Of a stretch of 64,000 bases of DNA, positions 1-64,000 are shown piece by piece; positions within the stretch are counted from its first letter, which is position 1; each line of letters starts with the position of its first letter. Position numbers and translations under genes: made by a program. The DNA comes from an uncultured Pseudomonadota bacterium. GTDB taxonomy: Bacteria > Pseudomonadota > Gammaproteobacteria > Burkholderiales > JALYOK01. The notes beneath the pieces were generated by a model, which was not told the DNA's origin, did not search any database, and saw only the letters and a list, made by a program, of their open reading frames with translations. Location: positions 21,495 through 85,494 of the forward strand of contig CAVQPB010000001.1 of assembly GCA_963714525.1 (NCBI GenBank), in the 5' to 3' direction.

Positions 1-700
1 CCAGTGCGGCCTCCGCCAATGTGGGCACGCTGTTGGTCACGAGAGTAGGGGTGATCGGTACCAACTGGCGACGCCCGCGAGCCACTAGTTCCCAGACATA
101 GCGCCCGTTTCTTTCCCACCGTGCCAGGGATAGCGTCTGATGATTGCGCAACTCCTCAAGGCTTTTCGGTACCCCCGCTCGCTCTAGATAACCCGGCGCT
201 GCATAGAGCTTGGGCGTTGCCACTCCGAGTAGGCGGCTGGGAAACGACAGTTGTGCGAACGGCCCTATGCAGATAGCGAGGTCTATTTCGTCGCGAATCA
301 AATCTGGGTGTTCGTTGCTGAGCACCAACGTCACAGTAACTTCAGGATAACGTGTCATAAACTGCGCGAGCAGGTTGCCAAGCGACAGCGCGCCTAGGCT
401 ATGTGGGGCGAGGAGTCGCAGCTTGCCTCTGGGCACGCTGCGTAGCTTGCCCACGGCAGACTCGGCGGCGTCAAGCTCCGTGACGATACGTGCACAGTAC
501 TCGTAATAAGTAGCGCCGACTTCAGTGAGCGCGAGCTGGCGCGTGGATCGCTGCAGCAGACGTACGCCAAGATGTTGCTCCAGTTCCTGCACCGATCTGC
601 TCACCATCGCCTTTGTCAGGCCGAGTGATCGAGCGGCTTGAGTGAAACTTCTCTGTTCGACAACTTTCGCAAACACGAGCGCGGTACCAAGGTGATTCAT
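1..700 (-). CDS. LysR-family transcriptional regulator, partial (C-terminus beyond window start)
   Basis: Reverse-strand translation from ATG at 698-700 gives MNHLGTALVFAKVVEQRSFTQAARSLGLTKAMVSRSVQELEQHLGVRLLQRSTRQ..., a LysR HTH followed by a substrate-binding domain. It is divergent from the tctC-like gene. Confidence 0.8.
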   Translation of the reverse strand, partial: MNHLGTALVFAKVVEQRSFTQAARSLGLTKAMVSRSVQELEQHLGVRLLQRSTRQLALTEVGATYYEYCARIVTELDAAESAVGKLRSVPRGKLRLLAPHSLGALSLGNLLAQFMTRYPEVTVTLVLSNEHPDLIRDEIDLAICIGPFAQLSFPSRLLGVATPKLYAAPGYLERAGVPKSLEELRNHQTLSLARWERNGRYVWELVARGRRQLVPITPTLVTNSVPTLAEAAL

Positions 701-868
701 TTGTTGCACTTATGAAACAACGTGACTCATTTTAGCCGCTTGTTGCGTCGATTCAAAGGCGTTAGCCTAGCAAGACCATTAAGGCATGCTCCTGGAGGGC
801 GAATGACCACGCTACAAGATGGCAATCACACAAGCGCAAGCGCTTTCGTTCGCGCTGCGCTGGTCCGA

Positions 869-1843
869 ATGAAGAGGTCTTTGCATGTCGCCGCGGTGGC
901 GCTTAGCGTTGTGGCGTTGAGCTTGGGCGCGGTCGATGGCTGGGCCTATCCAAGCCGACCGATTCGAATAGTAGTCCCCGGCGCCGCGGGCGGTGTTCTC
1001 GATATCGGAGTGCGAAAGATTGTCGAAAAACTGAGTCGATCGCTGGGGCAGCCAGTTATTGTCGATAACAAACCAGGAGCCCATGGTTTCATCGCTGCGG
1101 AGTCGGTGGCGAGGTCTAAGGCGGATGGGTACACGCTGCTGGTCGCGGGGAGCAGCCACTTGAGTGTCAATCAGAGTCTCTTTCAGAGGATGCCCTATGA
1201 TCCGATTAAGGATTTCGAGCCCATAACACTAGCAGCGTGGGGGCAACCGATGCTCCTCGTGAATTCGTCCCTGCCGATCCGAAGCGTTAAGGATCTGATC
1301 GCATATGCCAAGGCCCACCCAGGGAAGGTGGCATACGGTTCACCGTCGGTGGGTTCTCCAAACCATCTGGCGATGGAGTTGTTCCAGCAGTTGACGAATG
1401 TTGAGATGGTGCATGTCCCCTACAAGCTACAGCCACAGATCATGACCGATCTGATTGGGGGCCAGATACAGGTGACCGTTGAATATCCCTCGTTGGCAGG
1501 CCCGTTTATTACGGCGGGGAAGGTGCGCGCAATCGCGGTCGTTGGAGAACCCAGGAAGCCGGCATTTCCCGACGTACCTACTTCTGCCGAAGTTGGTCTG
1601 CCAGGGTTTGTGATCAGTGGATGGTATGGGTATCTCGCGCCAGCCGGAACGCCGAAAGAGATAATCGCGCGGCTAAACAAGGAGCTGAATGCCGCTCTCC
1701 ATTCGAAAGAGTTTGTAGCGTTTATCGAAAGTGTCGGCAGCGTTGTGAAGGCTGGGACTGCGGAGGAATTCGCGCAATACATTAGATCCGAGCAAGCTCA
1801 TTGGGCCAAGGTGATTAAGCAAACGCGCATTCGTCTAGATTGA
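869..1843 (+). CDS. tctC: Tripartite tricarboxylate transporter substrate-binding protein (TctC/Bug family)
   Basis: Signal peptide MKRSLHVAAVALSVVALSLGAVDGWA followed by YPSRPIRIVVPGAAGG...DNKPGAHGF...GYTLLVAGSS, typical of the Bug/TctC family. The ORF track starts at 722; the internal ATG at 869 precedes the signal peptide. Confidence 0.8.
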   Translation: MKRSLHVAAVALSVVALSLGAVDGWAYPSRPIRIVVPGAAGGVLDIGVRKIVEKLSRSLGQPVIVDNKPGAHGFIAAESVARSKADGYTLLVAGSSHLSVNQSLFQRMPYDPIKDFEPITLAAWGQPMLLVNSSLPIRSVKDLIAYAKAHPGKVAYGSPSVGSPNHLAMELFQQLTNVEMVHVPYKLQPQIMTDLIGGQIQVTVEYPSLAGPFITAGKVRAIAVVGEPRKPAFPDVPTSAEVGLPGFVISGWYGYLAPAGTPKEIIARLNKELNAALHSKEFVAFIESVGSVVKAGTAEEFAQYIRSEQAHWAKVIKQTRIRLD

Positions 1844-1958
1844 TATGAAGAAGAACATGCGGGGTAGGAATGTCGGAACGTGAACCGTGTAGCGGCGACA
1901 GAGGCGCTGTTACCCGATAACTCAAACGTGTCGCTGCGCACCCACCAGGAGGGGACCC

Positions 1959-3194
1959 ATGAGAATCGATGCAAAAGGACTCACGTCACGAAGAGACTTT
2001 ATGAAGCAACTGGTGATCCCGCCGCTGATCACGGCTTTCCCATTGGCGGCGCTTGGCACCGATCCGAGTCGGCCCTACGATCTACCTGGAGCCGGGCGGA
2101 TCATCAAGAACCCCGAGGACGCTATCGATGTATTCGATTTCGAGGTTGCCGCACGCCATACCATTCCGCCAGCCCATTTCGACTACATGGCATGGGGGGC
2201 TGACGCGGGCGCGATCGTTAAGCTCAATCGCGACGCCTTTTCCCGCATCGGCTTGCGCGCCCGGCGGCTGGTCGATGTGACCAAGGTCGACACCAGCATC
2301 GAACTCTTCGGAAGAATCTGGAAGACGCCGATTATCCTCGCGCCAACGGGCAGCGAAAAGGCGTTTCATCCGGACGGGGCCATTGCGGCCGCAAAGGCGG
2401 CCCGATCACGCGATCATCTGCAAATATTGTCCACGGTGTCCACCAGTTCCATCGAAGACGTTACAGAAGCAAGTGGTGGCCGGGTCTGGTACCAACTGTA
2501 TGCGACGCCCCTGTGGGCCAATACGGAGCGATTGCTCAAGCGCGCGGAGGCAGCCGGCTGCGCGGTTGTGGTCGTCACCGTGGACTCCCCGGCTGGTCGC
2601 GTTGTGCGAGACGTGAAAAGGCGCGCGAGGTACACGGATTCGCGAGATTGTCAGACCTGTCACGGTGAGGGCCTGGAAGACTACATCCGGCACAAGCCGA
2701 TGTTCGACGGTCTCAACTTTGCTGGCCTGAAGACGTTCATGGCGCCTCAGCTTACGTGGGACAGCGTGCGTCGGATCAAAGACAACAGTCGCATGAAAGT
2801 GATGCTTAAGGGCATCGTCACGCGCGAAGACGCGCTCCGCTGCGTCGAGCTAGGCGTGGACGGAATCATCGTATCGAATCATGGAGGTCGGTCGGATGGC
2901 GGCGGACGGGCCACAATGGCTTGTCTGCCAGAGGTGATCGCTGCGGTAGACGGGCGCTTTCCCGTGATTGTGGACAGCGGCTTCAGGCGCGGGTCCGACA
3001 TCCTAAAGGCATTGGCCTTGGGTGCGCGAGCGGTCTGCGTGGGACGTCCCTATCTATGGGGCCTGGGCGCGTTCGGACAACCCGGAGTTGAGGCTGTGCT
3101 CGATATCTTGCGCGAGGAGCTTGAACTCGCGATGAGAATGTCTGGCATACCATGGATCAAGGACGTTGGACCCAATTTGGTGCATATCGCGTGA
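1959..3194 (+). CDS. FMN-dependent alpha-hydroxy acid dehydrogenase (LldD/glycolate oxidase family) with N-terminal twin-arginine signal
   Basis: RBS AGGAGG before the ATG. N-terminus ...TSRRDFMKQLVIPPLITAFPLAALG matches the Tat motif S-R-R-x-F-x-K. The body carries the FMN-DH signatures (SNHGGR, GVDGIIVSNHGG, C-terminal TIM barrel). Confidence 0.8.
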   Translation: MRIDAKGLTSRRDFMKQLVIPPLITAFPLAALGTDPSRPYDLPGAGRIIKNPEDAIDVFDFEVAARHTIPPAHFDYMAWGADAGAIVKLNRDAFSRIGLRARRLVDVTKVDTSIELFGRIWKTPIILAPTGSEKAFHPDGAIAAAKAARSRDHLQILSTVSTSSIEDVTEASGGRVWYQLYATPLWANTERLLKRAEAAGCAVVVVTVDSPAGRVVRDVKRRARYTDSRDCQTCHGEGLEDYIRHKPMFDGLNFAGLKTFMAPQLTWDSVRRIKDNSRMKVMLKGIVTREDALRCVELGVDGIIVSNHGGRSDGGGRATMACLPEVIAAVDGRFPVIVDSGFRRGSDILKALALGARAVCVGRPYLWGLGAFGQPGVEAVLDILREELELAMRMSGIPWIKDVGPNLVHIA

Positions 3195-3583
3195 CGAGCG
3201 CATTCTGGCGTCGATTCCTACGTCGGCATGCAGCAGCCCGAGCCGGACATCGGGACCTCGCCGCGAACGGCGGCAATGTTCCGTGGCGCCACGGTTCGTG
3301 GTCGGCTTTAGAGAAGCTTAGTTTGCTTACTTGAATGTAAGCGTCACAAATCGCGTGCCAACTTGGTAGCCCAATTTCAACGTCCGCAACCCGCGGCTAC
3401 CTGACCCGCGATTGTGCGTTGTGTCAGGCAGCACTTGGCCGGTTCTGCCGCAGCCGCCGTGTCACTACTAACGGACAAGACTTCTCGTAGGCTGTTGCTT
3501 CTGTACCCAGCTAGCGTAAAAAACTTTGCTCGCTGAAATGGCGCCAGACGGCCCCAATGATCCGCCCGGAAAGCCACAAACGC

Positions 3584-4033
3584 TCACTGCGCCGGCAAGA
3601 CGGGAGGAACACCCTTATCCTTTACCAGGAACACCAGAAACTTAGCGGGTTTGGTCGCGCTTGCGTTCTTGGAAACGGCATGAATATCTCGAGGGGTTTC
3701 ATAGAATGTTCCACCCGGCCCTAAGGTAACGGGTTGTCCGCCCTCGGCCTGCATCACAATGGAGCCCTCAAGCACGTAAACAAACGTGTGGGCATCGTGG
3801 CGATGTTTAGGACTCGACGCCCCAGGGGCATACTCGACGGTGATCATCAAACCTTCTTTCCCGGCGATATTTGCGAATTCCTTACTCATGAGCGGCGTTA
3901 CGATTGTGTCCTGCGCGCTTTTCGCGCCATCTGGTTTTGATTCATTTTGCGCACAGGCGGACGTGGCCGAAAGCAGCAATAGGCCCACCATTGTCAGCAA
4001 ACGGTTGGGCAAATTTTGTATTTCGAACTTCAT
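3584..4033 (-). CDS. Secreted cupin-domain protein
   Basis: RBS AAGGAG upstream of the ATG. Signal-like MKFEIQNLPNRLLTMVGLLLLSATSACA precedes a cupin core (PKHRHDAHTFVYVLEGS...GGTFYETPRDIHA). Confidence 0.6.
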   Translation of the reverse strand: MKFEIQNLPNRLLTMVGLLLLSATSACAQNESKPDGAKSAQDTIVTPLMSKEFANIAGKEGLMITVEYAPGASSPKHRHDAHTFVYVLEGSIVMQAEGGQPVTLGPGGTFYETPRDIHAVSKNASATKPAKFLVFLVKDKGVPPVLPAQ

Positions 4034-4294
4034 GGCTTTCTCCTTTTTAGGATGTTGAGGGTTGGGAACGTAAATGCGGAGACGAACTCTACGCGGGCGC
4101 GTTATCTGTTTCAGGTCTGGGCCAGGTCCGCAGCCACCAAGATCTCATTACAGCCCGGCGACAAGACGCGGAGATACGTGGGTTACCCCTCCCGATTAAA
4201 TCAAAAGAATAAAGACAACGGGAGTCTAGGCAGCATTGCATGCTTTTTGGGGAGATGCTACCTTAGGTGACAAGAGCAATTTCATTAGTCGCCC

Positions 4295-5161
4295 ATGACT
4301 CAGCCTGAAGATCAAGAACAATTTGAATTAGTAAACAGGATCAAAGAATGGGTTGCCAACGGGTACGCTACAGAAATTTCTATCGCCAAGGAAGTTGGCG
4401 TTTCGCGTAATACGGTCAACCGCTGGGTGAATGGCAAAAGAACAATTAAAAGCGGTCATCGTAAGCTGTTAGCGCAAATGGAGCGGATGATCTGGGTTGT
4501 TAGTCACATAAGTCCTTTATGGGCTAAAGATGCCCTTTCGCTGGCGCTGTTAACGCTATTGAAACACCACGAAGATCAAATAGCCCAAAAAGCCGCGTTG
4601 ACGGTATTAGAGATGTTGCCGAAGAACGACCATAAGCGTCTTGACGTGATCCTTGCTACGTTATTAATATTCGCGCCATTGTCTGTTGTCCCACCCGAGG
4701 CCAATGAGCTAATTAAGGAAGGAGGAAAACTCGCCTTCTCCGATTCGGATAAAGCCAGACTACGGCTTTTTTCTGCGAATTTCAAATTCAAAGCGCTGCG
4801 CTTGGAACGCAAGTCAACTAGAACCGCAAAGAAGCTGGCTGACGAACTCTGCGATGAATACGAGTCGATATTCAAAGTGCTTCCAAATATCCTTCTGCTC
4901 TTTAATGTCCTCGAGGTGGCGAATGAGTTTGCTTTGAATGATCGAGCGGTAAAAATACTTGACCGAATTCATAAAATCCGCGATCGCGGAATTTCAGATG
5001 CTTGCAAGACCGGTGTGTTTGACGTGCACGAATCGGTAAACGATCCTTCGCAATTAAAAGAATCGCACAAAAAGTGGAAAAATTGGATCAGTTATCTCGT
5101 CAAGCTTCCTATATATCGAGATCCTACTGTATTACACAACAATTCGCACCGTCTCATGTAA
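4295..5161 (+). CDS. Hypothetical protein, N-terminal XRE-type HTH plus ~230-aa alpha-helical domain of unknown function; lies in a low-GC islet
   Basis: The HTH motif is TEISIAKEVGVSRNTVNRWVNGKRTIK. The rest has no recognisable family. Local GC (~45%) is well below the neighbours (~62%). Confidence 0.5.
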   Translation: MTQPEDQEQFELVNRIKEWVANGYATEISIAKEVGVSRNTVNRWVNGKRTIKSGHRKLLAQMERMIWVVSHISPLWAKDALSLALLTLLKHHEDQIAQKAALTVLEMLPKNDHKRLDVILATLLIFAPLSVVPPEANELIKEGGKLAFSDSDKARLRLFSANFKFKALRLERKSTRTAKKLADELCDEYESIFKVLPNILLLFNVLEVANEFALNDRAVKILDRIHKIRDRGISDACKTGVFDVHESVNDPSQLKESHKKWKNWISYLVKLPIYRDPTVLHNNSHRLM

Positions 5162-5283
5162 CGCAAATTAAGTTCGTGGGCGATGTGAGGGCCTGAATCC
5201 TCGTAAGTCGATGTCGACAATGAGGCGCTGAACGCGACTGCGGAGCAAAAGCGTAGCGATCGACGTCATCTAAATTTACTTTG

Positions 5284-6783
5284 TCACTCCTGAAACGCCT
5301 CTTCGCGTTTCTTCCGAATGTTTGGCGCGACGATCATCAGTAGCAAGATTCCCGCCACGATCAGCAACGACAGGCTCAACGGCCGATTGAAAAACACCAT
5401 CCAATCGCCGCGCGCGGTGTTGACGGAGCGGCGCAATTCTTCTTCCATCATCGGCCCGAGAACGAATGCCAGCAGTAGCGGCGCGGGCTCGCAATCGAGT
5501 TTGATCAAGATGTAGCCGATCAGGCCGAACATAGCGGCGAGCACCACATCCATTACGCTGTTGTTCAGGCTATACACGCCGACGCAGCAGAACAACAGGA
5601 TCGCGGGGTAGAGCAAACGATACGGAACTTTCAACAGCCGCACCCAAATGCCGATCAGCGGCAGATTCAGCAACACCAGCAAGATATTGCCGACCCACAT
5701 GCTGGCGATCATGCCCCAAAATAATTCCGGGCGCTGCGTCATCACTTGCGGGCCGGGCTGGATGCCTTGGATGATCATGGCGCCGACCATCAACGCCATG
5801 ACCGGATTGGAGGGAATGCCCAAGGTCAGCATCGGGATGAACGAAGTTTGCGCGGCTGCGTTGTTCGCCGCCTCCGGCCCTGCGACGCCTTGGATGGCGC
5901 CCTTGCCGAAGTTCGACGCTGGGCCGGCTAAGCGCTTTTCGACCATGTACGATGCGAATGAGCCGAGGATCGCGGTGCCGCCGGGCAGTATTCCCAAAAC
6001 TGAACCGAGGCCGGTGCCGCGCAGGATCGCTTTCCAAGAGTTGCGTAAGTCCTCGCGTGTAGGCCACAGACCTTTGAGGCTCGAGGTGAAGACTTCGCGC
6101 TTCGCGACATTTTCTAAACTACGAATGATTTCCGCGATGCCGAACATGCCCATGGCGACGATGGCAAAGCCGATGCCATCGGAAAGATTGGGAATGCCGA
6201 AGGTATAACGTTGTGTGCCGGATGTAACGTCGGTGCCGATGATGCCGAGCAACAGGCCGAGACAGATCATCGCCAGCGCTTTTACTAGCGAACCGTGGGC
6301 CAGCACGACGGCTGCGACCAAACCCAACACATAGAGCGAAAAGCGTTCCGGCGGGCCGAACTTGAAGGCGAGGGCGGCGAGCGGCGGTGCGAAGGCGGCG
6401 ATCAGCAACGTGCCGACACACCCGGCGAAGAACGAGCCGATGGCGGCGACCGACAACGCCGCACCGGCGCGGCCTTGACGCGCCATTTGGTAGCCTTCCA
6501 TGGCGGTGACAACCGACGACGCTTCACCGGGCATGTTTACCAAAATCGCCGATGTCGAGCCGCCGTACTGCGCGCCGTAGTAAATACCGGCTAGCATGAT
6601 CAACGCCGATTCCGGGGGCAGATTAAAAGTGATCGGCAGCAACATGGCGATGGTCGCGACAGGCCCGATGCCCGGCAACACGCCGATTAACGTGCCGAGG
6701 GTAACGCCGAGCAGGCAATACAGAAGATTAGAGGTCGTGAATGCAACCGCGAAACCTAGGTTTAGATTGGCGATTAGATCCAT
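5284..6783 (-). CDS. tctA: Tripartite tricarboxylate transporter permease, large subunit TctA
   Basis: 499 aa, polytopic. MDLIANLNLGFAVAF...GVLPGIGPVATIAMLLPITF...GIYYGAQYGGSTSAILVNMPGE are hallmark TctA motifs. Confidence 0.9.
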   Translation of the reverse strand: MDLIANLNLGFAVAFTTSNLLYCLLGVTLGTLIGVLPGIGPVATIAMLLPITFNLPPESALIMLAGIYYGAQYGGSTSAILVNMPGEASSVVTAMEGYQMARQGRAGAALSVAAIGSFFAGCVGTLLIAAFAPPLAALAFKFGPPERFSLYVLGLVAAVVLAHGSLVKALAMICLGLLLGIIGTDVTSGTQRYTFGIPNLSDGIGFAIVAMGMFGIAEIIRSLENVAKREVFTSSLKGLWPTREDLRNSWKAILRGTGLGSVLGILPGGTAILGSFASYMVEKRLAGPASNFGKGAIQGVAGPEAANNAAAQTSFIPMLTLGIPSNPVMALMVGAMIIQGIQPGPQVMTQRPELFWGMIASMWVGNILLVLLNLPLIGIWVRLLKVPYRLLYPAILLFCCVGVYSLNNSVMDVVLAAMFGLIGYILIKLDCEPAPLLLAFVLGPMMEEELRRSVNTARGDWMVFFNRPLSLSLLIVAGILLLMIVAPNIRKKREEAFQE

Positions 6784-6804
6784 ATCAGTTCTTGATCAGC
6801 ATCG

Positions 6805-7257
6805 TTAGGACCACGGCCAGACTTTGATGGGCAGGCCTAGGCTGTAGACAAAAAGCCCTAGGGCGACGACCAGTAGAAATACAATGAGGCTTAACATATC
6901 CCGCAACCGCGATTCGGGACTCGCGAGACAGCCGACCACAACCAGCGCGACCGTAGCAATCACCAAACCGGCCGGCTCGAGCAGCGCAGCGAAGATGAGC
7001 ATCGAAGCCAAAATTAAAATCAATGGACGCCAGTGAATCGTGTCAACGCGGGCGCCGGTGAGCAACAATGAACGCGCCGCGATGATCGCCCCGAGCAATG
7101 TCAGCAAGCCGCCTAACAGAGCGGGAAAATAACCCGGCCCCATGCGCGTGGCGGTGCCGAGGGAATATTCGCGGCCGATGATGAGGGCGATGATGCCGAC
7201 GCCGATGAAAATGAGTCCGGAGAAAAAATCTCTAGGGTGACGAATCTGGATCGCCAA
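6805..7257 (-). CDS. tctB: Tripartite tricarboxylate transporter small subunit TctB
   Basis: 150 aa, 4-TM hydrophobic protein immediately upstream of tctA on the same strand. Confidence 0.7.
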   Translation of the reverse strand: MAIQIRHPRDFFSGLIFIGVGIIALIIGREYSLGTATRMGPGYFPALLGGLLTLLGAIIAARSLLLTGARVDTIHWRPLILILASMLIFAALLEPAGLVIATVALVVVGCLASPESRLRDMLSLIVFLLVVALGLFVYSLGLPIKVWPWS

Positions 7258-7461
7258 ACGCTGCTCCTCTGCGAATTATTCTTGCCTGCATTCTCACGTG
7301 CCCGGCTGGATACGTCAACCGACAATGCCGCTATCATCACCTAGTGCGATGAATGCGAACCTATATTTCATCGAGCCAGAAGGCATATCCAGCTTGCCTC
7401 GTGGCAATGCCTGCCCTGAGAGCCGCATCCCACTTGGCTTCTGGCGATGCTCCTGTTTGAT

Positions 7462-8400
7462 TTAGGGCTTAAAGAAGTCTTCCAGCAATGCCGCAAGCGC
7501 ATGCGGTTGATCGTGATGCATCATGTGACCGCAATCGGGAATGACTTCTTCGCGGAGATGAGTGAAGCAAGCTTTGCGGGCGGCGTAATCTTCAGGGCTC
7601 GACACTTGCGCGCGCATGAATTCGGAGTGGGCGCCGGTGATCCACAGGGTGGGGCAGGCAACTTGCCTCCAGCACGCTTTGGCTTCTTCCAGCCGATACA
7701 GCACCGGGTTGGTCAATTTATGGCGCGGGTCGCTGAGCAGCTCGACTTTGCCGGGCGCCGTTTCTCTGCTCGAATGTTGCGCGATGAATAGCGCGCGCTC
7801 GAAAGTCAGGCGCGAATTATTCTGCTGTAGCCGCTGCGCGAATTCTTCCACGTTAGCGTACGTTTTGAAGCTCGGCGGTTCACGCAGTTGATCCAGCCAC
7901 TTTTTGAAACGTGCCGGTGCGTGGCTGGGTTCAACCGGCTTTAAGCCGAAACCTTCCAGCAGCGCGAGCTTGGCGATGCGCTCGGGGCGGATACCCGCGT
8001 AGAGGCCGGCGATGTTGCCGCCCATGCTGTGGCCCACAAGATTGACCGGTCCATCGGCGCGGACGTGATCGAGAATGCGATCCAGGTCGGCGAAGTAATC
8101 AGGAAAATAATACGCACCGTTACCCCAAGCCGATAGGCCGAAGCCACGAAAATCCGGAGCCACCACATGCCAGTCCCGCTTGAGCTCGTCCACCAAAAAC
8201 TGAAACGAGGCGGCGATGTCCATCCAGCCATGCAGTAACACTAGTGTGGGATGATCGGGCTCACCCCATGAACGCAGGTGATAGCGCAAACCGTTGATGT
8301 CGAGAAATTCAGAGCGGGAGGGTTGCAAGTTCAGTCCAAAAAAAATCCGTTGAGATTGTCGTTCGTTGCGGCGAGTGCTGCGTTCAGCGGAGTGTAGCAC
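7462..8400 (-). CDS. Alpha/beta-fold hydrolase
   Basis: HGWMD...VVAPDFRGFGLS, a nucleophile elbow GHSMGG, and a C-terminal His region. Confidence 0.75.
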   Translation of the reverse strand: MLHSAERSTRRNERQSQRIFFGLNLQPSRSEFLDINGLRYHLRSWGEPDHPTLVLLHGWMDIAASFQFLVDELKRDWHVVAPDFRGFGLSAWGNGAYYFPDYFADLDRILDHVRADGPVNLVGHSMGGNIAGLYAGIRPERIAKLALLEGFGLKPVEPSHAPARFKKWLDQLREPPSFKTYANVEEFAQRLQQNNSRLTFERALFIAQHSSRETAPGKVELLSDPRHKLTNPVLYRLEEAKACWRQVACPTLWITGAHSEFMRAQVSSPEDYAARKACFTHLREEVIPDCGHMMHHDQPHALAALLEDFFKP

Positions 8401-8484
8401 GCAGGTTCCACGTTTTGACTTACCCCAGGTGGCTTGGTAGTATGCCCAGTCGTTGTTAAAAATATAATTTATAAGGAGAGAGTC

Positions 8485-9675
8485 ATGATCTCATCGTCAC
8501 GCGTCAGGTCCTTCTTGGTCGGATTGATCGCCGTTGGCGGCATCGGTTTCGCTCAAGCTCAAGAAATTAAAGTCGGCGGCATTTTCGACCTGACGGGCAT
8601 CACTTCGGATGTCGGCAAGCCTTTCGCTCAGGGGGTCCGCGACTATGTCGAACTGACCAACAGCAAGGGCGGTATCAACGGCAAGAAGATTAAGCTGATC
8701 GATGTCGATTATGGTTACAAAATTCCCGAGGCCGTCGCCGCGTATAAGCGCTTGGTGAGCGACGAAAAAGTAATCATGATCAGCGGCTGGGGCACGGGAG
8801 ACACCGAAGCGCTGAAGAATTTCGTCAACAGCGACAAGATTCCTTATTTCTCCGCGTCGTTCTCCGCCCACCTCACGGATCCGGCCAAGACACCGTATAA
8901 CTTCTTCATTGCGCCTAGCTATTCCGATCAATTGCGCGCCTGGCTTACGTGGGTAAAGGAGGATTGGAAGGACACAAGCCGCAAACCGCGCGTGTCGTTT
9001 ATTTTCGGCGACAATCCCTACGGCCGTTCGCCGCTCACCGCCGGCAAGGCTTATGCGCCGGAACTCGGCATCGAGGTCGCCGGCGAGGAAGTGGTGCCCG
9101 GCAATTTCCAAGATGCCACCAGCCAATTGCTCAACATGCAGAAAAACAAAACCGACTATGCGTATATCAATGTGACGACGACTGGCGCATCGATCATATT
9201 AAAAGATGCGCAGAAATTGGGCTTGAAGATCAAATTCGGTTCCAATCCCTATGGCTTCAGTGAAAAATTGCCGGAAGTAGCCCGGGCAACCGCGGAAGGC
9301 GTGACCGGCGTGATGCCCCATGTTCCCTACGGGACCGACGTGCCGGGCATGAAGGCTATCCTCGATTTCAACAAGGGCAAGACCGCTAGATCGTCTCTGG
9401 ATGCCATCTATGTGCGCGGGTGGGCAACTGCTCTGGTGTGGGTTGAAGCGCTAAAGCGCGCAGATAAGGCAGGCAGCCTGAATGGTGAAGGCATTAAGAA
9501 AGCCATGGAAACCATGAGCGATTTTAGCGTCGGAGGGCTGGCGCCGAATTTGACCTACACCGCCGCCGATCACCGGCCGAGTACCCGTACGCCGATTTAC
9601 ATGGTTCAAAACGGCAAACTGATCAAAGTAAAGGAATACGAACTGCCGCGCAAAAAAGACTGGCTTGGCATGTAA
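8485..9675 (+). CDS. Branched-chain amino acid-type ABC transporter substrate-binding protein (LivK-like)
   Basis: RBS AAGGAGAG precedes the ATG at 8485. Signal peptide MISSSRVRSFLVGLIAVGGIGFAQA, then a type-I periplasmic binding fold (KVGGIFDLTG...). Confidence 0.85.
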   Translation: MISSSRVRSFLVGLIAVGGIGFAQAQEIKVGGIFDLTGITSDVGKPFAQGVRDYVELTNSKGGINGKKIKLIDVDYGYKIPEAVAAYKRLVSDEKVIMISGWGTGDTEALKNFVNSDKIPYFSASFSAHLTDPAKTPYNFFIAPSYSDQLRAWLTWVKEDWKDTSRKPRVSFIFGDNPYGRSPLTAGKAYAPELGIEVAGEEVVPGNFQDATSQLLNMQKNKTDYAYINVTTTGASIILKDAQKLGLKIKFGSNPYGFSEKLPEVARATAEGVTGVMPHVPYGTDVPGMKAILDFNKGKTARSSLDAIYVRGWATALVWVEALKRADKAGSLNGEGIKKAMETMSDFSVGGLAPNLTYTAADHRPSTRTPIYMVQNGKLIKVKEYELPRKKDWLGM

Positions 9676-9687
9676 AGTAGCACTATG

Positions 9688-9728
9688 AAAACTCCCTTAC
9701 GGCAATCCGGAAGGGAGTTTCTTTTTTT
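9688..9728 (+). terminator. Rho-independent terminator
   Basis: Stem ACTCCCTT / AAGGGAGT with an 11-nt loop, followed by a T8 run, directly after the stop at 9675. Confidence 0.7.
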
Positions 9729-9746
9729 CTGCGGCTGGCGCGGGCG

Positions 9747-10541
9747 ATGTTACGAGTCAACAATATAGAAGTCATTTACGACAAGGCCATCCTGGTATTG
9801 AAAGGGATGTCGCTCGCTGTCGATGAAGGCAAGATCGTCGCCTTGCTCGGTTCGAATGGCGCCGGGAAAAGCACTACTTTGAAAGCGATCTCCGGTTTGC
9901 TCAAGTCGGAGGAGGGCGAGGTCACCGACGGTGATATCCAGTTCCTCGGCGAACGGCTGGAGAAATTAGAAGCGGAGCAAATTGTCCGCCGCGGCGTATT
10001 TCAGGTGATGGAAGGCCGGCGCGTGTTCGAAGACTTAAGCGTCGACGAAAACATACAAATGGGTGGTTACATCCGCTCTGACCGTGCCGGACTCAAACGC
10101 GATCACGACCTCGTATTCGATTATTTTCCACGCTTGAAAGAGCGGCGTAACCAGCTCGCCGGTTATTTGTCCGGCGGCGAACAGCAAATGCTCGCCATCA
10201 GCCGGGCATTGATGTCGCGGCCAAAGTTGATCTTGCTCGACGAACCGTCGCTAGGGCTCGCGCCGCTGTTGGTGAAAGAGATATTCGCCATTATCAAGAA
10301 GATCAATCGCGAAGAGAAAACGACAATATTACTGGTTGAGCAAAACGCCAATCTTGCACTATCGATCGCCGATTACGGCTACATCATGGAGAACGGCCGC
10401 ATCGTACTCGACGGCGATGCGGATAAGTTGAGGAACAACGAGGATGTGAAACGGTTTTATCTCGGCGCGGGCGCCGAAGGTGAAAAGAAGACCTATAAAA
10501 ATCTAAAGTTTTATAAGCGGCGCAAGCGGTGGTTATCTTAG
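9747..10541 (+). CDS. ABC transporter ATP-binding protein (LivF-like)
   Basis: Walker A GSNGAGKST, signature [11 protein letters not shown], Walker B LILLDEPSLGLAP. Confidence 0.85.
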   Translation: MLRVNNIEVIYDKAILVLKGMSLAVDEGKIVALLGSNGAGKSTTLKAISGLLKSEEGEVTDGDIQFLGERLEKLEAEQIVRRGVFQVMEGRRVFEDLSVDENIQMGGYIRSDRAGLKRDHDLVFDYFPRLKERRNQLAGYLSGGEQQMLAISRALMSRPKLILLDEPSLGLAPLLVKEIFAIIKKINREEKTTILLVEQNANLALSIADYGYIMENGRIVLDGDADKLRNNEDVKRFYLGAGAEGEKKTYKNLKFYKRRKRWLS

Positions 10542-10563
10542 TTGCTACCTATGTTTGTGTCAT

Positions 10564-10581
10564 TCCCGCGAAGGCGGGAAT
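10564..10581. repeat. Short GC hairpin (ttcccgc-gaag-gcgggaa) in an intergenic region
   Basis: Perfect 7-bp inverted repeat. Confidence 0.3.
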
Positions 10582-10650
10582 CCATTTGGCGTTTGCTGGT
10601 TACCATTGGGTTAATCTGACTTCACGATCCGAACGGCCCTGCAATAACCC

Positions 10651-11922
10651 ATGACAAAATCCCTGCGAACCTCGCGCATTTACGACCTCAAGATGGAAAC
10701 CCAAAACGCTGAAACTCGCGCAGGTTTCCTGAGCGGACGTTTAGCGGAAACAGTGCGCCTCGCCTACGCTCACGCGCCGCGTACGCGCGCACAACTCGAT
10801 TCCGCCGGCGTTAAACCGATGGACATACGCAGCCCGAATGATTTGATGCGGCTACCCATCCTACGCAAAGACGGTCTCGCGGCTGTTCAGGCTGAGAATC
10901 TTCCGTTTGGCGGCTTGAATGCGATCGCGGTCGAAAAACTTGCGCGGGTGTTCATGTCGCCGGGAAACATTTACGATCCGCAAGGCGATACGCCCGATTT
11001 TTGGCGTTTCGCACCGGCCCTCGCTGCCGCGGGTTTTCGCGCCGGCGACTTGGTGCAAAACACCTTTTCCTATCACATGACGCCGGCGGGATTCATGTTC
11101 GACAGCGCCCTGCGGCACTTGGGTTGCGTCGTTGTCCCAGCCGGTGTCGGGCAAACCGAATTACAGGTGCGCATGGCCGCGGATCTAGGCGTAACGGGTT
11201 ACACCGGCACGCCTAGTTTTCTTCATACTTTGCTGACCAAGGCGCGCGAACTCAACACGCCGCTAAAAATTGAAGTCGCATTCGTCACCGGTGAGATGCT
11301 GCCGCCGAGCTTGCGAGCCGAACTGGAAACCGACTTCGGCGTTCGGGTGTTGCAGGGTTATGGCACGGCGGACCTTGGCCTCATCGCTTACGAGTGTGCG
11401 GAAAAAGACGGCTTGCATCTACATCCCGAATGCATAGTGGAGTTGCTCGATATCGAAACGGGCCAACCGGCGGAACCAGGCCAACCGGGTGAAATCGTCG
11501 CGACCCTATTCGATCAGGCCTATCCGCTCATACGCTTCGCTGCGGGTGACATCAGCAGTTGGAAAGAAGCGGCTACGTGTCCCTGCGGTCGCACCGCGCC
11601 GAAGCTGACTGGCTTACTCGGGCGCGTCGGCGACGCGGTAAAAGTAAAAGGTATGTTCATCCGCGGCACGCAGATCGACGGCGTGATGAAAGCGTTTCCG
11701 GAAATCTTGCGCTATCAAGCGGTGGTGACTCGCGAGCAACATCAGGATCAGTTGCGTTATATCGTCGAACTTGCAGACGGCGCGTCGAACGAAGGCTTGG
11801 CGGAACGTTTGGCCGATGCCTTGAAGGATCAAGTCAAGGTGCGCGGTGAGGTGGAGATTGTCGCCGCGAGTACCGTCGCTCAAGGCGCAAAAAAAATCGA
11901 CGACCGCCGGGTGTGGAAGTAG
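10651..11922 (+). CDS. Phenylacetate-CoA ligase-like adenylate-forming enzyme (PaaK/F390-synthetase family)
   Basis: 423 aa with the PaaK-family N-terminus ...LMRLPILRKDGL... and an AMP-binding core (YTGTPSF, GYGTADLG). It sits inside the ABC operon. Confidence 0.7.
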   Translation: MTKSLRTSRIYDLKMETQNAETRAGFLSGRLAETVRLAYAHAPRTRAQLDSAGVKPMDIRSPNDLMRLPILRKDGLAAVQAENLPFGGLNAIAVEKLARVFMSPGNIYDPQGDTPDFWRFAPALAAAGFRAGDLVQNTFSYHMTPAGFMFDSALRHLGCVVVPAGVGQTELQVRMAADLGVTGYTGTPSFLHTLLTKARELNTPLKIEVAFVTGEMLPPSLRAELETDFGVRVLQGYGTADLGLIAYECAEKDGLHLHPECIVELLDIETGQPAEPGQPGEIVATLFDQAYPLIRFAAGDISSWKEAATCPCGRTAPKLTGLLGRVGDAVKVKGMFIRGTQIDGVMKAFPEILRYQAVVTREQHQDQLRYIVELADGASNEGLAERLADALKDQVKVRGEVEIVAASTVAQGAKKIDDRRVWK

Positions 11923-12689
11923 GCATGACGCAACTGGAAGTCAAAGACATCACCCTGCGCTTTGGCGGTGTGACGGCCATCAAGGGCGTGGGCTTTAACG
12001 TCGAGCAGAGTTCCATACACGCCATCATCGGCCCGAACGGCGCCGGCAAGACCAGCATGCTCAACTGTATCAGCGGCGTATATCGTCCTCAGGAAGGCCG
12101 CATTGTGCTCAATGGGCAGGATATCACCGCGCTGTCGCCCTACGCGCGCACCGGCTTGGGCTTGGCGCGAACGTTTCAGAACATCGCGCTGTTCAAAGGC
12201 ATGACGGTGCTCGATAATTTGTTGATCGGCCGTCACACCCATCAGAAAACCGGCTTGCTGGCCGGCGGAATTTACTATGGCAGCGGGCAAAAAGAAGAAG
12301 TCGTTCATCGCGAGTACGTGGAAGACATCATCGATTTCCTGGAAATAGAACACATACGAAAAAAGACCGTCGGAACGTTGGCCTATGGTTTGCAAAAGCG
12401 CGTGGAGCTGGCGCGGGCATTGGCACTGGAACCAAAAATCCTGTTGCTGGACGAACCCATGGCCGGCATGAACGCGGAAGAGAAAGAAGACATGGCGCGC
12501 TTTGTGCTCGATATCAACGAAGATCGCGGCACCACCATCGTCATGATCGAACACGACATGGGCGTGGTGATGGATATTTCCAATCGCGTGGTGGTGTTGA
12601 ACTTCGGCCAAAAAATTGCTGACGGTACGCCGGAACAAGTCCAGAGCGATAGCCATGTGCAAAAAGCGTATCTCGGGCAAGAAGAATGA
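11913..12689 (+). CDS. ABC transporter ATP-binding protein (LivG-like)
   Basis: Walker A GPNGAGKTS, signature motif and Walker B LLLDEPMAGMN. Overlaps the upstream gene by 10 nt. Confidence 0.85.
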   Translation: MEVGMTQLEVKDITLRFGGVTAIKGVGFNVEQSSIHAIIGPNGAGKTSMLNCISGVYRPQEGRIVLNGQDITALSPYARTGLGLARTFQNIALFKGMTVLDNLLIGRHTHQKTGLLAGGIYYGSGQKEEVVHREYVEDIIDFLEIEHIRKKTVGTLAYGLQKRVELARALALEPKILLLDEPMAGMNAEEKEDMARFVLDINEDRGTTIVMIEHDMGVVMDISNRVVVLNFGQKIADGTPEQVQSDSHVQKAYLGQEE

Positions 12690-14584
12690 GCGATAGCCTC
12701 GATACCTTCCCTAAATTGCTGGCGCGTAACGCGCGTGAATTCGGCGCGAAGCCGGCGCTGCGTGAGAAAGAATTCGGCATCTGGCAAGCGCTGAGCTGGC
12801 AGCAGTATCACGATAAGGTACGCGATTTTTCGCTCGGCTTGGTGAGCCTCGGTTTTGCGCGCGGCGATAAAGTTGCCATCATCGGCAACAACCGGCCCGA
12901 GTGGGTGTGCGCGGAACTCGCCGCCCAAGCCGCGGGGGGCGCAAGCGTCGGCATTTATCAGGATTCAAATCTAAATGAAGTGGCGTTTGTGATCGACCAC
13001 TGCGACGCGACATTTGTCGTCGCGGAAGATCAGGAACAGGTCGACAAGATCCTCGACATGATAGACAAGCTGCCCAAGCTCAAAAACGTGATCTTCACCG
13101 AGCCGCGCGGCATGCGCAAGTACGATCATCCATCCCTCATGAGTTTCGCGGCGGTGGAAGAAAAGGGCAGGGCGCTGCATCAAATGGAACCGAGCCGCTG
13201 GGAGAAAATTATCGCCGCCGGAAAAGGCAGCGATCCGGCGATTATTTCCTACACGTCAGGGACGACGGGTTTTCCCAAGGGCGCGGTGCTGACGTTCGAT
13301 AATTTGATCGTAATGGCGAGAAGTGTAAATGCTGTCGATCCTAAGCTGCCGAGCGACGAGTTCGTTTCATTTTTGCCGCTGGCCTGGATCGGCGAGCAAA
13401 TGGTGTCCGTGACGATTAGTCTATTGGTCGGATTCACCATCAATTTCCCGGAAGACCCAAATACCGTGATGGAGGACATCCGCGAGATCGGCCCGCACTC
13501 CATGTTCGCGCCGCCGCGCGTCTGGGAAAACATGACGTCCACGGTGCAAGTCAAGATCATGGACACCACACGCTTTAAGCGCGCTATGTACGAATGGGCG
13601 ATGCCGATCGGTTATAAGATCGCCGATCTTAAATTTCAAAAGAAAGCGGTGCCGTTAGGTTTGTCGATGCTGCACAAATTGTCCTATTGGGCGTTGTTCC
13701 GGCCGCTGAAAGACCGATTGGGGCTGTCGAATTTGCGCACTTGCTCCACCGGCGGCGCGGCGCTGGGGCCCGACGTGTTTCGATTTTTTCATGCGCTCGG
13801 CGTGCCGCTGAAACAACTCTACGGCCAAACGGAAATCAGCGGCATTTCCTGCATCCATCCCAATGGCGACGTGCAATTTCACACCGTCGGCAAACCCATA
13901 CCCGGCACGGAGGTGAAGATTTCGCCGGATGGCGAAATTTTGTCGCGCAGCGCCTCCATCACGCCGGGTTATTACAAAAACGATGACGCGACCAAACAAA
14001 CCATACGCGACGGTTGGCTGCATTCCGGCGATGCGGGTTATCTCACGGAGGACGGTCATCTGGTGGTGATCGATCGCATCAAAGATGTAATGCGATTGGC
14101 GGACGGCACGCAATTTTCGCCGCAATACATCGAAAACCGGCTCAAGTTTTCGCCTTATATCAAAGAGGCGGTGGTGATCGGTAACGACCGGCCGCAGTTG
14201 ACGGCGATGATTTGCATCGACATGAGCATCGTCGGTAAATGGGCGGAAAGTCAAAAAATTTCCTATACGACTTACACCGACTTGGCGGCGAGGGAGCCGG
14301 TATATGGTCTAATGCAAAGCGAGGTCGAGAAGGTCAACGAAACGCTACCACAAGCAGCGAAATTGAAACGCTTCGTGTTGCTTTATAAAGAACTCGATGC
14401 CGATGACGAGGAACTGACGCGCACGCGCAAGGTGCGGCGCGGCTTCGTCGAAGATCGCTACAAAGATGTCATCGACGCGCTCTACAGCGATCGCACTCAA
14501 GTGCCGATCGATACCACCATTAAGTTTCAAGACGGCAAGACCGCGCGCTTTCAAACCACTTTGCTGTTGCGGAATTTGGCTTAG
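12686..14584 (+). CDS. AMP-dependent synthetase/long-chain acyl-CoA ligase-like protein
   Basis: 632 aa. Motifs ISYTSGTTGFPKGAVL, YGQTE, GWLHSGDAGY and an extended C-terminus. Start overlaps the upstream stop (ATGA). Confidence 0.8.
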   Translation: MSDSLDTFPKLLARNAREFGAKPALREKEFGIWQALSWQQYHDKVRDFSLGLVSLGFARGDKVAIIGNNRPEWVCAELAAQAAGGASVGIYQDSNLNEVAFVIDHCDATFVVAEDQEQVDKILDMIDKLPKLKNVIFTEPRGMRKYDHPSLMSFAAVEEKGRALHQMEPSRWEKIIAAGKGSDPAIISYTSGTTGFPKGAVLTFDNLIVMARSVNAVDPKLPSDEFVSFLPLAWIGEQMVSVTISLLVGFTINFPEDPNTVMEDIREIGPHSMFAPPRVWENMTSTVQVKIMDTTRFKRAMYEWAMPIGYKIADLKFQKKAVPLGLSMLHKLSYWALFRPLKDRLGLSNLRTCSTGGAALGPDVFRFFHALGVPLKQLYGQTEISGISCIHPNGDVQFHTVGKPIPGTEVKISPDGEILSRSASITPGYYKNDDATKQTIRDGWLHSGDAGYLTEDGHLVVIDRIKDVMRLADGTQFSPQYIENRLKFSPYIKEAVVIGNDRPQLTAMICIDMSIVGKWAESQKISYTTYTDLAAREPVYGLMQSEVEKVNETLPQAAKLKRFVLLYKELDADDEELTRTRKVRRGFVEDRYKDVIDALYSDRTQVPIDTTIKFQDGKTARFQTTLLLRNLA

Positions 14585-14587
14585 CGT

Positions 14588-15481
14588 ATGGACGTGAATT
14601 TTTTCCTGCAATTGGTGATCAACGGTCTCGTGGTCGGCAGCGTCTATGCGCTTGTCGCGCTTGGGTTTGTCATTATTTTCAAATCGACCAGCGTGGTGAA
14701 TTTTGCCCAAGGCGAATTTTTGCTGCTGGGCGCGTATATCAGCTTGGCGGTGGTGGGGCAATACAACATGCCGTTTTGGGTCGCGGTGATCATCACCTTG
14801 CTTTTTTCCATTGCGCTGGGCATGTTGATCGAGCGGCTGATCCTACGGCCGATGATAGGCGAGCCGGTGATTTCTGTGATCATGGTGACGCTGGGTTTGT
14901 CGAGTGTATTGAAGGCCGTCGTACAGGGGATTTGGGGAACGGACACGCGCCCCTTCCCGGAAATTTTCCCATCGACGCCGGTACAGATAGGTCCGTTGCC
15001 CGTGTCGCAAGGTTATATTTACAGCGTGGTCTGCGTGGCGTTATTGCTTCTGCTGTTTACCTTGTTCTTCAAGTATTCGCGGGAAGGTATCGCCATGCGC
15101 GCCACGGCATTTTCGCAGCAAGTGGCGCAATCGATGGGCATTTCCGTACGGCGCATGTTCGCCCTCGCGTGGGCGATCGCCGCGGTGGTTTCGGCTATCG
15201 GCGGAATCTTGCTCGGCGGCGTGCGCGGCGGGGTGGATGCGGCGCTGGCGTCGATCGGCCTGAAGGTCATTCCGGTGGTGATTTTGGGCGGTCTGGATAG
15301 CATCATCGGCGCCATCGTCGGCGGGCTATTGGTCGGCGTGCTGGAAAATCTCGCCGGTGGTTATCTCGATCCCATTTTCGGCGGCGGCGTGAAAGAGGTC
15401 GCGCCGTTTGTCGTGCTGGTGTTGATTCTGATGATCAAACCCTATGGCTTGTTTGGGAAGGTGCATATCGATCGTGTGTAG
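14588..15481 (+). CDS. Branched-chain amino acid ABC transporter permease (LivH-like)
   Basis: 297 aa, polytopic. VNFAQGEFLLLGAY... is the LivH signature. Confidence 0.85.
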   Translation: MDVNFFLQLVINGLVVGSVYALVALGFVIIFKSTSVVNFAQGEFLLLGAYISLAVVGQYNMPFWVAVIITLLFSIALGMLIERLILRPMIGEPVISVIMVTLGLSSVLKAVVQGIWGTDTRPFPEIFPSTPVQIGPLPVSQGYIYSVVCVALLLLLFTLFFKYSREGIAMRATAFSQQVAQSMGISVRRMFALAWAIAAVVSAIGGILLGGVRGGVDAALASIGLKVIPVVILGGLDSIIGAIVGGLLVGVLENLAGGYLDPIFGGGVKEVAPFVVLVLILMIKPYGLFGKVHIDRV

Positions 15482-15523
15482 CGCCATAAAAGATAAGGAA
15501 CCCGGACTTAGCCTGCAACGAAT

Positions 15524-15729
15524 GGGTAGGGTGGATCAAGCGAAGCGGATCCACCATGGTGATCAACGTCCGCCGTCCTTTGCTAGCGGTTTGGTGGATC
15601 CAGCGCTACGCGCTTTGATCCACCGTCCACGTTTATTAGGACCTCTGCCACGAGCCAAGCACTGGTGCGGCTCCTGGCAAGGCATGCCGCAAGAGGCAAG
15701 CTGGACGTGGCTCCCAGGCATGATGCCTA
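15524..15729. repeat. REP-like compound palindromic element ('gggtagggtggatcaagcg...ggatccacc' family)
   Basis: Two hairpins, ggtggatc...gatccacc, plus a third palindrome ggcatgcc...caggcatg. Related copies sit at 33517 and 35086. Confidence 0.7.
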
Positions 15730-15751
15730 ATAAAGATTAAACTATTTTCCT

Positions 15752-16798
15752 ATGATTAAATGCGGTGACTTTCGCACCAACTACGCAAGCGACATGGCGG
15801 TGTTCAACACCACGTTCGCCCGCTCTTGCCTAATTATTTTTTTAGTGTTGTTGATGCTGTTCCCGATCGTGTCGACCACCTATTGGCTCGACGTGGCTAA
15901 TCGTATCGGCATCGCCATCATCGGCGCCATTGGGCTAAATATCTTAACCGGCTACACCGGTCAGATTTCCATGGGCAACGCGGCCTTCCTTGCCGTGGGC
16001 GCTTATAGCACCGGCTGGTTTGCCAACCATGCGGGGTTACCGCTGTTTGTCATCATTCCTTTGTCGGGCTTGATCACCGCCGCCGTCGGTATGATATTCG
16101 GCATCCCGTCGTTGCGGCTCAAGGGACTCTATCTCGCCATGGCCACTTTGGCGGCGCATTTCATTATCGAGTTCGTCATCGTTCATTGGGAGAGCGCCAC
16201 CGGTGGTGTAAACGGCCTGAGTATTCCCAACGCCGAGTTATTCGGATTCGCTTTCGATCACGATAGATCCTTGTTTTACTTAATTTACGTGTTAGTCATC
16301 GCCTTTGCACTATTCGCCACCAATTTGTTTCGTACTAAAGTGGGGAAGGCGTTCGTCGCTATCCGCGATCAGGACATATCTGCTGAGGTGATGGGTGTCA
16401 ATATTTTCAAATACAAGTTACTAGCCTTCGGCGTGAGTTCGTTTTACGTAGGTGTCGCCGGTTCCTTGATGGCCTACCAGGCCCGCATCATCAGTCCGGA
16501 GAATTTCCCCATCACCGTTGCGATCGACTATTTGGCAATGATCATTATCGGTGGTTTGGGCAGTATCCTAGGCTCTATTCTCGGCGCTATCTTTATTACC
16601 GGGCTGCCGGAGATATTGCGCCTGACTACCACGGCGTTGAGTGGAATTTATCCGGACTTAGTGGGGTTGTTCGCATCCATCAAAATGGGGGTGTTCGGTC
16701 TGATTATCGTGTTGTTTCTGGTATTCGAGCCCGATGGCATGGCCTCTCGCTGGCGCAAGATCAAGACCTATTGGCGTCTCTACCCGTTCTCATACTAA
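15752..16798 (+). CDS. Branched-chain amino acid ABC transporter permease (LivM-like)
   Basis: 348 aa, polytopic, with the LivM-type motif GYTGQISMGNAAFLAVGAY. Confidence 0.85.
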   Translation: MIKCGDFRTNYASDMAVFNTTFARSCLIIFLVLLMLFPIVSTTYWLDVANRIGIAIIGAIGLNILTGYTGQISMGNAAFLAVGAYSTGWFANHAGLPLFVIIPLSGLITAAVGMIFGIPSLRLKGLYLAMATLAAHFIIEFVIVHWESATGGVNGLSIPNAELFGFAFDHDRSLFYLIYVLVIAFALFATNLFRTKVGKAFVAIRDQDISAEVMGVNIFKYKLLAFGVSSFYVGVAGSLMAYQARIISPENFPITVAIDYLAMIIIGGLGSILGSILGAIFITGLPEILRLTTTALSGIYPDLVGLFASIKMGVFGLIIVLFLVFEPDGMASRWRKIKTYWRLYPFSY

Positions 16799-17022
16799 GC
16801 TTGGCTCGAATTTTGTCGCGGCGCACTATGATTTCCCTCTTGAAACGCCAGCGAGGAGGGAATATAGTACGCATGCAATGAACCAAATCCTATATGGTTA
16901 GTCGTAGTTTTGGTCACGTCGCAAAGGCGAAAGCCAAATAACAAATTGTAGTAGGTTAGTACTCCACGCAGTTCGAAGTAATCGTTCAAGGTAGTAAATC
17001 TATAAACATACTGGAGGCAGAT

Positions 17023-18751
17023 ATGAAGAAGTTAAGCAAACTTGCGCTTGGGCTCACGGCCGGCGCTGCGCTTGCTGCTATGCTCGGTCAAGCGAGTGCG
17101 GCAGATGTTACGTGGGATCGTTTACTCAATGCCCACAAAGACCCAAATAACTGGCTGATGTACCACCAAGATTTTCGTGGCTGGCATCACAGCGGTTTAA
17201 CCCAAATCAACACCGGTAACGTGCAAGATCTGCGCGTGCAATGGATGCATTCTCCAGGCGCCGGAAAACGCGGTATCCAGTCGTTCCCGGTCGTTGCGGA
17301 CGGCGTGTTGTATTACACCTCTTCGATGGGCCAAATCTACGCTTTGGACGCCGCAACCGGCGCCACTAAGTGGAAATTCGTCCCGAAAATCGACGAAGAG
17401 CGCGGCATGGGCACGTTCTACAATCCCTACAACCGCGGCGTGGCTATCGGCCACGGCCATGTTTACATGGGCACCATCGACGGTCGTTTGATCGCGGTAG
17501 ATATGAATACCGGCAAACAAGCATGGGACACCATGCTGATGACGGTAGAGAAAGGTAACAAAGGCTTTACCGGCGCACCCCTCATCGTAAAGGACAAAGT
17601 CGTTATCGGGTCCAACGGTGGTGAATTGTCCGGTTGCTGCGGTCCGATCTTCGGCGTTGACGCAAAAACCGGCAAGATGGCATGGCAGTTCGATACCATC
17701 GGCGGTGATGAGAAGTCACGTGCTTCCTGGGGTAACGACTCCTGGAAAATCGGTGGCGGCGGCGGTTGGATGACAGGTAACTACGACGCTGAAACCAACA
17801 CCGTGTTCTGGGGTACTGCTAATCCGGCTCCGGATTACGACTGGGCCGGCGAAAACTGGAAGACCGAAGGTGCTCGCCCCGGTGAAAACCTCTACAGTTC
17901 CTCCGTCATCGCGTTGGATGCCGATTCCGGCAAGCTCAAGTCTTATTTCCAAGAAATGCCCCACGATGCATGGGACTTCGACAGCGCAGTCGGCGAGTTC
18001 ATGATGATCGACAAAGGCGGCAAGAAGCTGGTTGTGCATCCGAACAAAGGCGGTATCGTGTTCGTGTATGACCGCACTGACTTAAGCAAAGTAGAAAACG
18101 CTTGGTTCTTAGGCAAGACCTATAACTTCGTCAAAGGTGTGACGAAGACCGGTACAGTTGGAAGGCCGTCGCGAACTACCGCTCGGCAAACATAAGAACG
18201 TTTGCCCGGCAATCGACGGCGCTATAAGCTGGAACGCAGGCTCCTACAGCCCGAAAACCGGCTTGTTCTATAAAGTTGGTCAAGAGTGGTGCTACGACAT
18301 CGAAGTGGTTAAAGCAGACCGTCCGGCAGATTTCTCCGGCCAGACCTACTTTGCCGCAAGTTGGACGGCCACTCATCCCGAAGGACAAAAGGCCTTTGGC
18401 CATGTGTCCGGTCGTGACCCCATCACGGGCGTTGCGAAGTGGGAAGTTCACTACAAGTATCCGCCGCTCGCCAGCTTGCTGTCGACCGCTGGTAACCTAG
18501 TGTTTGTTCCGGGCGCCGATGGCATGTTCGATGCCCTCGATGCTAACACCGGTGCGAAACTGTGGAGCCACAACAATGGCCTCGGCCATCACGGTGGCGT
18601 GATCTCCTATGCGGTTAACGGCAAGCAATACGTCGCCGTCGTTACCGGTTGGGGTAGCCATGTTTCCGGCAACTACGCGCCGCTGTTTGGCGAGCCCTTC
18701 GCCAGCATGCCGTCGGAAGGTGGAAACTTGATTGTTTTCGCATTGCCGTAA
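17023..18751 (+). CDS. PQQ-dependent dehydrogenase (methanol/ethanol family), interrupted by an apparent +1 frameshift near 18157
   Basis: Signal peptide followed by a beta-propeller (W-motifs) with a vicinal Cys pair (GCCGPIFG). The N-terminal part (17023-18195) and the C-terminal part (18158-18751, frame +1) are contiguous in homology (...FVKGVTKTG | QLEGRRELPLGKHKNVCPAIDG...). Confidence 0.8.
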
Positions 18752-18777
18752 TCCTATACGCTAAGTAACGCGTTAAT

Positions 18778-18808
18778 CGGGCGAGGGAGCAATCTCTCGC
18801 CTTTTTTA
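18778..18808 (+). terminator. Putative intrinsic terminator between the PQQ-DH and cytochrome c genes
   Basis: ggcgaggga-loop-tctctcgcc followed by TTTTTT. Confidence 0.45.
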
Positions 18809-18809
18809 T

Positions 18810-19217
18810 GTGAAAGTTACAAGGATGAAGTCTATGGTCATCAAGCGGATTCAAACCCTGCTAGCCGTAACGCTGCTGACGAGTGGTATCGGCATTGCCA
18901 TGTCAAGCTTTGCCAAAGATCCGCCTGCGCCGCAAAGCCTAACTCCCGACGAAGCTTTTGATGCGGTGAAGGAAGAGTTCGGCATCGACGTGAAAACGCT
19001 ATTCTCCACTCGTTGCTCCTCCTGCCACATGGGCCTGGGCATGCAACGAGGGGACGGTCCCATGCTGGCCGGGACCAGCCTGGACTTTGCGCGGGTTATT
19101 GAACGCATCGTCAAGGGCAAAACACCCATGCCGGGATTCGGCGGCACTCTAAAAGACGAGCAGCTCATGGGCTTGGCTCGCTATATCGTCAGCTTAAAGC
19201 CGCCGCCCGCGCCCTAG
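18810..19217 (+). CDS. Mono-haem c-type cytochrome, likely electron acceptor of the adjacent PQQ dehydrogenase
   Basis: Signal peptide, a single CSSCH haem-binding motif, and a C-terminal Met-rich region. The start may instead be at 18834. Confidence 0.7.
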   Translation: MKVTRMKSMVIKRIQTLLAVTLLTSGIGIAMSSFAKDPPAPQSLTPDEAFDAVKEEFGIDVKTLFSTRCSSCHMGLGMQRGDGPMLAGTSLDFARVIERIVKGKTPMPGFGGTLKDEQLMGLARYIVSLKPPPAP

Positions 19218-19248
19218 TTTTACTCGGAATTTAGCCCTGGCGATGCTG

Positions 19249-19635
19249 TCAGGGCTCGCGCGTGAGCTCAAGCTCCATATGCAACCCATCGTAATGCGCT
19301 TTCCCCTTCAGTTTTTTGTAATCATTAGAGGGTTTGAGATCAAAGCGCATCACGCGGCCGTCCGCGCCTATCGTTTGAAATCCCAATGACTTTTCCGAAC
19401 CCGTAATACCTTTAAGGGGGACCGGTTCATCGCCGAACCAAGATAAAGCGGTAAAGGATAACTGTCCACCGTTCTGCCCAATGGCCAACGAGCCTTTGCC
19501 GCTGCTCATTCCTTCCAGCCAGTTCCCCTTCCAAACACCGATATAACGCGAATCTACGCTGTCCTGACTGGATACAGTTGTAGGGACAACTAGTGCCAAA
19601 ACAAATAAAATACTTTTAAAGTAATTTATAGTCAT
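19249..19635 (-). CDS. Small secreted hypothetical protein (low-GC)
   Basis: 128 aa with an N-terminal signal peptide (MTINYFKSILFVLALVVPTTVSS). No recognisable family. Confidence 0.45.
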   Translation of the reverse strand: MTINYFKSILFVLALVVPTTVSSQDSVDSRYIGVWKGNWLEGMSSGKGSLAIGQNGGQLSFTALSWFGDEPVPLKGITGSEKSLGFQTIGADGRVMRFDLKPSNDYKKLKGKAHYDGLHMELELTREP

Positions 19636-19732
19636 TTGATATTATTAATAATAGAATTTACTTTTAATAATTAACGTTAAATCAATACGGGGATTTACCC
19701 GGCGACAAACATTAAAATCCCTCTTGACATTA

Positions 19733-19753
19733 TAGTGAGAATCATTATCATAT
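19733..19753. promoter_or_regulatory. Putative Fur box in an AT-rich divergent promoter upstream of bfd
   Basis: tgaGAATCATTATCAtatgc resembles the GATAATGATAATCATTATC consensus. It lies ~60 nt upstream of bfd, adjacent to a TTGACA-like hexamer. Confidence 0.5.
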
Positions 19754-19809
19754 GCATTAGGCAAAGTTGTTCGACATGAAGTTAACGTTCTATCCGGAGA
19801 TTAGTTGCA

Positions 19810-20001
19810 ATGTACGTATGCATCTGTAATCAAGTTACCGATCATGAAATTCGAGAAGCTGTTTATGCTGGAGCTTGCCGCCTTCGGGACATTCAGCGGG
19901 AACTAGGTGTCGCGACTCAGTGCGGTAAATGCGGCCAGATGGCAAAGTGCATATTGACTGAGACTCTATCCGAGCTCGACGGTCAATTGCAAGCAGCATA
20001 G
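19810..20001 (+). CDS. bfd: Bacterioferritin-associated ferredoxin (BFD-like [2Fe-2S] domain)
   Basis: MYVCICNQVTDHEIREAV...CGKCG. The four Cys and the 63-aa length are typical of Bfd. Confidence 0.85.
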   Translation: MYVCICNQVTDHEIREAVYAGACRLRDIQRELGVATQCGKCGQMAKCILTETLSELDGQLQAA

Positions 20002-20105
20002 CATTTTACTAATCCTCTATTTCCCTCCTGAAACAGCCTAAATTTCTGTGGTAGCGCTGCGATCGCAGTTATAATTCGCTCTGCATTCCATTCTTTGGAG
20101 TACTT

Positions 20106-20570
20106 ATGCAGGGCGATAAGAAAGTCATTCAGCACCTCAATAAAGTTCTCACCAACGAGCTCACGGCAGTGAATCAATATTTTTTGCACGCCCGTATGTT
20201 CAAAAATTGGGGATTTCACAAGCTTAACGAATACGAATACAAAGAATCCATCGATGAGATGAAGCATGCCGATAAGCTCATCGAACGTATTCTTTTTCTC
20301 GAGGGTCTGCCTAACCTGCAAGAGTTGAACAAGATCCTCATCGGCGAGAATCCACTAGAGATGTTGAAGTGCGATCTTAAGCTCGAGCACCTAGGTCACC
20401 CCGTCCTCAAAGAAGCGATCGCGCATTGCGAAAAATGCGGCGATTACGTCACGCGTGAATTGTTCGAGCATATACTCGAAGGCGAAGAAGAGCATATCGA
20501 TTGGCTGGAAACCCAACTCGGGCTCATAGAAAAGGTTGGATTAGAAAACTATTTGCAGTCGCAAATGTAG
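20106..20570 (+). CDS. bfr: Bacterioferritin
   Basis: 154 aa. ...[26 protein letters not shown]...[15 protein letters not shown] is the canonical Bfr di-iron/haem fold sequence. Confidence 0.9.
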
Positions 20571-20613
20571 GGAAGCTCCGATTAATTCCGATTTCGTCGC
20601 GATACTTCGTTGC

Positions 20614-20669
20614 AAACAAAAAATATCGCCTTACATATCATCCATATGCGGCGTCGATATTTTTTGTTC
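20614..20669. terminator. Long AT-rich hairpin between convergent bfr and the TetR-family gene (putative bidirectional terminator)
   Basis: caaacaaaaaatatcgcc...ggcgtcgatattttttgttcg inverted repeat, itself nested within an 11-bp outer inverted repeat tagggaagctc / gagcttcccta. Confidence 0.4.
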
Positions 20670-20719
20670 GCGCCTTGTCTCGCTTAGAACTCGAAATAAA
20701 TCAGAGCTTCCCTAGGTTG

Positions 20720-21355
20720 TCAGCGAGCTTCCTCAGCAAGTGCAGCCTTGAGTATTGCCTCCATAACCCAGCGAGTAACCGAAGAGACTTCTCTATCGGT
20801 CGCATCCCACATGTCCTTCAGCACTACATACGGCTCAATGCCGTAGACCAACGATAGGGCACGCAACAAGGTTTCATAGGTTCGAGCACTGAGTTGCCGT
20901 TTCAAGGGCGAGGCGGCGCGTTGCAGAATTTTCACCCGGCGCCCGCGGCGAAACGGTTCTTCCCTTAGCGTGCCGGCGCGCTCTAGTGCCCAATGCTCAA
21001 GCGAGAGCTGCAAAGCGGCACGCAATTGCGGCTCGAATTCTTTGAATAACGGAAACGTATGCTCGAACAAGGTGCGTATGCGATCGGAACCGTCGCGCTC
21101 GTCAGAATCGAAGCTGCGTACCGGTCCGAGGCTTTCGTCGACGATCGCATTGATCAAGCGCGCCTGGTTGGGAAAGTAGCGATAAGCGGTAGCGCGCGAA
21201 ACGCCTGCGGCGTGCGCCACTTCTGCTATAGAGCCGAAGCGGCCATGACGCGTCATGCGTATGGCTTCGGCCACTAACGCGTCTCGGGTACGCTCGCGCC
21301 GCTTACGTGGGGCATCTGGTTGAGGTTTGCTGGGGCTAGTCGTGGTGCGCTGCAT
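20720..21355 (-). CDS. TetR/AcrR-family transcriptional regulator
   Basis: HTH ALVAEAIRMTRHGRFGSIAEVAHAAGVSRATAYRYFPNQ. The ORF track extends to 21415 (MRYDT...), but the MQRTT start at 21355 gives the usual ~25-aa lead-in. Confidence 0.75.
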   Translation of the reverse strand: MQRTTTSPSKPQPDAPRKRRERTRDALVAEAIRMTRHGRFGSIAEVAHAAGVSRATAYRYFPNQARLINAIVDESLGPVRSFDSDERDGSDRIRTLFEHTFPLFKEFEPQLRAALQLSLEHWALERAGTLREEPFRRGRRVKILQRAASPLKRQLSARTYETLLRALSLVYGIEPYVVLKDMWDATDREVSSVTRWVMEAILKAALAEEAR

Positions 21356-21633
21356 CAATGAATCCCGGTGAATATTCTTGAGGAAATCAGGGAAATTTAT
21401 GGTATCGTATCTCAAAATGAGATTCGTGTCTCATTTAGCAAAAGTCGATGCCGGCGACCTAATCGTGATCCGTCTGGAGTCGCAAAAGAAAGTGATGTTG
21501 GGCAAACTACGGCAGCCCGATTTCAGCAAAACAATTGGAGGAAACGCGAGACTCAAATGAGGCCTGATGGATACACGTTGATGGTGGCGATCGACGTCGT
21601 TTCGATTGATCGCTTGGGTAAGTAAAACATCCT

Positions 21634-22422
21634 ATGACTACTCGATTTCTCGAACGCGTCGCCATTGAAACTGATGGTGAGGGCGACGCGATACTGATGC
21701 TGCACGGTTTAGGTGGATCGTCCAACACTTGGACACCTCAAATGGGCTCGCTCACACGTGAAAAGGTGATTCGCTTCGATCTGCCCGGTTCCGCGCGCTC
21801 ATCCCGTGCCGAGGGCGAGTTGTCGATCCAGCGATTCGTCGACTGCGCACGGCGCGTAATGGATTTAGCCGGTGTCAGTAGGGCGCACGTCGTTGGTCAC
21901 TCGCTCGGCACCATAGTCGCTCTACATTTGGCCGCCAGCGAGCCGAGCGCCGTGCGCAGTTTATGTTTATTCGGTCCGCTGCTAGCGCCACCCGATACGG
22001 CGCGCGACAACATTCGTGCACGCGGGCAGAAGGCCCGTGACGAAGGCGTACCCGGCATGCAGGCGATCGCCGATGCTGTGCAGCAAGCGACCACGTCATC
22101 GGAAACTAAACAGCGCCGTCTCACTGCAGTTGCTTATGTTCGCGAATCGCTGATGCGACAGGACCCAGAGAGTTACGCACGCACGTGCGACGCGCTCGCC
22201 GCTGCGCAGCCGGCCGACACGACCAAGATAGATTGCCCAACCTTGCTCATCACCGGCGACGAAGACGTCGTTGCACCGCCACAATCGGTGCGTCAGATGG
22301 CAACGAAGATTTCCGGCGCACGGGTTGAAGTACTTCGCGGCTGCGGTCACTGGACGCCCGTGGAAAAACCGGAAGAATGCAGCGAACTGTTGCGACAGTT
22401 TCTTAATCAACGCATGAAATAG
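21634..22422 (+). CDS. Alpha/beta hydrolase (enol-lactonase-like)
   Basis: ILMLHGLGGS...VGHSLGT nucleophile elbow and a C-terminal ...GCGHW... motif. Confidence 0.75.
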   Translation: MTTRFLERVAIETDGEGDAILMLHGLGGSSNTWTPQMGSLTREKVIRFDLPGSARSSRAEGELSIQRFVDCARRVMDLAGVSRAHVVGHSLGTIVALHLAASEPSAVRSLCLFGPLLAPPDTARDNIRARGQKARDEGVPGMQAIADAVQQATTSSETKQRRLTAVAYVRESLMRQDPESYARTCDALAAAQPADTTKIDCPTLLITGDEDVVAPPQSVRQMATKISGARVEVLRGCGHWTPVEKPEECSELLRQFLNQRMK

Positions 22423-22448
22423 CGATCGAACCGATAGGAGGTAACATC

Positions 22449-23738
22449 ATGGCCAATGTTCTCTTCACCAACGTAAGGATCATCGACGGCAGCGGCGCGC
22501 AACCTTTTACCGGCGAGGTGCTGGTGCAAGGCAATCGCATTTCCAAAATTGGACGCAGCGCGCGGACCTTGCCGGTAAACGGCGTCACGGTAATCGACGG
22601 CGCCGGTGCGACCCTGATGCCCGGCATGTGCGAGGCGCATACCCACTTCAGTTGGAACAATTCGCCGACCTTGGAAGGTATTACCCAACTGCCGGTGGAA
22701 GAGCACACGCTATGGTGTGCGAGTGTTGCCAAAACTTATATCGATCACGGTTGGACCTCGTGCGTAGGTGCGGCGACGGCAAAGCCGCGGCTCGATGTGG
22801 TTCTGCGCAATGCGATCAATTCGGGACAAATTCCGGGCCCGCGCTATCTCGCCGCGAGCCAAGAAATTACCGTCGCCGGTTCGCTCGGCGACGAAGCACC
22901 GCCCCATCTGCCGTATCCCGAGCTAGGCATCGGCACGGTGGTGAGCGGCCCGGAAGAAATGCGCAAAACCGTGCGCAGTTATCTGAAGTTCGGTGTCGAT
23001 TCCATCAAGTTGAATCTCTCCGGCGACAACTTCACGCCGCCCGCTACCGCCCACACGAGTTGGATGAGCGAAGAGGAAATTACCATGGCTGTGCGTGAGA
23101 CCAAGCTACGCGGCAAGCGGCTGGCGGCCCATGCGCGTTCGTGCCTGTCGGTAAAGCAGTGCGTGCGTCACGGAATAGAGGTGATCTATCACGCGAGTTT
23201 TAGCGACACGGAATCGCTCGATATGCTTGAAGCCAACAAAGACAAACACTTCGTTGCGCCGGGTATTTCGATTATTGTGCGATTGCTGACCGAAGGCGAC
23301 GCGATCGGCATCAGCCGCGCTCAAGCGGTGGCCATGGGCTACGAAGAAGAAATGGAAGCGGCGTGCAACACGTTGAAAGCCATGCACAAGCGCGGTATAC
23401 GGGTACTTCCCGGCGGCGATTATGGCTTTGCTTGGGCGCCGCATGGCGCCAACGCGATGGACCTGCAGTATTTCGTCAAATACCTCGGCTTCACGCCGAT
23501 GGAAGCGATCATCGCCGCGACCAAATACGGTGGCCAGATCATGATGCAGGGCAATGAATTGGGCGAAATCAAGGAAGGTTATCTTGCTGACATGTTGCTG
23601 GTGGACGGCGACCCGGTGGCAAATATCGCTATCCTCAACGATAAGTCCCGCATCCTTGCCGTGATGAAGGACGGTGAGTTCTTTAGAGAGCCGGAGATTC
23701 GCTCATCGCGTCAACGCTTGGGCTTGTCCGCTGCTTAA
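22449..23738 (+). CDS. Metal-dependent amidohydrolase family protein
   Basis: N-terminal ...IIDGSG... and an HTH metal-binding region (CEAHTHF), 429 aa. RBS GGAGG present. Confidence 0.75.
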   Translation: MANVLFTNVRIIDGSGAQPFTGEVLVQGNRISKIGRSARTLPVNGVTVIDGAGATLMPGMCEAHTHFSWNNSPTLEGITQLPVEEHTLWCASVAKTYIDHGWTSCVGAATAKPRLDVVLRNAINSGQIPGPRYLAASQEITVAGSLGDEAPPHLPYPELGIGTVVSGPEEMRKTVRSYLKFGVDSIKLNLSGDNFTPPATAHTSWMSEEEITMAVRETKLRGKRLAAHARSCLSVKQCVRHGIEVIYHASFSDTESLDMLEANKDKHFVAPGISIIVRLLTEGDAIGISRAQAVAMGYEEEMEAACNTLKAMHKRGIRVLPGGDYGFAWAPHGANAMDLQYFVKYLGFTPMEAIIAATKYGGQIMMQGNELGEIKEGYLADMLLVDGDPVANIAILNDKSRILAVMKDGEFFREPEIRSSRQRLGLSAA

Positions 23739-23879
23739 TACGTGTGTCATTCTGAACCCTTCGCTGTGCTCAAGGATAAACTCCGTGAAGAATCAGCTTA
23801 CGCGGCGAAGCATGCGGCAACTGCTCCGTTTAGAATGAAACTGACGTCGTGACCCCATAGAATAAAAAAGGAACTCAGC

Positions 23880-24827
23880 GTGTTGCGTTTCTGGAAGTGG
23901 TTTTGGATAGCCGTGATCGCCGCACCGGTATTGGTGTTCGTTGTTTGGGCGCTGACCGACAACACCAAGCTATTTTTTTCCACGCTGCTCAATGGCCTCA
24001 CCTTAGCGTCGCTGTATTTTCTCGTTGCCAGCGGTTTCACCTTGGTGTTCGGGCTGATGCGTAACGTCAACCTTGCCCACGGTTCCCTATATTTACTCGG
24101 GGCCTATGTCGGCTGGGAAGTCGGCGACGCCAGCGGCTCCTGGATACTAGCAGTGGTCGCAGGCTTTGTGGTCGCGGCGCTGCTGGGCCTGGTGTTGCAA
24201 TTGGGGGTGTTTCGTTTCATGCAGGGCCAGGATCTACGCCAGACCATGGTCACGATAGGTATTTCCATCGTTTTAGCGGATCTTATGCTGTGGCAATGGG
24301 GCGCACAAATTTACCAATTCGATCCACCCGAAGCAATCTACGGCGTGGCGCGATTGCCCTTGGTAAAAGCTTATCCGACCTATAGGCTGGTCGTGTTATT
24401 CGCATCCATCGCGATCGGCATTATTCTGTGGTGGTTTTTAAACCAGACCCGGGTCGGCATGATGATACGCGCGGGGGTCGATGACCGCGGGATGCTCGCG
24501 GCGTCCGGCGTAAATGTGCAACTGGTATTCGCCATCACTTTCGCCATCGGCGCCGGCCTCGCCGGCTTGGCGGGTGTGGTCGGCGGTACGGCGTTATCTA
24601 TCTCGCCGGGGGAGGATACGCGTTACTTACTGGCATCGTTGGTCGTGGTCATAGTCGGCGGCATGGGTAGCATCGTCGGCGCCGGTCTGGGCGCGATTCT
24701 CATCGGTTTAGCGGAACAATTCGGCCTTGCCTACGCACCGACCTACGGCATTGTCTTTACCTTCGTGATCATGGTGCTGGTGCTCGCGTTTAGGCCCCAG
24801 GGTTTCTTGGGAAGGACAGGACGATGA
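23880..24827 (+). CDS. Branched-chain amino acid-type ABC permease (LivH-like)
   Basis: Polytopic, 315 aa, LivH-family motifs (NLAHGSLYLLGAY). Confidence 0.8.
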   Translation: MLRFWKWFWIAVIAAPVLVFVVWALTDNTKLFFSTLLNGLTLASLYFLVASGFTLVFGLMRNVNLAHGSLYLLGAYVGWEVGDASGSWILAVVAGFVVAALLGLVLQLGVFRFMQGQDLRQTMVTIGISIVLADLMLWQWGAQIYQFDPPEAIYGVARLPLVKAYPTYRLVVLFASIAIGIILWWFLNQTRVGMMIRAGVDDRGMLAASGVNVQLVFAITFAIGAGLAGLAGVVGGTALSISPGEDTRYLLASLVVVIVGGMGSIVGAGLGAILIGLAEQFGLAYAPTYGIVFTFVIMVLVLAFRPQGFLGRTGR

Positions 24828-25942
24828 GCGCTGCGCAATGGCGTCGCGCGATGAATTCGAGCGCGCAAACAGCGCAGCCTGCGGCGGTGCGGACCTTAGG
24901 GTCGGGTTCTACATATCCGGGAATCCAATCGCCTGTTTCCATCCCTAGAGAACCGTGGCGTAACCCCATCGCGCCACGCCACGTAATCGTGCTATTCGCT
25001 TTGCTGGCGTATCCATTTCTGGCGACTCCATTTTTTACTTTTCAGATTGCCGGTCAAGCATTGGCGTTAGGCACGATCGCGCTATCGCTGACCTTTCTGG
25101 CCGGTTCCGGCGGCATGGTATCCCTCGCGCAGATGACCATCGCCGGCCTCGCTGGCTACATGGTGGCGATTCTGGGTACCAGCGCCTCGCCCATCAGCAT
25201 GGGCTGGCCGTGGTGGATCGCCGTGTTGTTGGCGATCGTTATTGCCACAGTTTTCGCCGTATTTGTCGGGTGGCTGGCGGTGCGTACTGAAGGTATTTAC
25301 ACCATCATGATCACGTTAGCCATCGGCGTTGCATTTTTCTATTTGGTTTTACAGAATTACTCGGTCTTCAACGGCTTCCAAGGCTTTCACAAAGTGATCC
25401 CGCCGGTGGTGTTTGGGATCGATTTTGGCCAGCCGACCCCGTACTATTTTCTTGCGTTGTTCTGGGCCGTGGCAAGTTATCTCTTCATCAAGTATTTATT
25501 ACGTGCGCCGTTCGGAATTGCGCTCCAAGGGGTGAGAGATAACGCGCGCCGTATGAACGCGCTCGGGTTCAACAGCACTGCCCATCGCGTGGCCGCGTAC
25601 GCGGTGGCCGGCGTGATTGCTGCCCTCGGCGGCGTGCTGCTGCTTTGGTACAACAAACTCGTTACCCCCGGCGTGGTCGGCACGGGCGCGCTGATCAATA
25701 TTTTGGTCATCGCCGTGCTCGGCGGCATGCGCCATCCCATCGGCCCATTCATCGGCGCGCTGGTGTTTGTTTTGCTTCAGACGTTCGCCATCGATTCGTT
25801 CGTGCGCGAGCGGTTTAATTTAGTCATCGGTATGGTGTTCTTGATTATCGTGTTGTTTTCGTCCGATGGGTTGCTTGGGTGGTGGTCGCGATTGCGTTCT
25901 ATCACCGGCGGCGCCCAGGCGCGACTTAGGGCGCCCAAGTAG
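24824..25942 (+). CDS. Branched-chain amino acid-type ABC permease (LivM-like)
   Basis: Polytopic, 372 aa. Start overlaps the upstream stop (ATGA). Confidence 0.8.
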   Translation: MSAAQWRRAMNSSAQTAQPAAVRTLGSGSTYPGIQSPVSIPREPWRNPIAPRHVIVLFALLAYPFLATPFFTFQIAGQALALGTIALSLTFLAGSGGMVSLAQMTIAGLAGYMVAILGTSASPISMGWPWWIAVLLAIVIATVFAVFVGWLAVRTEGIYTIMITLAIGVAFFYLVLQNYSVFNGFQGFHKVIPPVVFGIDFGQPTPYYFLALFWAVASYLFIKYLLRAPFGIALQGVRDNARRMNALGFNSTAHRVAAYAVAGVIAALGGVLLLWYNKLVTPGVVGTGALINILVIAVLGGMRHPIGPFIGALVFVLLQTFAIDSFVRERFNLVIGMVFLIIVLFSSDGLLGWWSRLRSITGGAQARLRAPK

Positions 25943-26013
25943 CAAGTCAACCGACTTCTGCAGAGGCGATATAAACCGCGGCGTCAGCCGTAACTTGTTA
26001 GGAGGAGTAGATT

Positions 26014-27264
26014 GTGGAAAAAATGAAAAGACACTTGCTGCGCAGCGTGTTAAGCGTCGCCGTGGTGGCTGCATTTGCGGGTACGGTACAAGCACAAGAA
26101 ACGCTTAAGATCGGCCTGTTGGCGACCTTGGAAGGCCCATTCGCCGCGGGTGGCCAAGACGGTATGCGTGGCGCCGAACTGGCTTTGAAACAAAAGAATG
26201 GCATGGCCGGCGGCAAAAAGATCGAGTTCATTAAAGGCTCGTCCGACGCCACGCCGGACAAAGCGGTTAACGCCACGCGTAAATTGGTCGAGCAGGACAA
26301 AGTGCAGATTATGATCGGCCCATTGTCTGGTGATGAAGGCATTGCGGTGAAGAATTACTCCAAATCCCAGCCGAATATCACCTTTATAAATGGCTCGTCC
26401 GGCGCACAAGCCACGACCCTGAGCGACCCATCGACGAACTTCTATCGCTTCAATACGGAAGGCGCGCAATGGATGGTGGGCCTGGGCGAGCACGCGCTCT
26501 CCAAGGGCTACAAGAAAATGGCGTTGATCGCCGAGGACTACGGCTTCCCGTATTCGCAAGTGCAGGGCTTCATGGCGAGCTATTGCGCCAAGGGCGGACG
26601 CATCGTACAAAAATCTTGGGTACCCTTGGGCACCAAAGATTACTCCTCCATCGTCTCCAAGATCCCCGATGACATCGACGCGATCCTGGTCGTACTGGGT
26701 GGCTCTGATTCGGTCAACTTCTTATCGCAATACGAGCAGGCCGGTGGCGACAAGCCCATTGTCGGCGGCTCGATCACGGTCGATCAAACCGTGTTGAACT
26801 ACAAAGGCAAACGTCGTGACGGCGTGCTCGGTACGCCGGCGGCAGGACCGATGGCGGATTCGCTGGATACGGCCGAGTGGAAGAAATTCGTCGCCGATTA
26901 CAAAGCGAACTTCAAAGACGGCTTCCCCAGCCCGTCGCTATTCGCGTACCTCTACTACATCAACACCCGCGCCGCGTTGGAGGGTTTGGATGCCGTGAAG
27001 GGCGACCTGTCCGGCAACCAGAAGAAGTATCGCGACGCCTTGCAAAAAACTAACTTCAAAGGCCCCGCCGGCGACGTGAAGATCGACGAGAACCGCAATG
27101 GTGTCGGTACGACTTACATCACCGAAGTTGCTAAAGGCGCCGATGGCGTGCTGTACAACAAAGTGGTGAAATCCGTGCCGAATATTACCCAGACCTTGGG
27201 TCTACCAAAAGCGGATTTTGACAAGATGGGCCTGGGTTCCCGTGACGTGCCTAATTGTCCTTAG
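26014..27264 (+). CDS. ABC transporter substrate-binding protein (LivK-like)
   Basis: Signal peptide MEKMKRHLLRSVLSVAVVAAFAGTVQA, then a type-I periplasmic binding fold. Confidence 0.85.
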   Translation: MEKMKRHLLRSVLSVAVVAAFAGTVQAQETLKIGLLATLEGPFAAGGQDGMRGAELALKQKNGMAGGKKIEFIKGSSDATPDKAVNATRKLVEQDKVQIMIGPLSGDEGIAVKNYSKSQPNITFINGSSGAQATTLSDPSTNFYRFNTEGAQWMVGLGEHALSKGYKKMALIAEDYGFPYSQVQGFMASYCAKGGRIVQKSWVPLGTKDYSSIVSKIPDDIDAILVVLGGSDSVNFLSQYEQAGGDKPIVGGSITVDQTVLNYKGKRRDGVLGTPAAGPMADSLDTAEWKKFVADYKANFKDGFPSPSLFAYLYYINTRAALEGLDAVKGDLSGNQKKYRDALQKTNFKGPAGDVKIDENRNGVGTTYITEVAKGADGVLYNKVVKSVPNITQTLGLPKADFDKMGLGSRDVPNCP

Positions 27265-27290
27265 GGTTTGAATTGCAGCCGGCCCTCACC

Positions 27291-27365
27291 CCTACCCCTC
27301 TCCTGCAGGGAGAGGGGATTTTAGTCCCTTCTCCCTGCGGGAGAAGGGTGGGGATGAGGGTCGCC
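27291..27365. repeat. REP-like nested palindrome ('cccctctcctgcagggagagggg' family) downstream of the SBP gene
   Basis: Two adjacent hairpins, cccctctcc-tgcag-ggagagggg and cccttctccc-tgcg-ggagaaggg, bracketed by an outer ccctcacccc / ggggatgaggg stem. Confidence 0.65.
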
Positions 27366-27438
27366 AGTTGCAAATATCGAACAGCGCAGCAAATCGTGAA
27401 AACAAAATTATCAGTCATGTTCCACAGCAAGCATTGAA

Positions 27439-28236
27439 ATGGCAACCAGCAAGCCAAGTCTAACTCCCAACACGCCGATCGCCTCCAGCGATGCGCTCAC
27501 TCTCGAGCGCGTCACCCGAACCTTCGGTGCGCTTGCGGCCATCCAAGATGTGTCGTTCTCGGTCGCGGCGGGTGAGCGGCGCGCCGTATTAGGCGCGAAC
27601 GGCGCGGGCAAGACCACCTTGTTCAACGCGGTCACCGGTGATTTTCCGCCCACCTCGGGCCGGGTGTTGTTTTTTGGCGAGGACGTAACCGAACTTCCGC
27701 CCCATGAGCGCATCCGTCGCGGACTGCGCCGAACCTATCAATCTTCACTGCTGTTTCGCGAACTAACGGTGCGCGATAACTTATTTCTTGCCGCCCGCGG
27801 CGCGACGCGCGGGCGCTTCAGTATGTGGCGGCCGCGTGCCCATCACCCCTCGCGCGTGGCCACCAACGATTTACTCGATCGCGTGCGCCTGTCGCACATC
27901 GCGGACGAATTGGTTTCGTCCCTGTCCCACGGCCAGCAGCGTCAATTGGAAATCGGCATGGCATTGGCCGGCGCGCCGCGCATGATTCTGTTCGACGAGC
28001 CGGCCGCTGGACTGTCGCCCGCCGAGCGGCGCGAACTGGTCCAATTGTTGAACGCATTTCCCGAGCACATGGGTTTTGTACTGATCGAGCACGATCTCGA
28101 AATCGCATTGCGGGTCGTCGAACGCGTCACGATTATGCATGACGGGAGAGTGCTCAAGCACGGCACGCCGAGCGAGATCGAGAACGACGCCGACGTGCAA
28201 GCCATTTATCTCGGTTCCCACGCGCGCACCCACTGA
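27439..28236 (+). CDS. ABC transporter ATP-binding protein (LivG-like)
   Basis: Walker [10 protein letters not shown], signature [12 protein letters not shown], Walker [12 protein letters not shown]. Confidence 0.85.
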
Positions 28237-30515
28237 TGGCCACCGCATCCAACGCACCGATATTGGAGATCAATGGCCTAGACGTCTACTACGGCCGTGC
28301 CCACGCGTTGCAAAGCGTCAGCTTGCGTTTGGACAGCGGCGTGCTGGCCGTGGTGGGCCGCAACGGCATGGGCAAGACCACGCTGTGCAATGCCATCACC
28401 GGGTTGGTGCCGGCTACAGGCAGCGTTAAGCTTGCCGGCGAGGAGCTACATAAGCTTTCCCCGGACCGCATCGCCGATAGGGGCATCGGCTACGTTCCGC
28501 AGGGACGGCGGGTGTGGCCATCGCTGACCGTCGATGAGCATTTCCGCTTGGCGTCGAAAAGTGCGCGCAGCGGTGAATGGACCATCAAGCGGGTATACGA
28601 ATTGTTCCCGCGATTAGCGGAGCGACGCCGCAACGGTGGCGCACAACTCTCCGGCGGTGAGCAGCAAATGCTTGCCATCGGTCGTGCCCTGTTACTCAAT
28701 CCAAAACTGCTGGTGATGGATGAGCCGACAGAAGGACTGGCGCCGGTGATCGTCGAGCAAGTCGCAGCCATGCTCGCGCGCCTCGCCCATGAAGGTGCTG
28801 TCTCTGTGCTGCTAGTGGAACAAAACCTAGGTGTTGCGGTAGATGTCGCCGACAGTATCGCCATCATGGTCAATGGCCGCATCGCGCGCACCATGCCCGC
28901 TGCTGAATTGGCCAGGGATACCGCCTTGCAGCAGCGCCTGCTCGGTGTTCGAGCCAGCGCCGACGAGGAGGAAGAGACGGTTAGCGAAACGCCTGCCGAA
29001 TGGCGGGACGAGTCGGTCCGAGTACTCACCATACGCCGTGCCGCCGATAGCGACGTTCCATCGGTCCAAGCGCCCACACCGATTGAAATCGAAAGCGTTG
29101 AACGATCGGCTGCACGTTCGCGCGCAAGGAGCGGTTTTACCCAATGGAACACCGGCAATCCCGTCGCTCAGCCTGGTGCAGTCGCAAATGATAATCCGAT
29201 GTTCCCTGAGGAATCTGTGGTGCTTGCAACAACTGACGAACAAGCGGAACAAGCATCGGCGGTGGTGTTACCCATTGCGACCACCGCCCGCAACGCTGCT
29301 TATGTCGCCGGCACTTTCGATACCAAGGGCCGCGAGTTGCTGTTCATACGTAACTGCCTGGACCGCGCCGGCATACGCACGATCACGGTCGATCTATCCA
29401 CGTCCGGCAAACCGTCGTCTGCAAACGTGAGCCCCGCGGAAGTCGCACGCCATCATCCCAAAGGCGCAAGCGCAGTATTCACCGACGACCGCGGTTCCGC
29501 CGTCGGCGCCATGGCCATCGCCTTCGAACGTTTCATCGCGACGCGGCGCGATGTCGGCGGTTTGATTTCCGCCGGGGGCTCCGGCGGCACGACCCTGGCT
29601 ACCCAAGCGATGCGGCGTTTGCCGATCGGCACACCCAAGGTGATGGTTTCCACCGTTGCGTCCGGCGATGTAAAAGCTTACGTTGGCCCCGCCGACATCT
29701 GCATGATGTACGCCGTGACGGACGTATCGGGCATCAATCGCATTTCCGAGAAAGTGCTATCGAACGCAGCGTACGCACTGGCGGGCATGCTCGCCCATCG
29801 GCGTCGCGACGAGGGTTCGGGATCGACCAAGCCCGCCATCGGCTTGACCATGTTTGGTGTGACAACGCCGTGCGTGCAAGCGGTGGCCAAGCAATTGGAG
29901 GATCGCTACGATTGCCTGACGTTTCATGCCACGGGCACCGGTGGACAATCGATGGAAAAATTAGTCGCGTCGGGCTTGCTCTCGGGCGTGATCGACATCA
30001 CGACCACGGAAGTTGCCGATGAATTCGTCGGCGGAGTTTTTTCTGCCGGTCCGGAACGGTTCGAATCCATCATTCAAGTGAAGATTCCTTATGTGGGCTC
30101 CTGCGGCGCGTTGGACATGGTGAATTTTCACGCCAAGGATACGGTGCCGGAAAAGTTTCGCACGCGCAATCTCTACGTGCACAATCAAAACGTCACGCTG
30201 ATGCGCACCACACCGGAGGAAAACGCTGCCATGGGTGCTTGGATCGCCGCCAAGCTTAACCGCATGGAAGGCCCAGTACGATTTTTGATTCCCGAAGGCG
30301 GTGTGTCGTTGATCGACGCGCCGGGCAAACCTTTTTGGGATCCGGCCGCGGATAGGGCGCTGTTCACGGCAATCGAGGGTAATTTTCGTCCCGGCTCGAA
30401 TCGCCGTTTGATCCGCTCGCCGCATAACATTAACGATCCCGAATTCGCTGCGCTCCTGGTCAAGCAGTTCGTAGAAATCATGCCACAGCCAATGACGGCA
30501 ATTGCCTCGAGATAA
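28236..30515 (+). CDS. Apparent fusion: ABC ATP-binding domain (LivF-like, ~aa 1-240), ~90-aa low-complexity linker, then a UPF0261 (Tm-1-like N-terminal) domain
   Basis: The N-terminal half has Walker [10 protein letters not shown], signature [12 protein letters not shown] and Walker [14 protein letters not shown]. The C-terminal ~420 aa begins ...[25 protein letters not shown], like UPF0261 proteins. The two run in-frame with no stop, and an internal ATG at 29199 could also start a stand-alone UPF0261 gene. Confidence 0.65.
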
Positions 30516-30521
30516 AAACCC

Positions 30522-31353
30522 ATGCCACGTATCGCGCGTAAGCAAATACTCGAAAAATTTCGCGGCATGATCAGCCGAGGCGAACCCATCGTCGGCGGCG
30601 GCGCCGGGACAGGGTTGTCGGCAAAATGCGAGGAAGACGGCGGCATCGATCTCATCGTTATTTACAATTCAGGCCGTTACCGCATGGCCGGGCGCGGATC
30701 GCTGGCGGGCTTGCTGGCCTACGGCAATGCCAACGACATCGTAATCGAAATGGCGCGGGAGGTATTGCCGGTGGTAAAGAATACGCCGGTGCTCGCTGGT
30801 GTGAATGGAACCGACCCGTTCATGATCACCGATCATTTGCTGCGCCAATTAGGTGACCTCGGATTTTCCGGCATACAGAACTTTCCCACCGTCGGGCTGA
30901 TCGATGGCACTTTCCGCAAGAATTTGGAAGAGACCGGCATGGGATACGCGCTTGGAAGTTGAGATGATCCGACGCGCCCATGAATTCGATATGCTCACGA
31001 CCCCCTATGTGTTTTGCGAAGACGATGCGCGTGCCATGACCAGCGCCGGCGCCGACCTGGTCGTCTGCCACATGGGATTGACGACCGGTGGTGCAATCGG
31101 CGCCGAGACCGCGCTGACCTTGAAAGACTGCGTACCCATAATCAATGCATGGGCGCACGCAGCGAAATCGGTGAATCCCGACGTCATCGTCCTGTGCCAC
31201 GGCGGACCGATATCGATGCCGGCCGATGCGACCTATATTCTGAAGAATTGCCCGGCAGTTCACGGTTTTTATGGCGCGTCCAGCATGGAACGCTTGCCGA
31301 CGGAACTCGCGCTTACCGAGCAGACACGAAAATTTAAGCAAATTACTCGATAA
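30522..31353 (+). CDS. Phosphoenolpyruvate-hydrolase-like TIM-barrel protein (usual partner of UPF0261), with an apparent +1 frameshift near 30947
   Basis: [52 protein letters not shown]... continues in frame +1 as [41 protein letters not shown]... These are two ORF-track pieces, 30522-30962 and 30904-31353. Confidence 0.7.
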
Positions 31354-31370
31354 AGGTAATGGAGGACTTA

Positions 31371-33050
31371 TGACTGGCGCGCAATTTGGTTCTTTCCTAG
31401 TCGGACTGATCGCAGTCGCGATCGTCGTGGCTATCCTGGTCTGGCTGTTGCACTGGCTTTATCTACGTTCGTCAAAAGAACGGGCGTTTGTGCGCACCGG
31501 ATTGGGTGGACAAAAAGTCGTTCTCAACGGCGGCGCTTTCGTATTGCCCATCGTGCACGACGTCATTCCGGTCAACATGAATACTCTGCGGCTAGAAGTG
31601 TCTCGTGGCCGCGATAAAGCGTTGATCACCAAGGATCGCATGCGGGTGGATGTGATCGCGGAGTTTTATGTGCGCGTGCAAGAGAGTACCCAAGCCATCG
31701 CCAATGCCGCACAAACTCTGGGTCTGCGCACCATGCAGCCCGAGGCGCTAAAAGAATTGACCGAAGGTAAATTTGTCGATGCCTTGCGTACGGCCGCAGC
31801 GGAAATGACCATGGAGGATTTACACGAAAAGCGTGGCGAGTACATCCGCCGTGTGCGCAATACCGTCGCGGAGGATTTGCTCAAGAATGGCTTGGAATTG
31901 GAATCCGCGTCGCTGACGCAACTCGATCAAACCGCCATGGAGTATTTCAATCCAAGCAATGCCTTCGATGCCGAAGGTTTGACGCGTTTAACGGAAACCA
32001 TCGAGAGCCGTAAGAAGAAGCGCAACGACATCGAGCAGGATACGCTGATTCAGATTCGCAACAAGAATCTGGAAGCTGAGAAAATCAGTTTGAATATCGA
32101 CCGCGAAGCCGAAAGCGCGCGGTTGGAGCAAGAACGCGAATTGGAGATCGCCCGCGCGACGCAGCGTTCACAACTCGCGCGCGAACGGTCGCTGCAACAA
32201 CAAGAGGCGGAACGCGCGGAAATCTCGGCTCGCGAGACGGTCGACCGCTCCCGCATCGTGTCGGAAAAGGCGGTGGAATCGGAGCGCATCGCGCGCGAGC
32301 GCGAACTGCAACGGGCGGAAATCGAACGCCGCACCACGATAGAATTGGCGGAACAAGATCGCGCTATTGCGATCGCCCAGCAATCCAAAGCCCAGTCTGA
32401 AGCGCAAGCCCTGGCGGATCAAGCGCGAGCGAAAGCCGTGACCGAAGAGGAGCGCGTGTTTACCGCGCGCGAAACGGAAATGGCAAATCGCAAGAAACAA
32501 ATCGAACTCATCAGCGCTTCGCAAGACGCCGAGCGCGACGCGCTGCGCATACGCGTCGCTGCGGAAGCCGAGAAGTTGGCCGCCGCCGACCGTGGCATTC
32601 GCGGTGCGTGCCGAAGCGGAAGCATGGGCTGACGGCGATAAAATTCGGTCCCTCGCCGCCAAGATTCGTCATGAAGTCGAAGCCGAAGGTGCGCGTCTCA
32701 TGAACCAGGCGCAGAACGTCCTGACCCCCGAAGCGCGACTGTCCGTTATGCGAATGCGCTTGATCGACAAGCTGGAAGGTATCATCCGCGAGTCCGTCAA
32801 ACCGATGGAAAAAATCGAAGGCATCAAGATTTTGCAAGTCAACGGGCTGGGTGGCGGCGGCCAGATGGGGTCGGACTCGGGTGGGGCAGGTTTAGCCGAC
32901 AGCTTGGTCAATTCCGCGTTGCGCTTCCGTGCGCAGGCGCCGCTGGTGGATCAACTGCTGCGCGAAATCGGCATCGAAGGCGGCGAGATCGGTAAGATTG
33001 CACAGTCGGTTAGCGCGAGCCTGCCAACGGCAACGGCGGAGGAAAACTAA
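31371..33050 (+). CDS. Flotillin-family (SPFH/band-7) membrane protein, with an apparent +1 frameshift near 32592
   Basis: RBS GGAGG before the ATG at 31371. N-terminal TM helix, SPFH domain, then a long coiled-coil rich in EAERAE repeats. The C-terminal flotillin tail (VAFAVRAEAEAWADGDKIRS...) continues in the +1 frame (ORF 32592-33050). Confidence 0.75.
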
Positions 33051-33053
33051 TCC

Positions 33054-33494
33054 GTGGTTCGCGTTTACACCTCCAGCGTGATCGATGCGGCGGCAGAATC
33101 GGTTTGGGATGTCGTGCGTGATTTCAACGCGCTGTCGCGCTGGCATCCGCTGATCGTCGATTCTCGCATCGAAAATAGTCAAGCTTCCGATAAAGTCGGT
33201 TGCATACGCGAGATACGGCTACGCGATGGCGGACGCATACGCGAACAATTGCTGACTCTTTCGGACTTCGATTATCAATGCACCTATTCGATACTTGAAT
33301 CGCCGATGCCGTTGGCAAACTACATCGCAACGCTGAAATTGACACCGATCACTGACGGCAATCGAGCCTTTGCCGAGTGGAGCGCGGAGTTCGATTGCGA
33401 CGAGGCGCAGGAGCGCGAGTTGGCGGAGAACATCGGCCAAAGTGTCTTTCAAGCGGGCTTCAACGCGCTGAAGCAGCGCTTTGCGCGTAAATAA
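33054..33494 (+). CDS. SRPBCC-superfamily (polyketide-cyclase/START-like) protein
   Basis: 146 aa. ...WDVVRDFNALSRWHPLIVDS... pattern. GTG start with a GGAGGA RBS. Confidence 0.65.
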   Translation: MVRVYTSSVIDAAAESVWDVVRDFNALSRWHPLIVDSRIENSQASDKVGCIREIRLRDGGRIREQLLTLSDFDYQCTYSILESPMPLANYIATLKLTPITDGNRAFAEWSAEFDCDEAQERELAENIGQSVFQAGFNALKQRFARK

Positions 33495-33516
33495 ACAAGT
33501 GGTCATTGCGAGCCTT

Positions 33517-33593
33517 GTAGGGTGGATCAAGCGCAGCGGATCCACCAATCGGCGCAAGCTGGATCCGCTGCGCTTGATCCACCCTACCTTTTT
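33517..33593. terminator. REP-like perfect palindrome (same family as 15524 and 35086) followed by a T-run; likely also a transcription terminator
   Basis: gtagggtggatcaagcgcagcggatccacc...ggatccgctgcgcttgatccaccctac is an exact reverse complement pair, followed by TTTTT. Confidence 0.7.
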
Positions 33594-33614
33594 CGCGATG
33601 ACAATGGTTAATTC

Positions 33615-34107
33615 ATGATCCGCGTCACTCGCTCAACCGTTATCAACGCCCCCATCGATCGCGTCTGGTCGGTGCTGCGGGATTTCAATAGCCACACGGT
33701 GTGGCACCCCGTGGTCGCGGAGTCGGCGATCGAAGGTGACGAGCCCTCCGATCGCGTCGGTTGCGTGCGGCGCTTTCGCTTGCAGAGATGGCGCGCGAAT
33801 TCGCGAACAGTTGCTGTCATTATCCGACCGCGATTATCGTCTTACCTATTGCATCCTCGACGCCGATATTCCTCTGGAACGCTACGTCGCCACCGTGCAA
33901 CTCAAACCGGTCACCGATGGCGACGGCACCTTCTGGCATTGGCAATCGACGTTCCGCACGCCCCGTGGCCGCGAGCAAGAACTTGCCGAGATGGTGGGCA
34001 ACGGTGTCTATGAAGCGGGATTTGCCGGTGTCGCAAAAATGTTTGCCGAGCGCAGGACAACAGCCATGCCGCGGATCGCGAATCGTGCGGCGGCGCGCAG
34101 CCGAGCA
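33615..34107 (+). CDS. Second SRPBCC paralog, with an apparent +1 frameshift near 33778; reads in-frame into the downstream quinone oxidoreductase
   Basis: MIRVTRSTVINAPIDRVWSVLRDFNSHTVWHPVVAES...VGCVRRFRL continues in frame +1 as RDGARIREQLLSLSDRDYRLTYCILD... It parallels paralog 1 residue for residue. No stop occurs before the Qor-like domain. Confidence 0.6.
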
Positions 34108-35071
34108 ATGGTGTTCGATCGTGCCGGTGGACCCGAAGTATTAGTCGCTCGCGAGCTGGAGGTAAGGGCGCCGCAAGCAGGTGAAGTGCGGATTCGCCAC
34201 AGCGCAATCGGCATTAATTATCTGGATGTTTACATACGCCGCGGCTTGGTGCCCCTCGCGCAGCCCGGTGAAGCGCTTGGTGTCGAAGCAGCCGGCGTGG
34301 TGGTCGATGCCGGCGATGGTGTAACCCATGTCATGTCCGGCGATCGCGTTGCCTATCTTGGGTTACCCACTGGCAGCTACTGCGATTTGCGCACGGTGTC
34401 GGCGGATCAAGTCGTACCCTTGCCGGCCAATGTCGACGATGAAACGGCGGCGGCCGCATTTCTCAAAGGGCTTACCGCCGAATATTTATTGCACCGCATC
34501 CATATGCTGAAGCCCAGCGAAGTAGTGTTGGTGCACGCTGCCGCGGGAGGACTCGGCGTGATCGTTGCGAGCTGGGCGCGCTCCCTCGGCGCGACGGTTA
34601 TCGGCACCGTATCGTCGGAAGAAAAAGCGCGGCTCGCCCGCGATCACGGTTGCCATCACGTCGTCGTCACGCGCGACTATGTAGTTCGCCGACACCGTCA
34701 TGCAAGCCAGCGGTGGTCACGGTGCGGATTTGATCATCGACGGTTTGGGTCAGCAAGCGATGAGTGAAAACATCGCGGCGCTGGCGATGTTCGGCCACTG
34801 GGTCAGTGTGGGCCAGGCCAGCGGCGGAATTGCCGCCGTCGATCCACACCTATTGCTCGCTAAGAGCGCAACGTTTTCCGCACCCGCCGTGTTGCATTAC
34901 ACCAGCGATCCGATGCGCCTCGCACAAATGGCCGATCGCCTGTGGAATGCGATTCAATCGGGCGCCGCGCGGCCGCACATCGGCGCGCGCTACCCGTTGT
35001 CTGCGGCAAGGGAAGCGCATCGCGACCTCGAATCTCGCGCGACGCGCGGCTCCTTACTCCTGATCCCATAA
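34108..35071 (+). CDS. Zn-independent quinone oxidoreductase/MDR-family NAD(P)H oxidoreductase (Qor-like), with an apparent +1 frameshift near 34680
   Basis: MVFDRAGGPEVLVARELEVRAPQAGEVRIRHSAIGINYLDVY...AAGGLGV is a Rossmann GxGxxG. The C-terminal part continues in ORF 34700-35071. Confidence 0.7.
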
Positions 35072-35085
35072 AATCAAGCAAGCGA

Positions 35086-35240
35086 GGGTAGGGTGCGCAA
35101 TGCGCACGTGCGCTCTTGCGCTGCGCTGAACAAGGGAATCCGCGTGCGCGTTGCGCACCCTACCATGCCTGGGAGCCGCATGGATATTGCCTCTCAGGCA
35201 TGGCATTGCTGGGAGGCAAGCGGGATGTGGCTCCTGGCGC
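35086..35240. repeat. REP-like compound palindrome (gggtagggtgcgcaatgcgcacg...cgtgcgcgttgcgcaccctacc plus a second ggcatg palindrome)
   Basis: Shares the terminal gggtagggtg/caccctacc arms with the copies at 15524 and 33517. Confidence 0.65.
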
Positions 35241-35336
35241 GGTGTCAGCGTTCAATTCCAGCTAATCTCTTCTTGTCGCCATCCAGAACTTAAGGCGATA
35301 ATTCGCGTTTGTGGATTCTTTAATTTTGCGAGTTAC

Positions 35337-35888
35337 ATGAATTTTTCTTCGCCCGTTAAGTACACCGGTATTGCCATCGGACTGCATTGGTTGGTCGCGC
35401 TGATGATCATCGCTAATTTCGGCTTGGGTTTAACCATGGTCGAGATGCAGTTATCGCCGCAGAAGCTGAAGTTTTTTTCCTGGCACAAATGGGTGGGTGT
35501 GACGATATTCCTGGTCGTTTGTTTACGTTTGTTATGGCGGCTCGGGCACGCCGCGCCGCCGCTGCCCGGCAGCATGCCGGCGTGGCAAGCGAAGGCGGCC
35601 CACTTAAGTCACGTCTTGCTCTATGTCTTAATGTTCGTGATTCCGTTCTCCGGCTGGCTGTATAGTTCGGCCGCCGGGAAGTCGGTCGTTTATCTGGGTC
35701 TCATCCCGTTGCCCGATCTCGTTCAAGCGGATAAGGCCTTGTCCGAGACGCTTAAGTTTGTTCATATTTATTTGAATTACACATTGGCCGCATTCGTGTT
35801 GCTGCATATCGCCGCCGCTTGGAAACACCATCTGGTGGACCGCGACGAAGTAATGACGCGCATGCTGCCGTTTTTATCGAAAAAATAG
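35337..35888 (+). CDS. Cytochrome b561 family protein (CybB-like)
   Basis: MNFSSPVKYTGIAIGLHWLVALMII...HKWVG...H, four TM helices with bis-His ligands. Confidence 0.8.
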   Translation: MNFSSPVKYTGIAIGLHWLVALMIIANFGLGLTMVEMQLSPQKLKFFSWHKWVGVTIFLVVCLRLLWRLGHAAPPLPGSMPAWQAKAAHLSHVLLYVLMFVIPFSGWLYSSAAGKSVVYLGLIPLPDLVQADKALSETLKFVHIYLNYTLAAFVLLHIAAAWKHHLVDRDEVMTRMLPFLSKK

Positions 35889-35896
35889 GGATAGAT

Positions 35897-36460
35897 ATGT
35901 TAAAGAAGGTATTGTGTGGTGGCGTGATGGTGTTGCTCGGCGCGGCGCCCGTTTTCGCAGAACAACAACTGGTGCCGGCTAAAAGTGAAATTAAATTTTC
36001 CGGCAAACAGATGGGCGTCGCACAGGATGGCAAGTTCGGTAAGTTCAGCGCGAAGGTAAATCTCGATCCGAAAAAGCCTGAAGCGAGTCGGGCAGAGATC
36101 ACGATCGATCTTGCCAGCATCGATCTCGGCAGCGCGGAGGCGAACACCGAGGTGATTCGTCCGGCGTGGTTCGATACGGCGAAATTCCCACAAGCAAAGT
36201 TCGTCTCCTCTAGCGTAAAGAGCGGCGCGGGCGGTAAGTTCGAAATGCGCGGTAAACTAACCATCAAAGGCACGACGAAAGATGTGGTCGTACCGTTTAG
36301 CATAAAGGAAGCGGGTGGTATGACTACCGCCGACGGTACGATCGAAATCAAGCGCTTGGATTTCAAAGTCGGCGATGGCGTGTGGGACGATTTGGAGACG
36401 GTTGCGAACGAAGTTCAAATACGATTTCTTTTGACCTTGTCGGGCGCCCCGGCGAAGTAA
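35897..36460 (+). CDS. YceI-family periplasmic polyisoprenoid-binding protein
   Basis: Signal peptide plus the YceI pattern (...IKFSGKQMGV...GKFGKFSAKV...MRGKLTIKG...). This is the classic cybB-yceI pairing. Confidence 0.85.
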   Translation: MLKKVLCGGVMVLLGAAPVFAEQQLVPAKSEIKFSGKQMGVAQDGKFGKFSAKVNLDPKKPEASRAEITIDLASIDLGSAEANTEVIRPAWFDTAKFPQAKFVSSSVKSGAGGKFEMRGKLTIKGTTKDVVVPFSIKEAGGMTTADGTIEIKRLDFKVGDGVWDDLETVANEVQIRFLLTLSGAPAK

Positions 36461-36506
36461 ATCACTCGCCGTCCGATTACGATGATAATTTTTTTAATGC
36501 GCAATA

Positions 36507-37334
36507 ATGATAACAATGCAATCTACGCCGGTGCACCGAGCGTTATCCTGGCTGGTATTTTCGTCTCTGAGTTACGTAGCGTTTGCCCACGGCGCTGAAC
36601 CGGATCCGCCCGTTCCAAGTCCGCCGCAGGCAACAGCGAAACCGGATACAGCGCAGGGTCCGACCGTTATACGCCGCCGCGTAACGATATTGGATGAATA
36701 CACCGCCTTGCCGCAAGGCGATAGCCGTAACCGTTTATTGCTTAATGTGACTTATTCTTTTGGCGCCAAACGTGACTATGGGTTGACCGTCGAAGTGCCT
36801 TACGCCGACTATCGTGCTGTACCCCTTGCCAAGTCCGAACATGGGCTGGGTGATATCCGCATGTTTTTGATCCATCCCTTCGCCACCCAGGGGAAACTCA
36901 TTCATTCTTACGCTCTCGAAACCTATTTCAACACCGCCAGCGAGCTGACGTTAGGGCAGGGGAGTACGACGTTGTTGCCGTCCTATGCGCTGACCTATCG
37001 CCATAGCAAAGCGTTCCAGCTCATCGGTCTAGTGCAGTATCAATTTGATGTGCAACGCGACGCGGGTGTGGATCGCACGCGTATGTTGAATCTTCGCCCG
37101 TTCATGATCCTGAATTTTCCCGGCGATTGGTATTCGATCTCCGAGGTTAAAGCGGTACTCGATTTCGAACACGATAACCAGTGGTCCGTGGTCGCGACTA
37201 CATCGCTCGGCCGATTATTTGGCGAACGCAAGCAATGGGCTGTGTTCGGTGTGGTCGGTGGCCCCCTCAATGATTTTGCCCATGACTTTGTGCAGAAATA
37301 TCAGTTCAAAGCCGGATTCAATTATTTTTTCTAG
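36507..37334 (+). CDS. Putative outer-membrane beta-barrel protein (C-terminal ...GFNYFF)
   Basis: Signal peptide, alternating amphipathic beta-strands and a terminal aromatic residue. Possibly the MetA-pathway/transport OMP family. Confidence 0.5.
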   Translation: MITMQSTPVHRALSWLVFSSLSYVAFAHGAEPDPPVPSPPQATAKPDTAQGPTVIRRRVTILDEYTALPQGDSRNRLLLNVTYSFGAKRDYGLTVEVPYADYRAVPLAKSEHGLGDIRMFLIHPFATQGKLIHSYALETYFNTASELTLGQGSTTLLPSYALTYRHSKAFQLIGLVQYQFDVQRDAGVDRTRMLNLRPFMILNFPGDWYSISEVKAVLDFEHDNQWSVVATTSLGRLFGERKQWAVFGVVGGPLNDFAHDFVQKYQFKAGFNYFF

Positions 37335-37361
37335 CGAACGAATTACGACAGGCTCACAACC

Positions 37362-38798
37362 ATGGCCAATCCCCCATCGTTTCACATGACCGCCGAGGAA
37401 TTCCGCCGCCACGGTAAAGAAGTCGTCGACTGGATTGCGGATTATTACGAGCGGGTCGAGTCGCTGCCGGTGTTATCGCAGGTCAAACCCGGCGAAATTC
37501 GCGCGTCGCTCCCGGCGCACGCTCCGCAGCAAGGCGAATCGTTCCGCGCCATGCTATCCGACATCGATCGATTGATCATGCCCGGCATCACCCACTGGCA
37601 GTCGCCGAATTTCTTTGCTTACTTTCCAGCCAATACCTCGGCGCCGTCGATCTTGGGCGAAATGCTGTCGGCAGGGCTGGGCGTGCAAGGGATGTTGTGG
37701 GCGACAAGTCCAGCTTGCACGGAACTGGAAACCCATGTGCTCGATTGGCTCGTGGACATGCTGGAGTTACCGTCCAAGTTCAAATCGAGCGGCAACGGCG
37801 GCGGTGTGATTCAAGATACTGCATCGAGCGCGGCGCTGTGCGCGGTGCTCGCAGCGCGCGAGCGAGCGACGGATTTCGCCGTTAATGAACAAGGCGGTAA
37901 TGGCAAGCTGGTGGCGTACACCTCCAACCAAGCCCATTCCTCCGTCGAAAAAGCGGTCAAGATCGCCGGGCTCGGCCGTAAGAATTTACGGCTGATCGAT
38001 GTCGATGAAAATTTTGCGTTGCGGGCTGATTTACTGCTCGCGCAAATCCGAAAAGACAAAGCAGAAGGGTTAGTCCCATGCTTTGTTTCCGCGACCGTGG
38101 GCACCACGTCATCTAACGGCCTAGATCCGCTGCGGGCTATCGGCGAGATCTGCCACGCAGAAAATATTTGGTTCCACGTCGATGGCGCCATGGCGGGCAC
38201 CGCCGCGCTGTGTCCGGAATTTCGTTATATCCAAGATGGCGTGGAACTCGCCGACAGTTATTGCTTCAATCCGCACAAATGGATGTTTACTAATTTCGAT
38301 TGCGATTGCTTTTATGTCGCCGACCGTGCGGTACTGATCAAGACCCTTAGCATCCTGCCGGAATTTTTACGTAATCAAGCGACCGAATCAGGAGCCGTGA
38401 TCGATTATCGCGATTGGCATGTCCCCCTGGGCCGCCGCTTTCGCGCGTTGAAATTGTGGTTTGTAATTCGCCATTACGGCGTCGAAGGATTGCAACACCA
38501 CATTCGAGAACACGTGAACATCGCCCAACAATTCGCACGCTGGGTGAGCGAGTCGTCAACTTTCGAATTAGCGGCGCCCGCGCCGCTGAATCTAGTGTGC
38601 TTCCGCCACCGCGATGGCGATGAGATCAACCGCCGGATACTCGAGCGACTCAATGAATCCGGCGAAATGTACCTTACTCATACAGCGTTAAATGGAAAAT
38701 TTACCTTGCGCCTTTGCGTGGGTCAGACGCAAACGGAAGCACGCCATGTCGAGCGCGCGTGGAAATTGATCCAGGCTGCAAGCCAAGCACAGAGCTAG
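37362..38798 (+). CDS. Pyridoxal-phosphate-dependent aromatic-L-amino-acid/tyrosine decarboxylase (group II)
   Basis: ...HWQSPNFFAYFPANTS...S-x-x-K (NPHKW) lysine region. 478 aa, a good group-II decarboxylase pattern. Confidence 0.85.
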   Translation: MANPPSFHMTAEEFRRHGKEVVDWIADYYERVESLPVLSQVKPGEIRASLPAHAPQQGESFRAMLSDIDRLIMPGITHWQSPNFFAYFPANTSAPSILGEMLSAGLGVQGMLWATSPACTELETHVLDWLVDMLELPSKFKSSGNGGGVIQDTASSAALCAVLAARERATDFAVNEQGGNGKLVAYTSNQAHSSVEKAVKIAGLGRKNLRLIDVDENFALRADLLLAQIRKDKAEGLVPCFVSATVGTTSSNGLDPLRAIGEICHAENIWFHVDGAMAGTAALCPEFRYIQDGVELADSYCFNPHKWMFTNFDCDCFYVADRAVLIKTLSILPEFLRNQATESGAVIDYRDWHVPLGRRFRALKLWFVIRHYGVEGLQHHIREHVNIAQQFARWVSESSTFELAAPAPLNLVCFRHRDGDEINRRILERLNESGEMYLTHTALNGKFTLRLCVGQTQTEARHVERAWKLIQAASQAQS

Positions 38799-38963
38799 TC
38801 TTCAAGATATCTGGCCTGAGAGGCATACTGGGTGCGGCTGCTGGCGATGCCTCTCAGTACGAATTATCGCGTTCCAAAATGCTACACGACGCGATGTCCG
38901 AAAAGCATTGCGACGTCATCTCAAAATCTCCCAACGTAGCAAAGTTATTTCCAGAAATCAGTC

Positions 38964-39174
38964 AAGCCACATAGTTTGCTCGCTCTACTACTTTTGGCTT
39001 AATCCTTTTGGCATATTGTAGAGCGTTAGAAATACGCGCACATTCGCTACTCGTTGTACAAAGCAGCTCCCAGAGGGGCTGCTATAAAACGATGGCCTGC
39101 GATATGCGTTGCGCATCCAAATGATTACACATTGTTGGGTTCCTCATTCACCCCAATTTACCACTCTAAACTTG
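38964..39174 (+). repeat. Copy A of a ~205-bp direct repeat (putative shared promoter/5' leader), ~60 nt upstream of the protease start
   Basis: ~80% identical to 41494-41698. Conserved blocks include ctactacttttg(g/a)cttaatccttttggcatattgt, ttagaaatacgcgcacattc, ttgtacaaag, a conserved hairpin (cagctccc...ggggctg), ttgcgcatccaaa and cattcacccca. Confidence 0.7.
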
Positions 39175-39235
39175 TGCTGCACGACCAGTGTTTCGCTCGC
39201 GATTGACCACGAAGCTAACTGAATTGGAGAACGAG

Positions 39236-41311
39236 ATGACTACCGAAAAGATTCTTGCGACCATCCTCTTTTTACTAACGGCCAGCTTTCAAGCTTGGGG
39301 CGCGAATTTGAGCCTGCCCATCGGCGGCAAAGTGTCTGTCGAGTTGATTTCATCCGATGCGGCTTTCAGCGATTCGCTCGCGTTAGTGTCGCCCGGCGCC
39401 GCAATCGCGCTCACCGGTTGCAAAGTGGACGCCACAGCGTTTACAGGCTTAAAGCTCATGAGTGAGAAGGCCTCACAGCACGGTTGCCGCGTCGAACTCG
39501 ACGCCGATCCGGGCACGGCTGGAATACAAGCATTCCCGGCTGGCTCACTGCTACAGTTCAACCTATGCGCCCAAACCGATGCAAATCCGGCTACCTGTGA
39601 GCACGTGTGGTCGAGCAACATGGCGTCGAACTCCGATGGCTTTGACCATGTGCGAATCACGCCGATTCGCTCCGCGGAGTTCCCCAACCGGATATTCCAG
39701 TTGTCCTGGGAAGATCTCCCGGGCGGTGGCGACAACGATTTCAACGATCTCATCGCGGTGGTGCGCGTCGAACTAGATAGCGACGGTGACGGCCTGTGGG
39801 ACGATTGGGAACAATTCGGCGTCGACACCGATGGCAACGGCACGATCGATCTCAACCTCCCCGCGCTCGGCGCCAACTCACAGCACAAAGACATCTTCCT
39901 CGAAATCGATTTCATGGACTGCGCACTGGCGGGAGGGGATTGCGCAGCCGGTGATACGCACAGTCATCGACCGAAGGCGGCGGCGATCGCGGCGGCCGTC
40001 CAGGCGTTTGCCGACGCGCCGGTGCCGAATCCCGATGGAGTCAACGGGATCAATCTGCACATCGACATCAGCAATTCGGTAGCGCACCAAAATGCGCTGA
40101 ACATCAATGGGCTGTGCTTCGGCGGCGGTCCCGGCATCGGCAGCTTTGACGCTGTAAAGAATAACGCTGCTAACTTTGGACCAAACAATCCGCGGCGATT
40201 TGCCTATCGTTACTCGCTATTCACACATCAACAGTTGTTGACCACAACTAGTTCCGGCTGCGGGGAGTTACCCGGCAACGATTTTCAGGTGGCCCTTGGC
40301 GGCTGGAATGTTGGGCAGGGTGACCTAGATGGTGATGGACTTGCCGACGCAGACGTCGGAACCGTGCAGCAGCAGGCGGGTACACTTATGCACGAGTTCG
40401 GACATAATCTAAACTTGCGTCATGGCGGAAGTGACAACATTAACTTCAAGCCCAATTACTTGAGCATCATGAGCTATCACTTCCAAATGATCGGGATATC
40501 GCCTTCCAACCGAGTTGATTACTCACGTACGGCATTGCCTAATCTCAACGAAGGAAACTTGAACGAACCAGCCGGTATTGGAGACGGAACGGACAACACC
40601 AGGCATTTTTGTCCCAACAACACTCTGCGAACCGGTGTGGGCAATGCGGCCATCGATTGGAACTGCAACAACAGCACCCTAGATGCTAGCGTCGCCGTAA
40701 ATACCAACGCACAGGGTGGCTTGGAAGCGCTGGCCGGCTTTGACGATTGGACCAACATCAAATACGATTTCCAAAATGCGGGCGATTTTGAGGACGGCGA
40801 GCACGCATTCAGTGAGCGGGTTGCCGAAATCGACTACCCCACCGCCCTGCAGATCGCACCACCGACGGGCCCTAGCTGCCTTGGCGTTGCTGCAACCATT
40901 GTCGGCACCAGCGGCAACGACGCACTCAACGGTACAGCGGGAGACGACGTCATTGTCGGCATGGGCGGCAACGACATCATCAACGGCAGTGCGGGCAACG
41001 ATCTCATCTGCGCGGGCGCCGGCAACGACGCCATCAACGGCGGCGCCGGCAACGACAACATCGATGCGGGAGATGGCAACAATCAAGTAAACGGTGGCAC
41101 CGGCGATGACACCCTGACTAGCGGAAACGGTGACGACACCATAAACGGCGGCGGCGGCAATGATGCTATCTCAAGCGGTGCCGGCAGTGACGTGATCAAC
41201 GCCGGAACTGGTAATGATCGAGTAGACGCTGGACCCGGCGTAGACACGATCCAGGGCGGCGCAGGAATCGACGTCTGCATTAATGGAGAAACGATCAACA
41301 GTTGCCCGTAA
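39236..41311 (+). CDS. Secreted multidomain zinc metalloprotease: DUF4114-like N-terminal domain, metzincin-type catalytic domain, C-terminal RTX (haemolysin-type Ca-binding) beta-roll
   Basis: Signal peptide MTTEKILATILFLLTASFQAWG. The DUF4114 motif is ...EDLPGGGDNDFNDLIAVVRVE. HEFGHNLNLRHGG plus the Met-turn SIMSY fits HExxHxxxxxH. Around a dozen GGxGxDxxx nonapeptide repeats follow (GTSGNDALNGTAGDDVIVGMGGNDIINGSAGND...). The ORF track starts at 39188. Confidence 0.7.
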   Translation: MTTEKILATILFLLTASFQAWGANLSLPIGGKVSVELISSDAAFSDSLALVSPGAAIALTGCKVDATAFTGLKLMSEKASQHGCRVELDADPGTAGIQAFPAGSLLQFNLCAQTDANPATCEHVWSSNMASNSDGFDHVRITPIRSAEFPNRIFQLSWEDLPGGGDNDFNDLIAVVRVELDSDGDGLWDDWEQFGVDTDGNGTIDLNLPALGANSQHKDIFLEIDFMDCALAGGDCAAGDTHSHRPKAAAIAAAVQAFADAPVPNPDGVNGINLHIDISNSVAHQNALNINGLCFGGGPGIGSFDAVKNNAANFGPNNPRRFAYRYSLFTHQQLLTTTSSGCGELPGNDFQVALGGWNVGQGDLDGDGLADADVGTVQQQAGTLMHEFGHNLNLRHGGSDNINFKPNYLSIMSYHFQMIGISPSNRVDYSRTALPNLNEGNLNEPAGIGDGTDNTRHFCPNNTLRTGVGNAAIDWNCNNSTLDASVAVNTNAQGGLEALAGFDDWTNIKYDFQNAGDFEDGEHAFSERVAEIDYPTALQIAPPTGPSCLGVAATIVGTSGNDALNGTAGDDVIVGMGGNDIINGSAGNDLICAGAGNDAINGGAGNDNIDAGDGNNQVNGGTGDDTLTSGNGDDTINGGGGNDAISSGAGSDVINAGTGNDRVDAGPGVDTIQGGAGIDVCINGETINSCP

Positions 41312-41493
41312 GCGAGTGCGACAAAGGTTGGAGGAATGGCCGTGCGCCGTCTCCTCCAGCCGCGTTTACGGCGCGTTCGTCCAATGTTCGCCGAAAGCTG
41401 TGCGGCGCACGCCAGATTTGATTGCAACGGAACGCATAGCGGCGTCACCTCAAAGTTTCTCATCTTGGGCCAAGTCATTGGTTCAGGAATCGG

Positions 41494-41698
41494 TGAAGCC
41501 ACGTAGTTCGCTCGCGCTACTACTTTTGACTTAATCCTTTTGGCATATTGTGGCGGGTTAGAAATACGCGCACATTCTTCGTTCGTTGTACAAAGTAGTC
41601 CCTAGTGGGGCTGCTTTAAGGTGATGGGCTGAGATAAGCGTTGCGCATCCAAACGATTACGCGTGGTTGGGGTTCACTTCATTCACCCCAACCTACCG
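41494..41698 (+). repeat. Copy B of the ~205-bp direct repeat, immediately upstream of the next secreted-protein gene
   Basis: See copy A. Ends ~65 nt before the ATG at 41766. Confidence 0.7.
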
Positions 41699-41765
41699 CG
41701 GCCCATTGTTAGTTATCGGTGTACCAATTTAGTTGGTCGGGTTATTTCATTAAAAGGAGATTGTT

Positions 41766-42047
41766 ATGTTTAAGCTTCGTTTTCTTTTTGTTGCTGCCTG
41801 GTCTTTCTTGTTTTTAAGTATCGGCGACGTTTCGGCGGCCGCGTTGACAGCCGTCCCCGCGCGGGCCGAGGTGGGCGAGTTACGGGATCGCTCCCATGCC
41901 GTGGAGTTGGCTCAAGCTCAGACGGGTCTCTATGGCCCGTACGCCACCATCCGCCGCGCAAACGATGTCGCGAACGACTTTCGAAACCGCGGTTTCAACG
42001 CTCAGGTTTACCCCGAACAGGGCGCCTACTACGTCAAGGTCTGGTAA
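41766..42047 (+). CDS. Small secreted hypothetical protein (possible SPOR-like C-terminus)
   Basis: RBS AAGGAG. Signal peptide MFKLRFLFVAAWSFLFLSIGDVSA. The C-terminal ...YGPYATIRRANDVANDFRNRGFNAQVYPEQGAYYVKVW is loosely SPOR-like. Confidence 0.45.
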   Translation: MFKLRFLFVAAWSFLFLSIGDVSAAALTAVPARAEVGELRDRSHAVELAQAQTGLYGPYATIRRANDVANDFRNRGFNAQVYPEQGAYYVKVW

Positions 42048-42132
42048 TGTCGGCCGACGCTCTTCGCTGTGAGGTTTTTGATCTCGAACACATTATTAGG
42101 CTGGCGTATTCCAAAATGTTCAAGCCAATATA

Positions 42133-42417
42133 TTGAGCGGAGTGAAGCACATGTTCTGTCCTAAGTGCGCTGCGGAAAATCCCGATAAAGCTCGGTTTTG
42201 TCGGCAATGCGGTGTCGAGATGCGAGCAGTACAGGAACCGGCTAACAAGTCGCCCCAAGTACCGACAAAGCGCTTTGGAAGTTTTATCGGTGCTGCGGTC
42301 CTATCGACCTTCGGTCTCATTTTTTTGTTGGCGGGCCTGATGGGAGGTGATCCTAGCGCCTTTGTGCTAGCCGCGCCGTGCCTGATCGGCGCCTATTGGC
42401 TATTTACCAAAAAGTAG
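42133..42417 (+). CDS. Zinc-ribbon membrane protein (N-terminal CxxC-x12-CxxC, two C-terminal TM helices)
   Basis: MFCPKCAAENPDKARFCRQCGVEM..., then FIGAAVLSTFGLIFLLAGLM / FVLAAPCLIGAYWLF. Confidence 0.5.
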   Translation: MSGVKHMFCPKCAAENPDKARFCRQCGVEMRAVQEPANKSPQVPTKRFGSFIGAAVLSTFGLIFLLAGLMGGDPSAFVLAAPCLIGAYWLFTKK

Positions 42418-42504
42418 CGTGCGTCGACGGAGGAAAGCGCCGGACGGTGACTGTTGTTGTCGCCACCTAATTGAAACCCAGCAGCGTCATAGAAGGATGA
42501 CAGG

Positions 42505-43890
42505 ATGGCGATAGATACCGCCGTCGGCGAACAGTTCTTAGGAGATCTGATAAGGGCGGCCACCCGGGATGCCGCAAGTTTTGTGATGCCGGGCAGCGCA
42601 ATCGCAGCGTATTTGCTCGAGCGTGGCGCCCTCGCTTGCGCCAAGGCCGCGTGGGACTGTCTCCAGCAAATGAAGTCACAGCAACAACGGCAGCGGATGA
42701 TCAATGCGATGACACAGATTCGTCCTGATCGATCCAGGGCGATCGCGGAGACGGAGGTCGATCGCTACGCGTTCAGCCAACAGACAAAGGCCGAATTGAT
42801 CAACTATTTCTCCGCGATACCAATGACGTCTCGACATGCCATCAGCCGTCCAAATGACGGCGGCAAACCAATCACGCTGCTATCCCAGCTTCCGCGCACA
42901 CATACTGACTTGCTGCGCTTCATGCCGTTGCGGCCGCCGCGTTTTCAACCCGGCGATCAAGTGCCCGGCTATGACTATCGACTCGAGATCCTGTTGGGAC
43001 AGGGCGGGTTTGCTGAAGTGTGGAAAGCGTATCACGTCATCCAGCGCTCACAACCCGCAGTGGCGCTTAAGTTCTGCCTCGATCAGGCGCTGCTAGCGAG
43101 TCTGAAGACGGAGATAAAAGTCTACGACCAGCTTAAAGACCATCCCGACCCACAACACTTGGTCCGCCTCATTGGCACCGCTTATTCCGCTAGCTCACCG
43201 TTTCTTGTTTATGAGTACGTAGACGGTGGTGATCTGGCCGCGTGGCTCGCTGACTTCGCCGGGAAAACGCCGTCGGTTCGAGATGTCGTGCGCATATTGA
43301 AGATGACCGCTCGCGCTCTAGCCTTTGCCCATAGGCGCGGTATCGTCCATCGTGACTTGAAACCGGCGAATCTCTTGGTCACCCGGGATGGGAATGTCAA
43401 GGTGGCAGATTTTGGTATCGGTGCGATCACGGCCAGTGCTGAAGCCGAGCGTGAGCGAGGTAAGAGCGTCACTGGGGCAACCTTCTTGCAAGGGGCATAT
43501 AGCCCGATGTATTCCGATCCTCGACAACGCGCGGGCGAGGCGCCAGAGCCTAGGTTTGATGTCTATGCTCTCGGGGTCATCGCCTACCAACTGCTTATCG
43601 GCGACGTGACGCGGGAGATCGGCCCGGCCTGGCGTGCCGAGCTTGAGGAAAACAATATCCCGCCCAAAGTGCTCGATATGGTCGCCGCGTGCGTGGATGT
43701 CCCCTCGAAACGATTAGCCGATGCGGGCGCGCTACTGACGGCGCTTGATAAGCTCAATTCTGAGCAACTGAGCCAAGTAACTAGAGGTGAAACGGTCTCC
43801 GAGGTTCTAATCAACTATTGCATCCAATGCGGCGCAAAAATTCAGGCCGATGACAGATTCTGTACGCGGTGCGGAAACAACATCCGATAG
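42505..43890 (+). CDS. Hanks-type Ser/Thr protein kinase with ~150-aa N-terminal extension and C-terminal zinc ribbon
   Basis: GQGGFAEVWKA...VALKF (VAIK-like)...HRDLKPANLL...DFG...APE-like region. C-terminal CIQCGAKIQADDRFCTRCG. Confidence 0.8.
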   Translation: MAIDTAVGEQFLGDLIRAATRDAASFVMPGSAIAAYLLERGALACAKAAWDCLQQMKSQQQRQRMINAMTQIRPDRSRAIAETEVDRYAFSQQTKAELINYFSAIPMTSRHAISRPNDGGKPITLLSQLPRTHTDLLRFMPLRPPRFQPGDQVPGYDYRLEILLGQGGFAEVWKAYHVIQRSQPAVALKFCLDQALLASLKTEIKVYDQLKDHPDPQHLVRLIGTAYSASSPFLVYEYVDGGDLAAWLADFAGKTPSVRDVVRILKMTARALAFAHRRGIVHRDLKPANLLVTRDGNVKVADFGIGAITASAEAERERGKSVTGATFLQGAYSPMYSDPRQRAGEAPEPRFDVYALGVIAYQLLIGDVTREIGPAWRAELEENNIPPKVLDMVAACVDVPSKRLADAGALLTALDKLNSEQLSQVTRGETVSEVLINYCIQCGAKIQADDRFCTRCGNNIR

Positions 43891-44027
43891 CAAAAGACAC
43901 GTTCGGGATGAAAGTGGTGCTCTGTGGATCTGGCGTTATGCGCTTTGATCCTATGTATCAAGCGCATCTAGCCTAGATGGGGATCTCTCTCTGGTAGAAT
44001 TCTGAAAGATCAAATTGGGAGGAGTAC

Positions 44028-45063
44028 GTGATTCTCAGCATGCGACGGTCGCTATTCGGGCTCGCTATCGTATTGTTGTGCGCAGACTCGATAGTGCGCG
44101 CGCAAGAGGTGACACTAAAGCTACACCATTTCGTGCCGCCGACGGCTACTGCCCACGTCAAATTTCTTGCCCCTTGGGCGGACAGGATCGCCAAGGAATC
44201 CAACGGCCGCATCAAAATTCAGATCTATCCGGCGCTGCAGCTCGGCGGCACGTTACCGCAGTTACTCGATCAGGTGAAAGATGGCGTGGTCGACATCGTC
44301 TGGGCGATTCCGGGCGCAAGCGCGGGCCGCTATCCCGCCTTCGAAGCCTTCGAGTTGCCGTTCATGACCAAGACTGCGCAAGGGTCGAGCCGCGCGCTTT
44401 GGGGCTACGTGCATCTTAACAAGCTCGATCAAACGGAACTCAAGGCGTTCAAGTTGTTGGCGACCCACGTCCACGATGCAGGTGTGATTCACACCATCGC
44501 CAAACCGATTCGCACCCTTGCCGATTTCAAGGGCATGAAAATACGCGCGCCCACGCGCTGGACTACTAAGATGCTGGCCTCGTTCGGCGCGACGCCGGTC
44601 GGTATGCCAGTCAATCAAGTGTCGGAAGCGCTTTCCAAAGGCGTGATCGACGGCACAATTTTGCCTTGGGAAATCGTGCCTAGTCTGAAAGTGCATGAAT
44701 TGGTGAAATTTCACACCGAAACCAATCCGAGTTCCCGAGCGCTGTATACGACCTCATTCGTAGTGGCGATGAACCCAGCCAAGTATGCGAGCTTACCGGC
44801 TGATTTGAAGCGAGTGATCGACAATAACAGCGGCGTGGAATTTTCTGCATTGGCGGGAAAAATGTGGGATGATTCCGCTGCGCCCCATCGCAAATTGGCC
44901 CAGGCCCACGGCAATCAATTCATCCCTTATCGCAGGACGAACTCAAACTCTGGGCCACGGCGAGCCAGTCGGTAGCCGAGGATTGGATCCGCGAAGTCGA
45001 CGGCAAAGGATACGATGGCAAGGCGCTGTTGAAGAGCGCAAAAGAACTAATCGAAAAATATGA
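44028..45063 (+). CDS. dctP: TRAP transporter substrate-binding protein DctP-family, with an apparent -1 frameshift at a C-run near 44925
   Basis: Signal peptide, then the DctP fold. The C-terminal tail ...PLSQDELKLWATASQSVAEDWIREVDGKGYDGKALLKSAKELIEKYDSKIK is in a different frame after ...AHGNQFIP. The site is atccctta, where one more c restores the frame. Confidence 0.8.
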
Positions 45064-45078
45064 TTCGAAAATAAAATA

Positions 45079-45591
45079 ATGGCTGAACCCATTCCAGGTG
45101 TCGTTCATCAACTGGCCGAGGGTTGGGGGCGGCCCATCGAATTACTTTGCCGCGGTTTCGCCCTATTCGGCGGGTCTATTCTGGTCGCTGTCGCGTTGAT
45201 GTCCGTGGCCAGTGTGGTGGGCCGCGCGTTATTCGGGCAACCCGTGACGGGCGATTTCGAGTTGGTGCAGATGGGATCGGCCATCGCCGTTGCGGCATTT
45301 TTGCCCTATTGCCAAATTCGACGCAGCCACGTGATCGTGGATTTCTTTACCCATACGGCATCGTTTCGCACCCGTCGCGTGCTCGATATCATCGGCGCTT
45401 TTCTGTTGAGCGCCTGTGTCGCCTTGGTTGCGTGGCGCACGGTAGCGGGCGCGTTGGCGCTAAAAGAAAATCAAGAAACCTCCATGCTGCTCGGCGTGCC
45501 GATCTGGTATTCCTATGCGCTCATCGCGCCGTCGTTGGCCCTATTGGCGATCGCCGGTTTTTACACAGCCGTTAATCAACCGAAAAAATAA
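45079..45591 (+). CDS. dctQ: TRAP transporter small permease DctQ
   Basis: 170 aa, 4 TM helices, directly between dctP and dctM. Confidence 0.8.
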   Translation: MAEPIPGVVHQLAEGWGRPIELLCRGFALFGGSILVAVALMSVASVVGRALFGQPVTGDFELVQMGSAIAVAAFLPYCQIRRSHVIVDFFTHTASFRTRRVLDIIGAFLLSACVALVAWRTVAGALALKENQETSMLLGVPIWYSYALIAPSLALLAIAGFYTAVNQPKK

Positions 45592-45596
45592 TCACA

Positions 45597-46916
45597 ATGA
45601 GCGGTGTGGCGCTAGGGGCTCTGGCCTTCGTCCTGTTGTTGCTGTTGCTTGCGGCGCGATTGCCCATCGGCATCGCCATGTTCATCACCGGCGCGTTAGG
45701 CTATGTTTCGCTCTCCGGTTTCGATGCGCTACTCAATTTCCTCAAGAACGCGGCCTACGCGCGCTATTCTGTTTACGACTTGTCGGTCGTTCCGTTGTTT
45801 TTGTTGATGGGGCAATTTGCATCTCGTGGTGGATTATCCGGCGCATTGTTCGGCGCCGCTAACGCCTTCATCGGCCACCATCGCGGTGGTGTGGCGATGG
45901 CCGCCATCGGCGCCTGCGCCGGATTCGGCGCGATCTGCGGATCATCGCTTGCGACCGCTGCCACCATGGGCCAAGTCGCATTGCCCGAATTGCGGAAATT
46001 CAAATATTCACCGGCGCTGGCGACGGGAACATTGGCGGCGGGCGGGACGTTGGGCATTTTGATTCCGCCTTCCGTGGTGCTGGTGATCTACGCCATTCTG
46101 ACGGAACAAAATATTGCCAAATTATTTTTGGCCGCTTTCGTTCCGGGAATACTGGCGGCGATCGGTTATGTCATCGCCATTGCCGTTTACGTTCGAATCT
46201 ATCCCGGCTCCGGCCCTGCCGGGCCGCATCATTCGGCGCGCGAGCGGTTAAATGCTTTGCTTCAGGTGTGGCCGATTGTTTTGATATTCGTGGTCGTGAT
46301 CGGCGGCATCTATGGCGGTATTTTTACACCGACAGAAGCGGCTGCGATCGGCACTATTTCCACCGGAATTCTGGCGGTGATACAGGGTATGCGCTGGACG
46401 GAGGTGATCGACTGTTTTTACGGTACGGCGGAAGCGACGGGAATGATCTTTCTCATCTTGCTCGGCGCGGACATGCTCAACGTGTTCTTGGCGCTGTCGC
46501 AACTTCCGGCCGAGCTCGCGACCTGGGTCGGCAATAGCGGCTTTTCGCCACTGGTGGTGTTGTTCAGCATCATCGTCATCTATCTTTTGCTAGGCTGCAT
46601 CATGGACAGTTTGTCCATGATCCTGCTCACCATTCCGATTTTTTTTCCGATCATCATGGGCCTCGATTTTTGGGGGCTGGCGCAAACTGACAAAGCGATA
46701 TGGTTCGGCATCCTCGCTTTGATGGTGGTAGAAATCGGACTCATCACGCCACCGGTGGGAATGAACGTCTACATCATCAATAGCCTCGCCAAAGACGTGC
46801 CTATGATAGAAACTTTTCGCGGTGTCGTGCCGTTCTTGATATCGGATGGACTGCGAGTATTTTTGCTGATATTTTTCCCTTCGCTTTCGCTCTGGTTAGT
46901 TCATCTCATCGGGTAG
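45597..46916 (+). CDS. dctM: TRAP transporter large permease DctM
   Basis: 439 aa polytopic protein with DctM-family motifs. Confidence 0.9.
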   Translation: MSGVALGALAFVLLLLLLAARLPIGIAMFITGALGYVSLSGFDALLNFLKNAAYARYSVYDLSVVPLFLLMGQFASRGGLSGALFGAANAFIGHHRGGVAMAAIGACAGFGAICGSSLATAATMGQVALPELRKFKYSPALATGTLAAGGTLGILIPPSVVLVIYAILTEQNIAKLFLAAFVPGILAAIGYVIAIAVYVRIYPGSGPAGPHHSARERLNALLQVWPIVLIFVVVIGGIYGGIFTPTEAAAIGTISTGILAVIQGMRWTEVIDCFYGTAEATGMIFLILLGADMLNVFLALSQLPAELATWVGNSGFSPLVVLFSIIVIYLLLGCIMDSLSMILLTIPIFFPIIMGLDFWGLAQTDKAIWFGILALMVVEIGLITPPVGMNVYIINSLAKDVPMIETFRGVVPFLISDGLRVFLLIFFPSLSLWLVHLIG

Positions 46917-47220
46917 CGTTTTCCTTCCAGATGCGTGGTGACGCAATCAATCCGATCATAATTAAGTCTTGACTACGACAAAAAAAGCTCGTAGATTCCG
47001 TCCTGTCACGCTAATGTAGTATTGCATTAGTATTCTTCACGAAAGCGATAAGCCGGATCGCAGCAACAAAAATAATTCTCCCGGTGTAGCGTTAATTTAA
47101 ACTTTTTATACGTCGGGCTGGTGAGTCATCGCGCTGCTCCGATCGTTAGTATTGTCCATCGGGTTCTGGCTGGGGGCGAATGACTATGAAAAGTCATCAA
47201 CTAATAACAGGAGCCCGGCC

Positions 47221-49428
47221 ATGTACAGATTTGTTGTTCTTTCGGCGATTTTTTTCTTCGCCCTTGCCTCTAGCGCACAAACCATTTCCCTTGAGCCGGT
47301 CGTTGCGGGCTTAAAAAGTCCCATCGGCGTTTACCACGCCGGCGATGGCTCCGGCCGTTTGTTCATCCTCGAACAAGGCGGTTACGTCCGAATCTGGAAC
47401 GGCACTCAACTTCTGACCACACCATTTCTCAACATCGACGTCTTGACTAACGGCGGTGGTGAGCAAGGCCTGTTGGGCATTGCGTTTCATCCGAATCACG
47501 AATCTAACGGTTTCTTTTTTGTCAGCTACACGGACTTGTCCGGAAACACGGTGATCGCTCGTTATAGTGTGTCCACCGCGAATCCCAATGTCGCCAACGC
47601 CAGTTCCGGCACAACGATTTTATCTGTTGCGCAGCCTTTCTCTAATCACAACGGTGGTCAAATTCAATTCGGCCCCGATGGTTATCTTTACATCTCCATG
47701 GGGGACGGCGGCGACGCGGGCGATCCGGGAAATCGCGCGCAAAATCTCACCACAATGCTGGGAAAGATGCTGCGTATCGATGTCGATCGTGGCCTGCCTT
47801 ACACCATTCCCGCGACCAACCCGTTCGTCGGCAATACCAATGCCGCGGTCAAAAAAGAAATCTGGGCTTATGGTTTGCGTAACGCCTGGGGCTTTAGCTT
47901 CGATCGCAGCACCGGCGATCTCATCATGGGCGATGTAGGCCAGAATGCCTGGGAAGAAATCGATTTCCAGCCGCGGTCCAGCGCCGGCGGTGAGAACTAC
48001 GGCTGGCGCAAGATGGAAGGTAATAACTGCTTCAATCCCTCGACCAACTGTAATGATGGCACGCTTACCCTACCGATCATCCAGTACAGTCATGCTGCGG
48101 GCAACTGTTCCGTGGCGGGCGGTTATCGCTACCGCGGCAGCCGCTGGGCGACGCTGACGGGCACTTATTTTTACGGCGATTTATGCAGCGGACGCATATG
48201 GGGCGCCAAGCCAAGCGGCGCGACTTGGGTCACCAACCAACTTCTCGACACGGCGCTCACCATCAGCGCATTCGGCGAGGACGAAGCGGGCGAAGTGTAT
48301 GTAGTCGATCTGGATAGCGCGAACGGCGCGGTCTATCGTATTGCGTCTACCAGTAGTACTACGGAAATCATCGTAGATAATTTACCCGCCGGTGGTCGGG
48401 ATGCGACGCGAACATTTACGGGAACATGGTGTAAGTCCGGCGCTGCCGGGTTTTACGGCGCGGATTCCCTCTACAGTTGCGGCAGCGGTATCGACACCTA
48501 TCGCTGGACCCCCAACATTTCCAGCGACCGCGCCTACGACGTCTATGTGCGTTGGACTGCCAACCCGAATCGTTGGACGGCGGTTCCGGTAACAGTCGTT
48601 CACGCAGGGGGAACCACCACGCAGAATTTCAATCAGCGCATTAACGGCGCCGTGTGGACTCTCCTCGGACGGTTTACATTTAATGCGGGAACCGCCGGTT
48701 ATATCGAAACTAACGATAGCGCCGGCCAAGCTAACGCAGACGCAGTACGCCTAGTTCCCGCGTCGGGACCTGCCACGGCGAAATTGACGGTAAGCAAGGC
48801 GGGGAGCGGCAGCGGACGCGTAAGCTCTAATCCCGCCGGTGTTGATTGTGGCGCCGATTGCACGGAGGACTTTTCGCTTAACAGCGTCGTGCAAGTTACG
48901 GCGACACCCGATGCCGGTTCGACGTTTTTCGAATGGGGCGGACCCTGCGCCGGAAATGGCGCTTGCACGATCACCATGAACGATTCGAAATTCCTGGCGG
49001 CCACCTTCCGCGTGACCGATGTCATTGTCGACAACGCCGGTTTGGGGGTACAAGATACAGCCGGTGGACGAACCTTCACGGGTACATGGTGTAGATCGTC
49101 TGGCCTGCTGCCTTTTGGCGCCGAATCCTTGGCGAGTTGCGGCAGTGGGCTCGATACCTATCGGTGGACGCCGAAAGTTCCGAAAGCGGGGGGCTACGGT
49201 GTTTACGTCTGGTGGACCACCCATCCCAATCGCTCGAGCACTGTACCGATCACGATTCAGCATGCCGGTGGCAACACAACCGTGCACGTAGATCAGAAAG
49301 TCAACGGCGGGAAGTGGGTGTTGCTCGGCACTTACAATTTTTCTGCAGGCTCCGTTGGCTCCGTTCAAGTCAGCGATGCAAATGGCCAAGCCTGCGCCGA
49401 TGGGATCAAACTTGTTCCTGCGTTTTAG
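47221..49428 (+). CDS. Secreted PQQ-dependent soluble sugar dehydrogenase-like beta-propeller + divergent InlB-B-repeat + two copies of a ~125-aa C-terminal module
   Basis: RBS AGGAG. Signal MYRFVVLSAIFFFALASSAQ. GSDH-like N-terminal ~400 aa (GLLGIAFHPN..., NHNGGQIQFGPDGYLYIS). B-repeat region ...LTVSKAGSGSGRVSSNPAGVDCGADC...WGGPC. The modules lie at ~48367-48762 and ~49021-49425 (IIVDN...FTGTWC.S...YSCGSG.DTYRWTP...Y.VYVWW...NR...VP.T..HAGG...Q..NGG.W.LLG...F.AG..G......A.GQA.AD..KLVPA). Confidence 0.7.
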   Translation: MYRFVVLSAIFFFALASSAQTISLEPVVAGLKSPIGVYHAGDGSGRLFILEQGGYVRIWNGTQLLTTPFLNIDVLTNGGGEQGLLGIAFHPNHESNGFFFVSYTDLSGNTVIARYSVSTANPNVANASSGTTILSVAQPFSNHNGGQIQFGPDGYLYISMGDGGDAGDPGNRAQNLTTMLGKMLRIDVDRGLPYTIPATNPFVGNTNAAVKKEIWAYGLRNAWGFSFDRSTGDLIMGDVGQNAWEEIDFQPRSSAGGENYGWRKMEGNNCFNPSTNCNDGTLTLPIIQYSHAAGNCSVAGGYRYRGSRWATLTGTYFYGDLCSGRIWGAKPSGATWVTNQLLDTALTISAFGEDEAGEVYVVDLDSANGAVYRIASTSSTTEIIVDNLPAGGRDATRTFTGTWCKSGAAGFYGADSLYSCGSGIDTYRWTPNISSDRAYDVYVRWTANPNRWTAVPVTVVHAGGTTTQNFNQRINGAVWTLLGRFTFNAGTAGYIETNDSAGQANADAVRLVPASGPATAKLTVSKAGSGSGRVSSNPAGVDCGADCTEDFSLNSVVQVTATPDAGSTFFEWGGPCAGNGACTITMNDSKFLAATFRVTDVIVDNAGLGVQDTAGGRTFTGTWCRSSGLLPFGAESLASCGSGLDTYRWTPKVPKAGGYGVYVWWTTHPNRSSTVPITIQHAGGNTTVHVDQKVNGGKWVLLGTYNFSAGSVGSVQVSDANGQACADGIKLVPAF

Positions 49429-49460
49429 GTGAATTGCTTTAATCAAATGAGGAGATCTAA

Positions 49461-51650
49461 ATGCCTGCACTTGTACAGCGCGCGATCCCTAAAGTAATAT
49501 TCCTTGCGCTCACCATAATGTTTTTTGCACAGCAAGCCACTGCACAAGTTGCATCGCCTTTCCCAGTGGCTAATCCGAGCTTCGAAGGAAGTTATGGCGC
49601 GCTTGCGGACTGCAGCAATATCACCGGCGAAGTGGCCATGGGTTGGAGCGATAATACCTGCTGGGACGAGCGCCGCCCAGTGATACGCTATGCACGGGAT
49701 ACGGTCAACCCGCATAGCGGTACCGCATCGCAAAAAATTACCTTGGTGAGCGGCAGCCGCGTGCAGTTTTCTCAGTTTCTGTCGCTGGCTTTTGAGGCAG
49801 GTAAGCGCTATTCGACTTCCGTTTGGATGCGTGCGCAGGCGCCGATGTTCGCGACCATCGTGTTGCGGCAATCAGGTCCGCCGTACACCGGTTACACCAG
49901 CAAGTTAATCCGGCTCTCGACAGCCTGGACGCGGTTTGATCTCGACGGTTTCACCGATAGCACGGACATTGTGCTGCTTGTTATCGCGGAGTCGCCGGGT
50001 ACTTTTTGGATCGACGACGTTGCGATCCAAAGCGAAGCCTCAAACGCTCTCAGTCCCTCGCCGCCGACAACTGCCGTGCCGCGCGCTTATTTCGCCATGC
50101 ATTTCAATCGTCTCGATACGCCTTGGCCGCGGGTAAATAATGCCATCGGTTCGGTCAGGATTTGGGACGCGGGAGAAAATCGTAACGGATCCGGCACGGG
50201 CGCGCAATGGTCGGAAATAAATGCCGTGGCGGGCAGCTTCGATTGGAGCGGCCTCGACGCACGCGTTGCGGCGGCGCTAGCGAATAACGCCGATATCGTT
50301 TACACGTTGGGTGGCCGCACCCCGCAATGGGCTTCCGCCCGGCCCGATGTATTTAGCCCCTATGGGCCTGGTCAATGTGCCGAACCTAAGAGCGACCAAG
50401 TATGGCAAGACTGGGTGCGAACCATCGCCACGCGCTACAAAGGGAAAATCAAACTTTGGGAGGTGTGGAACGAGCCTGATATTGCCGATTTCTACTGCGG
50501 TTCGCCCGACAAACTCGTGGATCTCGCACGGCAAGTCTACGCTATCGTCAAACAAGTCGATCCCACCAACCGCGTATTGTCTCCGGGCTTTAGCGGTTAT
50601 CAAGGCCCAGGGTATCTAGATTATTATTTAGCGAAGGGTGGGGCGCAGTACGCGGATATCTTGAGCTATCACTTCTACGTCGATACGCCCGAGCAAAACG
50701 CGGGAGGACGCATGGCAAATCTCCGGTCCACGATTCAGCGCTATGGTGCGCAAGCCAAACCGCTGTGGAATACCGAACAGGGCTGGATCGAAATTCCGAC
50801 CCCGACGCCGATTCCACAGGCGACGGCTGCGGCCTATGTCGCTCGCACCTACCTGCTGAATTGGGCCTACGGTATCGGGCGTTACTACTACTACACTTGG
50901 GATAATCAATGGAACCGCTTTCAGTTTGTTCAGGCCGATGGCTTGACCTTGACGCCTGCCGGAGTTGCCTACCGTGAAGTGGCGCAGTGGATGACAGGGA
51001 AGGTCATGGAGTCGCTCAGCAGCGATGTGAACGGCACTTATGTTGCAACGTTGCGCGACACCGGTGGCAAAAAGTTGCGTGTGCTGTGGAACCCGCGGCA
51101 AAGTGTGCAATTCGCGCTCCCCGCAAGTTGGGGCGTTAACCAGCAACGAAACCTTGCTGGCGCCCTGGTGAATTTGACCGGAAAGACGAGTGTCGCAATC
51201 GGTGCGTCACCGGTCTTGCTCGAGCAAGCCGCAGCGTCCGGAACCGAAATCATACTGGATAATCTGTTGGCCGGCGGACGTGATGCCACGCGCAGTTCTA
51301 CCGGCACCTGGTGTCAATCTATCGCAGCCAATAAATACGGCGCAACCTCGCTCTACAGTTGTGGCGCCTCGACTGACACCTACCGCTGGACGCCGAACTT
51401 GCCGAAAGCCGGTAGGTATGAAGTCTACGTCTGGTGGGCAAGCAACCTCAATCGCTCGACCCGCGTTCCGATCAGTGTGGTTTCGGCCACGGGATCGGTC
51501 AGTAAAATCGTCGACCAGAAAACCACAGGGGGTAGTTGGGTTCTACACGGCATCTATAGCTTTACCGCGGGTACGACGGGCTACGTGCAAGTGAGCGATG
51601 TCAATGGCCAGGCGGGTGCCGATGCGGTGAAATTCGTAGCGGTACCATAG
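49461..51650 (+). CDS. Secreted glycoside hydrolase (clan GH-A-like, WEVWNEPD acid/base motif) with N-terminal CBM-like domain and the same ~125-aa C-terminal module
   Basis: Signal peptide. PSFEGS...WIDDVAIQ reads as a CBM4/9-like jelly roll. The catalytic (beta/alpha)8 has ...KLWEVWNEPD.... C-terminal module at ~51247-51647 (EIILDNLLAGGRDATRSSTGTWCQS...YEVYVWW...VQVSDVNGQAGADAVKFVAVP). Confidence 0.7.
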   Translation: MPALVQRAIPKVIFLALTIMFFAQQATAQVASPFPVANPSFEGSYGALADCSNITGEVAMGWSDNTCWDERRPVIRYARDTVNPHSGTASQKITLVSGSRVQFSQFLSLAFEAGKRYSTSVWMRAQAPMFATIVLRQSGPPYTGYTSKLIRLSTAWTRFDLDGFTDSTDIVLLVIAESPGTFWIDDVAIQSEASNALSPSPPTTAVPRAYFAMHFNRLDTPWPRVNNAIGSVRIWDAGENRNGSGTGAQWSEINAVAGSFDWSGLDARVAAALANNADIVYTLGGRTPQWASARPDVFSPYGPGQCAEPKSDQVWQDWVRTIATRYKGKIKLWEVWNEPDIADFYCGSPDKLVDLARQVYAIVKQVDPTNRVLSPGFSGYQGPGYLDYYLAKGGAQYADILSYHFYVDTPEQNAGGRMANLRSTIQRYGAQAKPLWNTEQGWIEIPTPTPIPQATAAAYVARTYLLNWAYGIGRYYYYTWDNQWNRFQFVQADGLTLTPAGVAYREVAQWMTGKVMESLSSDVNGTYVATLRDTGGKKLRVLWNPRQSVQFALPASWGVNQQRNLAGALVNLTGKTSVAIGASPVLLEQAAASGTEIILDNLLAGGRDATRSSTGTWCQSIAANKYGATSLYSCGASTDTYRWTPNLPKAGRYEVYVWWASNLNRSTRVPISVVSATGSVSKIVDQKTTGGSWVLHGIYSFTAGTTGYVQVSDVNGQAGADAVKFVAVP

Positions 51651-51720
51651 CGGATAACTCGCAACGATGCCGTGCCGCACATGGTCGGTGTTGCGTTTAG
51701 ATAGTTTTGGGGAGAAAAGG

Positions 51721-51984
51721 ATGAGACGGGCATTTAAGATTTTGTCGAGTATAAGTGCGCTGCTGTTTTTATCGATTCTAACTTTCGGTCACGCTTCAGC
51801 GGTCGAAATTATTCTCGATAATGCCGCCCTAGGCGTGCAAGATACAGTAGGTGGCAGAACGTTCACAGGCAAGTGGTGTACCTCCATCGCGACCGCTAAG
51901 TTTGGCGCGAATTCCTTTTACTCCTGCGGTAGCGGTCCCGATACTTATCGGTGGACACCGAAAATTATCGTTGCCGGATCCTAC
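51721..51984 (+). pseudogene. Fourth member of the module family (signal peptide + module only), truncated after ~55 module residues by the IRt of the transposon
   Basis: MRRAFKILSSISALLFLSILTFGHASA then VEIILDNAALGVQDTVGGRTFTGKWCTS...DTYRWTPK. The reading frame then runs into the transposon IR (tgtcgttttcagaagacg...). Confidence 0.6.
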
Positions 51985-52127
51985 TGTCGTTTTCAGAAGA
52001 CGATTGCACCAATTATCTGGACGTAACGCCCGGAGTGCAGTCAACTCCTGATAGCCAAGTATCAGAAGTCATCTTCACCAATCTCGACTATGCTCAATAC
52101 TCGTGTGCACCAAAGCGAGGTGAGAGC

Positions 52128-52491
52128 ATGGCGTCAGACACTTCATTGATCGCCGAGCAAGGCGTGGCCACACTGCCCGATGCGGCATGGGCGCAAGCCC
52201 GGCAACGGGCGGAATTCATCGGGCCGCTGGCAGCCCTTGATGTGGTCGGGCATGAAGCTGCCGATGCCGCTGCTCACGCGCTTGGTCTGTCTAGGCGGCA
52301 GGTGTATGTCCTGATCCGCCGTGCCCGGCAAGGTTCGGGGCTTGTGACGGACTTGGCTCGCAGCCGATCTGGCGGAGGCAAAGGCAAGGGACGCTTGCCG
52401 GAATCGGTCGAGCGCATCATCCGTGAGCTGCTGCAAAAGCGCTTCCTGACCAAGCAGAAACGCAGCCTGGCGGCGTTCCACCGCGAAGTAG
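52128..52491 (+). pseudogene. tniA: tniA 5' segment (Mu-like DDE transposase), interrupted by an IS21-family insertion
   Basis: MASDTSLIAEQGVATLPDAAWAQARQRAEFIGPLA...LSRRQVYVLIRRARQGSGLV...LTKQKRSLAAFHREV, then the IS end. Confidence 0.8.
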
Positions 52492-52723
52492 TGCGTATTT
52501 CACGCGAACGTGACCGTTGATTTAGCGGTGTGACCGGTCATTTCAAAAATATCGTGACCGGTGAATTCAGAAATAGCGTGACCGGTTATGGATAGATTTT
52601 TGAAATAAAAGCCACGCTGTAGCGTGGCGAATTTTGTTAAGGGGAAAGTGCGAAGGTAATTGAAGATATTTGGTAGCCTGCGCTCCATTTCGAGGAGCGA
52701 GGATGCCCAGTCGGAGAATTACC

Positions 52724-54248
52724 ATGCGCAAGATCAAAGAAGTATTACGGTTACGCTACGCCTGCGGGCTGTCGCTGGAACAAATCGCCCGCGCCCAGAA
52801 TCTGTCCAAAGGCGTGGTCGCCAAATATTTGAAGCGCGCTGCCGCCGCCGGGATCGATGGCGCGATCGCGCAGACCCTGGCTGAAGCCGATTTAGTCGAG
52901 CGGCTCAAACCGAGTAACGACACCCGCGACAGTCGAGTTTCACCGCCCCCGATTTCGCCCAGATTCACCAAGCCCTGAAGCAATCGAGCGTCACGTTGCA
53001 ATTGCTGTGGGAAGACTACCGTGATCAGTGTCCTGGTCGCCCTTACCGCTACACCAGCTTCTGCGTCCAATATCGAATCTTTGCCAAAGCCCTGAAGCGC
53101 TCCATGCGCCAAGTCCACCGCGCCGGTGAGAAACTATTCGTTGATTACGGTGGCCAGACTCTTTCGGTCATTGACCCGGCCAGCGGCGAAATCCGCCGCG
53201 CCCAAGTGTTCGTCGCGGTGCTCGGCGCCTCGAATTACACCTATGCCGAAGCCACCTGGACCCAAACCGCCGCCGACTGGCTAAGCGCCCATTGCAGCGC
53301 ATTGGCGTATTTCGGCGGGTGTCCCGAGATAGTGGTGCCGGGCAATGCGCGCGCCTTGATTGCTGATCCGGATCGCTACGAACCTTCGCTGGGTCTCGCG
53401 CACCAAGAATGGGCGGCACACTATGGTTGCGCTGTCATTCCGGCGCGCCCGTACCGGCCGCAAGATAAAGCCAAAGTCGAAGTGGGTGTACAAGTGGTGG
53501 AGCGCTGGATTCTGGCGCGACTGCGAGCACGGCAATGTTTTAGCCTGGCCGAACTCAATGCCGCAATTTGGATGTTGTTGACCGACCTGAACCAACGCCC
53601 GTTAAGAAACTGCCGGGCAGTCGCGCCAGCGCCTTCGCTACCCTCGACCAACCGGTGCTCAAACCGTTGCCTGTAACCGTGTTTGAATTAGCGCGCTGGA
53701 AGAAAGCCCGGGTGTCAATTGACTACCACGTTGATATCGAACGTCACTATTACAGCGTGCCGCATCAATTAGTCGGCGAGTTGGTCGAGGTGCGCATCAC
53801 CGCCCGCATGATCGAATGTTTGCATCATGGCAAACGCGTCGCCAGTCATGTCAGAAGTGCCTTGCCCGGTCGCCACACCACCCAGGCGGATCACATGCCC
53901 AAGTCTCACCGCGCGCACTTGGAATGGACGCCGGGACGGTTGCTCAATTGGGCGTTGTCCATCGGTCCGGCTACTCGCGATGTCGCTCAATACCAGCTCG
54001 AATCTAAACCCCATCCGGAAATGGGTTATCGCGCCTGCTTGGGACTGATGCGCTTGGCGCGTCAATACAATCCGGCACGGTTGGAATTGGCGTGTGTACG
54101 GGCGCGGGCTTTACGGGCGATGACGTATCGCTCGGTCGCGGCGATTCTGAAGGCCGGCCTGGAGCAACAACCCTTGCCGCCACCCCGGCAAATTGATCTG
54201 GCGTTACCCGTGCACGCCAATGTGCGCGGCTCGAAGTATTACCACTAA
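52724..54248 (+). CDS. istA: IS21-family transposase IstA (two apparent frameshifts, ~52935 and ~53600)
   Basis: MRKIKEVLRLRYACGLSLEQIARAQNLSKGVV (HTH), then QLLWEDYRDQCPGRPYRYTSFCVQY...DYGG... (DDE), then a C-terminal segment. The three ORF-track pieces are contiguous in homology. The first shift is a missing g in ccggat. Confidence 0.7.
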
Positions 54249-54263
54249 CCTGAAAGGAATCTC

Positions 54264-54998
54264 ATGCTGAATCAACATACCTTGCAGTTATTAACCCAAC
54301 TCAAACTCGATGGTATGGCACGCGCCTTCGAGGAACAATCCAGCCAGACCCATGCCGCCAGTTTATCGTTCGAAGAACGCTTTGGTCTCCTGGTGGATCG
54401 GGAATTCACGCATCGCGATACGAAACGGGTTGACCGATTATTGAAGCAGGCAAAACTAAAAGTCGCGGGGGCGTGTGTAGAAGATATCGATTACCGCGCC
54501 GGCCGCGGCTTGGATAAACGGGCGATGGCCAGCTTATCGACGTGTGATTGGATCCGCCATAGGCACAGCATATTAATTGCCGGGGCGACCGGTTGTGGCA
54601 AGACGTGGCTGGCCTGTGCGTTCGGCCAGCAGGCGTGTCGTCAGGGCTTCTCGGTGCTGTATGTTCGCGTACCGCGGTTGTTCGAGGAGTTGCGTATCGC
54701 CCACGGCGACGGCAGCTTTACCCGTAAGCTCGCCGCCTTGGCGCGCACCGATGTGTTGCTGTTGGACGATTGGGGTGTGAATCCGCTGACGCAGCCGGAG
54801 CGTGCCGATCTATTGGAAATCCTGGATGATCGGGTGGCAACGCGTTCAACGATCATCACCAGTCAACTCCCGGTCGAGCATTGGCATGAGTATTTGGCCG
54901 ATCCGACGTTGGCCGACGCTATCCTGGATCGGATCGTGCATCAAAGTCATAAATTGAAACTCAAAGGCGAGTCGCTTAGAAAGCAAGAATCCGCATGA
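54264..54998 (+). CDS. istB: IS21-family helper ATPase IstB
   Basis: 244 aa. Walker A GATGCGKT and the DnaC-like AAA+ fold. Confidence 0.85.
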
Positions 54999-55136
54999 TT
55001 CCGGAAACGGCAACAACGCGCTTCGCGCACCGGTGCGTGACCGGTTAGTGTAAGTGTATCGCCTTCGCTGTCCCATCAGCACCGGTCACGTTATTTCTGA
55101 AATGATCGGTCACGTTCGCTGAAATACGCAAAGTAG

Positions 55137-56450
55137 CCGGCTTGCAAAACGCAAAAGCTGCGGGTGCCGGCGCGCAACACCATTGCCTTACGGATCGCCA
55201 ACCTCGACCCGCTCAAAACCGCTCGCCACCGGGAAGGGCAAGATGCCGCCCGCTGCCTGCAAGGTGACGGCGGGGAGCCTACTGCCGTGACCGCGCCACT
55301 CGAACAGGTGCAGATCGACCATACGGTCATTGACCTGATCGTGGTCGATGAGCGCGACCGGAAACCGATTGGCCGCCCGTACCTGACCGTCGGCCATCGA
55401 CGTGTTTACAGCGCTGCGTGCTCGGCATGGTGGTCACGCTGGAAGCGCCGTCGGCCGTCTCGGTCGGGCTGTGCCTGCGCGCATACTGCCTGCGACAAGC
55501 GTCCGTGGCTGGAAGGGCTCGGATGTAGAAGTGGAGTGGGCGAAGAGCGGCAAACCTAAGCAGCTCTACTGGACAACGCAGCCGAGTTCAAGAGCGAGGC
55601 ACTGCGCCGGGCTGCGAGCAGCATGGCACGGTTGGACTATCGCCCACCTGGGCAGCCGCACTACGGCGGCATCGTAGAACGGATCATCGGCACGGCGATG
55701 CAGATGATCCACGATGAATTGCCGGGGACGACCTTCTCCAATCCCGACCAGCGCGGGGCTTACGATTCCGAGAAGAAGGCCGCCCTGACGCTGCGTGAGC
55801 TGGAGCGCTGGCTGACATTGGCGGTGGGCACCTATCACGGCTCTGTGCACAACGGCTTGCTCCAGCCACCAGCGGCACGCTGGTCCGAGGCCATGGCGCG
55901 TGTCGGTGTGCCGGCGGTCATCACCCGCGCCACGGCTTTCCTGGTCGATTTCCTGCCGGTCATCCGCCGCACCCTGACCCGCACGGGCTTCGTCATCGAC
56001 CACATCCACTATTACGCCGATGCGCTCAAGCCGTGGATCGCGCGGCGTGACCGCTGGCCGGCCTTCCTGATCCGCCGCGACCCGCGCGACATCAGCCGCA
56101 TCTGGGTACTGGAACCGGAAGGTCGGCACTATCTGGAAATTCCCTACCGTACCTTGTCGCACCCTGCTGCCACCCTGTGGGAACAACGGCAGGCGCTGGC
56201 GAAATTGCGGCAGCAAGGGCGCGAACAGGTAGATGAATCGGCGCTGTTCCGCATGATCGGGCAGATGCGCGAGATCGTGAGCGGCGCACAGAAGGCGACG
56301 CGCAAGGCGCGGCGCGACGCGGATCGGCGCCGGCACCTCAAAGTGTCGGTTCCACCGGCCAAGCCAACTCCGCCGGAAACGGACGTTGCTAACCCGCAGG
56401 TGGACAACCTGCCACCGGCCAAACCGTTCGACCAGATCGAGGAGTGGTAG
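55137..56450 (+). pseudogene. tniA: tniA 3' segment; additionally carries several frame changes between ~55330 and 55620
   Basis: ...AQKLRVPARNTIALRIANLDPLKTA...VQIDHTVIDLIVVDERDRKPIGRPYLT [shift] ...CDKRPWLEGLG [shift] VEVEW...[shift]...LDYRPPGQPHYGGIVERIIGT...PAKPFDQIEEW. These pieces are spread over three frames (ORFs 55164, 55402, 55623). Confidence 0.75.
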
Positions 56451-56452
56451 CC

Positions 56453-57360
56453 GTGGACGAATATCCCATCATCGACCTGTCCCACCTCCTGCCGGCAGCA
56501 CAGGGCCTGGCTCGGCTGCCGGCGGATGAGCGCATCCAGCGTCTTCGCGCCGACCGCTGGATCGGCTATCCGCGTGCGGTCGAGGCATTGAACCGGCTGG
56601 AAACCCTGTATGCGTGGCCGAACAAGCAGCGCATGCCCAACCTGCTGCTGGTCGGCCCGACCAACAACGGCAAGTCGATGATCATCGAGAAATTCCGGCG
56701 CACGCATCCGGCCAGCTCAGATGCCGACCAGGAACACATTCCGGTGCTGGTCGTGCAGATGCCGTCCGAACCTTCGGTGATCCGCTTCTACGTCGCGCTG
56801 CTCGCCGCGATGGGCGCACCATTGCGCCCGCGCCCACGGCTGCCGGAAATGGAGCAACTGGCGCTGGCCTTGTTGCGCAAGGTCGGCGTGCGCATGCTGG
56901 TGATCGACGAGCTGCACAACGTCTTGGCCGGAACAGCGTCAACCGCCGGGAATTCCTCAACCTGCTGCGCTTCCTCGGCAACGAGCTGCGCATCCCGCTG
57001 GTCGGCGTCGGCACGCGCGACGCCTACCTGGCCATCCGCTCGGATGACCAGTTGGAAAACCGCTTCGAACCCATGATGCTGCCGGTGTGGGAGGCCAACG
57101 ACGATTGCTGCTCACTGCTGGCCAGCTTCGCCGCTTCGCTACCACTGCGACGGCCGTCCACGATCGCGACGCAGGACATGGCCCGCTATCTGCTCACCCG
57201 CAGCGAGGGCACTATCGGCGAACTGGCGCACCTGCTGATGGAAGCCGCCATCGCCGCCGTGGAGAGCGGCGAGGAAGCGATCAACCACCGCACGCTCAGC
57301 ATGGCCGATTACACCGGCCCCAGCGAGCGGCGACGCCAGTTCGAGCGGGAACTGATGTGA
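56453..57360 (+). CDS. tniB: TniB AAA+ transposition ATPase, with an apparent -1 frameshift near 56935 (ggaaacagc read as ggaacagc)
   Basis: ...LLVGPTNNGKS (Walker A)...VIDELHNVLAG, then in the next frame NSVNRREFLNLLRFLGNELRIPLVGVGT...RRQFERELM. Confidence 0.8.
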
Positions 57361-58574
57361 AGCCGGCACCGCGCTGGCCACTGCATCCTGCCCCCAGAGA
57401 AGGCGAAGCCCTGTCCTCATGGCTCAATCGTGTCGCCGCCTGCTACCACATGGACTTGCACGACCTACTGGAACACGATCTCGGTCGCGGCCACGTCGAT
57501 GACCTGGATACCGCACCGTCGCTGTCGCTGCTGACGGTTCTCTCGCAGCGCAGCAGCATCGAGCAGGACCGGCTGCGGTGCATGAGCTTTGCCGGCTGGG
57601 TGCCATGGCTGCTGGATAGCCTGAATGATCGGATTCCAGATGCCTTGGAAACCTATGCGTTCCAGTTCTCGGTACTGCTGCCGAAATTCCGCCGTAAGAC
57701 GAGATCGATCACAAGCTGGTGTGCCTGGCTGCCCAGCCGGCCAATCCACCGCGCCTGCCCACTTTGCCTGAACGATCCGACGAATCAAGCCATATTGCTT
57801 GCATGGAAACTGCCGTTGATGCTGAGCTGCCCACAACATGGTTGCTGGCTCGAATTCTATTGGGGCGTACCAGGGCGGCTTCTCGGCTGGGAGAACACCG
57901 ACACTTCGCCGCGCGCGGTCACCGAAGCGATTGCGGCGATGGATCGACGTACCTGGCAAGCGCTGACAACAGGATACGTCGAGTTGCCGCGCAGGCGCAT
58001 CCATGCTGGCCTGTGGTTCCGGCTACTGCGCACATTGCTCGACGAGTTGAACACCCCACTCTCTCTGTGCGGAACGTTCGCGCACAGTATCCGCTATGTC
58101 TGGGAACGTTGCGGACATCCGCTGCGAGCGGGGCAAAGTCTGTGGCGTCCCTACGAAATTTTGCCCCTAGAGGTCCAGTTGCAAATGCTGGAAGCAGCGG
58201 CCACTGCCATCGACCTGATCGAATCGAAGGTGTTGAGTCCCGGCGGAAAACAGGCGGCATTGTTCTTGTCGGAACCGCAGACCGCGTTCACCGACGGCAT
58301 GCCGGTGGTTGAGCGAAAGGAGGAACCAGTCAATTATTGGCAGAAAGCGATCAAAGCAATTGAAGAGGCCATCGTCGAGGCGCGGCACAACCCCGTGACG
58401 GCCCGCTCCCTGTTTGCGCTGACCTCCTATGGTCAGCGCGACCCCGAGTCTTTGGAGCGCTTGCGCATCACGTTTGCCAATGAGGGCATCCCCCCGGAAT
58501 TTCTGTCATATTATGAGCCTGACGGCCCCTTTACATGTCGTAGACTAAATGACGGGTTAAGTGACAGTTTTTGA
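57357..58574 (+). CDS. tniQ: TniQ transposition target-selection protein
   Basis: GTG start overlapping the tniB stop (ATGTGA). VKPAPRWPLHPAPREGEALSSWLNRVAACYHMDL... has high similarity to Tn5053 TniQ as recalled. Confidence 0.8.
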   Translation: MKPAPRWPLHPAPREGEALSSWLNRVAACYHMDLHDLLEHDLGRGHVDDLDTAPSLSLLTVLSQRSSIEQDRLRCMSFAGWVPWLLDSLNDRIPDALETYAFQFSVLLPKFRRKTRSITSWCAWLPSRPIHRACPLCLNDPTNQAILLAWKLPLMLSCPQHGCWLEFYWGVPGRLLGWENTDTSPRAVTEAIAAMDRRTWQALTTGYVELPRRRIHAGLWFRLLRTLLDELNTPLSLCGTFAHSIRYVWERCGHPLRAGQSLWRPYEILPLEVQLQMLEAAATAIDLIESKVLSPGGKQAALFLSEPQTAFTDGMPVVERKEEPVNYWQKAIKAIEEAIVEARHNPVTARSLFALTSYGQRDPESLERLRITFANEGIPPEFLSYYEPDGPFTCRRLNDGLSDSF

Positions 58575-58634
58575 CGACTAGAACTTTCTGGCCCACACTG
58601 TCACATAATCGAACGTATATGTGACAGGTGCGAC
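58575..58634 (+). promoter_or_regulatory. res (resolution) site region upstream of tniR
   Basis: Palindromic tgtcacataatcgaacgtatatgtgaca between tniQ and tniR, in the position of the Tn5053-family res. Confidence 0.55.
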
Positions 58635-59249
58635 ATGCTGATTGGCTACATGCGGGTATCGAAAGCGGACGGCTCCCAGGCGACTGACTTGCAGCGCGAT
58701 GCGCTGGTTGCCGCCGGAGTCGATCCGATACATTTTTATGAAGACCAAGCATCCGGCAAGCGCGAGGACCGGCCAGGCTTGGTGAGCTGCCTGAAGGCGC
58801 TCCGACCAGGCGACACGCTGGTGGTGTGGAAACTGGACCGGCTCGGGCGTGACTTGCGCCACCTCATCAACACAGTGCACGACCTTACCGCACGCGGCAT
58901 TGGCCTCAAGGTATTGACCGGCCACGGCGCGGCCATCGACACCACGACGGCCGCCGGTAAGCTGGTTTTCGGCATCTTTGCGGCGTTGGCAGAGTTCGAG
59001 CGCGAGTTGATCGCCGAGCGCACCATTGCAGGCTTGGCGTCGGCACGGGCGCGCGGTCGAAAAGGCGGCCGGCCGTTCAAAATGACCGCCGCCAAACTGC
59101 GTCTGGCGATGGCGGCGATGGGGCAGCCGGAAACCAAGGTCGGCGATCTATGTCGGGAACTCGGCATCACCCGGCAGACTCTGTACCGGCATATTTCACC
59201 CAAGGGGGACTTGCGCCCCGATGGAGCGAAGTTGCTGTCGCGAACCTAG
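58635..59249 (+). CDS. tniR: Serine recombinase/resolvase TniR
   Basis: MLIGYMRVSKADGSQATDLQRDAL... with the catalytic Ser and a C-terminal HTH. Near-identical to TniR of Tn5053 as recalled. Confidence 0.9.
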   Translation: MLIGYMRVSKADGSQATDLQRDALVAAGVDPIHFYEDQASGKREDRPGLVSCLKALRPGDTLVVWKLDRLGRDLRHLINTVHDLTARGIGLKVLTGHGAAIDTTTAAGKLVFGIFAALAEFERELIAERTIAGLASARARGRKGGRPFKMTAAKLRLAMAAMGQPETKVGDLCRELGITRQTLYRHISPKGDLRPDGAKLLSRT

Positions 59250-59283
59250 CCATCATCATCCACAAGAAATCATAAGGCCGACC

Positions 59284-59532
59284 ATGCCGTCATGTACTTT
59301 TTGCGAACGAGACAACCTTGACCTAATTGCGGAGAATTCGCTTGCATTCGCCGTCAGAGATCGATTTCCCGTGCGAAGGCTCCATTCGCTTGTTCTACCA
59401 AAGCGGCACCTTGGTAATACCTTCGATCTGACGGAAGCAGAACTGGTGGCGATTTTCGATCTCGCAGGCCAAGTGCGAGCGCTGATCCTCATGGAGGATT
59501 CTAGCGTTGGTAATTTCAACTTCGCTAAATGA
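59284..59532 (+). pseudogene. HIT-family protein fragment (N-terminal part only; histidine-triad motif missing)
   Basis: MPSCTFCERDNLDLIAENSLAFAVRDRFPVRRLHSLVLPKRHLGNTFDLTEAEL...; it ends before HxHxHxx. Confidence 0.55.
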
Positions 59533-59621
59533 GCCCATCCCCTCGAAAAGGTAAAACGAGCGGATTTTCCCTCTGAGACAGAGGATTTGAGGCCAAAAAC
59601 GTAAACCCGCTTCAGGCCTTA

Positions 59622-59796
59622 GCGGGTCTTCGGGTTGCGACCTAACCGTGGTGTGCGGTGAATGACGGTAAAACTACCGAATCCCCTGATCTCAATCCGA
59701 TGCCCACGCACCAGCGCGTTATTCATCGTATCCAAGATGGCCAAAACGGCAGCCTCAGTATCCTTCTGCGTCAACTGACTGAACCGTTCGGCTAGG
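59622..59796 (-). pseudogene. ihfB/HU-family (integration host factor beta-like) gene fragment, truncated at both ends
   Basis: Reverse-strand translation gives ...LAERFSQLTQKDTEAAVLAILDTMNNALVRGHRIEIRGFGSFTVIHRTPRLGRNPKT, then an immediate stop. It lacks a start codon, and its 5' end abuts the IS5-family end. Confidence 0.5.
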
Positions 59797-59848
59797 GAAA
59801 CTCTGCAAAACCTGCCAACGGTTTTGAGGTGAGAAACGTTGTATATCG

Positions 59849-60250
59849 ATGAAACAAACCACGCTCGCCACTGCTGGATTCGGACTGGTCACCAAGCGCA
59901 CGCGCAAACGCGTGTTCCTCGACGAGATGAACCTGGTGGTTCCGTGGACCGAATTGGTGGCATTGATTACGCCCCATTCGCCAGTGGCTGGAGCCAAAGG
60001 CGGACGCCCGCCATTTGCAGTTGAAACCATGCTGCGCATTCATTTCTTGCAGCAGTGGTTTGGACTGAGTGATCCGGCTATGGAAGAGGCGCTGCACGAT
60101 GTGTCGCTGTATTGCGAGTTCGCGCACCTTGACCCGGGCGCCAGCCGCTTGCCTGATGAATCGACCATTCTGCGGTTTCGCCACTTGCTCGAACAGTATG
60201 GTCTGAGCATGCAGATCATGGCGGCCAGCTATGGAACTCATAGCGAGTGA
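59849..60250 (+). pseudogene. IS5-family transposase, N-terminal ~130 aa only (truncated where lysR begins)
   Basis: MKQTTLATAGFGLVTKRTRKRVFLDEMNLVVPWTELVALITPHSP...ETMLRIHFLQQWFGLSDPAMEEALHDVSLY...DESTILRFRHLLEQYGLSMQI. Confidence 0.65.
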
Positions 60251-61146
60251 TGGTTGTTCAAGGCGGCACAGGCTTTGCGTACGGTGTCTGCGAGAACGCC
60301 CTGCAGGGGGTGCGGAGCTGCGATGTCCGGAAGAAGCATATTCACCTGGTAACCGATGGCAACGGTAAGCGGCCGCACTACTAGGTCCGGTCCGCTGAGT
60401 TCCAGTGCGGTGAGCGGGTTTACGATGGCAACGCCCAGGCCCTGACGCACCATGGCGCAGACGGCCACTGCGCTCGTGGTTTCAAGCAGGGTTGCGCGAT
60501 GTACTTTAGCGTCCTCGAACATCGCATCAATGGCGGTTCGATACGGGTCGCCAACCGCGAGACTGATGAAGCGCTCGCCTGTAAAGTCGCGTGGTTGCAG
60601 TCGCGCCTTGCGGCACAGGCTGTGATCACGTGGCAAAACGGCCACTTCATTGACTTTCAGCAAGGGCTGCAAGGCAACTCCAGCAGGTGCCTCTTGGGTT
60701 TCACTAAGTCCCAGGTCAAAACGCTGTTCACTCATGGCTTGCTCCAGCCAGGGCGACTCTATGGGATGCACGCTGACTCCTAGTTCAGGATGTGCATGTG
60801 AGAGATATACCAGTGCGCGGGGTACCAAGGCATGGGCCAATGCCGGCAAACACGCAATGCGCAAGCGACCTGTCACTTGCGTGCGCAATTCGCTGGCGCG
60901 CGCTGCGATCTGTTCCAAGCCTATAAACGAGCGTTCTACTTCCTGCATCAGCGCAAGTGCCCGCACGGTAGGGCGTAATCGGCCCCGCACCCGGTCAAAA
61001 AGGTTAAACCCCATTAACTGCTCCAGACGCCCCAGCTCGCGACTCAAAGTGGGCTGGCTTGACGCGCACGCGTCAGCTGCACGCCCCAGGTTGCCGTGCA
61101 GCATGATGGCGCGAAACATCGTCAGCTGGCGATGGGTTAGATTCAT
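60238..61146 (-). CDS. lysR: LysR-family regulator, LysR (lysA activator)-like
   Basis: Divergent from lysA. ...SQPTLSRELGRLEQLMGFNLFDRVRGRLRPT... aligns position for position with E. coli LysR as recalled. Confidence 0.75.
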   Translation of the reverse strand: MNLTHRQLTMFRAIMLHGNLGRAADACASSQPTLSRELGRLEQLMGFNLFDRVRGRLRPTVRALALMQEVERSFIGLEQIAARASELRTQVTGRLRIACLPALAHALVPRALVYLSHAHPELGVSVHPIESPWLEQAMSEQRFDLGLSETQEAPAGVALQPLLKVNEVAVLPRDHSLCRKARLQPRDFTGERFISLAVGDPYRTAIDAMFEDAKVHRATLLETTSAVAVCAMVRQGLGVAIVNPLTALELSGPDLVVRPLTVAIGYQVNMLLPDIAAPHPLQGVLADTVRKACAALNNHHSL

Positions 61147-61215
61147 ATCAATATTGAATAGCTATACAACAAGAATAGCATTGATTGAATTGACTATGAA
61201 GGGGATCATCCACCC

Positions 61216-62466
61216 ATGAACCCTTTTACTCCCGCTACCATCGCTCCTTTGGCCCAGCAGTTCGGTACCCCGCTGTGGATCTATGATGCCGCCACCATTA
61301 CGCGCCAGATTGCCGCTCTGCGGTTGTTTGACGTAGTGCGTTTCGCTCAGAAAGCCAACTCCAATACACACATCCTTCGCCTCATGAAGCGACAGGGCGC
61401 AGTGGTGGACTCGGTGTCTTTGGGTGAAATCGAACGCGCGTTGGCTGGTGGTTTTACGCCGGGCTTGCACAACGGGCACGCAGACATCGTGTTCACGGCC
61501 GATCTGCTGGACCGCGCTACGCTTGCGCGCGTGGTGGAACTCAATATTCCCGTGAACTGCGGCTCCATGGACATGCTGGACCAATTGGGTGCGGTCAACC
61601 CGGGGCACCCGGTGTGGCTACGCATCAACCCAGGTTTCGGGCATGGCCATTCCAAGAAAACAAATACCGGTGGCGAGCATAGCAAGCATGGCATCTGGCA
61701 TGGCGACCTAGTACGCGCCTGCGAAAAGATCAAGTCCAACGGCCTGGCCTTGCAGGGCCTGCACATGCACATCGGCTCAGGCGTGGACTACGCGCACTTG
61801 CAGGAAGTGTGCGGTGCCATGCTGAAGCTGGTAGAGGTAGTGAATGCGCAGGGTTTGGACCTGCACGCCATCTCCGCGGGCGGCGGTCTGTCCGTTCCCT
61901 ACCAGGCCGGTGAACCCACGATTGATACGGCGCACTACTTTTCATTATGGGATGCAGCGCGCCATGCCGTGGAACAACTGCTGGAGCACCCAGTGAAACT
62001 GGAAATAGAACCGGGCCGCTATTTAATGGCCGAGTCCGGCGTGCTGGTCACCGAGGTACGCGCCACGAAGCAACAGGGCGCCAACCATTTTGTGATGGTG
62101 GACGCCGGCTTCAGTGATCTGGCTCGCCCGGCCCTATACGGCGCCTACCACGGCATGGAGTTAATCCGCTCTGATGGCACAGCGGTTAATGGCCTGCAGT
62201 TTGACACGGTGGTTGCCGGACCTCTGTGCGAGTCGGGAGATGTGTTTACGCAGGGAGACGGTGGCGTGGTGTTGCACCGGTCCTTGCCGCAGGCGCAGGT
62301 GGGAGATCTGCTGGTGTTGCACGACACCGGTGCGTATGGCGCCTCCATGTCATCGAACTACAACGCGCGCCCGCTGATTGCCGAAGTGCTGATGGAAAAT
62401 GGTGAGCCCCGGCTTATTCGACGAAGGCAGACGGTGGCTGAGCTGCTCGCGCTGGAGGCGGTGTAA
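61216..62466 (+). CDS. lysA: Diaminopimelate decarboxylase
   Basis: ...FDVVRFAQKANSNTHILRLM...VDSVSLGEIERALA...NTGGEHSKHGIW...HMHIGSGVDYAHL...CESGDVFTQ...HDTGAYGASMSSNYN... This is ~65-70% identical to E. coli LysA by recalled alignment. PLP-fold type III. Confidence 0.9.
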   Translation: MNPFTPATIAPLAQQFGTPLWIYDAATITRQIAALRLFDVVRFAQKANSNTHILRLMKRQGAVVDSVSLGEIERALAGGFTPGLHNGHADIVFTADLLDRATLARVVELNIPVNCGSMDMLDQLGAVNPGHPVWLRINPGFGHGHSKKTNTGGEHSKHGIWHGDLVRACEKIKSNGLALQGLHMHIGSGVDYAHLQEVCGAMLKLVEVVNAQGLDLHAISAGGGLSVPYQAGEPTIDTAHYFSLWDAARHAVEQLLEHPVKLEIEPGRYLMAESGVLVTEVRATKQQGANHFVMVDAGFSDLARPALYGAYHGMELIRSDGTAVNGLQFDTVVAGPLCESGDVFTQGDGGVVLHRSLPQAQVGDLLVLHDTGAYGASMSSNYNARPLIAEVLMENGEPRLIRRRQTVAELLALEAV

Positions 62467-63374
62467 GGCAGCACACAATGGCCTTAGCAACGTAAATCTG
62501 AGGCGGCGGTAGAACGTTTTGACTGATTGCGACATGGTTCTGGCGCCACCAGTGCGAACCACACACAACCTGCTCTACTCCTTGCACACACTGCGCTAGT
62601 CCCGGTGCGGCGCAGGTAGATAAGGCCACCCCTCACGTTGGCGCCGTGGCTTTCATCCACCGGTCCGGCTCCAGCCCGAACGGGCATACGCAATTCAAAT
62701 GTGGGTCGATGGAGTTACGGACAACCGCAAGACTTCCAGCTACCTGCCGTTCGCGACCATCTCATTACGCTGCCTTGCGGGTTTACATTCTTCTCGATAC
62801 CAGACCTTCATTTCGGCTGCTTGAATAGTGGAGTTCAATCAAAAAGGTCCCCCTGCCAGGCTGCGTGGCGTTGCTCCAGAACACCGAGTCGGCATATCTT
62901 GCAGCCAAGGCCCCCAGGTCAATGCTCTGCTCATCGTCGCTGAATTCGAACGACCCAAACATGTTCACGTGCTGCCACGCTACCGGCGAAATCCCTTGAA
63001 TGAATGCAATAGCATCCAGATCCCCGGCCGCCACCTTCTATTCGTATAGCGTTTGGTATTCCTATCCACCAATGGAAGCACCAAAGTGCGGAATTACACT
63101 GAGTTGACCACTGGATTGCATCTGAGCTGACCAGACAAAATCATCAACTTGACCGGTCCAAGTCGAACCGCCGCAGTAGGCCAGTGAACTCAATCGATCG
63201 TATAGATGAAGAGCCTTGGCTCACATGACGATCTGAATAAGTTCAAGTGCGGGGACGAATACAAGCCCGACGACTACGTCGGCAACTGTTTCGTACCCGC
63301 ACCCATCTTCACATGCGGCATTGTTAGTGCAGCCCACTTCTAAACTTACGTGCAGTCGTCTTCTGAAAACGACC

Positions 63375-64000
63375 AGCACGGCACAAAGAAGCTATCGATA
63401 TCGTCTTGGGTTACCGCATCCAACGCAGGAGGATTCCAGCGCGGCTTTTGATCTTTTTCTACGATCAGTGCCCGCACGCCTTCGATGAAATCGCCTTGGT
63501 CAAAGCAGGCGTGCACCATGTTGAGTTCCATCCGGAAGCAATCGGCCAAAGACATTCTGCGGCCGCGATGCAATTGTTCGAGGGTGACGGACATCATCAA
63601 CGGCGATCGTTTTTCGAGACCGGCTAAGGTTTGGGACGCCCAATCGGTCAAGCTGGTCTGCGATTCGTTCTTAAGCGACGCGACGATCTCAGGCAACCTC
63701 GGTTCGCTAAAATGAATATCGATCGCATCCGTGTAGGGCGCCAACACGGCAGGGGTCAAAGGTTCACTGGCCAGCGTGTTAAGCGCCATTTCGATATCCC
63801 GCTCGTGATCGTCGGACCATTCGATATCCTTGAGACGATCGTCGAGGGCGACGACCGAGTAAGTATCCAGATAAATATCGCCAAGCCCGACGGCGAGAAT
63901 ATCCGGCGCTTTGATGTCTTTGCCAGTGATTCCAAGATAAATCCCCATCGCTCCCTCGAGACGCGACAAAAAATAACTAGCGCCGACATCGGGGAATAAT
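63375..64000 (-). CDS. Enoyl-CoA hydratase/isomerase-family protein (3-hydroxyisobutyryl-CoA hydrolase-like), partial: N-terminus beyond window end, last ~10 codons replaced by the transposon IRi
   Basis: ...MGIYLGITGKDIKAPDILAVGLGDIYL... and the C-terminal HIBCH-like region ...ALDAVTQDDIDSFF then run into IR-encoded VPCWSFSEDDCT*. Confidence 0.65.

Follow-up and report, generated by a model that had tools for sequence, protein, structure and literature searches.

The window analysed here, a 64,000-nucleotide stretch of DNA from an uncultured Pseudomonadota bacterium, encodes an importer ATPase that runs on in frame into a UPF0261 domain. The gene, at 28236–30515, encodes a chimeric subunit, real and conserved, of a five-component ABC importer of the HAAT family (Liv/Urt type). 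Its recurrence next to genes for a TIM-barrel partner and a flotillin provides a concrete route to the function of the poorly understood UPF0261 family. Considering the fusion, its tether and the co-inherited genes together, the best reading, offered tentatively and with a little less than even confidence, is a membrane-organised module in which a solute is imported and then phosphorylated or activated in some other way. The gene and its parts are as follows.

28236–30515, + strand: fusion gene, 759 aa, with a UrtE/LivF-like nucleotide-binding domain (NBD), a disordered tether and a UPF0261 (Tm-1-like) domain
28236–28949, + strand: NBD portion, aa 1–238, ABC motifs intact
28950–29294, + strand: tether, aa 239–353, about 115 aa, acidic run at its start; predicted disordered, selectively constrained
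29016–29039, + strand: linker motif 1, VRVLTIRR (consensus VxVxTVRR), window's clade only
29139–29162, + strand: linker motif 2, T-Q-W-N-T-G-N-P (consensus T-(R/Q)-W-x4-P), both fusion clades
29295–30488, + strand: UPF0261 domain, aa 354–751, with an intact G-T-F-D-T-K ATP-site motif and equivalents of MarK His219 and His304

Translation of the gene gives one open frame without interruption. Profile searches placed ABC_tran at aa 26–165, the UPF0261 N-terminal domain at 355–522 and UPF0261_C at 532–749; the NBD as a whole occupies about aa 1–238, and the C-terminal extension on this UrtE/LivF-type subunit amounts to 520 residues. The NBD motifs read from the translation (Walker [11 protein letters not shown]89, LSGGEQQ, Walker B LLVMDEP and EQN) are invariant in an alignment of 111 homologues, and AF2 modelled the domain with a pLDDT of about 90. 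The UPF0261 portion scored 614.6 bits against NCBIfam NF002673 (cut-off 520) over aa 354–751, and its D362, T363 and K364 do not vary across 48 sequences and reach at least 90% conservation in the 111-sequence alignment. On their sequence, both domains look functional.

The junction at 28950–29290, which the first-pass annotation had flagged for a possible lost stop codon, corresponds to linker residues 239–353, and the fusion is genuine rather than the result of a lost stop. The linker is longer than the approximately 90 aa first estimated, and it is not merely low-complexity, because conserved motifs occur within it. AF2 returned a pLDDT below 50 and no predicted secondary structure for the tether, with alignments of 48 and 111 sequences alike. 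Its dN/dS is 0.24 versus 0.02 in the flanking domains (0.019 for the NBD and 0.024 for the UPF0261 domain), and the linker is under purifying selection. In the region of motif 1, R268 is invariant and D271 at least 90% conserved across 48 sequences, and a regular expression for the motif matched 99 of 131 sequences. In motif 2, conservation of T302, W304 and P309 is at least 90% over 111 sequences that span both clades; PTRW[ST] is found in 96 of 104 second-clade fusion proteins, and the motif also occurs in 50%-identity cluster representatives at 42–55% identity. The linker motif may be where a partner docks in trans, flotillin being the leading candidate. In the AF2 model the motif docked on neither the NBD nor the UPF0261 domain, so the identity of its partner is a guess.

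Sequence comparison places the recurrence of the fusion far beyond chance. The ATPase-UPF0261 architecture occurs in approximately 240 protein clusters (90% identity) forming two clades. Its hosts are Alpha-, Beta- and Gammaproteobacteria, some of them cultured strains such as Reyranella soli. The window's clade holds at least 120 of these clusters, with the same full-length architecture at 66–85% identity; the second holds about 120 further clusters, and a search of it found the fusion in Pararhizobium, Shinella, Hoeflea and others. The two clades are only about 57% identical overall, and clustering at 50% identity leaves approximately 15–20 separate clusters of 670–755 aa with the same architecture. 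A literature search for the ABC-ATPase::UPF0261 architecture found no paper describing it. The NCBI name for the fusion protein is often “ABC transporter permease”.

Upstream of the fusion gene lie the remaining importer genes and their neighbours.

20720–21415, − strand: divergent TetR-family regulator (TetR_N 26.6 bits, gathering score 24)
21634–22422, + strand: alpha/beta-fold hydrolase, PcaD/RutD-like neighbourhood (Abhydrolase_1 102 bits)
22449–23738, + strand: metal-dependent amidohydrolase of the carboxypeptidase/Xaa-Pro dipeptidase/ochratoxinase-like subgroup (Amidohydro_1 83 bits)
23880–24827, + strand: ABC permease 1, UrtB/LivH-like (BPD_transp_2 125.5 bits)
24824–25942, + strand: ABC permease 2, UrtC/LivM-like (BPD_transp_2 121.4 bits)
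26014–27264, + strand: periplasmic substrate-binding protein (Peripla_BP_6 192 bits)
27280–27363, + strand: inverted repeat (arms of 39 nt) separating the binding-protein gene from the ATPase genes
27439–28236, + strand: ABC ATPase 1, UrtD/LivG-like (ABC_tran 107.9 bits; BCA_ABC_TP_C also matched)

Profile matches thus bear out the divergent TetR, hydrolase, amidohydrolase and importer genes that had been described. The TGA stop of ATPase 1 and the ATG of the fusion overlap by one base. The importer resembles the HAAT systems (LivFGHMJ/K; UrtABCDE) in its five components, two different NBDs, two BPD_transp_2 permeases and Peripla_BP_6 binder, with canonical gene order and ABC motifs, but all five proteins fall under the curated Urt and Liv cut-offs. 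Urt (urea) models outscore Liv models and every curated cut-off is missed, as with permease 1 against UrtB TIGR03409 (179.4, cut-off 250.3), permease 2 against UrtC (107.8, cut-off 296.2) and ATPase 1 against UrtD (214.9, cut-off 304.1). The solved chain nearest to the binding protein is 4zpj, followed by 4evq, 4ey3, 4evs and 4f06; Leu/Ile/Val and urea binders rank below. The latter four chains bind benzoate derivatives. The hydrolase is neither a PcaD nor a RutD equivalog (153.7 against the PcaD model TIGR02427, cut-off 255.85). The amidohydrolase scored 221.8 against NF051886 (cut-off 500), and its nearest solved chains are 3be7/3mtw (Arg carboxypeptidase) and 2qs8, with 4c5y (ochratoxinase) lower down. 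The intergenic region 21380–21660 yielded no inverted repeat. The repeat at 27280–27363 encloses a terminator-like hairpin at 27295–27317, and the orthologous spacer in the related locus L005 is without this repeat.

The operon had been thought to end at 31353, but it reaches 35071 through genes for flotillin, an SRPBCC protein and an SRPBCC-ADH fusion.

30522–31353, + strand: PEP-hydrolase-like TIM barrel (PF09370), one-base insertion at about 30946–30952
31370–33050, + strand: membrane-anchored flotillin with N-terminal hydrophobic helix, Band_7/SPFH N-terminal and Flot C-terminal domains, one-base insertion at about 32596
33054–33494, + strand: SRPBCC (Polyketide_cyc2) ligand-binding protein, intact (Polyketide_cyc2 87 bits)
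33615–35071, + strand: SRPBCC::zinc-type alcohol dehydrogenase/quinone-oxidoreductase fusion, one-base insertions at about 33786 and 34681

The order importer, fusion, TIM barrel, flotillin, SRPBCC protein(s), oxidoreductase is kept in 13 of 14 distinct fused loci, and the SRPBCC protein is kept in both fusion clades. Flotillin is encoded after the TIM gene, or in L090 after the fusion itself, in 13 of the 14 fused loci and in none of six unfused ones, a correlation confounded by phylogeny, since fused loci are from Pseudomonadota and unfused loci mostly from Actinomycetota. Actinomycetota and Falsiroseomonas have the same genes side by side or in clusters, unfused and without flotillin. The recurrent association of the UPF0261/TIM pair with this ABC importer, which the first-pass annotation had named as its own test, was thus found across phyla, fused in Pseudomonadota and unfused in Actinomycetota. 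UPF0261 and TIM genes are adjacent in all loci but L090 (lineage P0129), where the UPF0261 motifs are degenerate and no TIM gene is left; the two proteins probably act as a pair.

The second fusion clade retains an orthologous binding protein (51–54% identical to that of the window) and the core, but AraC, Fe-ADH, aldehyde dehydrogenase and Mo-hydroxylase genes replace TetR, hydrolase and amidohydrolase. A divergent TetR gene occupies the same position in L001–L003, and TetR is an accessory part that belongs to the window's clade only. The earlier suggestion of an amide or amino-acid-like substrate is weakly founded, because the TetR, hydrolase and amidohydrolase genes are such clade-specific accessories.

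Bacterial UPF0261 proteins had also been described as having no assigned function, a view outdated by the 2025 report of MarK (Saro_1862, PDB 9MPY), a multiple aromatic kinase of Novosphingobium aromaticivorans and a UPF0261 protein that phosphorylates acetovanillone and related aromatics in an ATP-dependent manner (PMC12624787). The window's domain shares the two-subdomain fold family with MarK (179 bits to 9mpy) and keeps the D-T-K of the ATP site, Lys364 of the fusion corresponding to MarK K16 and Tm-1 K20; the equivalents of His219 and His304 are conserved as H564 and H649. MarK differs in being a soluble, free-standing homodimer without an ABC domain. Its gene adjoins the acvCDEF carboxylase/phosphatase genes, and MarK works alone, with no TIM-barrel partner mentioned (PMC12624787). 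Moreover, four of the six named MarK substrate-pocket residues differ in the window's domain (T196 to V, F283 to M, I285 to N and H348 to I), so the substrate may be another one, and the chemistry could differ too.

The domain is in fact nearer to plant Tm-1, whose chains 3wry/3wrw are its best solved match (329 bits over aa 17–412 of the query fragment). Both systems pair UPF0261 with a PEP-hydrolase-like TIM barrel, as one fused protein in plants and as neighbouring genes in the window (PMC5028733). Plant UPF0261 is joined C-terminally to the PF09370 barrel, whereas in the window it is joined N-terminally to an ABC ATPase, with the barrel encoded separately. The role of plant Tm-1 is known solely as that of a viral replication inhibitor.

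Under the proposed import-and-activation module, the binding protein and permeases would deliver a solute, which the tethered UPF0261/TIM enzyme would process at the inner face of the membrane. Because of the MarK precedent (PMC12624787), the most likely UPF0261 reaction would be ATP-dependent phosphorylation. The product may then pass to clade-specific enzymes, namely the alpha/beta hydrolase and amidohydrolase under TetR in the window, or Fe-ADH/ALDH/Mo-hydroxylase under AraC in the other clade. Physical coupling of the UPF0261/TIM pair to uptake is a reasonable inference. A precedent for an importer that relies on flotillin comes from Staphylococcus aureus, where the ABC nutrient importer IsdEF/FhuC depends on the flotillin FloA as a scaffold (PMC10147376). 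In that species flotillin serves as a general housekeeping scaffold whose gene lies elsewhere, whereas the window has a dedicated flotillin gene within the importer operon, co-occurring with the fused form.

Another means by which the fused domain could act is as a regulatory appendage, where UPF0261, perhaps with the TIM barrel, would sense a ligand or ATP and gate the importer ATPase, leaving the solute unmodified. This is unlikely, though a serious contender. The C-terminus of the NBD is the classical place for regulatory domains of ABC importers, as in MalK, MetN and ModC, where they are small and packed right under the NBD dimer; here an enzyme-like domain of about 400 aa follows at least 100 predicted disordered residues. 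In a minority of fusions the ATP motifs GTxDTK and GGSGGT are degenerate, so the fused domain is able to persist without catalysis, and L090, with its decayed motifs, has lost the TIM gene as well. On the other hand, most members keep the ATP-site residues and the MarK catalytic-pocket histidines under strong purifying selection, and the unfused Actinomycetota homologues show the pair as free-standing proteins. The tomato Tm-1 domain works through an ATP-bridged contact with a partner protein and not through any known catalysis (summarised in PMC12624787), which would suit a regulatory role.

It is also conceivable, if rather improbable, that neighbouring pathway genes simply merged through an ancestral stop loss, a Rosetta-stone fusion kept for co-expression or stoichiometry with a functionless tether. 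Such an origin would be easy: in the Actinomycetes MAG L014 just one stop codon separates the ATPase and UPF0261 genes, which share a frame, and in Falsiroseomonas L012 the two genes are neighbours in different frames. Overall linker conservation is poor (14–43% identity per 20-residue window), but its dN/dS is well short of the value of about 1 that a functionless tether predicts, the T-(R/Q)-W...P motif is kept across such divergent clades, and the operon-encoded flotillin co-varies with the fusion.

Finally, the idea that an error-prone contig simply dropped a stop codon or frameshift separating LivF-like and UPF0261 genes is effectively refuted: other genes of the assembly carry at least five frame-breaking single-base insertions, but 21634–30515 has no frame-breaking indel relative to L005, two independent JGI metagenome contigs each carry a gene for a 759-aa protein from the same 90%-identity cluster, and the same continuous ORF, real as first reported, is found in hundreds of independent assemblies, isolate genomes among them. 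A stop codon in this strain alone would leave the family-wide conclusion standing.

The frameshifts in the TIM, flotillin and SRPBCC-ADH genes are either assembly indel errors or real decay of the downstream half of the module in this strain. The TIM-barrel partner does directly follow the fusion, as had been noted, but not as a single ORF; one inserted base splits it into 30522–30962 (profile positions 1–136) and 30904–31353 (positions 135–267). By tblastn the gene switches from frame 3 to frame 1, and the base was placed by DNA alignment to L005, L092 and L093, relatives with an intact 276-aa gene; the intact orthologue matches PDB 2p10 with 421 bits. In the flotillin gene, Band_7 (31370–32596) and Flot (32601–33047) are separated by a frame switch seen by tblastn and DNA alignment. 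The SRPBCC-ADH gene runs through frames 3, 1 and 2 in turn by tblastn, with both insertions placed by DNA alignment, and its intact orthologue is a 484-aa protein with Polyketide_cyc2, ADH_N and ADH_zinc_N domains.

The fusion occupies a single unbroken frame of 759 codons on the plus strand (28236-30515), within which the following parts were delimited.

aa 26-165: ABC_tran, the importer ATPase (NBD) signature (Pfam, 97.1 bits)
aa 239-353 (nt 28950-29294): linker joining the NBD to UPF0261, the junction flagged in the first-pass annotation
aa 355-522: UPF0261 N-terminal subdomain, PF06792 (Pfam, 199.5 bits)
aa 532-749: UPF0261_C, PF23189 (Pfam, 311.5 bits)
aa 354-751: NF002673, Tm-1-like family (NCBIfam, 614.6 bits against a cut-off of 520)

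The LivF/UrtE-type NBD carries Walker A, a Q-loop, LSGGEQQ, Walker B (LLVMDEP) and EQN in translation, and these are invariant among 111 sequences. Both Pfam subdomain models match and NF002673 scores above its curated cut-off, which places the appended region in the UPF0261/Tm-1-like family. The genes ahead of the fusion, as assigned with Pfam, are these.

20720-21415, minus strand: divergent TetR regulator
21634-22422: alpha/beta hydrolase
22449-23738: amidohydrolase
upstream of the fusion: two BPD_transp_2 permeases
26014-27264: Peripla_BP_6 binding protein
directly upstream of the fusion: UrtD/LivG-like ATPase, whose own TGA shares one base with the fusion ATG

No palindrome resembling a TetR operator was found in 21380-21660. 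Just upstream of the TetR gene, 19500-20570 has a GC content of 0.41-0.45 as against about 0.57 elsewhere, and this patch holds a ferritin/Dps-like gene (20106-20570) and two small ORFs lacking a Pfam match. Between the binding-protein and ATPase genes lies an inverted repeat with 39-nt arms (27280-27363), containing a terminator-like hairpin (27295-27317) with a short run of T after it; the orthologous spacer of the related locus L005 has no such repeat. The repeat could be an attenuator by which expression of the binding protein is raised above that of the membrane subunits, or else an inserted element of the REP/MITE kind.

The first-pass annotation had proposed that the ATPase and UPF0261 domains are fused in frame, to be checked by a database search for such fusions. 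That search, run over about 5.8 billion proteins grouped in 90%-identity clusters, bears the proposal out. The window protein recovered its exact sequence and at least 119 further clusters, all carrying PF00005, PF06792 and PF23189 (714-780 aa, 66-85% identity, 94-100% coverage), so that the window's clade alone comprises at least 120 clusters; its close relatives come from Betaproteobacteria/Burkholderiales MAGs. When 1.84 billion representatives of 50%-identity clusters were scanned exhaustively with HMMER, about 15-20 distinct clusters were found to share the architecture (670-755 aa, 42-55% identity). A second search, seeded with one of these, the fusion P0129 from locus L090, uncovered another large clade of ~720-aa fusions, ~57% identical to the window protein, with cultured Alphaproteobacteria among its hosts (Pararhizobium sp. 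IMCC21322, Shinella zoogloeoides, Hoeflea sp. AS16, Pseudahrensia aquimaris, Paralimibaculum aggregatum and others). Fused copies were also present among species-representative genomes, in Reyranella soli NBRC 108950, one Burkholderiales MAG and one Arenicellales MAG. In that genome scan, which used a full-length alignment, the patterns fell on ABC motifs; most of its 80 loci are therefore ordinary LivF genes, and only L008-L017 were informative. A metagenome scan with the decayed UPF0261 part of P0129 gave one irrelevant locus at 35% identity.

Proteins of 759 aa that fall into the window protein's own 90%-identity cluster are encoded on two independent JGI metagenome contigs. Since the fusion recurs in many independent clusters, genomes and metagenome contigs, a stop codon lost in this assembly is excluded as its origin, and the dN/dS values rule out an artefact as well. 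Between the window and its close relative L092 (dS about 0.5), dN/dS is 0.019 for the NBD, 0.024 for UPF0261 and 0.24 for the linker.

AlphaFold2 models the NBD and UPF0261 domains with confidence (pLDDT about 90-98) and gives residues 241-341 a pLDDT below 50 and no secondary structure, with alignments of 48 and of 111 sequences alike, so the linker is predicted to be a disordered tether. Judging from the dN/dS values and from two short motifs, it is evidently not neutral filler. One motif, VxVxTVRR (aa 261-268, R268 invariant), is specific to the window's clade. The other, T-(R/Q)-W-x4-P (the TRW motif; aa 302-309, TQWNTGNP in the window), is common to both clades: T302, W304 and P309 are conserved in at least 90% of 111 sequences, PTRW[ST] occurs in 96 of 104 second-clade proteins, and the motif appears again among the cluster representatives that share 42-55% identity. 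It does not occur in L012 or L014, the unfused homologues that were examined. Docking of the linker motifs in cis was rejected, as AlphaFold2 predicted none with either alignment.

The fusion is one part of a larger unit. Gene neighbourhoods were compared in 14 distinct fused loci (the window, L001, L002, L003/L004, L005/L006, L007, L009, L010, L089-L091, L092/L093, L094 and L095), where the order runs permease, permease, (binding protein), ATPase D, ATPase E::UPF0261, PF09370 TIM barrel, flotillin, SRPBCC protein(s) and oxidoreductase. The conserved module thus extends beyond the finding as first noted. Between the clades, the core proteins are 50-79% identical and the binding protein 51-54%. 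In the window's clade an SRPBCC-ADH_zinc fusion takes the oxidoreductase position; in the second clade it is filled by a CoxMSL-like Mo-hydroxylase, with MoxR and VWA genes after it. The TetR, alpha/beta hydrolase and amidohydrolase genes, which had been taken at first as the substrate context, are limited to the window's clade, where many relatives also have an FAA-hydrolase and a second amidohydrolase, whereas the second clade has AraC, Fe-ADH and aldehyde dehydrogenase genes in their place.

The flotillin, with Band_7/SPFH and Flot domains, was found in 13 of 14 fused loci as against none of six unfused ones within their 10-kb flanks, a co-occurrence with the fusion that is suggestive and confounded by phylogeny. 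The window's clade has a flotillin of about 560 aa, the second clade one of 876-1163 aa. The unusually long second-clade products (L089:13025-16516, L091:13061-15691, L094:12011-15361) have a greatly expanded region between SPFH and Flot, and precomputed annotations assign no Pfam family to these proteins.

Among the unfused relatives, Falsiroseomonas sp. HC035 has a LivF-like gene that ends in a stop and a UPF0261 gene that comes next in a different frame; in one Actinomycetes MAG the two are parted by a single in-frame stop, and in another a TolB-like gene (L013:10672-11684) lies between them. The product of this intervening gene, judged by eye from its translation, resembles a beta-propeller of the TolB type and seems to have a signal peptide. 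A HAAT transporter and the UPF0261/TIM pair occupy one cluster in Acidimicrobiia MAGs. Because the unfused genes adjoin or cluster in other phyla, the functional association of the UPF0261/TIM pair with an importer is older than the fusion and extends across phyla. A recurrent link between such pairs and transporters, on which the original interpretation had depended, is accordingly seen fused in both clades and unfused in Falsiroseomonas, Actinomycetes and Acidimicrobiia.

In the window itself, several module genes are interrupted. Compared with the close relatives L005, L092 and L093, where the copies are intact, five single-base insertions (+1 each) break four genes.

~18153: PQQ dehydrogenase, upstream of the fusion operon (against relatives)
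~30946-30952: TIM barrel (against L005, L092 and L093)
~32596: flotillin (against relatives)
~33786 and ~34681: SRPBCC-ADH, two insertions (against relatives)

Four of the five fall within 3.8 kb, and 21634-30515 is free of frame-breaking indels. An intact TIM-barrel partner had been described directly after the fusion; the window instead holds a frameshifted gene, whose halves score 231.6 and 193.3 bits against PF09370 in different frames. The gene is whole in L005, L092 and L093, and the L005 copy reaches 439.6 bits against PF09370 and 421 bits against 2p10. The flotillin is likewise split at its frameshift into Band_7 (PF01145, 64.1 bits) and Flot (PF15975, 122.2 bits) portions that are joined in relatives. 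A truncated 146-aa TIM fragment is recorded only from this 784,776-bp contig. These insertions are either assembly errors or real pseudogenes in decay.

UPF0261/TIM-barrel pairs are widespread bacterial ancestors of the tomato resistance protein Tm-1. The family had been described as having no assigned bacterial function, a statement that needs amending, as an activity is known for one stand-alone member, and for that one only, the aromatic kinase MarK of Novosphingobium aromaticivorans (PMC12624787). The GTFDTK motif of the fusion (aa 359-364) aligns with GTADTK of Tm-1 and TQDTK of MarK; D362, T363 and K364 are invariant among 48 homologues of the window's clade, and the lysine is the counterpart of Tm-1 K20 and MarK K16. 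In MarK, an E16K change at this position increased activity about 1600-fold (PMC12624787). With these motifs and those of the NBD in place, both domains of the fusion look catalytically competent. The substrate pocket of MarK comprises Gly195, Thr196, His219, Phe283, Ile285, His304 and His348, of which His219 forms a hydrogen bond to the phenolic oxygen and His304 lies stacked on the substrate (PMC12624787). The fusion keeps Gly195, His219 (H564) and His304 (H649), but T196, F283, I285 and H348 are changed to V542, M628, N630 and I693, and with 329 bits to tomato Tm-1 as against 179 bits to MarK the domain stands nearer to the former. On these residues and scores it belongs to the UPF0261 family without being a MarK orthologue, and it probably acts on another substrate. 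MarK-type kinases are associated with the acvCDEF/hpeCBAD carboxylase and phosphatase genes; neither the window operon nor the related loci examined contain genes of the biotin-carboxylase type.

The importer can be identified neither as a urea nor as a branched-chain amino acid transporter, since all subunits fall under the curated NCBIfam equivalog cut-offs. For UrtABCDE (TIGR03407-03411), scores and cut-offs are 79.9/492.75, 179.4/250.3, 107.8/296.2, 214.9/304.1 and 220.3/285.8, respectively; for LivF, LivG, LivH, LivM and the Liv binding protein they are 160.5/441, 179.6/362, 86.9/379, 60.1/366 and 44.7/477. The UrtE and LivF values are those of the N-terminal 238 residues of the fusion. 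The nearest solved relatives of the binding protein are 4zpj and then 4evq, 4ey3, 4evs and 4f06, with Leu/Ile/Val and urea binders ranking below. The last four entries are presumably Rhodopseudomonas palustris proteins that bind benzoate derivatives, which is a lead only; the ligand assignment reportedly goes back to Michalska and colleagues in 2012. The amidohydrolase resembles Arg carboxypeptidase, Xaa-Pro dipeptidase and ochratoxinase-type enzymes. Such weak clues make a small acid, aromatic or heteroaromatic, or else its amide conjugate, a plausible, unproven solute. The TIM barrel matches the structural-genomics entry 2p10 (Mll9387); its only other signal, to the Pfam family NMO (FMN-type TIM barrel), is marginal (16.7-27.2 bits against a gathering score of 28) and too weak for a chemistry to be assigned.

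Taken together, the comparisons show that a covalent tether between the importer ATPase and an intact Tm-1-type ATP-binding domain is conserved, that the fusion is co-inherited with its TIM partner, L090 being the exception, and that a constrained linker motif and an in-operon flotillin accompany it. The favoured reading is that the module would couple import, at the membrane, to an ATP-dependent step that activates the solute at once; on the precedent of MarK this step would likely be a phosphorylation. The flotillin and SRPBCC proteins would organise or hand on the product, and the TRW motif would be a docking site in trans. There is one published precedent for an ABC importer that requires a flotillin, namely IsdEF/FhuC with FloA (PMC10147376).

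The main rival to this activation model is that the appended UPF0261 domain is regulatory. It draws on L090, a locus that has lost the TIM gene and whose fusion (L090:10001-12133) has degenerate GTxDTK and GGSGGT motifs; the fusion itself is kept, as are the genes for flotillin, SRPBCC and Mo-hydroxylase. This shows that the appended domain can persist without catalysis. The joint loss also fits UPF0261 and TIM working as a pair. In the 759-aa protein, Pfam and NCBIfam detect ABC/AAA-type and UPF0261 families alone, with no homology to regulatory domains of the MalK/ModC/MetN type. Retention of the fusion for co-expression only is a weaker rival. Motif decay similar to that in L090 was also noted in the 50%-identity representatives P0131, P0132, P0137, P0141, P0144 and P0158.

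The activation model has a fuller version, which must be considered improbable: an ABC-importer form of group translocation. Here the TRW motif would dock the tethered Tm-1-type kinase/TIM-barrel enzyme on the operon's flotillin, the solute would be phosphorylated as it leaves the permease in a dedicated membrane microdomain, and SRPBCC proteins would deliver the product to oxidoreductases recruited to the membrane. Should this hold, it would also show what the plant antiviral protein Tm-1 originally did in biochemical terms. An importer ATPase that bears a tethered enzyme-like domain and is co-inherited with an in-operon flotillin would be an unusual coupling of uptake to metabolism. The fusion links the UPF0261/TIM pair to one particular importer that has its own binding protein, so the substrate could be found by a ligand screen of that protein. 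Cultured hosts include Reyranella soli, Shinella zoogloeoides, Pararhizobium sp. IMCC21322 and Hoeflea sp. AS16, and the fusion is thus a practical way into the function of the Tm-1/UPF0261-TIM family.

Every domain is already known, the architecture is already in databases, and IMG names both halves. No description of the ABC-UPF0261 fusion, its linker motif or its flotillin association was found in the literature mentioning UPF0261, mostly titles and abstracts. NCBI often labels the fusions "ABC transporter permease" (as in L089, L091 and other RefSeq/GenBank records); scans find ABC ATPase and UPF0261 domains only, and the naming looks like a systematic misannotation.

Elsewhere in the window, 8419-16798 encodes a second Liv-type ABC system (binding protein, two ATPases and two permeases) interleaved with two AMP-binding, acyl-CoA-synthetase-like genes (10648-11922 and 12653-14584). 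Finally, 52918-57076 holds fragmentary Mu/Tn-type transposition genes in overlapping frames (rve integrase core, Mu-transpos_C domains and TniB) and looks like a decayed or frameshifted transposon.

What the first reader, a model, noticed from the sequence alone, without database searches (positions are those of the whole stretch)
38964..41698. Secreted DUF4114-metzincin-RTX protease gene bracketed by ~205-bp direct repeats
The 2.1-kb gene encodes, after a signal peptide, a DUF4114-like domain (EDLPGGGDNDFNDLIAVVRV), a zinc protease core with HEFGHNLNLRHGG and a SIMSY Met-turn, and about twelve GGxGxD RTX nonapeptides. DUF4114 together with a metzincin and an RTX beta-roll is an unusual architecture. 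The gene is flanked by two ~80%-identical 205-bp direct repeats. These could be the scars of a duplication or insertion event, or could allow the gene to be excised or amplified by homologous recombination.
Basis: partly seen in the sequence, partly recalled or inferred. Interest (0 to 1): 0.62.

Follow-up and report, generated by a model that had tools for sequence, protein, structure and literature searches.

The report
Secreted protease gene flanked by duplicated spacer
A gene for a secreted sugar-binding zinc protease was stacked in front of a neighbouring operon by a recombination event that duplicated about 265 bp of non-coding DNA; this is ordinary bacterial genome tinkering rather than a new kind of element.

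Summary
Window 39236-41311 (+) encodes a 691-aa protein with a signal peptide, a DUF4114 (LecB-like lectin) domain, a metzincin-fold zinc protease and an RTX beta-roll. It sits between two direct copies of a ~265-bp non-coding segment (38899-39163 and 41430-41699; 80-83% identical, E=8e-63).

The architecture is not unusual. The lectin+protease core has 1,567 clusters at E<=1e-30, with interchangeable C-terminal modules.

The repeats are not a REP or mobile element. Only two copies exist in 2.36 Mb of held sequence, always at this locus. Each copy ends at a sharp breakpoint about 70 nt upstream of a gene start (protease; small-ORF/Zn-ribbon/kinase operon).

In a sister lineage (L092) the right copy extends into a truncated 3' end of the upstream decarboxylase gene. 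So the repeat is a segmental duplication of the decarboxylase-distal flank, most likely made by homology-facilitated illegitimate recombination at a variable site. More distant relatives (L010, L178) lack the whole block.

The arrangement persists in at least three lineages. The copies are too diverged (longest identical run 22 nt) for efficient excision.

Unexpectedly, the protease is chimeric: its catalytic domain (~39950-40870) is 62% identical to the sister allele, against 92-95% in the flanking domains.

The parts
37362..38798 (+). Pyridoxal-dependent (aromatic amino acid type) decarboxylase. This is the conserved gene upstream of the variable site. Its last ~150 nt are part of the duplicated segment in sister lineage L092.
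   Evidence: Pfam Pyridoxal_deC E=1.7e-119. It is syntenic in L010, L176, L177 and L178. The orphan fragment appears in L092.
38799..38898 (.). Spacer just after the decarboxylase gene. It is shared with L178 up to window 38873, and duplicated in L092 but not in the window's right copy.
38899..39163 (.). Left copy of the ~265-bp non-coding repeat. It ends at ...CACCCCAATTTACCAC, directly before the protease leader.
   Evidence: It is non-coding: no codon periodicity and no shared ORF.
39164..39235 (+). Protease-specific leader of 72 nt with a GGAGAA ribosome-binding site. It is not part of the repeat. It is shared with L001 and L177 (81-89% identity).
39236..41311 (+). Protease gene, 691 aa. 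Signal peptide aa 1-22; LecB-like DUF4114 lectin aa 23-180; Asp-rich linker aa 181-245; metzincin-fold catalytic domain aa 246-545; RTX beta-roll aa 546-685.
   Evidence: It is under purifying selection: against L001, codon positions 1+2 differ at 0.033 per site and position 3 at 0.140.
39302..39775 (+). DUF4114 / PA-IIL (LecB)-like Ca2+-dependent lectin domain, with the acidic loop EDLPGGGDNDFND.
39950..40870 (+). Recombinant block, approximately the catalytic domain. It is 50-70% nt and 62.5% aa identical to the sister allele in L177, while the flanking parts of the same gene are 92-95% identical at the aa level (93-100% nt).
40391..40423 (+). Zinc-binding motif HEFGHNLNLRH (H386, E387, H390, H396).
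   Evidence: Invariant in 61 homologs. Weak profile hits to the adamalysin zinc site.
40463..40477 (+). SIMSY, the putative Met-turn (S410, M412 and Y414 are invariant).
   Evidence: Local model confidence here is only 55-76, so placement beneath the zinc site was not verified.
40871..41290 (+). RTX nonapeptide repeats: about 13 units, with a 27-nt period seen 12 times.
41312..41429 (.). Protease 'tail', a non-coding stretch that travels with the gene (the stretch 41312-41436 is 96% identical in L092). It ends in CGGAACGCA at the junction with the right repeat copy.
   Evidence: No homolog was found elsewhere.
41430..41699 (.). Right copy of the repeat. It ends at ...CACCCCAACCTACCGC, directly before the small-ORF leader. 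Relative to L092 it lacks ~296 nt at its 5' side (the orphan decarboxylase fragment plus spacer).
41766..42047 (+). Small ORF, 93 aa, with a hydrophobic signal-like N-terminus and no family match. It is the first gene of a conserved three-gene module.
42151..42417 (+). Zn-ribbon protein with a hydrophobic C-terminal half, 88 aa.
   Evidence: Pfam Zn_Ribbon_1 and DZR. The gene is called in L007, L090 and L094.
42505..43890 (+). Ser/Thr protein kinase with a C-terminal Zn-ribbon. It is the last gene of the block that is absent from L010 and L178.
   Evidence: Pfam Pkinase 4.4e-31. Synteny.

Best explanation
The two repeats are the two copies of a segmental duplication of the DNA immediately downstream of the decarboxylase gene.

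Context: the site just past the decarboxylase is variable in this group of uncultured Burkholderiales. One relative goes straight to the TRAP transporter and another carries an unrelated gene. In the window's clade a protease module (72-nt leader, gene, 125-nt tail) and a small-ORF/Zn-ribbon/kinase operon are stacked there in tandem.

Proposed mechanism: homology-facilitated illegitimate recombination. Incoming DNA was anchored by homology in the decarboxylase and its downstream spacer. Its far end (the tail) was joined illegitimately to the resident decarboxylase 3' region. This pushed the resident 3' end, spacer and operon downstream. The resident 3' end survives as an orphan fragment in L092. 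In the window lineage about 296 nt of that redundant DNA were later deleted at a short microhomology (CGGAACGCA / CGAAAAGCA), leaving a ~265-bp repeat.

Consequence: the protease and the operon each lie behind a copy of the same upstream non-coding stretch, about 70 nt before their own leaders.

The cargo: a Sec-exported, Ca2+-dependent protease with three modules.
- A LecB-like lectin domain, presumably targeting glycans.
- An adamalysin-like metzincin domain that cuts.
- An RTX beta-roll, which replaces the DUF11, PKD or dockerin modules of relatives and probably acts as a Ca2+-folded stabilising or anchoring module rather than a type I secretion signal.

The gene has itself been remodelled by recombination: its catalytic domain was replaced by one from a distant family member.

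Shown: the duplication, its sharp 3' boundary, the orphan decarboxylase fragment (one contig), absence of the block in more distant relatives, the domain folds, and the mosaic catalytic domain.

Inferred: the HFIR mechanism, the order of events, the microhomology deletion, and the functions of the lectin, protease and RTX modules.
For: Repeat pair and its statistics.

Register: each copy ends 66-72 nt before a start codon, at a sharp breakpoint. The sequence ...CACCCCAAC-CTACCGC is followed by TCTAAACTTGTGC in left copies (window, L177, L001) and by GGCCCATTGTTAG in right copies (window, L092).

Orphan fragment: L092 reads protease 3' end plus tail (96.7% to window 41194-41436). It then continues into a truncated decarboxylase 3' end (NESGEMHLTH...AASQY*), the spacer, the element and the small ORF.

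Same left arrangement in the sister lineage L176/L177 and in L001.

Variable site: L010 joins the decarboxylase to the TRAP receptor within ~200 bp. L178 shares sequence only to window 38873 and then carries an unrelated minus-strand gene.

No other copies in 2.36 Mb of held sequence. No mobile-element genes within about 13 kb.

Age: paralogous and orthologous copies are equally diverged (83-86.5% in the core). That is similar to third-position divergence of flanking genes (0.17-0.26), so the event is about as old as these lineages.

Precedent for anchor-plus-illegitimate-end stacking that leaves orphan 3' regions: PMC5361080.

Protein. Mosaicism.
Against: - The orphan decarboxylase fragment rests on one 2.7-kb metagenomic contig (L092). 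L090, L091 and L093 start downstream of the junction and cannot confirm it. No shared k-mer that would cause a chimeric assembly is visible at the junction, but this was not tested with reads.
- No genome was found with the decarboxylase followed directly by the small-ORF operon, or by the protease alone. So the 'two alternative modules' premise and the order of events are unproven.
- The deletion endpoint in the window coincides with the tail/duplication junction. This requires a microhomology exactly there. Independent junction formation in the two lineages is an alternative.
- The decarboxylase 3' fragment in L092 differs from L177's functional 3' end mostly at synonymous sites (3 aa changes from 14 nt differences). 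That is more than expected for a long-neutral relic.
- Window versus L177 divergence dips to 80-84% over 38550-39150, with higher identity on both sides. This indicates further recombination events that the simple model does not specify.
- Campbell-type integration of a circular intermediate, or replicative template switching, would give the same end product.
Confidence: 0.6

Rival explanations
1. The repeat is kept in two copies because it is a functional cis-regulatory cassette: a promoter/operator and/or a structured 5' leader RNA. It would put the secreted protease and the small-ORF/kinase operon under common control. The duplication history would then be secondary. This is compatible with the best explanation as an added layer.
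For: - Both copies lie in the same orientation and register, 66-72 nt upstream of a start codon.
- The core is retained in every left and right copy in all lineages. By contrast, the redundant DNA 5' of it (orphan gene fragment and spacer) was lost from the right copy in the window and apparently in L094.
- Invariant blocks of 21-22 nt are present.
- A 9-bp hairpin (AGCAGCTCC...GGGGCTGCT) keeps 42 of 45 pairs on the + strand against 35 of 45 on the - strand, with one compensatory change.
- A weak promoter-like TTGTGG-N17-CACATT motif is in register in 4 of 5 copies.
Against: - No Rfam family at gathering or permissive thresholds.
- The RNAalifold covariation term is +0.94, meaning no support.
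- Folding z-scores are only -2.4 and -1.2.
- No consensus sigma-70 promoter or terminator was found.
- The element is no better conserved than neighbouring synonymous or non-coding sequence. For orthologous left copies: core 83%, spacer 85.5%, protease leader 89%. The small-ORF leader outside the repeat is 97% conserved against 86.5% for the core.
- The element is absent upstream of the protease in 61-71% relatives.
- It was not found outside this narrow clade.
Confidence: 0.2
2. The direct repeats are active recombination substrates that let the protease gene be looped out or amplified. This would give presence/absence or copy-number polymorphism in the population.
For: - Direct repeats flanking a gene are the geometry required for RecA-mediated deletion or tandem amplification.
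- The locus shows clear signs of repeated recombination.
Against: - The copies are 17-20% diverged, and the longest identical run is 22 nt.
- The minimal efficient processing segment is 25-35 bp, and 15-16% divergence lowers recombination about 1000-fold (PMC6382021).
- The decarboxylase-element-protease arrangement is retained in the window, L001 and L176/L177, and the protease-tail-element-small ORF arrangement in the window and L092.
- No contig with a single hybrid copy and no protease was found. Contigs that initially looked like empty sites (L090, L093) do not span the junction.
Confidence: 0.08
3. The repeat is a member of a multicopy intergenic element family (REP, BIME or MITE-like) that happens to have two copies near this gene.
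For: - It is a non-coding, intergenic element of a few hundred bp containing a hairpin.
- The rest of the source genome could not be searched.
Against: - Only two copies exist in the 64-kb window and none elsewhere in 2.36 Mb of held sequence, which includes about 40 kb of other sister-lineage contigs.
- There were 0 hits for conserved cores in the 185,579 species-representative genomes and in JGI metagenomes.
- No terminal inverted repeats were found.
- In L092 the repeated segment runs on into a housekeeping gene's 3' end, which a mobile element would not do.
Confidence: 0.03

Closest known systems
Serralysins (MEROPS M10B; AprA, PrtC, Serratia protease)
   Same: A secreted bacterial metzincin zinc protease followed by a C-terminal Ca2+-binding RTX beta-roll. 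Foldseek aligns whole serralysins to the model, and the RTX repeats match by sequence.
   Different: - The catalytic domain is not a serralysin. NCBIfam Zn_serralysin scores 23.9 bits against a cut-off of 500, and only over the RTX part.
- This protein has an N-terminal Sec-type signal peptide and an N-terminal lectin domain, and it ends 6 residues after the last repeat.
- No type I secretion genes lie within about 13 kb.
Adamalysin/reprolysin/ADAM (M12B) and fragilysin catalytic domains
   Different: - Sequence similarity is marginal. Reprolysin_3 and Reprolysin_5 score below Pfam thresholds, and the profile against PDB gives E=0.04-0.45 over ~20 residues only.
- The motif Gly is Asn.
- The domain is about 300 residues, larger than the ~200-residue adamalysin domain.
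PA-IIL/LecB-type lectins and other DUF4114 proteins (Myxococcus PilY1.1, Acanthamoeba mannose-binding protein)
   Same: - It matches Pfam DUF4114.
- The fold matches LecB.
- The acidic DNDxND Ca2+/sugar loop is conserved.
- DUF4114 is described as a Ca2+-dependent sugar-binding domain in PMC9109919 and PMC11934332.
   Different: Here the domain is an N-terminal module of a protease, not a free tetrameric lectin or a pilus tip protein. Sugar binding has not been tested.
Module stacking by homology-facilitated illegitimate recombination (orphan 3' regions in Rhs/CDI loci; T6SS effector-immunity arrays of Vibrio cholerae)
   Same: A conserved upstream region acts as the anchor. A new module is inserted and the resident one is shifted downstream. 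A truncated copy of the upstream gene's 3' end is left behind, and the result is repeated upstream segments (PMC5361080; compare).
   Different: - The cargo is a secreted protease and a kinase operon, not toxin/immunity pairs.
- Only two modules are stacked.
- The duplicated segment is mostly non-coding.
- The mechanism is inferred from the end product only.
Mosaic genes for secreted or surface proteins produced by interspecies recombination (for example the pneumococcal pbp genes and Neisseria IgA protease; cited from general knowledge)
   Same: A ~900-nt block of 30-50% nt divergence has sharp borders inside a gene that is otherwise 93-100% identical between sister lineages. Nearest relatives are incongruent between domains.
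   Different: The exchanged block coincides with a whole catalytic domain. The donor is a distant paralog-like family member (about 70% aa identity at best), not a close species. No donor was identified.

Membership tests
Metzincin clan of zinc endopeptidases | Zinc site with three His ligands and the catalytic Glu in HEXXHXXGXXH | tested here: met
   The motif is HEFGHNLNLRH. H386, E387, H390 and H396 are invariant in 61 homologs. The conserved Gly at motif position 8 is Asn in this family, which is a deviation.
Metzincin clan of zinc endopeptidases | Met-turn downstream of the third His | tested here: inconclusive
   In SIMSY, S410, M412 and Y414 are invariant, lying 16 residues after H396. 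Model confidence in aa 400-430 is only 55-76. The position of M412 under the zinc site was not inspected.
Metzincin clan of zinc endopeptidases | Metzincin catalytic fold | tested here: met
Metzincin clan of zinc endopeptidases | Zn-dependent proteolytic activity | not testable with these tools
   Needs purified protein and an E387A control.
Adamalysin/reprolysin (Pfam Reprolysin_3/5) or pappalysin (Peptidase_M43) families | Score at or above the family's curated Pfam cut-off | tested here: not met
   Peptidase_M43 scores 14.0 bits against 23. Reprolysin_3 scores 13.8 against 22.4. Reprolysin_5 scores 12.8 against 27. All three cover only the ~22 residues around the zinc motif.
Serralysin (M10B) | Serralysin catalytic domain | tested here: not met
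   NCBIfam Zn_serralysin scores 23.9 bits against 500, and ZapA scores 27.9 against 940. Both match only the RTX region.
Serralysin (M10B) | Type I secretion: no N-terminal signal peptide, a C-terminal secretion signal, and an adjacent ABC/MFP/OMF system | tested here: not met
   The N-terminus has a hydrophobic signal-like sequence. The protein ends 6 residues after the last repeat. No T1SS genes were found among the ORFs of at least 180 aa at 26-52 kb. The rest of the genome was not available.
RTX repeat proteins (PF00353) | Tandem GGxGxD nonapeptides forming a beta-roll | tested here: met
DUF4114 / PA-IIL (LecB)-like lectin domain | Pfam PF13448 above the cut-off | tested here: met
   35.6 bits against 27, covering aa 100-177. 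The same domain is precomputed for nearly all homologs.
DUF4114 / PA-IIL (LecB)-like lectin domain | LecB beta-sandwich fold and acidic Ca2+/sugar-binding loop | tested here: met
DUF4114 / PA-IIL (LecB)-like lectin domain | Ca2+-dependent sugar binding | not testable with these tools
   Needs a glycan array or ITC.
REP/BIME/MITE-type multicopy intergenic repeats | Many dispersed copies per genome | tested here: not met
   There are two copies in the 64-kb window and none elsewhere in 2.36 Mb of held sequence. Genome and metagenome scans for conserved cores gave 0 hits. The full source genome was not searchable.
REP/BIME/MITE-type multicopy intergenic repeats | Element-defined ends (terminal inverted repeats or target-site duplication) independent of neighbouring genes | tested here: not met
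   No terminal inverted repeats were found. In L092 the repeated segment continues into the decarboxylase coding sequence.
Known structured RNA families (riboswitch, leader, sRNA) | Match to an Rfam covariance model, or covariation-supported structure | tested here: not met
   There were 0 hits at gathering thresholds. The only hit at E<=1 was a Guanidine-III match at 20.8 bits against 36, in the tail on the - strand. The RNAalifold covariation term is +0.94.
HFIR-type module stacking with orphan 3' fragments (a mechanism class, not a sequence family) | Duplicated upstream anchor plus a truncated orphan copy of the upstream gene's 3' end, sitting between the new and the displaced module | tested here: met
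   L092 shows tail | NESGEMHLTH...AASQY* | spacer | element | small ORF. This rests on a single contig.
HFIR-type module stacking with orphan 3' fragments (a mechanism class, not a sequence family) | Existence of the parental single-module alleles | tested here: inconclusive
   Relatives with neither module were found (L010 and L178).

The most novel reading that the evidence does not exclude
The locus could be a standing module-shuffling system. A conserved lectin N-terminus and RTX C-terminus would serve as a scaffold and homology arms. Whole catalytic domains from distant family members would be swapped between them, giving co-existing protease 'specificity alleles' in one population, analogous to polymorphic toxins. 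The duplicated intergenic segment would then serve as the anchor that moves the whole gene between strains and wires it to the same upstream control region as the neighbouring kinase operon.
Probability: 0.15. Interest if true: 0.5.

Novelty: new member of a known kind. Interest (0 to 1): 0.25.

Why it matters
It matters modestly, in three ways.

1. It shows at nucleotide resolution how an accessory secreted-enzyme gene can be stacked into a chromosomal variable site without any mobile-element machinery. The event leaves a few-hundred-bp duplication that could be mistaken for an insertion element or a regulatory repeat.

2. It flags a very large, uncharacterised family: LecB-like lectin plus adamalysin-like metzincin, mostly from soil and sediment bacteria. 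The catalytic domain has no Pfam or NCBIfam model. A lectin-guided protease is a plausible tool for attacking glycoproteins or glycan-coated surfaces.

3. The clean catalytic-domain replacement inside an otherwise near-identical gene is a tidy natural example of domain-level recombination. It could guide experiments on the specificity of this family.

None of these overturns current understanding.

Tried and rejected
- Exact-sequence look-ups of the protease (both possible starts) and of the decarboxylase found nothing on record.
- A 22-nt invariant core of the repeat gave 0 hits in the species-representative genomes. A gapped 3' core gave 0 hits in JGI metagenomes.
- The metagenome scan with the decarboxylase returned only relatives of at most 77% identity.
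- I first read L090 and L093 as 'empty sites' (decarboxylase end, one element, small ORF). I rejected this once direct comparison showed that they begin 70-100 nt downstream of the L092 junction and are the same structure.
- More distant protease loci (L002, L003-L006) have no flanking repeats and no copy of the element.
- RNA family searches, the consensus fold, single-sequence folds, promoter/terminator scans and a relaxed in-register promoter search gave nothing convincing.
- Base composition shows no foreign-DNA signature across 34-48 kb.
- The protease tail and the post-kinase spacer have no homolog in L010, L178, L094, L002, L003 or elsewhere in the window.
- phmmer of the lectin domain against PDB found nothing.
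- An integron-cassette reading was considered and rejected. No integrase is nearby, the repeat is at the 5' side of the genes, and it includes a housekeeping gene's 3' end.
- A coding reading of the repeat was rejected: no codon periodicity (p=0.40) and no shared ORF.


Full report
**What is there.**

The region contains a 2,076-nt gene (39236-41311, + strand). It follows a pyridoxal-dependent decarboxylase gene (37362-38798). It is followed by a small ORF (41766-42047), a Zn-ribbon protein (42151-42417) and a Ser/Thr kinase (42505-43890).

Two direct copies of a non-coding segment flank the gene.
- The repeat finder reports 188 nt at 84% identity.
- A gapped alignment extends the copies to about 38899-39163 and 41430-41699.
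- BLAST gives 267 columns at 79.8%, E=7.6e-63, with no third copy in the window.
- A profile built from five copies finds no further copy in 2.36 Mb of held sequence.

**The protein.**

Pfam confirms the RTX repeats (E=1e-30) and DUF4114 (35.6 bits against a cut-off of 27). It gives only sub-threshold hits for the protease. NCBIfam and PDB sequence searches see only the RTX part.

I tested the metzincin call in two ways.
- In an alignment of 61 homologs, H386, E387, H390, H396, M412 and Y414 are invariant.

The zinc motif is HEFGHNLNLRH, so the canonical Gly is Asn.

The literature treats DUF4114 as a Ca2+-dependent sugar-binding domain (PMC9109919 and PMC11934332).

The N-terminus (MTTEKILATILFLLTASFQAWG|AN) looks like a Sec signal peptide. 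This is an inference from sequence. No type I secretion genes lie within about 13 kb. The RTX roll is therefore more likely a Ca2+-folded stabilising or anchoring module than a secretion signal.

The gene is under purifying selection: against L001, codon positions 1+2 differ at 0.033 per site and position 3 at 0.140.

**Is the architecture unusual?**

No. The full-length search returned over 1,000 relatives. The best 120 share the DUF4114+protease core at 50-71% identity over about 77% of the query. Their C-termini are DUF11, PKD, dockerin or RTX.

An exhaustive search with the core alone (aa 23-545) finds 1,567 clusters (50% identity level) at E<=1e-30 and 5,212 at E<=1e-10. Many contain only the linker plus catalytic part inside larger proteins. 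The RTX-tailed form is a minor variant of a large, unnamed, freely shuffled family.

**What the repeats are.**

Each copy ends at a sharp point...CACCCCAAC-CTACCGC. Left copies then continue into a protease-specific leader (TCTAAACTTGTGC...GGAGAA..ATG). Right copies continue into a small-ORF-specific leader (GGCCCATTGTTAG...GGAGATTGTTATG).

The decisive evidence comes from related contigs.
- L007-L009 are the same strain as the window (99.4% identity).
- L001 (protease 92% nt identical) carries the 3' end of the left copy.
- L176 and L177 (decarboxylase 96% aa identical) have the same order: decarboxylase, element, protease.
- L092 has a small ORF 85% identical to the window's. It reads protease 3' end plus 125-nt tail (96.7% to the window), then a truncated decarboxylase 3' end (NESGEMHLTHTVLKGKFTLRLCVGQTQTEMRHVERAWKLIQAASQY*), then the spacer, the element and the small ORF.

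So the duplicated unit originally spanned at least 510 nt, from about 147 nt inside the decarboxylase gene to the breakpoint. The window's right copy lacks the first ~296 nt. The junction there shows a short microhomology: CGGAACGCA in the tail against CGAAAAGCA in the spacer.

A repeat that runs into a housekeeping gene's 3' end is a locus duplication. It is not a mobile element, a REP or an integron site.

**The site is variable.**

In the Burkholderiales MAG L010 (decarboxylase 83% aa identical), the flanks are syntenic but the decarboxylase is followed within ~200 bp by the TRAP receptor that lies at 44028 in the window. In L178 (89% aa identical) homology stops at window 38873 and an unrelated minus-strand gene follows.

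Window ~38874-44027 is therefore an accessory block made of two modules. Composition is unremarkable, and no integrase or transposase is nearby.

**Mechanism.**

The end product has these features: a conserved upstream anchor present twice, a new module in between, the resident module shifted downstream, and an orphan 3' fragment of the upstream gene. This is what homology-facilitated illegitimate recombination (HFIR) is proposed to produce in Rhs/CDI loci and in Vibrio cholerae T6SS arrays (PMC5361080).

I infer the following sequence.
1. DNA carrying the decarboxylase 3' part, spacer, protease and tail recombined homologously within the decarboxylase.
2. Its far end joined illegitimately to the resident decarboxylase 3' region.
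3. A microhomology deletion later trimmed the right copy in the window lineage.

Campbell-type integration of a circular intermediate, or template switching, would give the same product and cannot be excluded.

On age: in the element core, orthologous pairs (83.1% and 86.5%) and paralogous pairs (83.2% and 85.8%) are equally diverged. This is close to third-position divergence of the flanking genes (0.17-0.26). The event is therefore about as old as these lineages, and the copies have not been homogenised.

**Does the element do anything?**

The evidence is weak either way.

Points in favour of function:
- The core is retained in front of both genes in all lineages, while the redundant DNA 5' of it was lost twice.
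- One 9-bp hairpin keeps 42 of 45 pairs on the + strand against 35 of 45 on the - strand.
- A poor promoter-like motif is in register in four of five copies.

Points against function:
- No Rfam match was found.
- There is no covariation.
- Folding z-scores are unremarkable.
- No consensus promoter or terminator was found.
- Conservation is no higher than in neighbouring neutral-like sequence, and the small-ORF leader outside the repeat is much better conserved (97% against 86.5%).

The element is non-coding.

**Excision or amplification.**

The copies differ by 17-20% and share at most 22 identical bases in a row. The minimal efficient processing segment is 25-35 bp, and about 15-16% divergence lowers recombination roughly 1000-fold (PMC6382021). 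The arrangement is kept in every lineage sampled.

**An unexpected extra: the protease is chimeric.**

I compared the window with L176/L177 in sliding windows. Identity by region was:
- flanks: about 85-94%
- 38550-39150 (decarboxylase 3' end, spacer and element): 80-84%
- protease leader, lectin and linker: 89-97%
- ~39975-40875 (catalytic domain): 57-69%
- RTX region: 85-87%

By domain, window against L177 is 94.9% (lectin), 93.8% (linker), 62.5% (catalytic) and 91.8% (RTX). The block borders are sharp, at about 39950 and 40870. L001 and L177 are 98-100% identical just outside the block.

L177 is uniformly 80-87% identical to the RTX-tailed relative P0002. The window/P0001 catalytic domain instead finds PKD- or dockerin-tailed members as its nearest relatives (about 70%), not P0002 or P0003. 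This incongruence indicates replacement of the catalytic domain in the window/L001 lineage by one from a distant family member. No donor was identified.

**Verdict.**

The features are real and now largely explained. The gene encodes a new member of a large uncharacterised family of lectin-metzincin proteases. It sits in a recombination-prone variable site. The flanking repeats are the scar of a duplicative stacking event. They are not a mobile or multicopy element, and at present they are not an efficient excision device.

Interest is low to moderate (0.25). The most novel reading still open is a standing domain-swapping and module-moving system with a shared control region, at about 15% probability.

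Noticed in passing
window 39950-40870 (compare L177:4110-5030): The catalytic domain of the protease is a recombinant block. It is 62.5% aa identical to the sister allele, while the lectin, linker and RTX parts are 92-95% identical. Its nearest relatives are non-RTX family members.
   Followed up: yes
window 38874-44027: The whole block (both repeat copies, protease, small ORF, Zn-ribbon protein, kinase) is missing from two syntenic relatives. L010 joins the decarboxylase to the TRAP receptor. L178 has an unrelated minus-strand 256-aa gene after the decarboxylase. This is a variable site without mobile-element genes.
   Followed up: partly
window 38550-39150 vs L176/L177: Identity to the sister lineage drops from 91-95% to 79-84%, starting about 200 nt before the decarboxylase stop. 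That is close to where the orphan fragment in L092 begins (window 38652). This suggests the duplicated segment has been exchanged as a unit at least once more.
   Followed up: partly
window 41766-43890; L090, L094: The small signal-peptide ORF, Zn-ribbon membrane protein and Ser/Thr kinase with a C-terminal Zn-ribbon form a conserved three-gene module (about 89% nt identity in sister lineages). The small ORF has no family match. The kinase's best NCBIfam hit is an antiphage MADS6 kinase, far below its cut-off (124.6 bits against 460).
   Followed up: partly
L094:448-642 and L094:1040-1306: In one sister lineage an extra 64-aa Zn-ribbon ORF sits between the element and the small ORF. It is a partial duplicate (about 79% over 72 nt) of the downstream Zn-ribbon gene. 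The element's 3' boundary differs there.
   Followed up: no
window 36507-37334: A 275-aa ORF with a signal-like N-terminus and a C-terminal ...FNYFF has no Pfam or NCBIfam hit. It is possibly an outer-membrane beta-barrel. It is variable among relatives: 201 aa in L176/L177, two small ORFs in L178, and absent in L010.
   Followed up: no
window 39236-39301 and 40871-41311: The protease combines an N-terminal Sec-type signal peptide with RTX repeats and ends 6 residues after the last repeat. There is no type I secretion system nearby. The export route of such RTX proteins is unclear.
   Followed up: partly
window 47152-49428 and 49461-51650: Two adjacent large proteins each end in Golvesin_C domains. 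One has a glucose/sorbosone dehydrogenase domain and the other a glycoside-hydrolase-like core.
   Followed up: no
window 28236-30515: A 759-aa ORF fuses an ABC-transporter ATPase domain to both halves of UPF0261. It lies next to a second ABC ATPase and a periplasmic binding protein.
   Followed up: no
window 41341-41412 (-): There is a sub-threshold Rfam hit to the Guanidine-III riboswitch (20.8 bits against a gathering score of 36, E=0.22) in the protease tail on the minus strand. It is most likely chance.
   Followed up: no
L178:1-1789 vs window 5513-7321: The TctA/TctB genes, which lie ~30 kb from the decarboxylase in the window, are within ~8 kb of it in L178. There they sit next to a 1,739-aa DUF11/CLIPPER repeat protein that the window lacks. 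This indicates a larger rearrangement between clades.
   Followed up: no

What the first reader, a model, noticed from the sequence alone, without database searches (positions are those of the whole stretch)
38964..41765. Both repeat copies sit as 5' leaders of consecutive secreted-protein genes: candidate shared regulatory RNA/promoter
Copy A ends ~60 nt before the protease ATG (39236). Copy B ends ~65 nt before the ATG of the next gene (41766, a small secreted protein). Each contains conserved blocks: ttggcatattgt; ttagaaatacgcgcacattc; the palindrome ttgtacaaag; ttgcgcatccaaa(t/c)gattac; cattcacccca; and a hairpin, cagctccc-aga-ggggctg in A and agtccc-tagt-ggggct in B. Block conservation separated by variable spacers looks like a cis-regulatory leader (a promoter plus structured 5'-UTR, or a small RNA) placing both secreted proteins under common control.
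Basis: seen in the sequence. Interest (0 to 1): 0.55.

Follow-up and report, generated by a model that had tools for sequence, protein, structure and literature searches.

The report
Duplicated upstream region flanking inserted protease gene
A non-coding stretch of about 265 bases that heads a small gene island for secreted enzymes was copied when a protease gene was inserted, so it now precedes two consecutive genes; it probably carries that island's control signals, but nothing shows it is a new regulatory RNA.

Summary
The repeat is real. Copy A (38903-39165) and copy B (41435-41700) are direct, about 80-85% identical, and end 70 and 65 nt before the ATGs of a DUF4114/HExxH/RTX protease and a 93-aa secreted protein. 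There are only two copies in the window. No copies turned up in the plasmid, phage, viral, GTDB-genome or JGI-metagenome scans, and there is no Rfam match.

The element occurs in five closely related lineages, apparently Burkholiderales-like (closest named genome: a Burkholderiales MAG), always on the same strand. It always sits at the head of an island that ends with a Zn-ribbon protein and a Ser/Thr kinase. The secreted-enzyme genes between head and tail differ between lineages.

In relative L006, copy B still carries a fragment of the upstream decarboxylase gene. The two copies therefore come from a segmental duplication or recombination that brought in the protease.

As a whole, the element diverges as fast as synonymous sites. 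A central 74-nt block is more conserved than its flanks, though it is barely better conserved than synonymous sites. One hairpin is conserved in four of five lineages. No consensus sigma-70 promoter on the coding strand, terminator or ORF is conserved.

Most likely it is a duplicated promoter/leader region. This is an ordinary kind of feature and its function is unproven.

The parts
38903..39165 (+). Copy A of the repeated non-coding element. It lies 105 nt after the decarboxylase stop and 70 nt before the protease ATG.
41435..41700 (+). Copy B of the element. It lies 123 nt after the protease stop and 65 nt before the ATG of the 93-aa secreted protein.
38970..39043 (+). Best-conserved central block of copy A (alignment A2 columns 58-131). 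It holds the invariant 12-mers CTACTACTTTTG and GTTAGAAATACG and a 14-nt tandem direct repeat (38986-39013).
41502..41575 (+). Best-conserved central block of copy B.
39062..39083 (+). Stable hairpin AGCAGCUCC-CAGA-GGGGCUGCU in copy A. It has no U tract.
41592..41617 (+). The same hairpin in copy B. Two C-G pairs of copy A are U-G here and one U-G pair is C-G, so pairing holds only on the + strand RNA.
41665..41693 (+). 3' hairpin GGUUGGGGU-11 nt-ACCCCAACC of copy B. It is weaker in A and absent in L008 and L025.
39236..41311 (+). Secreted DUF4114 / HExxH metalloprotease with RTX repeats. This is the gene enclosed by the two copies.
41326..41361 (+). 15-bp GC-rich hairpin in the protease trailer, a candidate terminator of the inserted cassette. 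It is 96.7% conserved in L006.
41766..42047 (+). 93-aa secreted protein of unknown family, with a conserved C-terminal 40-aa domain.
42151..42417 (+). 88-aa Zn-ribbon protein, part of the conserved 3' end of the island.
42505..43890 (+). Ser/Thr kinase with a C-terminal Zn ribbon. Homology with relatives' islands ends at 43894.
37362..38798 (+). PLP-dependent aromatic amino acid decarboxylase, the left flank. Its 3' end is part of the duplicated unit in L006.

Best explanation
The element is the non-coding 'head' of a lineage-restricted gene island: head, then variable secreted-enzyme genes, then a Zn-ribbon protein and a Ser/Thr kinase. The island sits between a decarboxylase gene and a TRAP-transporter gene. 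The head most likely carries the island's transcription control region (promoter/operator) and the start of its 5' leader. The two copies exist because a protease cassette was joined in by a segmental duplication or by recombination between diverged alleles. The cassette consists of a 70-nt leader, the ORF and a hairpin-containing trailer. The event repeated the decarboxylase 3' end, the intergenic spacer and the head. As a result the protease and the downstream operon (small protein, Zn ribbon, kinase) each kept a copy of the same upstream region. Shown: the duplication is real, it is segmental in origin, the head stays modular across different cargo, and it is non-coding. Inferred: that the head holds a promoter or operator and that both copies are active.
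For: (1) In L006 the protease trailer is followed by about 150 nt of decarboxylase 3' end, then the spacer, then the element. The repeated unit therefore originally went beyond the element, and window copy B has a deletion of about 290 nt that stops about 20 nt before the element. (2) The element precedes four different first genes: protease (winA), 93-aa protein (winB, L004-7), a 64-aa Zn-ribbon gene (L008) and a 231-aa lipoprotein followed by an M14 peptidase (L025). The downstream breakpoints all fall within about 40 nt of its 3' end, and two independent upstream breakpoints fall within about 20 nt of its 5' end. (3) The closest GTDB genome lacks the whole island; there the decarboxylase is followed directly by the TRAP gene. 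(4) The central 74 nt average 0.86 pairwise identity against 0.72-0.74 in the flanks (permutation p about 6e-4), with two invariant 12-mers and a 14-nt tandem direct repeat. (5) The protease trailer has a 15-bp GC-rich hairpin, so the downstream operon would plausibly need its own start site. (6) No ORF is conserved on either strand, and indels are not multiples of three. (7) Identities among all five lineages, including A versus B, are star-like at 0.74-0.83. This fits either an old duplication or the joining of two diverged alleles.
Against: No consensus sigma-70 promoter is found on the coding (+) strand in the element in any lineage; the only consensus hits near it are one minus-strand match inside the element's left end in L004 and one minus-strand match just downstream of it in L008, neither conserved. 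The best conserved + strand candidates are weak: an extended -10 TGnCATATT in 4 of 5 lineages without a -35, and TTGTGG-17-CACAnT. By eye, no sigma-54 or ECF-type motif fits. The whole element is no better conserved than four-fold degenerate sites of the adjacent genes (0.76-0.81 against 0.76-0.84), and the central block exceeds them significantly in only one of six pairs. No canonical terminator separates the decarboxylase from copy A, so read-through transcription is possible. There are no expression data.
Confidence: 0.55

Rival explanations
1. It is a neutral duplication remnant. The repeat is only the footprint of the recombination that inserted (or can delete) the protease gene. It has no regulatory role of its own, and each gene uses signals in its private 65-70-nt leader or read-through transcription.
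For: The duplicated unit included a gene fragment in L006. The element's divergence equals that of synonymous sites. There is no promoter consensus on the coding strand, no Rfam hit and no other copies. L007 appears to join the true decarboxylase end directly to the element and the small gene, as expected if the copies recombine or the protease is polymorphic.
Against: The element survives intact through at least four independent rearrangements whose breakpoints hug its ends. One of these is a deletion in window copy B that removed the co-duplicated gene fragment and spacer but not the element. Rates differ within the element, with a conserved core. One stable hairpin is conserved.
Confidence: 0.25
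2. It is a structured cis-regulatory leader RNA (riboswitch-like or protein-binding), or a pair of sibling small RNAs, transcribed from the + strand and acting through its hairpins.
For: The consensus folding energy of five lineages is lower than column-shuffled controls on the + strand (z -3.3, 0 of 200) and less so on the reverse strand (z -1.95). Eight predicted pairs show double changes, against 2.8 in shuffles (1 of 500). The main hairpin shows C-G, U-G and U-A at one pair, and its G-U pairs work only on the + strand.
Against: The structure was derived from the same 8-sequence, 5-lineage alignment, so the test is circular and underpowered. Single-sequence folds of the whole leader are not unusual (z about -1.6). 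Apart from the one hairpin, the predicted helices differ between lineages, and that hairpin is damaged by a 2-nt deletion in L025. There is no Rfam match even at E<=10. No terminator or own promoter is seen, as an sRNA gene would need. The distribution is confined to one narrow clade.
Confidence: 0.15
3. It is a mobile or dispersed repeat (MITE/REP-like) that happened to land twice in this locus.
For: An imperfect inverted repeat of about 13 nt lies near its ends (A2 columns 15-28 and 181-194). Short-read contigs break at the element.
Against: Only two copies occur in 64 kb. All copies found elsewhere are at the orthologous position and in the same orientation. There are no hits in the plasmid, phage, viral, GTDB or JGI scans. 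Homology between A and B continues past the inverted repeat. In L006 the repeat includes flanking gene sequence, which transposition would not copy.
Confidence: 0.05

Closest known systems
Segmental (Campbell-type or unequal-recombination) duplication of an upstream region flanking an inserted gene
   Same: There are two direct copies in the same orientation enclosing one gene. In a relative the repeated unit extends into the neighbouring gene. One contig (L007) is compatible with a form that lacks the insert.
   Different: The copies are about 20% diverged, as far from each other as from orthologues in other lineages. The event is therefore old, or it joined two already diverged alleles. The mechanism itself was not observed.
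Duplicated promoter / 5'-UTR regions that put paralogous or neighbouring genes under common control
   Same: The position, strand and distance to the start codons fit. The element is retained as a module in front of changing cargo genes.
   Different: No promoter consensus on the coding strand, regulator site or transcription start could be demonstrated. No regulator gene was identified.
Integron platform (Pc promoter and attI in front of exchangeable cassettes)
   Same: A fixed non-coding head is followed by variable, co-directional cargo genes.
   Different: No integrase gene lies next to it among the characterised neighbours. No attC-like site follows the cargo genes. Cargo junctions lie at different positions in each lineage, so recombination is not site-specific. 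L025 has one head for five genes.
Rfam cis-regulatory leaders, riboswitches and sibling sRNAs (for example duplicated CsrB-type sRNAs)
   Same: It is non-coding and duplicated, lies upstream of secreted-protease genes and contains a stable conserved hairpin.
   Different: It matches none of 4227 Rfam models. It has no own promoter on the coding strand or terminator and no repeated GGA-type motifs. The covariation evidence is weak and the clade very narrow.

Membership tests
Any Rfam 15 RNA family | Covariance-model score at or above the family's gathering threshold | tested here: not met
   There were 0 hits at gathering thresholds in the whole window. At E<=10 nothing overlapped either copy. 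At E<=1 nothing overlapped the copies in L004, L008 or L025.
Structured cis-regulatory RNA (generic) | A secondary structure supported by compensatory changes across diverged members | tested here: inconclusive
   Eight pairs show double changes against 2.8 in shuffles, and the alifold z-score is -3.3. However, there are only 5 lineages, the structure was derived from the same alignment, and only one hairpin is reproducible, in 4 of 5 lineages.
Sigma-70 promoter | -35 and -10 hexamers close to consensus with a 16-18-nt spacer, conserved in position | tested here: not met
   The tool scan finds no + strand match in the element in the window, L004, L008 or L025; the only nearby matches are on the minus strand (L004 inside the element's left end, L008 just downstream of it) and are not conserved. 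A relaxed scan finds only weak conserved candidates. This does not exclude an activator-dependent or alternative-sigma promoter.
Intrinsic terminator | GC-rich stem-loop immediately followed by a U tract | tested here: not met
   The stem is present, but it is followed by UAUAAAA, UUUAAGG or UCUAAGG. The scan reports no terminator in the element.
Segmental duplication | Direct repeats whose unit includes adjacent unrelated sequence, here part of the upstream gene | tested here: met
   L006 copy B is preceded by about 150 nt of decarboxylase 3' end plus the spacer.
MITE / REP-type dispersed repeat | Many dispersed copies, with terminal inverted repeats and target-site duplications | tested here: not met
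   Only two copies occur in the window, and all other copies are orthologous. There are no hits in public scans. Copy number in the rest of the source genome could not be tested.
Integron | Adjacent tyrosine-recombinase integrase, an attI site and attC sites bounding the cassettes | tested here: not met
   The characterised neighbours are a decarboxylase, the protease, a Zn-ribbon protein and a kinase by Pfam, with YceI upstream and a TRAP binding protein downstream; the adjacent 275-aa ORF has no family match. Cargo junctions differ between lineages. No attC-like repeat lies after the cargo genes. The rest of the window was not screened for an integrase.
Small protein gene | An ORF open and in frame in all lineages | tested here: not met
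   Every frame on both strands has stops in at least two lineages, and indels are of 1-2 nt.

The most novel reading that the evidence does not exclude
The element could be a portable, structured expression module: a promoter plus a leader RNA with a conserved hairpin and an invariant core. It would mark the 5' boundary of a cargo-swapping island and place whichever secreted hydrolase or oxidase is captured behind it under control linked to the Zn-ribbon / Ser-Thr-kinase pair at the island's 3' end. That would be an integron-like 'capture behind a fixed head' arrangement without an integrase.
Probability: 0.12. Interest if true: 0.55.

Novelty: new member of a known kind. Interest (0 to 1): 0.27.

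Why it matters
If the head is an active control region, it shows how a bacterium can add a new secreted enzyme to an existing regulatory circuit by duplicating the upstream region together with the insertion. It would also give a handle on what controls a variable set of secreted proteases and oxidases in uncultured soil or sediment Burkholderiales-like bacteria. If it is only a duplication scar, it is a routine footprint of recombination at a variable locus. Either way it is confined to one narrow clade and adds no new class of element on present evidence.

Tried and rejected
- Rfam: searched at gathering thresholds and at permissive E-values on the window and on three relatives. Nothing was found.
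- Exact-pattern scans for the two best blocks: GTDB genomes gave 0 hits. JGI metagenomes gave 2 hits, both chance by profile check. Viral contigs gave 0.
- blastn against plasmids and phages: no match.
- Profile (nhmmer --max) search of all 110 fetched loci and the window: only the orthologous copies were found.
- Upstream regions of distant homologues (47-58% identity) of the small protein (L012-L022), and of 70%-identical protease orthologues (L010, L011): no element.
- Searches of the window for the invariant 12- and 13-mers with 2 mismatches, looking for a shared regulon motif: only chance-level hits.
- Coding potential: rejected.
- Sigma-54, ECF, iron-starvation-box and Bacteroidetes-type promoter motifs: inspected by eye, none fits in spacing or conservation.
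- Constraint test against four-fold degenerate sites: no excess conservation for the whole element, and marginal at best for the core.
- Function of the 93-aa protein: no Pfam, NCBIfam, PADLOC or PDB-sequence match.
- One literature search gave nothing relevant.

Full report
**Observation**

The two copies are real. The repeat finder gives 38952-39139 and 41484-41671 (188 nt, 84%) with an extension at 39144-39162 and 41679-41697. Alignment and blastn extend the homology to about 38903-39165 (A) and 41435-41700 (B), at about 80-85% identity with a few 1-4-nt indels. Three of them occur exactly twice in the window, against 0 in shuffles. Copy A ends 70 nt before the protease ATG at 39236. Copy B ends 65 nt before the ATG at 41766. 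Contig L001, from a public run, repeats the order protease end, copy B, small gene at 98% identity, so this is not an assembly artefact.

**Genes**

- 37362-38798: a PLP-dependent decarboxylase.
- 39236-41311: a DUF4114 protein with an HExxH motif and RTX repeats.
- 41766-42047: a 93-aa protein with a signal-peptide-like N-terminus and no family match.
- 42151-42417: a Zn-ribbon protein.
- 42505-43890: a Ser/Thr kinase with a C-terminal Zn ribbon.

**Distribution**

Rfam finds nothing at gathering thresholds or at E<=10, and nothing in the relatives. The window has only the two copies. Pattern scans found no copy in the GTDB representative genomes. The JGI metagenome scan gave two hits, both chance by profile check. 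Viral contigs gave none, and blastn found nothing in plasmids or phages.

Copies were recovered only by walking from neighbouring proteins: L001-3 (the same species), L004-7, L008-9 and L025. With A and B this makes five lineages, with star-like identities of 0.74-0.83. A is as far from B as from any orthologue. Distant homologues of the small protein and 70%-identical protease orthologues have no element upstream.

**Context**

In the closest GTDB genome (L026, a Burkholderiales MAG with a decarboxylase 83% identical), the decarboxylase is followed after 120 nt by the TRAP binding-protein gene. In the window that gene lies at 44028. The stretch from the element to the kinase (about 38.9-43.9 kb) is therefore an island.

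Relatives keep the element at the head and the Zn-ribbon + kinase pair at the tail, with homology ending at 43894, but they carry other cargo. L025 has a lipoprotein, an M14 peptidase, a PKD protein, an HExxH protease and another lipoprotein behind a single element copy. L008 has an extra 64-aa Zn-ribbon gene. L107 and L108 have glyoxal oxidases, a Cu oxidase and a tyrosinase, but those contigs do not reach far enough upstream to show a head.

The downstream ends of homology lie within about 40 nt of one another (A2 columns 222-252). Two independent upstream ends lie within about 20 nt of each other.

**Origin of the two copies**

In L006 the protease trailer, 96.7% identical to the window, is followed by about 150 nt of decarboxylase 3' end, then the spacer, then the element. 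The repeated unit was therefore a segment of the chromosome, not the element alone.

Window copy B lacks that fragment and most of the spacer. The join lies at a short GCA microhomology, consistent with a later deletion of about 290 nt that spared the element.

L007 joins a true decarboxylase end (identical to L106) directly to the spacer, the element and the small gene. This is compatible with strains that lack the protease or with recombination between the copies.

Several short-read contigs break at the element.

**Constraint**

Four-fold degenerate sites in the kinase, Zn-ribbon and small-protein genes are 0.74-0.93 identical between lineages. The whole element is 0.76-0.81 identical, which is no better.

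Within the element, rates differ. Columns 58-131 (38970-39043 in A, 41502-41575 in B) average 0.86, against 0.72-0.74 in the flanks (permutation p about 6e-4), and there are two invariant 12-mers. Even so, this core beats the synonymous sites significantly in only one of six lineage pairs. The core contains a 14-nt tandem direct repeat.

**Coding, promoter and terminator**

- No frame is open in all lineages, and indels are of 1-2 nt.
- No consensus sigma-70 promoter on the + strand and no intrinsic terminator is found in the element in any lineage. The only consensus matches nearby are on the minus strand, one inside the left end of the element in L004 and one just downstream of it in L008, and neither is conserved.
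- The best conserved + strand candidates are weak.
- The invariant 12- and 13-mers do not recur elsewhere in the window above chance.
- The protease trailer has a 15-bp GC-rich hairpin at 41326-41361. If it terminates transcription, the downstream operon would need its own start, which copy B could supply. This step is inference.

**RNA structure**

Whole-leader folds are unremarkable (z about -1.6).

One hairpin is stable (z -3.9 to -4.5). It lies at 39062-39083 in A and 41592-41617 in B. It is kept in four of five lineages with a C-G / U-G / U-A series at one pair, and its G-U pairs work only on the + strand. A 2-nt deletion damages it in L025.

The RNAalifold consensus has 8 pairs with double changes against 2.8 in shuffles. 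Its energy is lower than column-shuffled alignments (z -3.3 on the + strand, -1.95 on the reverse strand). The structure comes from the same five-lineage alignment, however, and the other helices are not reproduced in single-sequence folds. The evidence is suggestive and underpowered.

**Verdict**

The most likely reading (0.55) is a duplicated upstream control region or leader of a variable secreted-enzyme island, copied when the protease cassette was joined in. A functionless duplication scar (0.25) cannot be excluded, because conservation does not exceed the neutral rate. A structured regulatory RNA (0.15) rests mainly on one hairpin. A mobile repeat is unlikely (0.05). This is a lineage-specific member of a known kind of feature, and its interest is low to moderate.

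Noticed in passing
window 38900-43894; L025 5372-14594; L107 96-10510; L026 10701-10831: The stretch from the element to the Ser/Thr kinase is an island that is absent from the closest GTDB genome. In relatives the Zn-ribbon + kinase tail is kept, but the secreted-enzyme cargo differs: proteases and a PKD protein in L025, glyoxal oxidases and a tyrosinase in L107/L108.
   Followed up: partly
L006 244-390: A fragment of about 150 nt of the decarboxylase 3' end sits between the protease trailer and copy B. It resembles the L025 allele more than the decarboxylase from the same sample (L106), which points to a mosaic history.
   Followed up: partly
window 37362-38798 versus 42505-43890, compared with L025: Four-fold-site identity to L025 is 0.55 for the decarboxylase but 0.82 for the kinase. 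The flank and the island tail therefore have different histories, through recombination or exchange of the island.
   Followed up: no
window 41341-41412 (- strand): There is a sub-threshold Guanidine-III riboswitch match (20.8 bits against a gathering score of 36, E 0.23). It lies antisense in the protease trailer and overlaps the trailer hairpin. No gene lies downstream on that strand, so it is probably chance.
   Followed up: partly
window 38986-39013 and 41518-41545: A 14-nt tandem direct repeat (TACTACTTTTGGCT / TAATCCTTTTGGCA) lies inside the best-conserved block and is present in all five lineages. It could be a regulator binding site.
   Followed up: partly
window 42505-43890: The kinase matches the PADLOC PD-T4-6 and mad6 (MADS) models and the NCBIfam MADS6 model only through the generic kinase domain; the NCBIfam score is far below the curated cut-off (PADLOC lists no cut-offs). 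The N-terminal 150 aa and the C-terminal Zn ribbon are unassigned.
   Followed up: no
window 40912-41271: A 27-nt periodic DNA repeat with 12 copies encodes the RTX nonapeptide repeats of the protease.
   Followed up: no
window 36507-37334: A 275-aa ORF between the YceI and decarboxylase genes has no Pfam or NCBIfam match. It is absent at this position in L026 but present in L025 and L106.
   Followed up: no

Follow-up and report, generated by a model that had tools for sequence, protein, structure and literature searches.

Golvesin, from Dictyostelium discoideum, is a eukaryotic membrane protein of the Golgi and post-Golgi and is used as a marker of that compartment. To our knowledge, neither an enzymatic head nor a ligand has been described for it. 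The domain catalogued as IPR033803 is reported to occur not only in golvesin but also in the xanthan lyase of Bacillus GL1 and in the Bacteroides lectins Cbeg4 and Cbeg5 (PMC9166713). When isolated, the Cbeg4/5 domains bound a defined N-glycan motif on an array of 609 glycans (PMC9166713). In Paenibacillus nanensis, the terminal module of the xanthan lyase PXL, a PL8 enzyme, is given in a review as binding xanthan, and xanthan lyase deprived of its binding modules shows reduced activity and a raised Km (PMC10881899).

Here, a similar module is described from three neighbouring genes of a proteobacterium. The window, that is, the whole 64-kb stretch of DNA analysed, carries them side by side on the forward strand, and they are referred to as P1, P2 and P3. 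The shared module of around 135 residues is the Pfam family PF25275 (Golvesin_C), which is already catalogued and has a solved structure. An initial sequence-only reading had described the module as unexplained and not assignable with confidence; in fact, it belongs to a named family, and glycan binding has been assayed for some of its members (PMC9166713; PMC10881899). That reading would have given up its case if the module confidently matched a well-characterised domain, and the PF25275 match largely does this.

Organisation of the locus

The ORFs agree with the reading of three adjacent, co-oriented genes with signal peptides. Canonical Sec-type leaders, read by eye, are present at the N-terminus of each protein, namely MYRFVVLSAIFFFALASSA before QT in P1, MPALVQRAIPKVIFLALTIMFFAQQATA before QV in P2 and MRRAFKILSSISALLFLSILTFGHASA before VE in P3. 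The start of P1 is placed at the Met at 47221, though the ORF opens at 47152, as the orthologue in the related genome L002 begins at the equivalent Met. A scan of the three-gene stretch for promoters and terminators gave counts no higher than the shuffled expectation, and for this reason an operon can be argued only from the gaps of 32 nt and 16-67 nt between the genes. The features are collected in Table 1.

Table 1. Features of the three-gene locus and of the adjoining transposon ends
Feature	Position	Strand	Basis or remark
P1 gene	47221..49428	+	735 aa, counted from Met-24 of the 758-aa 47152 ORF
P1 signal peptide, MYRFVVLSAIFFFALASSA before QT	47221..47277	+	n-region R, hydrophobic core, A-x-A-like SSA site (by eye)
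P1 head, glucose/sorbosone dehydrogenase (soluble PQQ-type) beta-propeller	47311..48339	+	Pfam PF07995, aa 54-396 of the 758-aa ORF
Golvesin_C copy 1, P1 internal	48358..48765	+	hmmsearch aa 380-515 of the 735-aa protein, E 1.6e-65; tblastn
Divergent InlB B-repeat (Flg_new_2), spacer between the P1 modules	48787..49011	+	Pfam PF18998
Golvesin_C copy 2, P1 C-terminal	49012..49425	+	copy used for the structure model
P2 gene	49461..51650	+	729 aa
P2 N-terminal CBM_4_9-like region	49695..49955	+	PF02018 E 0.0026, 18.6 bits, below cut-off 25.9
P2 (beta/alpha)8 clan GH-A catalytic domain	50205..50972	+	Pfam and PDB matches
Golvesin_C copy 3, P2 C-terminal	51240..51647	+	hmmsearch aa 594-729, E 5e-64; Pfam E 2.7e-26
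P3 ORF	51667/51718..52026	+	ORF list
P3 remnant, signal peptide and first ~62 module residues	51718..51984	+	module part 51799-51984
Left 25-bp terminal inverted repeat, TGTCGTTTTCAGAAGACGATTGCAC	51985..52009	+	Tn5053/Tn402-family transposon; P3 reads into the repeat
Right terminal inverted repeat, same transposon	63350..63374	-	23/25 identical to the left repeat

P1 consists of a signal peptide, a six-bladed propeller of the GSDH/HHIP-like kind, a Golvesin_C module, an InlB B-repeat and a second Golvesin_C module. The propeller matches Pfam GSDH with an E-value of 2e-43. Among solved structures, it matches HHIP (1e-45) and, less closely (5e-21 to 6e-14), sGDH and aldose sugar dehydrogenases of bacteria. 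The B-repeat just passes its Pfam cut-off (E 3.8e-5, 24.0 bits against 23.6), and the same domain is present in the L002 orthologue. Thus, the PQQ-type dehydrogenase with an InlB B-repeat that had been read from the letters is borne out. A scan with NCBIfam returned no model for the module and only a weak subfamily match for the P1 head.

In P2, the signal peptide is followed by a weak CBM4/9-like sandwich, a glycosidase of clan GH-A (PslG/GH39-like) and a Golvesin_C module. The sandwich matches the CBM4 structure 1gui with an E-value of 0.0012, and PF02018 is precomputed on several homologues. For the catalytic domain, the Pfam matches are Glyco_hydro_cc (4e-8), GH10 (1e-6), GH5 (5e-5) and GH39 (3e-4), and the closest solved structure is PslG, a GH39 enzyme (E 4.5e-9). 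The NEP motif (…WEVWNEPD…) and the TE motif (…WNTEQGW…) can be read in the sequence. The proposed CBM plus GH-A head was therefore correct, with a weak match for the CBM part. Orthologues with identical domain order share 60-89% identity with P2. The module is present in most homologues of the P2 head of at least 60% identity and is absent from the remoter ones of around 590-620 aa.

The module and its family

In the window, there are four copies of Golvesin_C: two in P1, one in P2 and a partial one in P3. Five had been counted earlier; a DNA repeat finder reports a four-copy family, and a tblastn search of the window with each of the four revealed no fifth. Between copies, tblastn gives E-values of 1e-44 to 1e-47 at 51-56% identity, so the sharing of the module is far beyond chance. 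A recent duplication in situ was considered and rejected, as the copies are only 51-56% identical, against around 73-76% for the orthologous copies of L002. P1 matches the Golvesin_C profile with 184.5 bits (E 1e-54, two copies, profile positions 8-131 of 132) and P2 with 92.6 bits (E 3e-26, one copy, positions 10-131 of 132), where the gathering threshold of PF25275 is 31.6 bits. The hmmsearch envelopes, 403-538 and 621-758 of the 47152 ORF and 594-729 of P2, match the boundaries first estimated (aa ~405-535, ~625-758 and the last ~135 aa of P2).

With a single module sequence as the query, phmmer identifies residues 905-1037 of PXL (6F2P; E 3.6e-25). When the module profile is run against all PDB chains, residues 904-1040 of the same structure are matched with an E-value of 1.9e-35, and no other match is significant. 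The predicted fold of P1 copy 2 is a beta-jelly-roll of the CBM6/35/36 type, superposable on the solved member 6F2P. The guesses of a CBM-like beta-sandwich, of a golvesin-C-like domain and of a role in substrate binding or targeting agree with the Pfam family, the homology to 6F2P and the jelly-roll fold. IPR033803, entitled "CBM6-CBM35-CBM36_like_2", appears to describe the same family as PF25275, since both include golvesin and xanthan lyase.

The family is very large. An exhaustive HMM search yielded 12,098 cluster representatives, many of them with 2-11 copies; it was needed for the family size, as a word-index search for homologues gave few matches, mostly short. In a survey of partner domains covering 54 of the 12,098 representatives, Golvesin_C was fused to many unrelated partners. 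Across 629 domain copies, the residues conserved in at least 80% (numbered as in P1 copy 2) are G24, W26, Y62, V64, W68, R74, Q95, G99, W102, G106, G113 and A129-D130-A131. P1 copy 2 has all of them except at 131, where Gly replaces the consensus Ala. They are mostly invariant in the window copies and close relatives; in P1 copy 1, W68 is changed to Arg and G99 to Ala.

The two cysteines had been included in the conserved skeleton of the module. They are instead the mark of one Golvesin_C subfamily and not of the whole family: both are present in 53 copies, one in 3 and neither in 472 (Fisher p 9e-70, kinship of the copies being ignored). It was suggested earlier that they form a disulfide, and their strict co-variation supports this. 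The pair probably staples a 15-residue loop, which would fit an extracytoplasmic protein. The loop between them is the sole low-confidence stretch of the predicted model (pLDDT 60).

The truncated third gene

Of the third gene, P3 is only the 5' part: a Tn5053/Tn402-type transposon, through its inverted repeat, ends it at nt 51984. It had been held that every gene ends with the module and that the third has a signal peptide alone as its head; neither holds for P3, in which around 62 module residues run into the 25-bp repeat. The Pfam score for the fragment is only 18.4 bits (profile positions 9-55 only) because the module is truncated. The L002 orthologue, of 849 aa, has a signal peptide, two modules and a right-handed beta-helix. 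By BLASTP, P3 aligns collinearly with its leader and module 1 at 54% identity and is 74% identical to its module 2. The remainder of gene 3 was found neither beyond the right transposon end nor anywhere in the window.

The element has the make-up of the Tn5053/Tn402 family, in which 25-bp inverted repeats surround tniA-tniB-tniQ and the resolvase gene tniR: both repeats are present, and Pfam detects TniB, TniQ, Resolvase and Mu-transpos_C (the Mu-transposase C-terminal domain) within it. Its right repeat adjoins a 3'-truncated ECH_2 hydrolase gene, which up to the junction is 76% identical to the neighbouring gene of L002. No 5-bp target duplication is present at the ends (CCTAC versus AGCAC), which fits an adjacent deletion.

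The site in related genomes

The module recurs outside this genome, both among the family representatives and at the same chromosomal site in the related genomes L002 and L011. On one side of this site is a TRAP dctPQM transporter and on the other are valine-catabolism genes. In L002, it holds a P1 orthologue (76% identity) followed by the two-module beta-helix protein, and in L011, a tandem row of four Golvesin_C proteins that includes a P2 orthologue. Within this clade of uncultured Pseudomonadota, the secreted enzymes seem to vary by genome: a PQQ-type sugar dehydrogenase, a PslG-like glycosidase, a beta-helix enzyme, a BNR/sortilin propeller and a lactonase propeller would be swapped here. 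Most of them appear to carry the Cys-pair subfamily of Golvesin_C.

It may be speculated that this is a variable island of exchanged enzymes in which the disulfide-stapled subfamily is the common label for a single polysaccharide. The dehydrogenase, lactonase and TRAP transporter would then form one route, by which an extracellular aldose would be converted to a lactone and an aldonic acid and then taken up. This scheme is regarded as rather doubtful.

Possible roles of the module

Alongside the module homology, predicted fold, copy number, P3 truncation and recurrence in related genomes, all computed here, we infer that the modules are quite likely carbohydrate-binding jelly-rolls of the calcium type, which tether secreted enzymes to one polysaccharide. 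Two of them sit on the PQQ-type sugar dehydrogenase, one at the C-terminus of the PslG/GH39-like glycosidase and, before the transposon arrived, one or more would have sat at the N-terminus of the beta-helix enzyme. After export by the Sec pathway, the modules would bind the polysaccharide. Given the 51-67% identity between copies, all three proteins probably share one target. The catalytic domains would thereby be kept at or close to the substrate, and their effective concentration would rise. The reported outcome of removing the binding modules from xanthan lyase is an effect of this sort.

Another role is that of retention, wherein the module binds glycans of the producer's own envelope or exopolysaccharide, and any secreted protein bearing it stays attached. 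Golvesin_C partners are often not carbohydrate-active, as with Calx-beta adhesin repeats, PKD, S8 proteases and RHS toxins, so the module may often bind a surface or matrix glycan and not the substrate of its partner. A peptidoglycan amidase (Amidase_3, P0308) is also among the partners, the core residues are conserved regardless of partner, and tandem arrays, which reach 11 copies, would favour avid binding to a surface polymer of repeating units. Further, the solved structure closest to the P2 head is that of PslG, whose substrate is an exopolysaccharide made by the producer itself. However, both members studied so far are reported to bind glycans of foreign origin, namely xanthan (PXL) and a host N-glycan (Cbeg4/5) (PMC10881899, PMC9166713). 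All partners at this locus act on sugars, so that it is simpler to suppose that they are targeted to their substrate, and no self glycan is pointed to by the locus data. Retention is regarded as unlikely here, albeit the most serious of the alternatives.

The C-terminal position of the modules in P1 and P2 would also suit a secretion or sorting tag, that is, an export signal or a processing domain removed after secretion. The xanthan lyase of Bacillus GL1 does lose a C-terminal fragment after secretion. Nevertheless, copies are also internal (P1 copy 1) and N-terminal, right after the signal peptide, in P3, the 849-aa protein of L002 and a 626-aa protein of L011. Arrays of 2-11 copies are common, all three proteins already have Sec leaders, and the fold is that of a sugar-binding jelly-roll. 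A sorting or export domain in the strict sense, C-terminal and single-copy, was rejected on account of the internal, N-terminal and tandem copies, and a tag of any such kind is hardly credible. An inert spacer, a calcium-stabilised beta-sandwich adding only solubility or stability to extracellular enzymes, is also very improbable. PXL is listed in a review as destabilised when Ca2+ is removed (PMC10881899), and two conserved motifs, DN near the N-terminus and ADA near the C-terminus, seem to resemble a structural metal site. Yet the family-wide conservation of the loop residues R74, Q95, W102 and W26 is unexpected for a mere spacer, and homologous domains in isolation bind glycans (PMC9166713).

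Most likely, the locus encodes ordinary modular secreted enzymes with the usual role of carbohydrate-binding modules, and it amounts to little as a discovery. It adds a proteobacterial Golvesin_C subfamily with a co-varying Cys pair, documents fusions to a PQQ-type sugar dehydrogenase and a PslG-like glycosidase, and reveals a conserved chromosomal site with a small island of module-tagged enzymes, variable in content. Golvesin_C is a very large family of which little has been characterised, and assigning a ligand to any of its subfamilies would aid the annotation of thousands of proteins.

Comparison with known systems

The closest described system is PXL, whose terminal module (6F2P, around 904-1040) is homologous to those of the window. 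It has Thr/Thr where the window modules have the Cys pair. PXL carries its module on a PL8 lyase and comes from a Gram-positive bacterium; the window modules are from a proteobacterium and accompany a PQQ-type dehydrogenase, a GH-A glycosidase and a beta-helix enzyme, and the ligand of these copies need not be xanthan. The secreted Cbeg4 and Cbeg5 are likened by domain family only, through the IPR033803 domain also present in golvesin and xanthan lyase. They are pure lectins without a catalytic head, with a mammalian N-glycan motif as the ligand (PMC9166713). Among other relatives, architectures of Fn3 with PF25275 are found (P0291, P0293, P0307).

With CBM35, CBM6, CBM36 and CBM84 (3ZM8, 2VZP, 2CDP, 1UX7, 7EHG), the likeness is at the level of the fold, with structural identity of 9-19%. 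The module profile run against all PDB chains met the CBM35 structure 2VZP only with an E-value of 0.34, and it met no CBM84 or CBM6 chain. Membership in CBM35, CBM6 or CBM84 was rejected, as there is no significant sequence similarity; Golvesin_C is a separate family within the CBM6/35/36 fold class. Golvesin itself gave PF25275 its name and shares the same Pfam domain with the window proteins by family definition.

A repeated Golvesin_C module in three secreted proteins

The proteins encoded by three neighbouring genes of the window (P1, P2 and P3) share a repeat of ~135 residues, termed here the module; the other domains of each protein are its head. The repeat is real: when each copy was searched against the 64-kb window by tblastn, the other copies were recovered at E 1e-44 to 1e-47 with 51-56% identity, and a DNA repeat finder independently returned a four-copy family. 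P1 contains two copies (copy 1 internal, copy 2 C-terminal), P2 a single copy and P3 an incomplete one. The sequence-only reading had counted five, but tblastn found no further match in the 64-kb window. Its signal peptides were borne out, as canonical Sec-type leaders are seen by eye at the N-terminus of all three proteins. The genes are separated by 32 nt (P1-P2) and 16-67 nt (P2-P3). A simple scan across P1-P3 found no promoter or terminator signals above shuffled expectation, so a single operon is at most plausible.

The module, earlier called unexplained, belongs to a named family. Pfam assigns it to PF25275 (Golvesin_C), P1 scoring 184.5 bits and P2 92.6 (cut-off 31.6) at near-full profile coverage, while NCBIfam holds no model for it. 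Against all PDB sequences, the PL8 xanthan lyase of Paenibacillus nanensis (PXL, 6F2P) was matched at residues 905-1037 by a single module sequence (E 3.6e-25) and at residues 904-1040 by a 12-sequence profile (E 1.9e-35); the sole other match was a CBM35, at E 0.34. AlphaFold2 modelled P1 copy 2 with confidence (pLDDT 88.5) as an all-beta structure of 11 strands, and Foldseek agrees with this fold. Together, these searches and the model place the module as a separate sequence family inside the CBM6/35/36-type jelly-roll fold, which upholds the earlier guess of a CBM-like, golvesin-C-like domain.

Conserved positions and a putative disulfide

Across the family, G24, W26, Y62, V64, W68, R74, Q95, G99, W102, G106, G113 and A129-D130-A131 are conserved (numbering of P1 copy 2), as is the N-terminal DN wherever aligned. 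A structural metal site is probably made up by DN and ADA; R74, Q95 and W102, which lie in loops, are candidate ligand contacts. Among 629 aligned copies, cysteines at 27 and 43 are both present in 53, one is present in 3 and neither in 472 (Fisher p 9e-70, copies being treated as independent of relatedness). PXL, unlike the window module, has Thr at both positions, and the two cysteines flank the sole low-confidence loop of the model. This supports a putative disulfide specific to one subfamily.

Heads and upstream genes

The head of P1 is a GSDH-family propeller; its matches are HHIP (1e-45) and, at 5e-21 to 6e-14, sGDH and bacterial aldose sugar dehydrogenases. That of P2 belongs to clan GH-A, its NEP and TE motifs reading as intact, and PslG is its best solved relative (4.5e-9). 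P2-head homologues of 60% identity or more (726-739 aa) mostly carry the module and remoter ones (about 590-620 aa) lack it, so the module is an add-on gained within this lineage.

The TRAP transporter genes dctPQM lie upstream. The solute-binding gene dctP has a frameshift near nt 44925, after which its conserved C-terminus (…SQDELKLWATASQSVAEDWIREVDGKGYDGKALLKSAKELIEKYDSKIK) carries on in a different frame, so that dctP is a pseudogene or else bears a sequencing indel. Further upstream, one gene encodes a 707-aa protein with RTX repeats (HemolysinCabind) and a DUF4114 domain, and another a Ser/Thr protein kinase bearing a zinc ribbon at its C-terminus; neither is evidently connected to the module genes. 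The Pfam scan of the neighbourhood also revealed a 759-aa ORF of unusual architecture, in which an ABC-transporter ATPase domain is fused to UPF0261 N- and C-terminal domains.

Truncation of P3 by a transposon

The likeness of P3 to the module ends at nt 51984, where a 25-bp terminal inverted repeat follows directly, TGTCGTTTTCAGAAGACGATTGCAC (51985-52009), whose partner at 63350-63374 is identical at 23/25 positions. Between them lie a tniA-type transposase and, identified by Pfam, TniB, TniQ and a serine resolvase, features that mark the element as Tn5053/Tn402-type. An IS21-family element lies inside tniA with its istA broken, so the transposon that killed P3 has in turn been disrupted by a degenerate IS.

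The 5-bp flanks of the transposon differ, with no target duplication, and hence this is not a simple insertion. P3 is collinear with the leader and first module of an 849-aa protein in L002, the syntenic locus of an uncultured proteobacterium MAG. On the far side, the converging ECH_2 hydrolase gene is 76% identical to its L002 neighbour up to the junction, where it lacks its last few codons and its frame ends inside the inverted repeat (…WSFSEDDCT*). Compared with L002, about 2.3 kb of flanking sequence has thus been lost, made up of what followed P3 in its beta-helix gene and the last few codons for the hydrolase. P3, cut at the inverted repeat and shorter than its L002 orthologue, is a gene stump. 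Of the three heads first described, those of P1 and P2 are thus genuine and the 'signal peptide alone' is a truncation artefact; overall, repeat, leaders and two heads stood, and copy number and third head did not.

Coordinates of the features (window numbering)
Feature	Position	Strand	Remark
ABC-ATPase/UPF0261 fusion	28236-30515
RTX-repeat protein	39188-41311
Ser/Thr kinase	42505-43890
dctP	44028-45080		frameshifted
P1 ORF	47152/47221..49428	+	start 47221 from L002 orthologue's Met
P2 ORF	49461..51650	+
P3 ORF	51667..52026	+	start likely 51718
Tn5053/Tn402-family transposon	51985-63374		~11.4 kb; 25-bp inverted repeats at both ends
IS21-family element	~52510-55120		inside tniA
istA	52670-52978, 52996-53676, 53568-54248		three ORF pieces
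istB	54264-54998
tniB	starts 56444
tniQ	to 58574
Resolvase tniR	58635-59249
LysR regulator	60238-61146	-	transposon cargo
416-aa ORF	61216-62466		transposon cargo
ECH_2 (3-hydroxyisobutyryl-CoA hydrolase-like)	63346-63969	-

The locus in relatives and the wider family

Recurrence outside the source genome, set earlier as a test, was found at two loci. L002 carries, in order, dctPQM, a P1 orthologue (76% identity), the 849-aa protein and the hydrolase gene; P2 is absent. In the 849-aa protein, a signal peptide is followed by two Golvesin_C modules and then by a right-handed beta-helix that weakly resembles chondroitinase B. The metagenome contig L011 (39 kb) represents the same chromosomal site, adjoining the valine-catabolism genes also found beside the window locus, and its stretch 1-11674 bears four module proteins in tandem: an upstream protein represented by its C-terminus, a BNR/sortilin-type propeller carrying a module, an orthologue of P2 (72% identity, GH-A head) and a protein of 626 aa whose module is N-terminal. 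A beta-helix fragment and a lactonase-type propeller of 900 aa are present as well. The module-tagged secreted proteins appear to form a small variable island that is not confined to one genome.

When 1.84 billion cluster representatives were searched exhaustively with an HMM, 12,098 proteins passed E <= 1e-3, of which 6,745 also passed E <= 1e-10; many have 2-11 module copies. When 54 of the best matches, each of 1000 aa or less, were scanned against Pfam, the partners were Calx-beta (10), PKD (5), InlB B-repeat (5), S8 protease (3), Laminin_G_3 (2), chondroitinase B (2), RHS (2), GSDH (1), polysaccharide deacetylase (1) and galactose-oxidase-like (1); Fn3 and Amidase_3 were seen in a separate set of relatives.

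Proposed function and comparison with known systems

The modules would act as carbohydrate-binding modules, and the most likely mechanism, which we consider probable, is that they hold the secreted enzymes on one common polysaccharide. For the xanthan lyase, a review states that removing the binding modules reduces activity and increases Km (PMC10881899, sec. 18). The main rival, by which the modules retain the proteins on surface or matrix glycans of the producer itself, is rather unlikely. The tandem module proteins of L011 and its lactonase-type propeller also suggest that the island possibly serves an extracellular route from aldose to aldonic acid, via dehydrogenase and lactonase, followed by TRAP uptake.

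IPR033803 (CBM6-CBM35-CBM36_like_2) is found in golvesin, the Bacillus GL1 xanthan lyase and the secreted Bacteroides lectins Cbeg4/5, and its census covers 865 UniProt proteins in 108 architectures (PMC9166713). On a 609-glycan array, the isolated Cbeg4/5 domains bound the Gal-beta-1,3-GlcNAc-beta-1,2-Man-alpha-1,3-Man motif (PMC9166713). We tentatively equate IPR033803 with PF25275 because golvesin and the xanthan lyase are common to both. Thus, the module family, a solved homologue and the glycan binding of members are already known, and the module described here is a further member.
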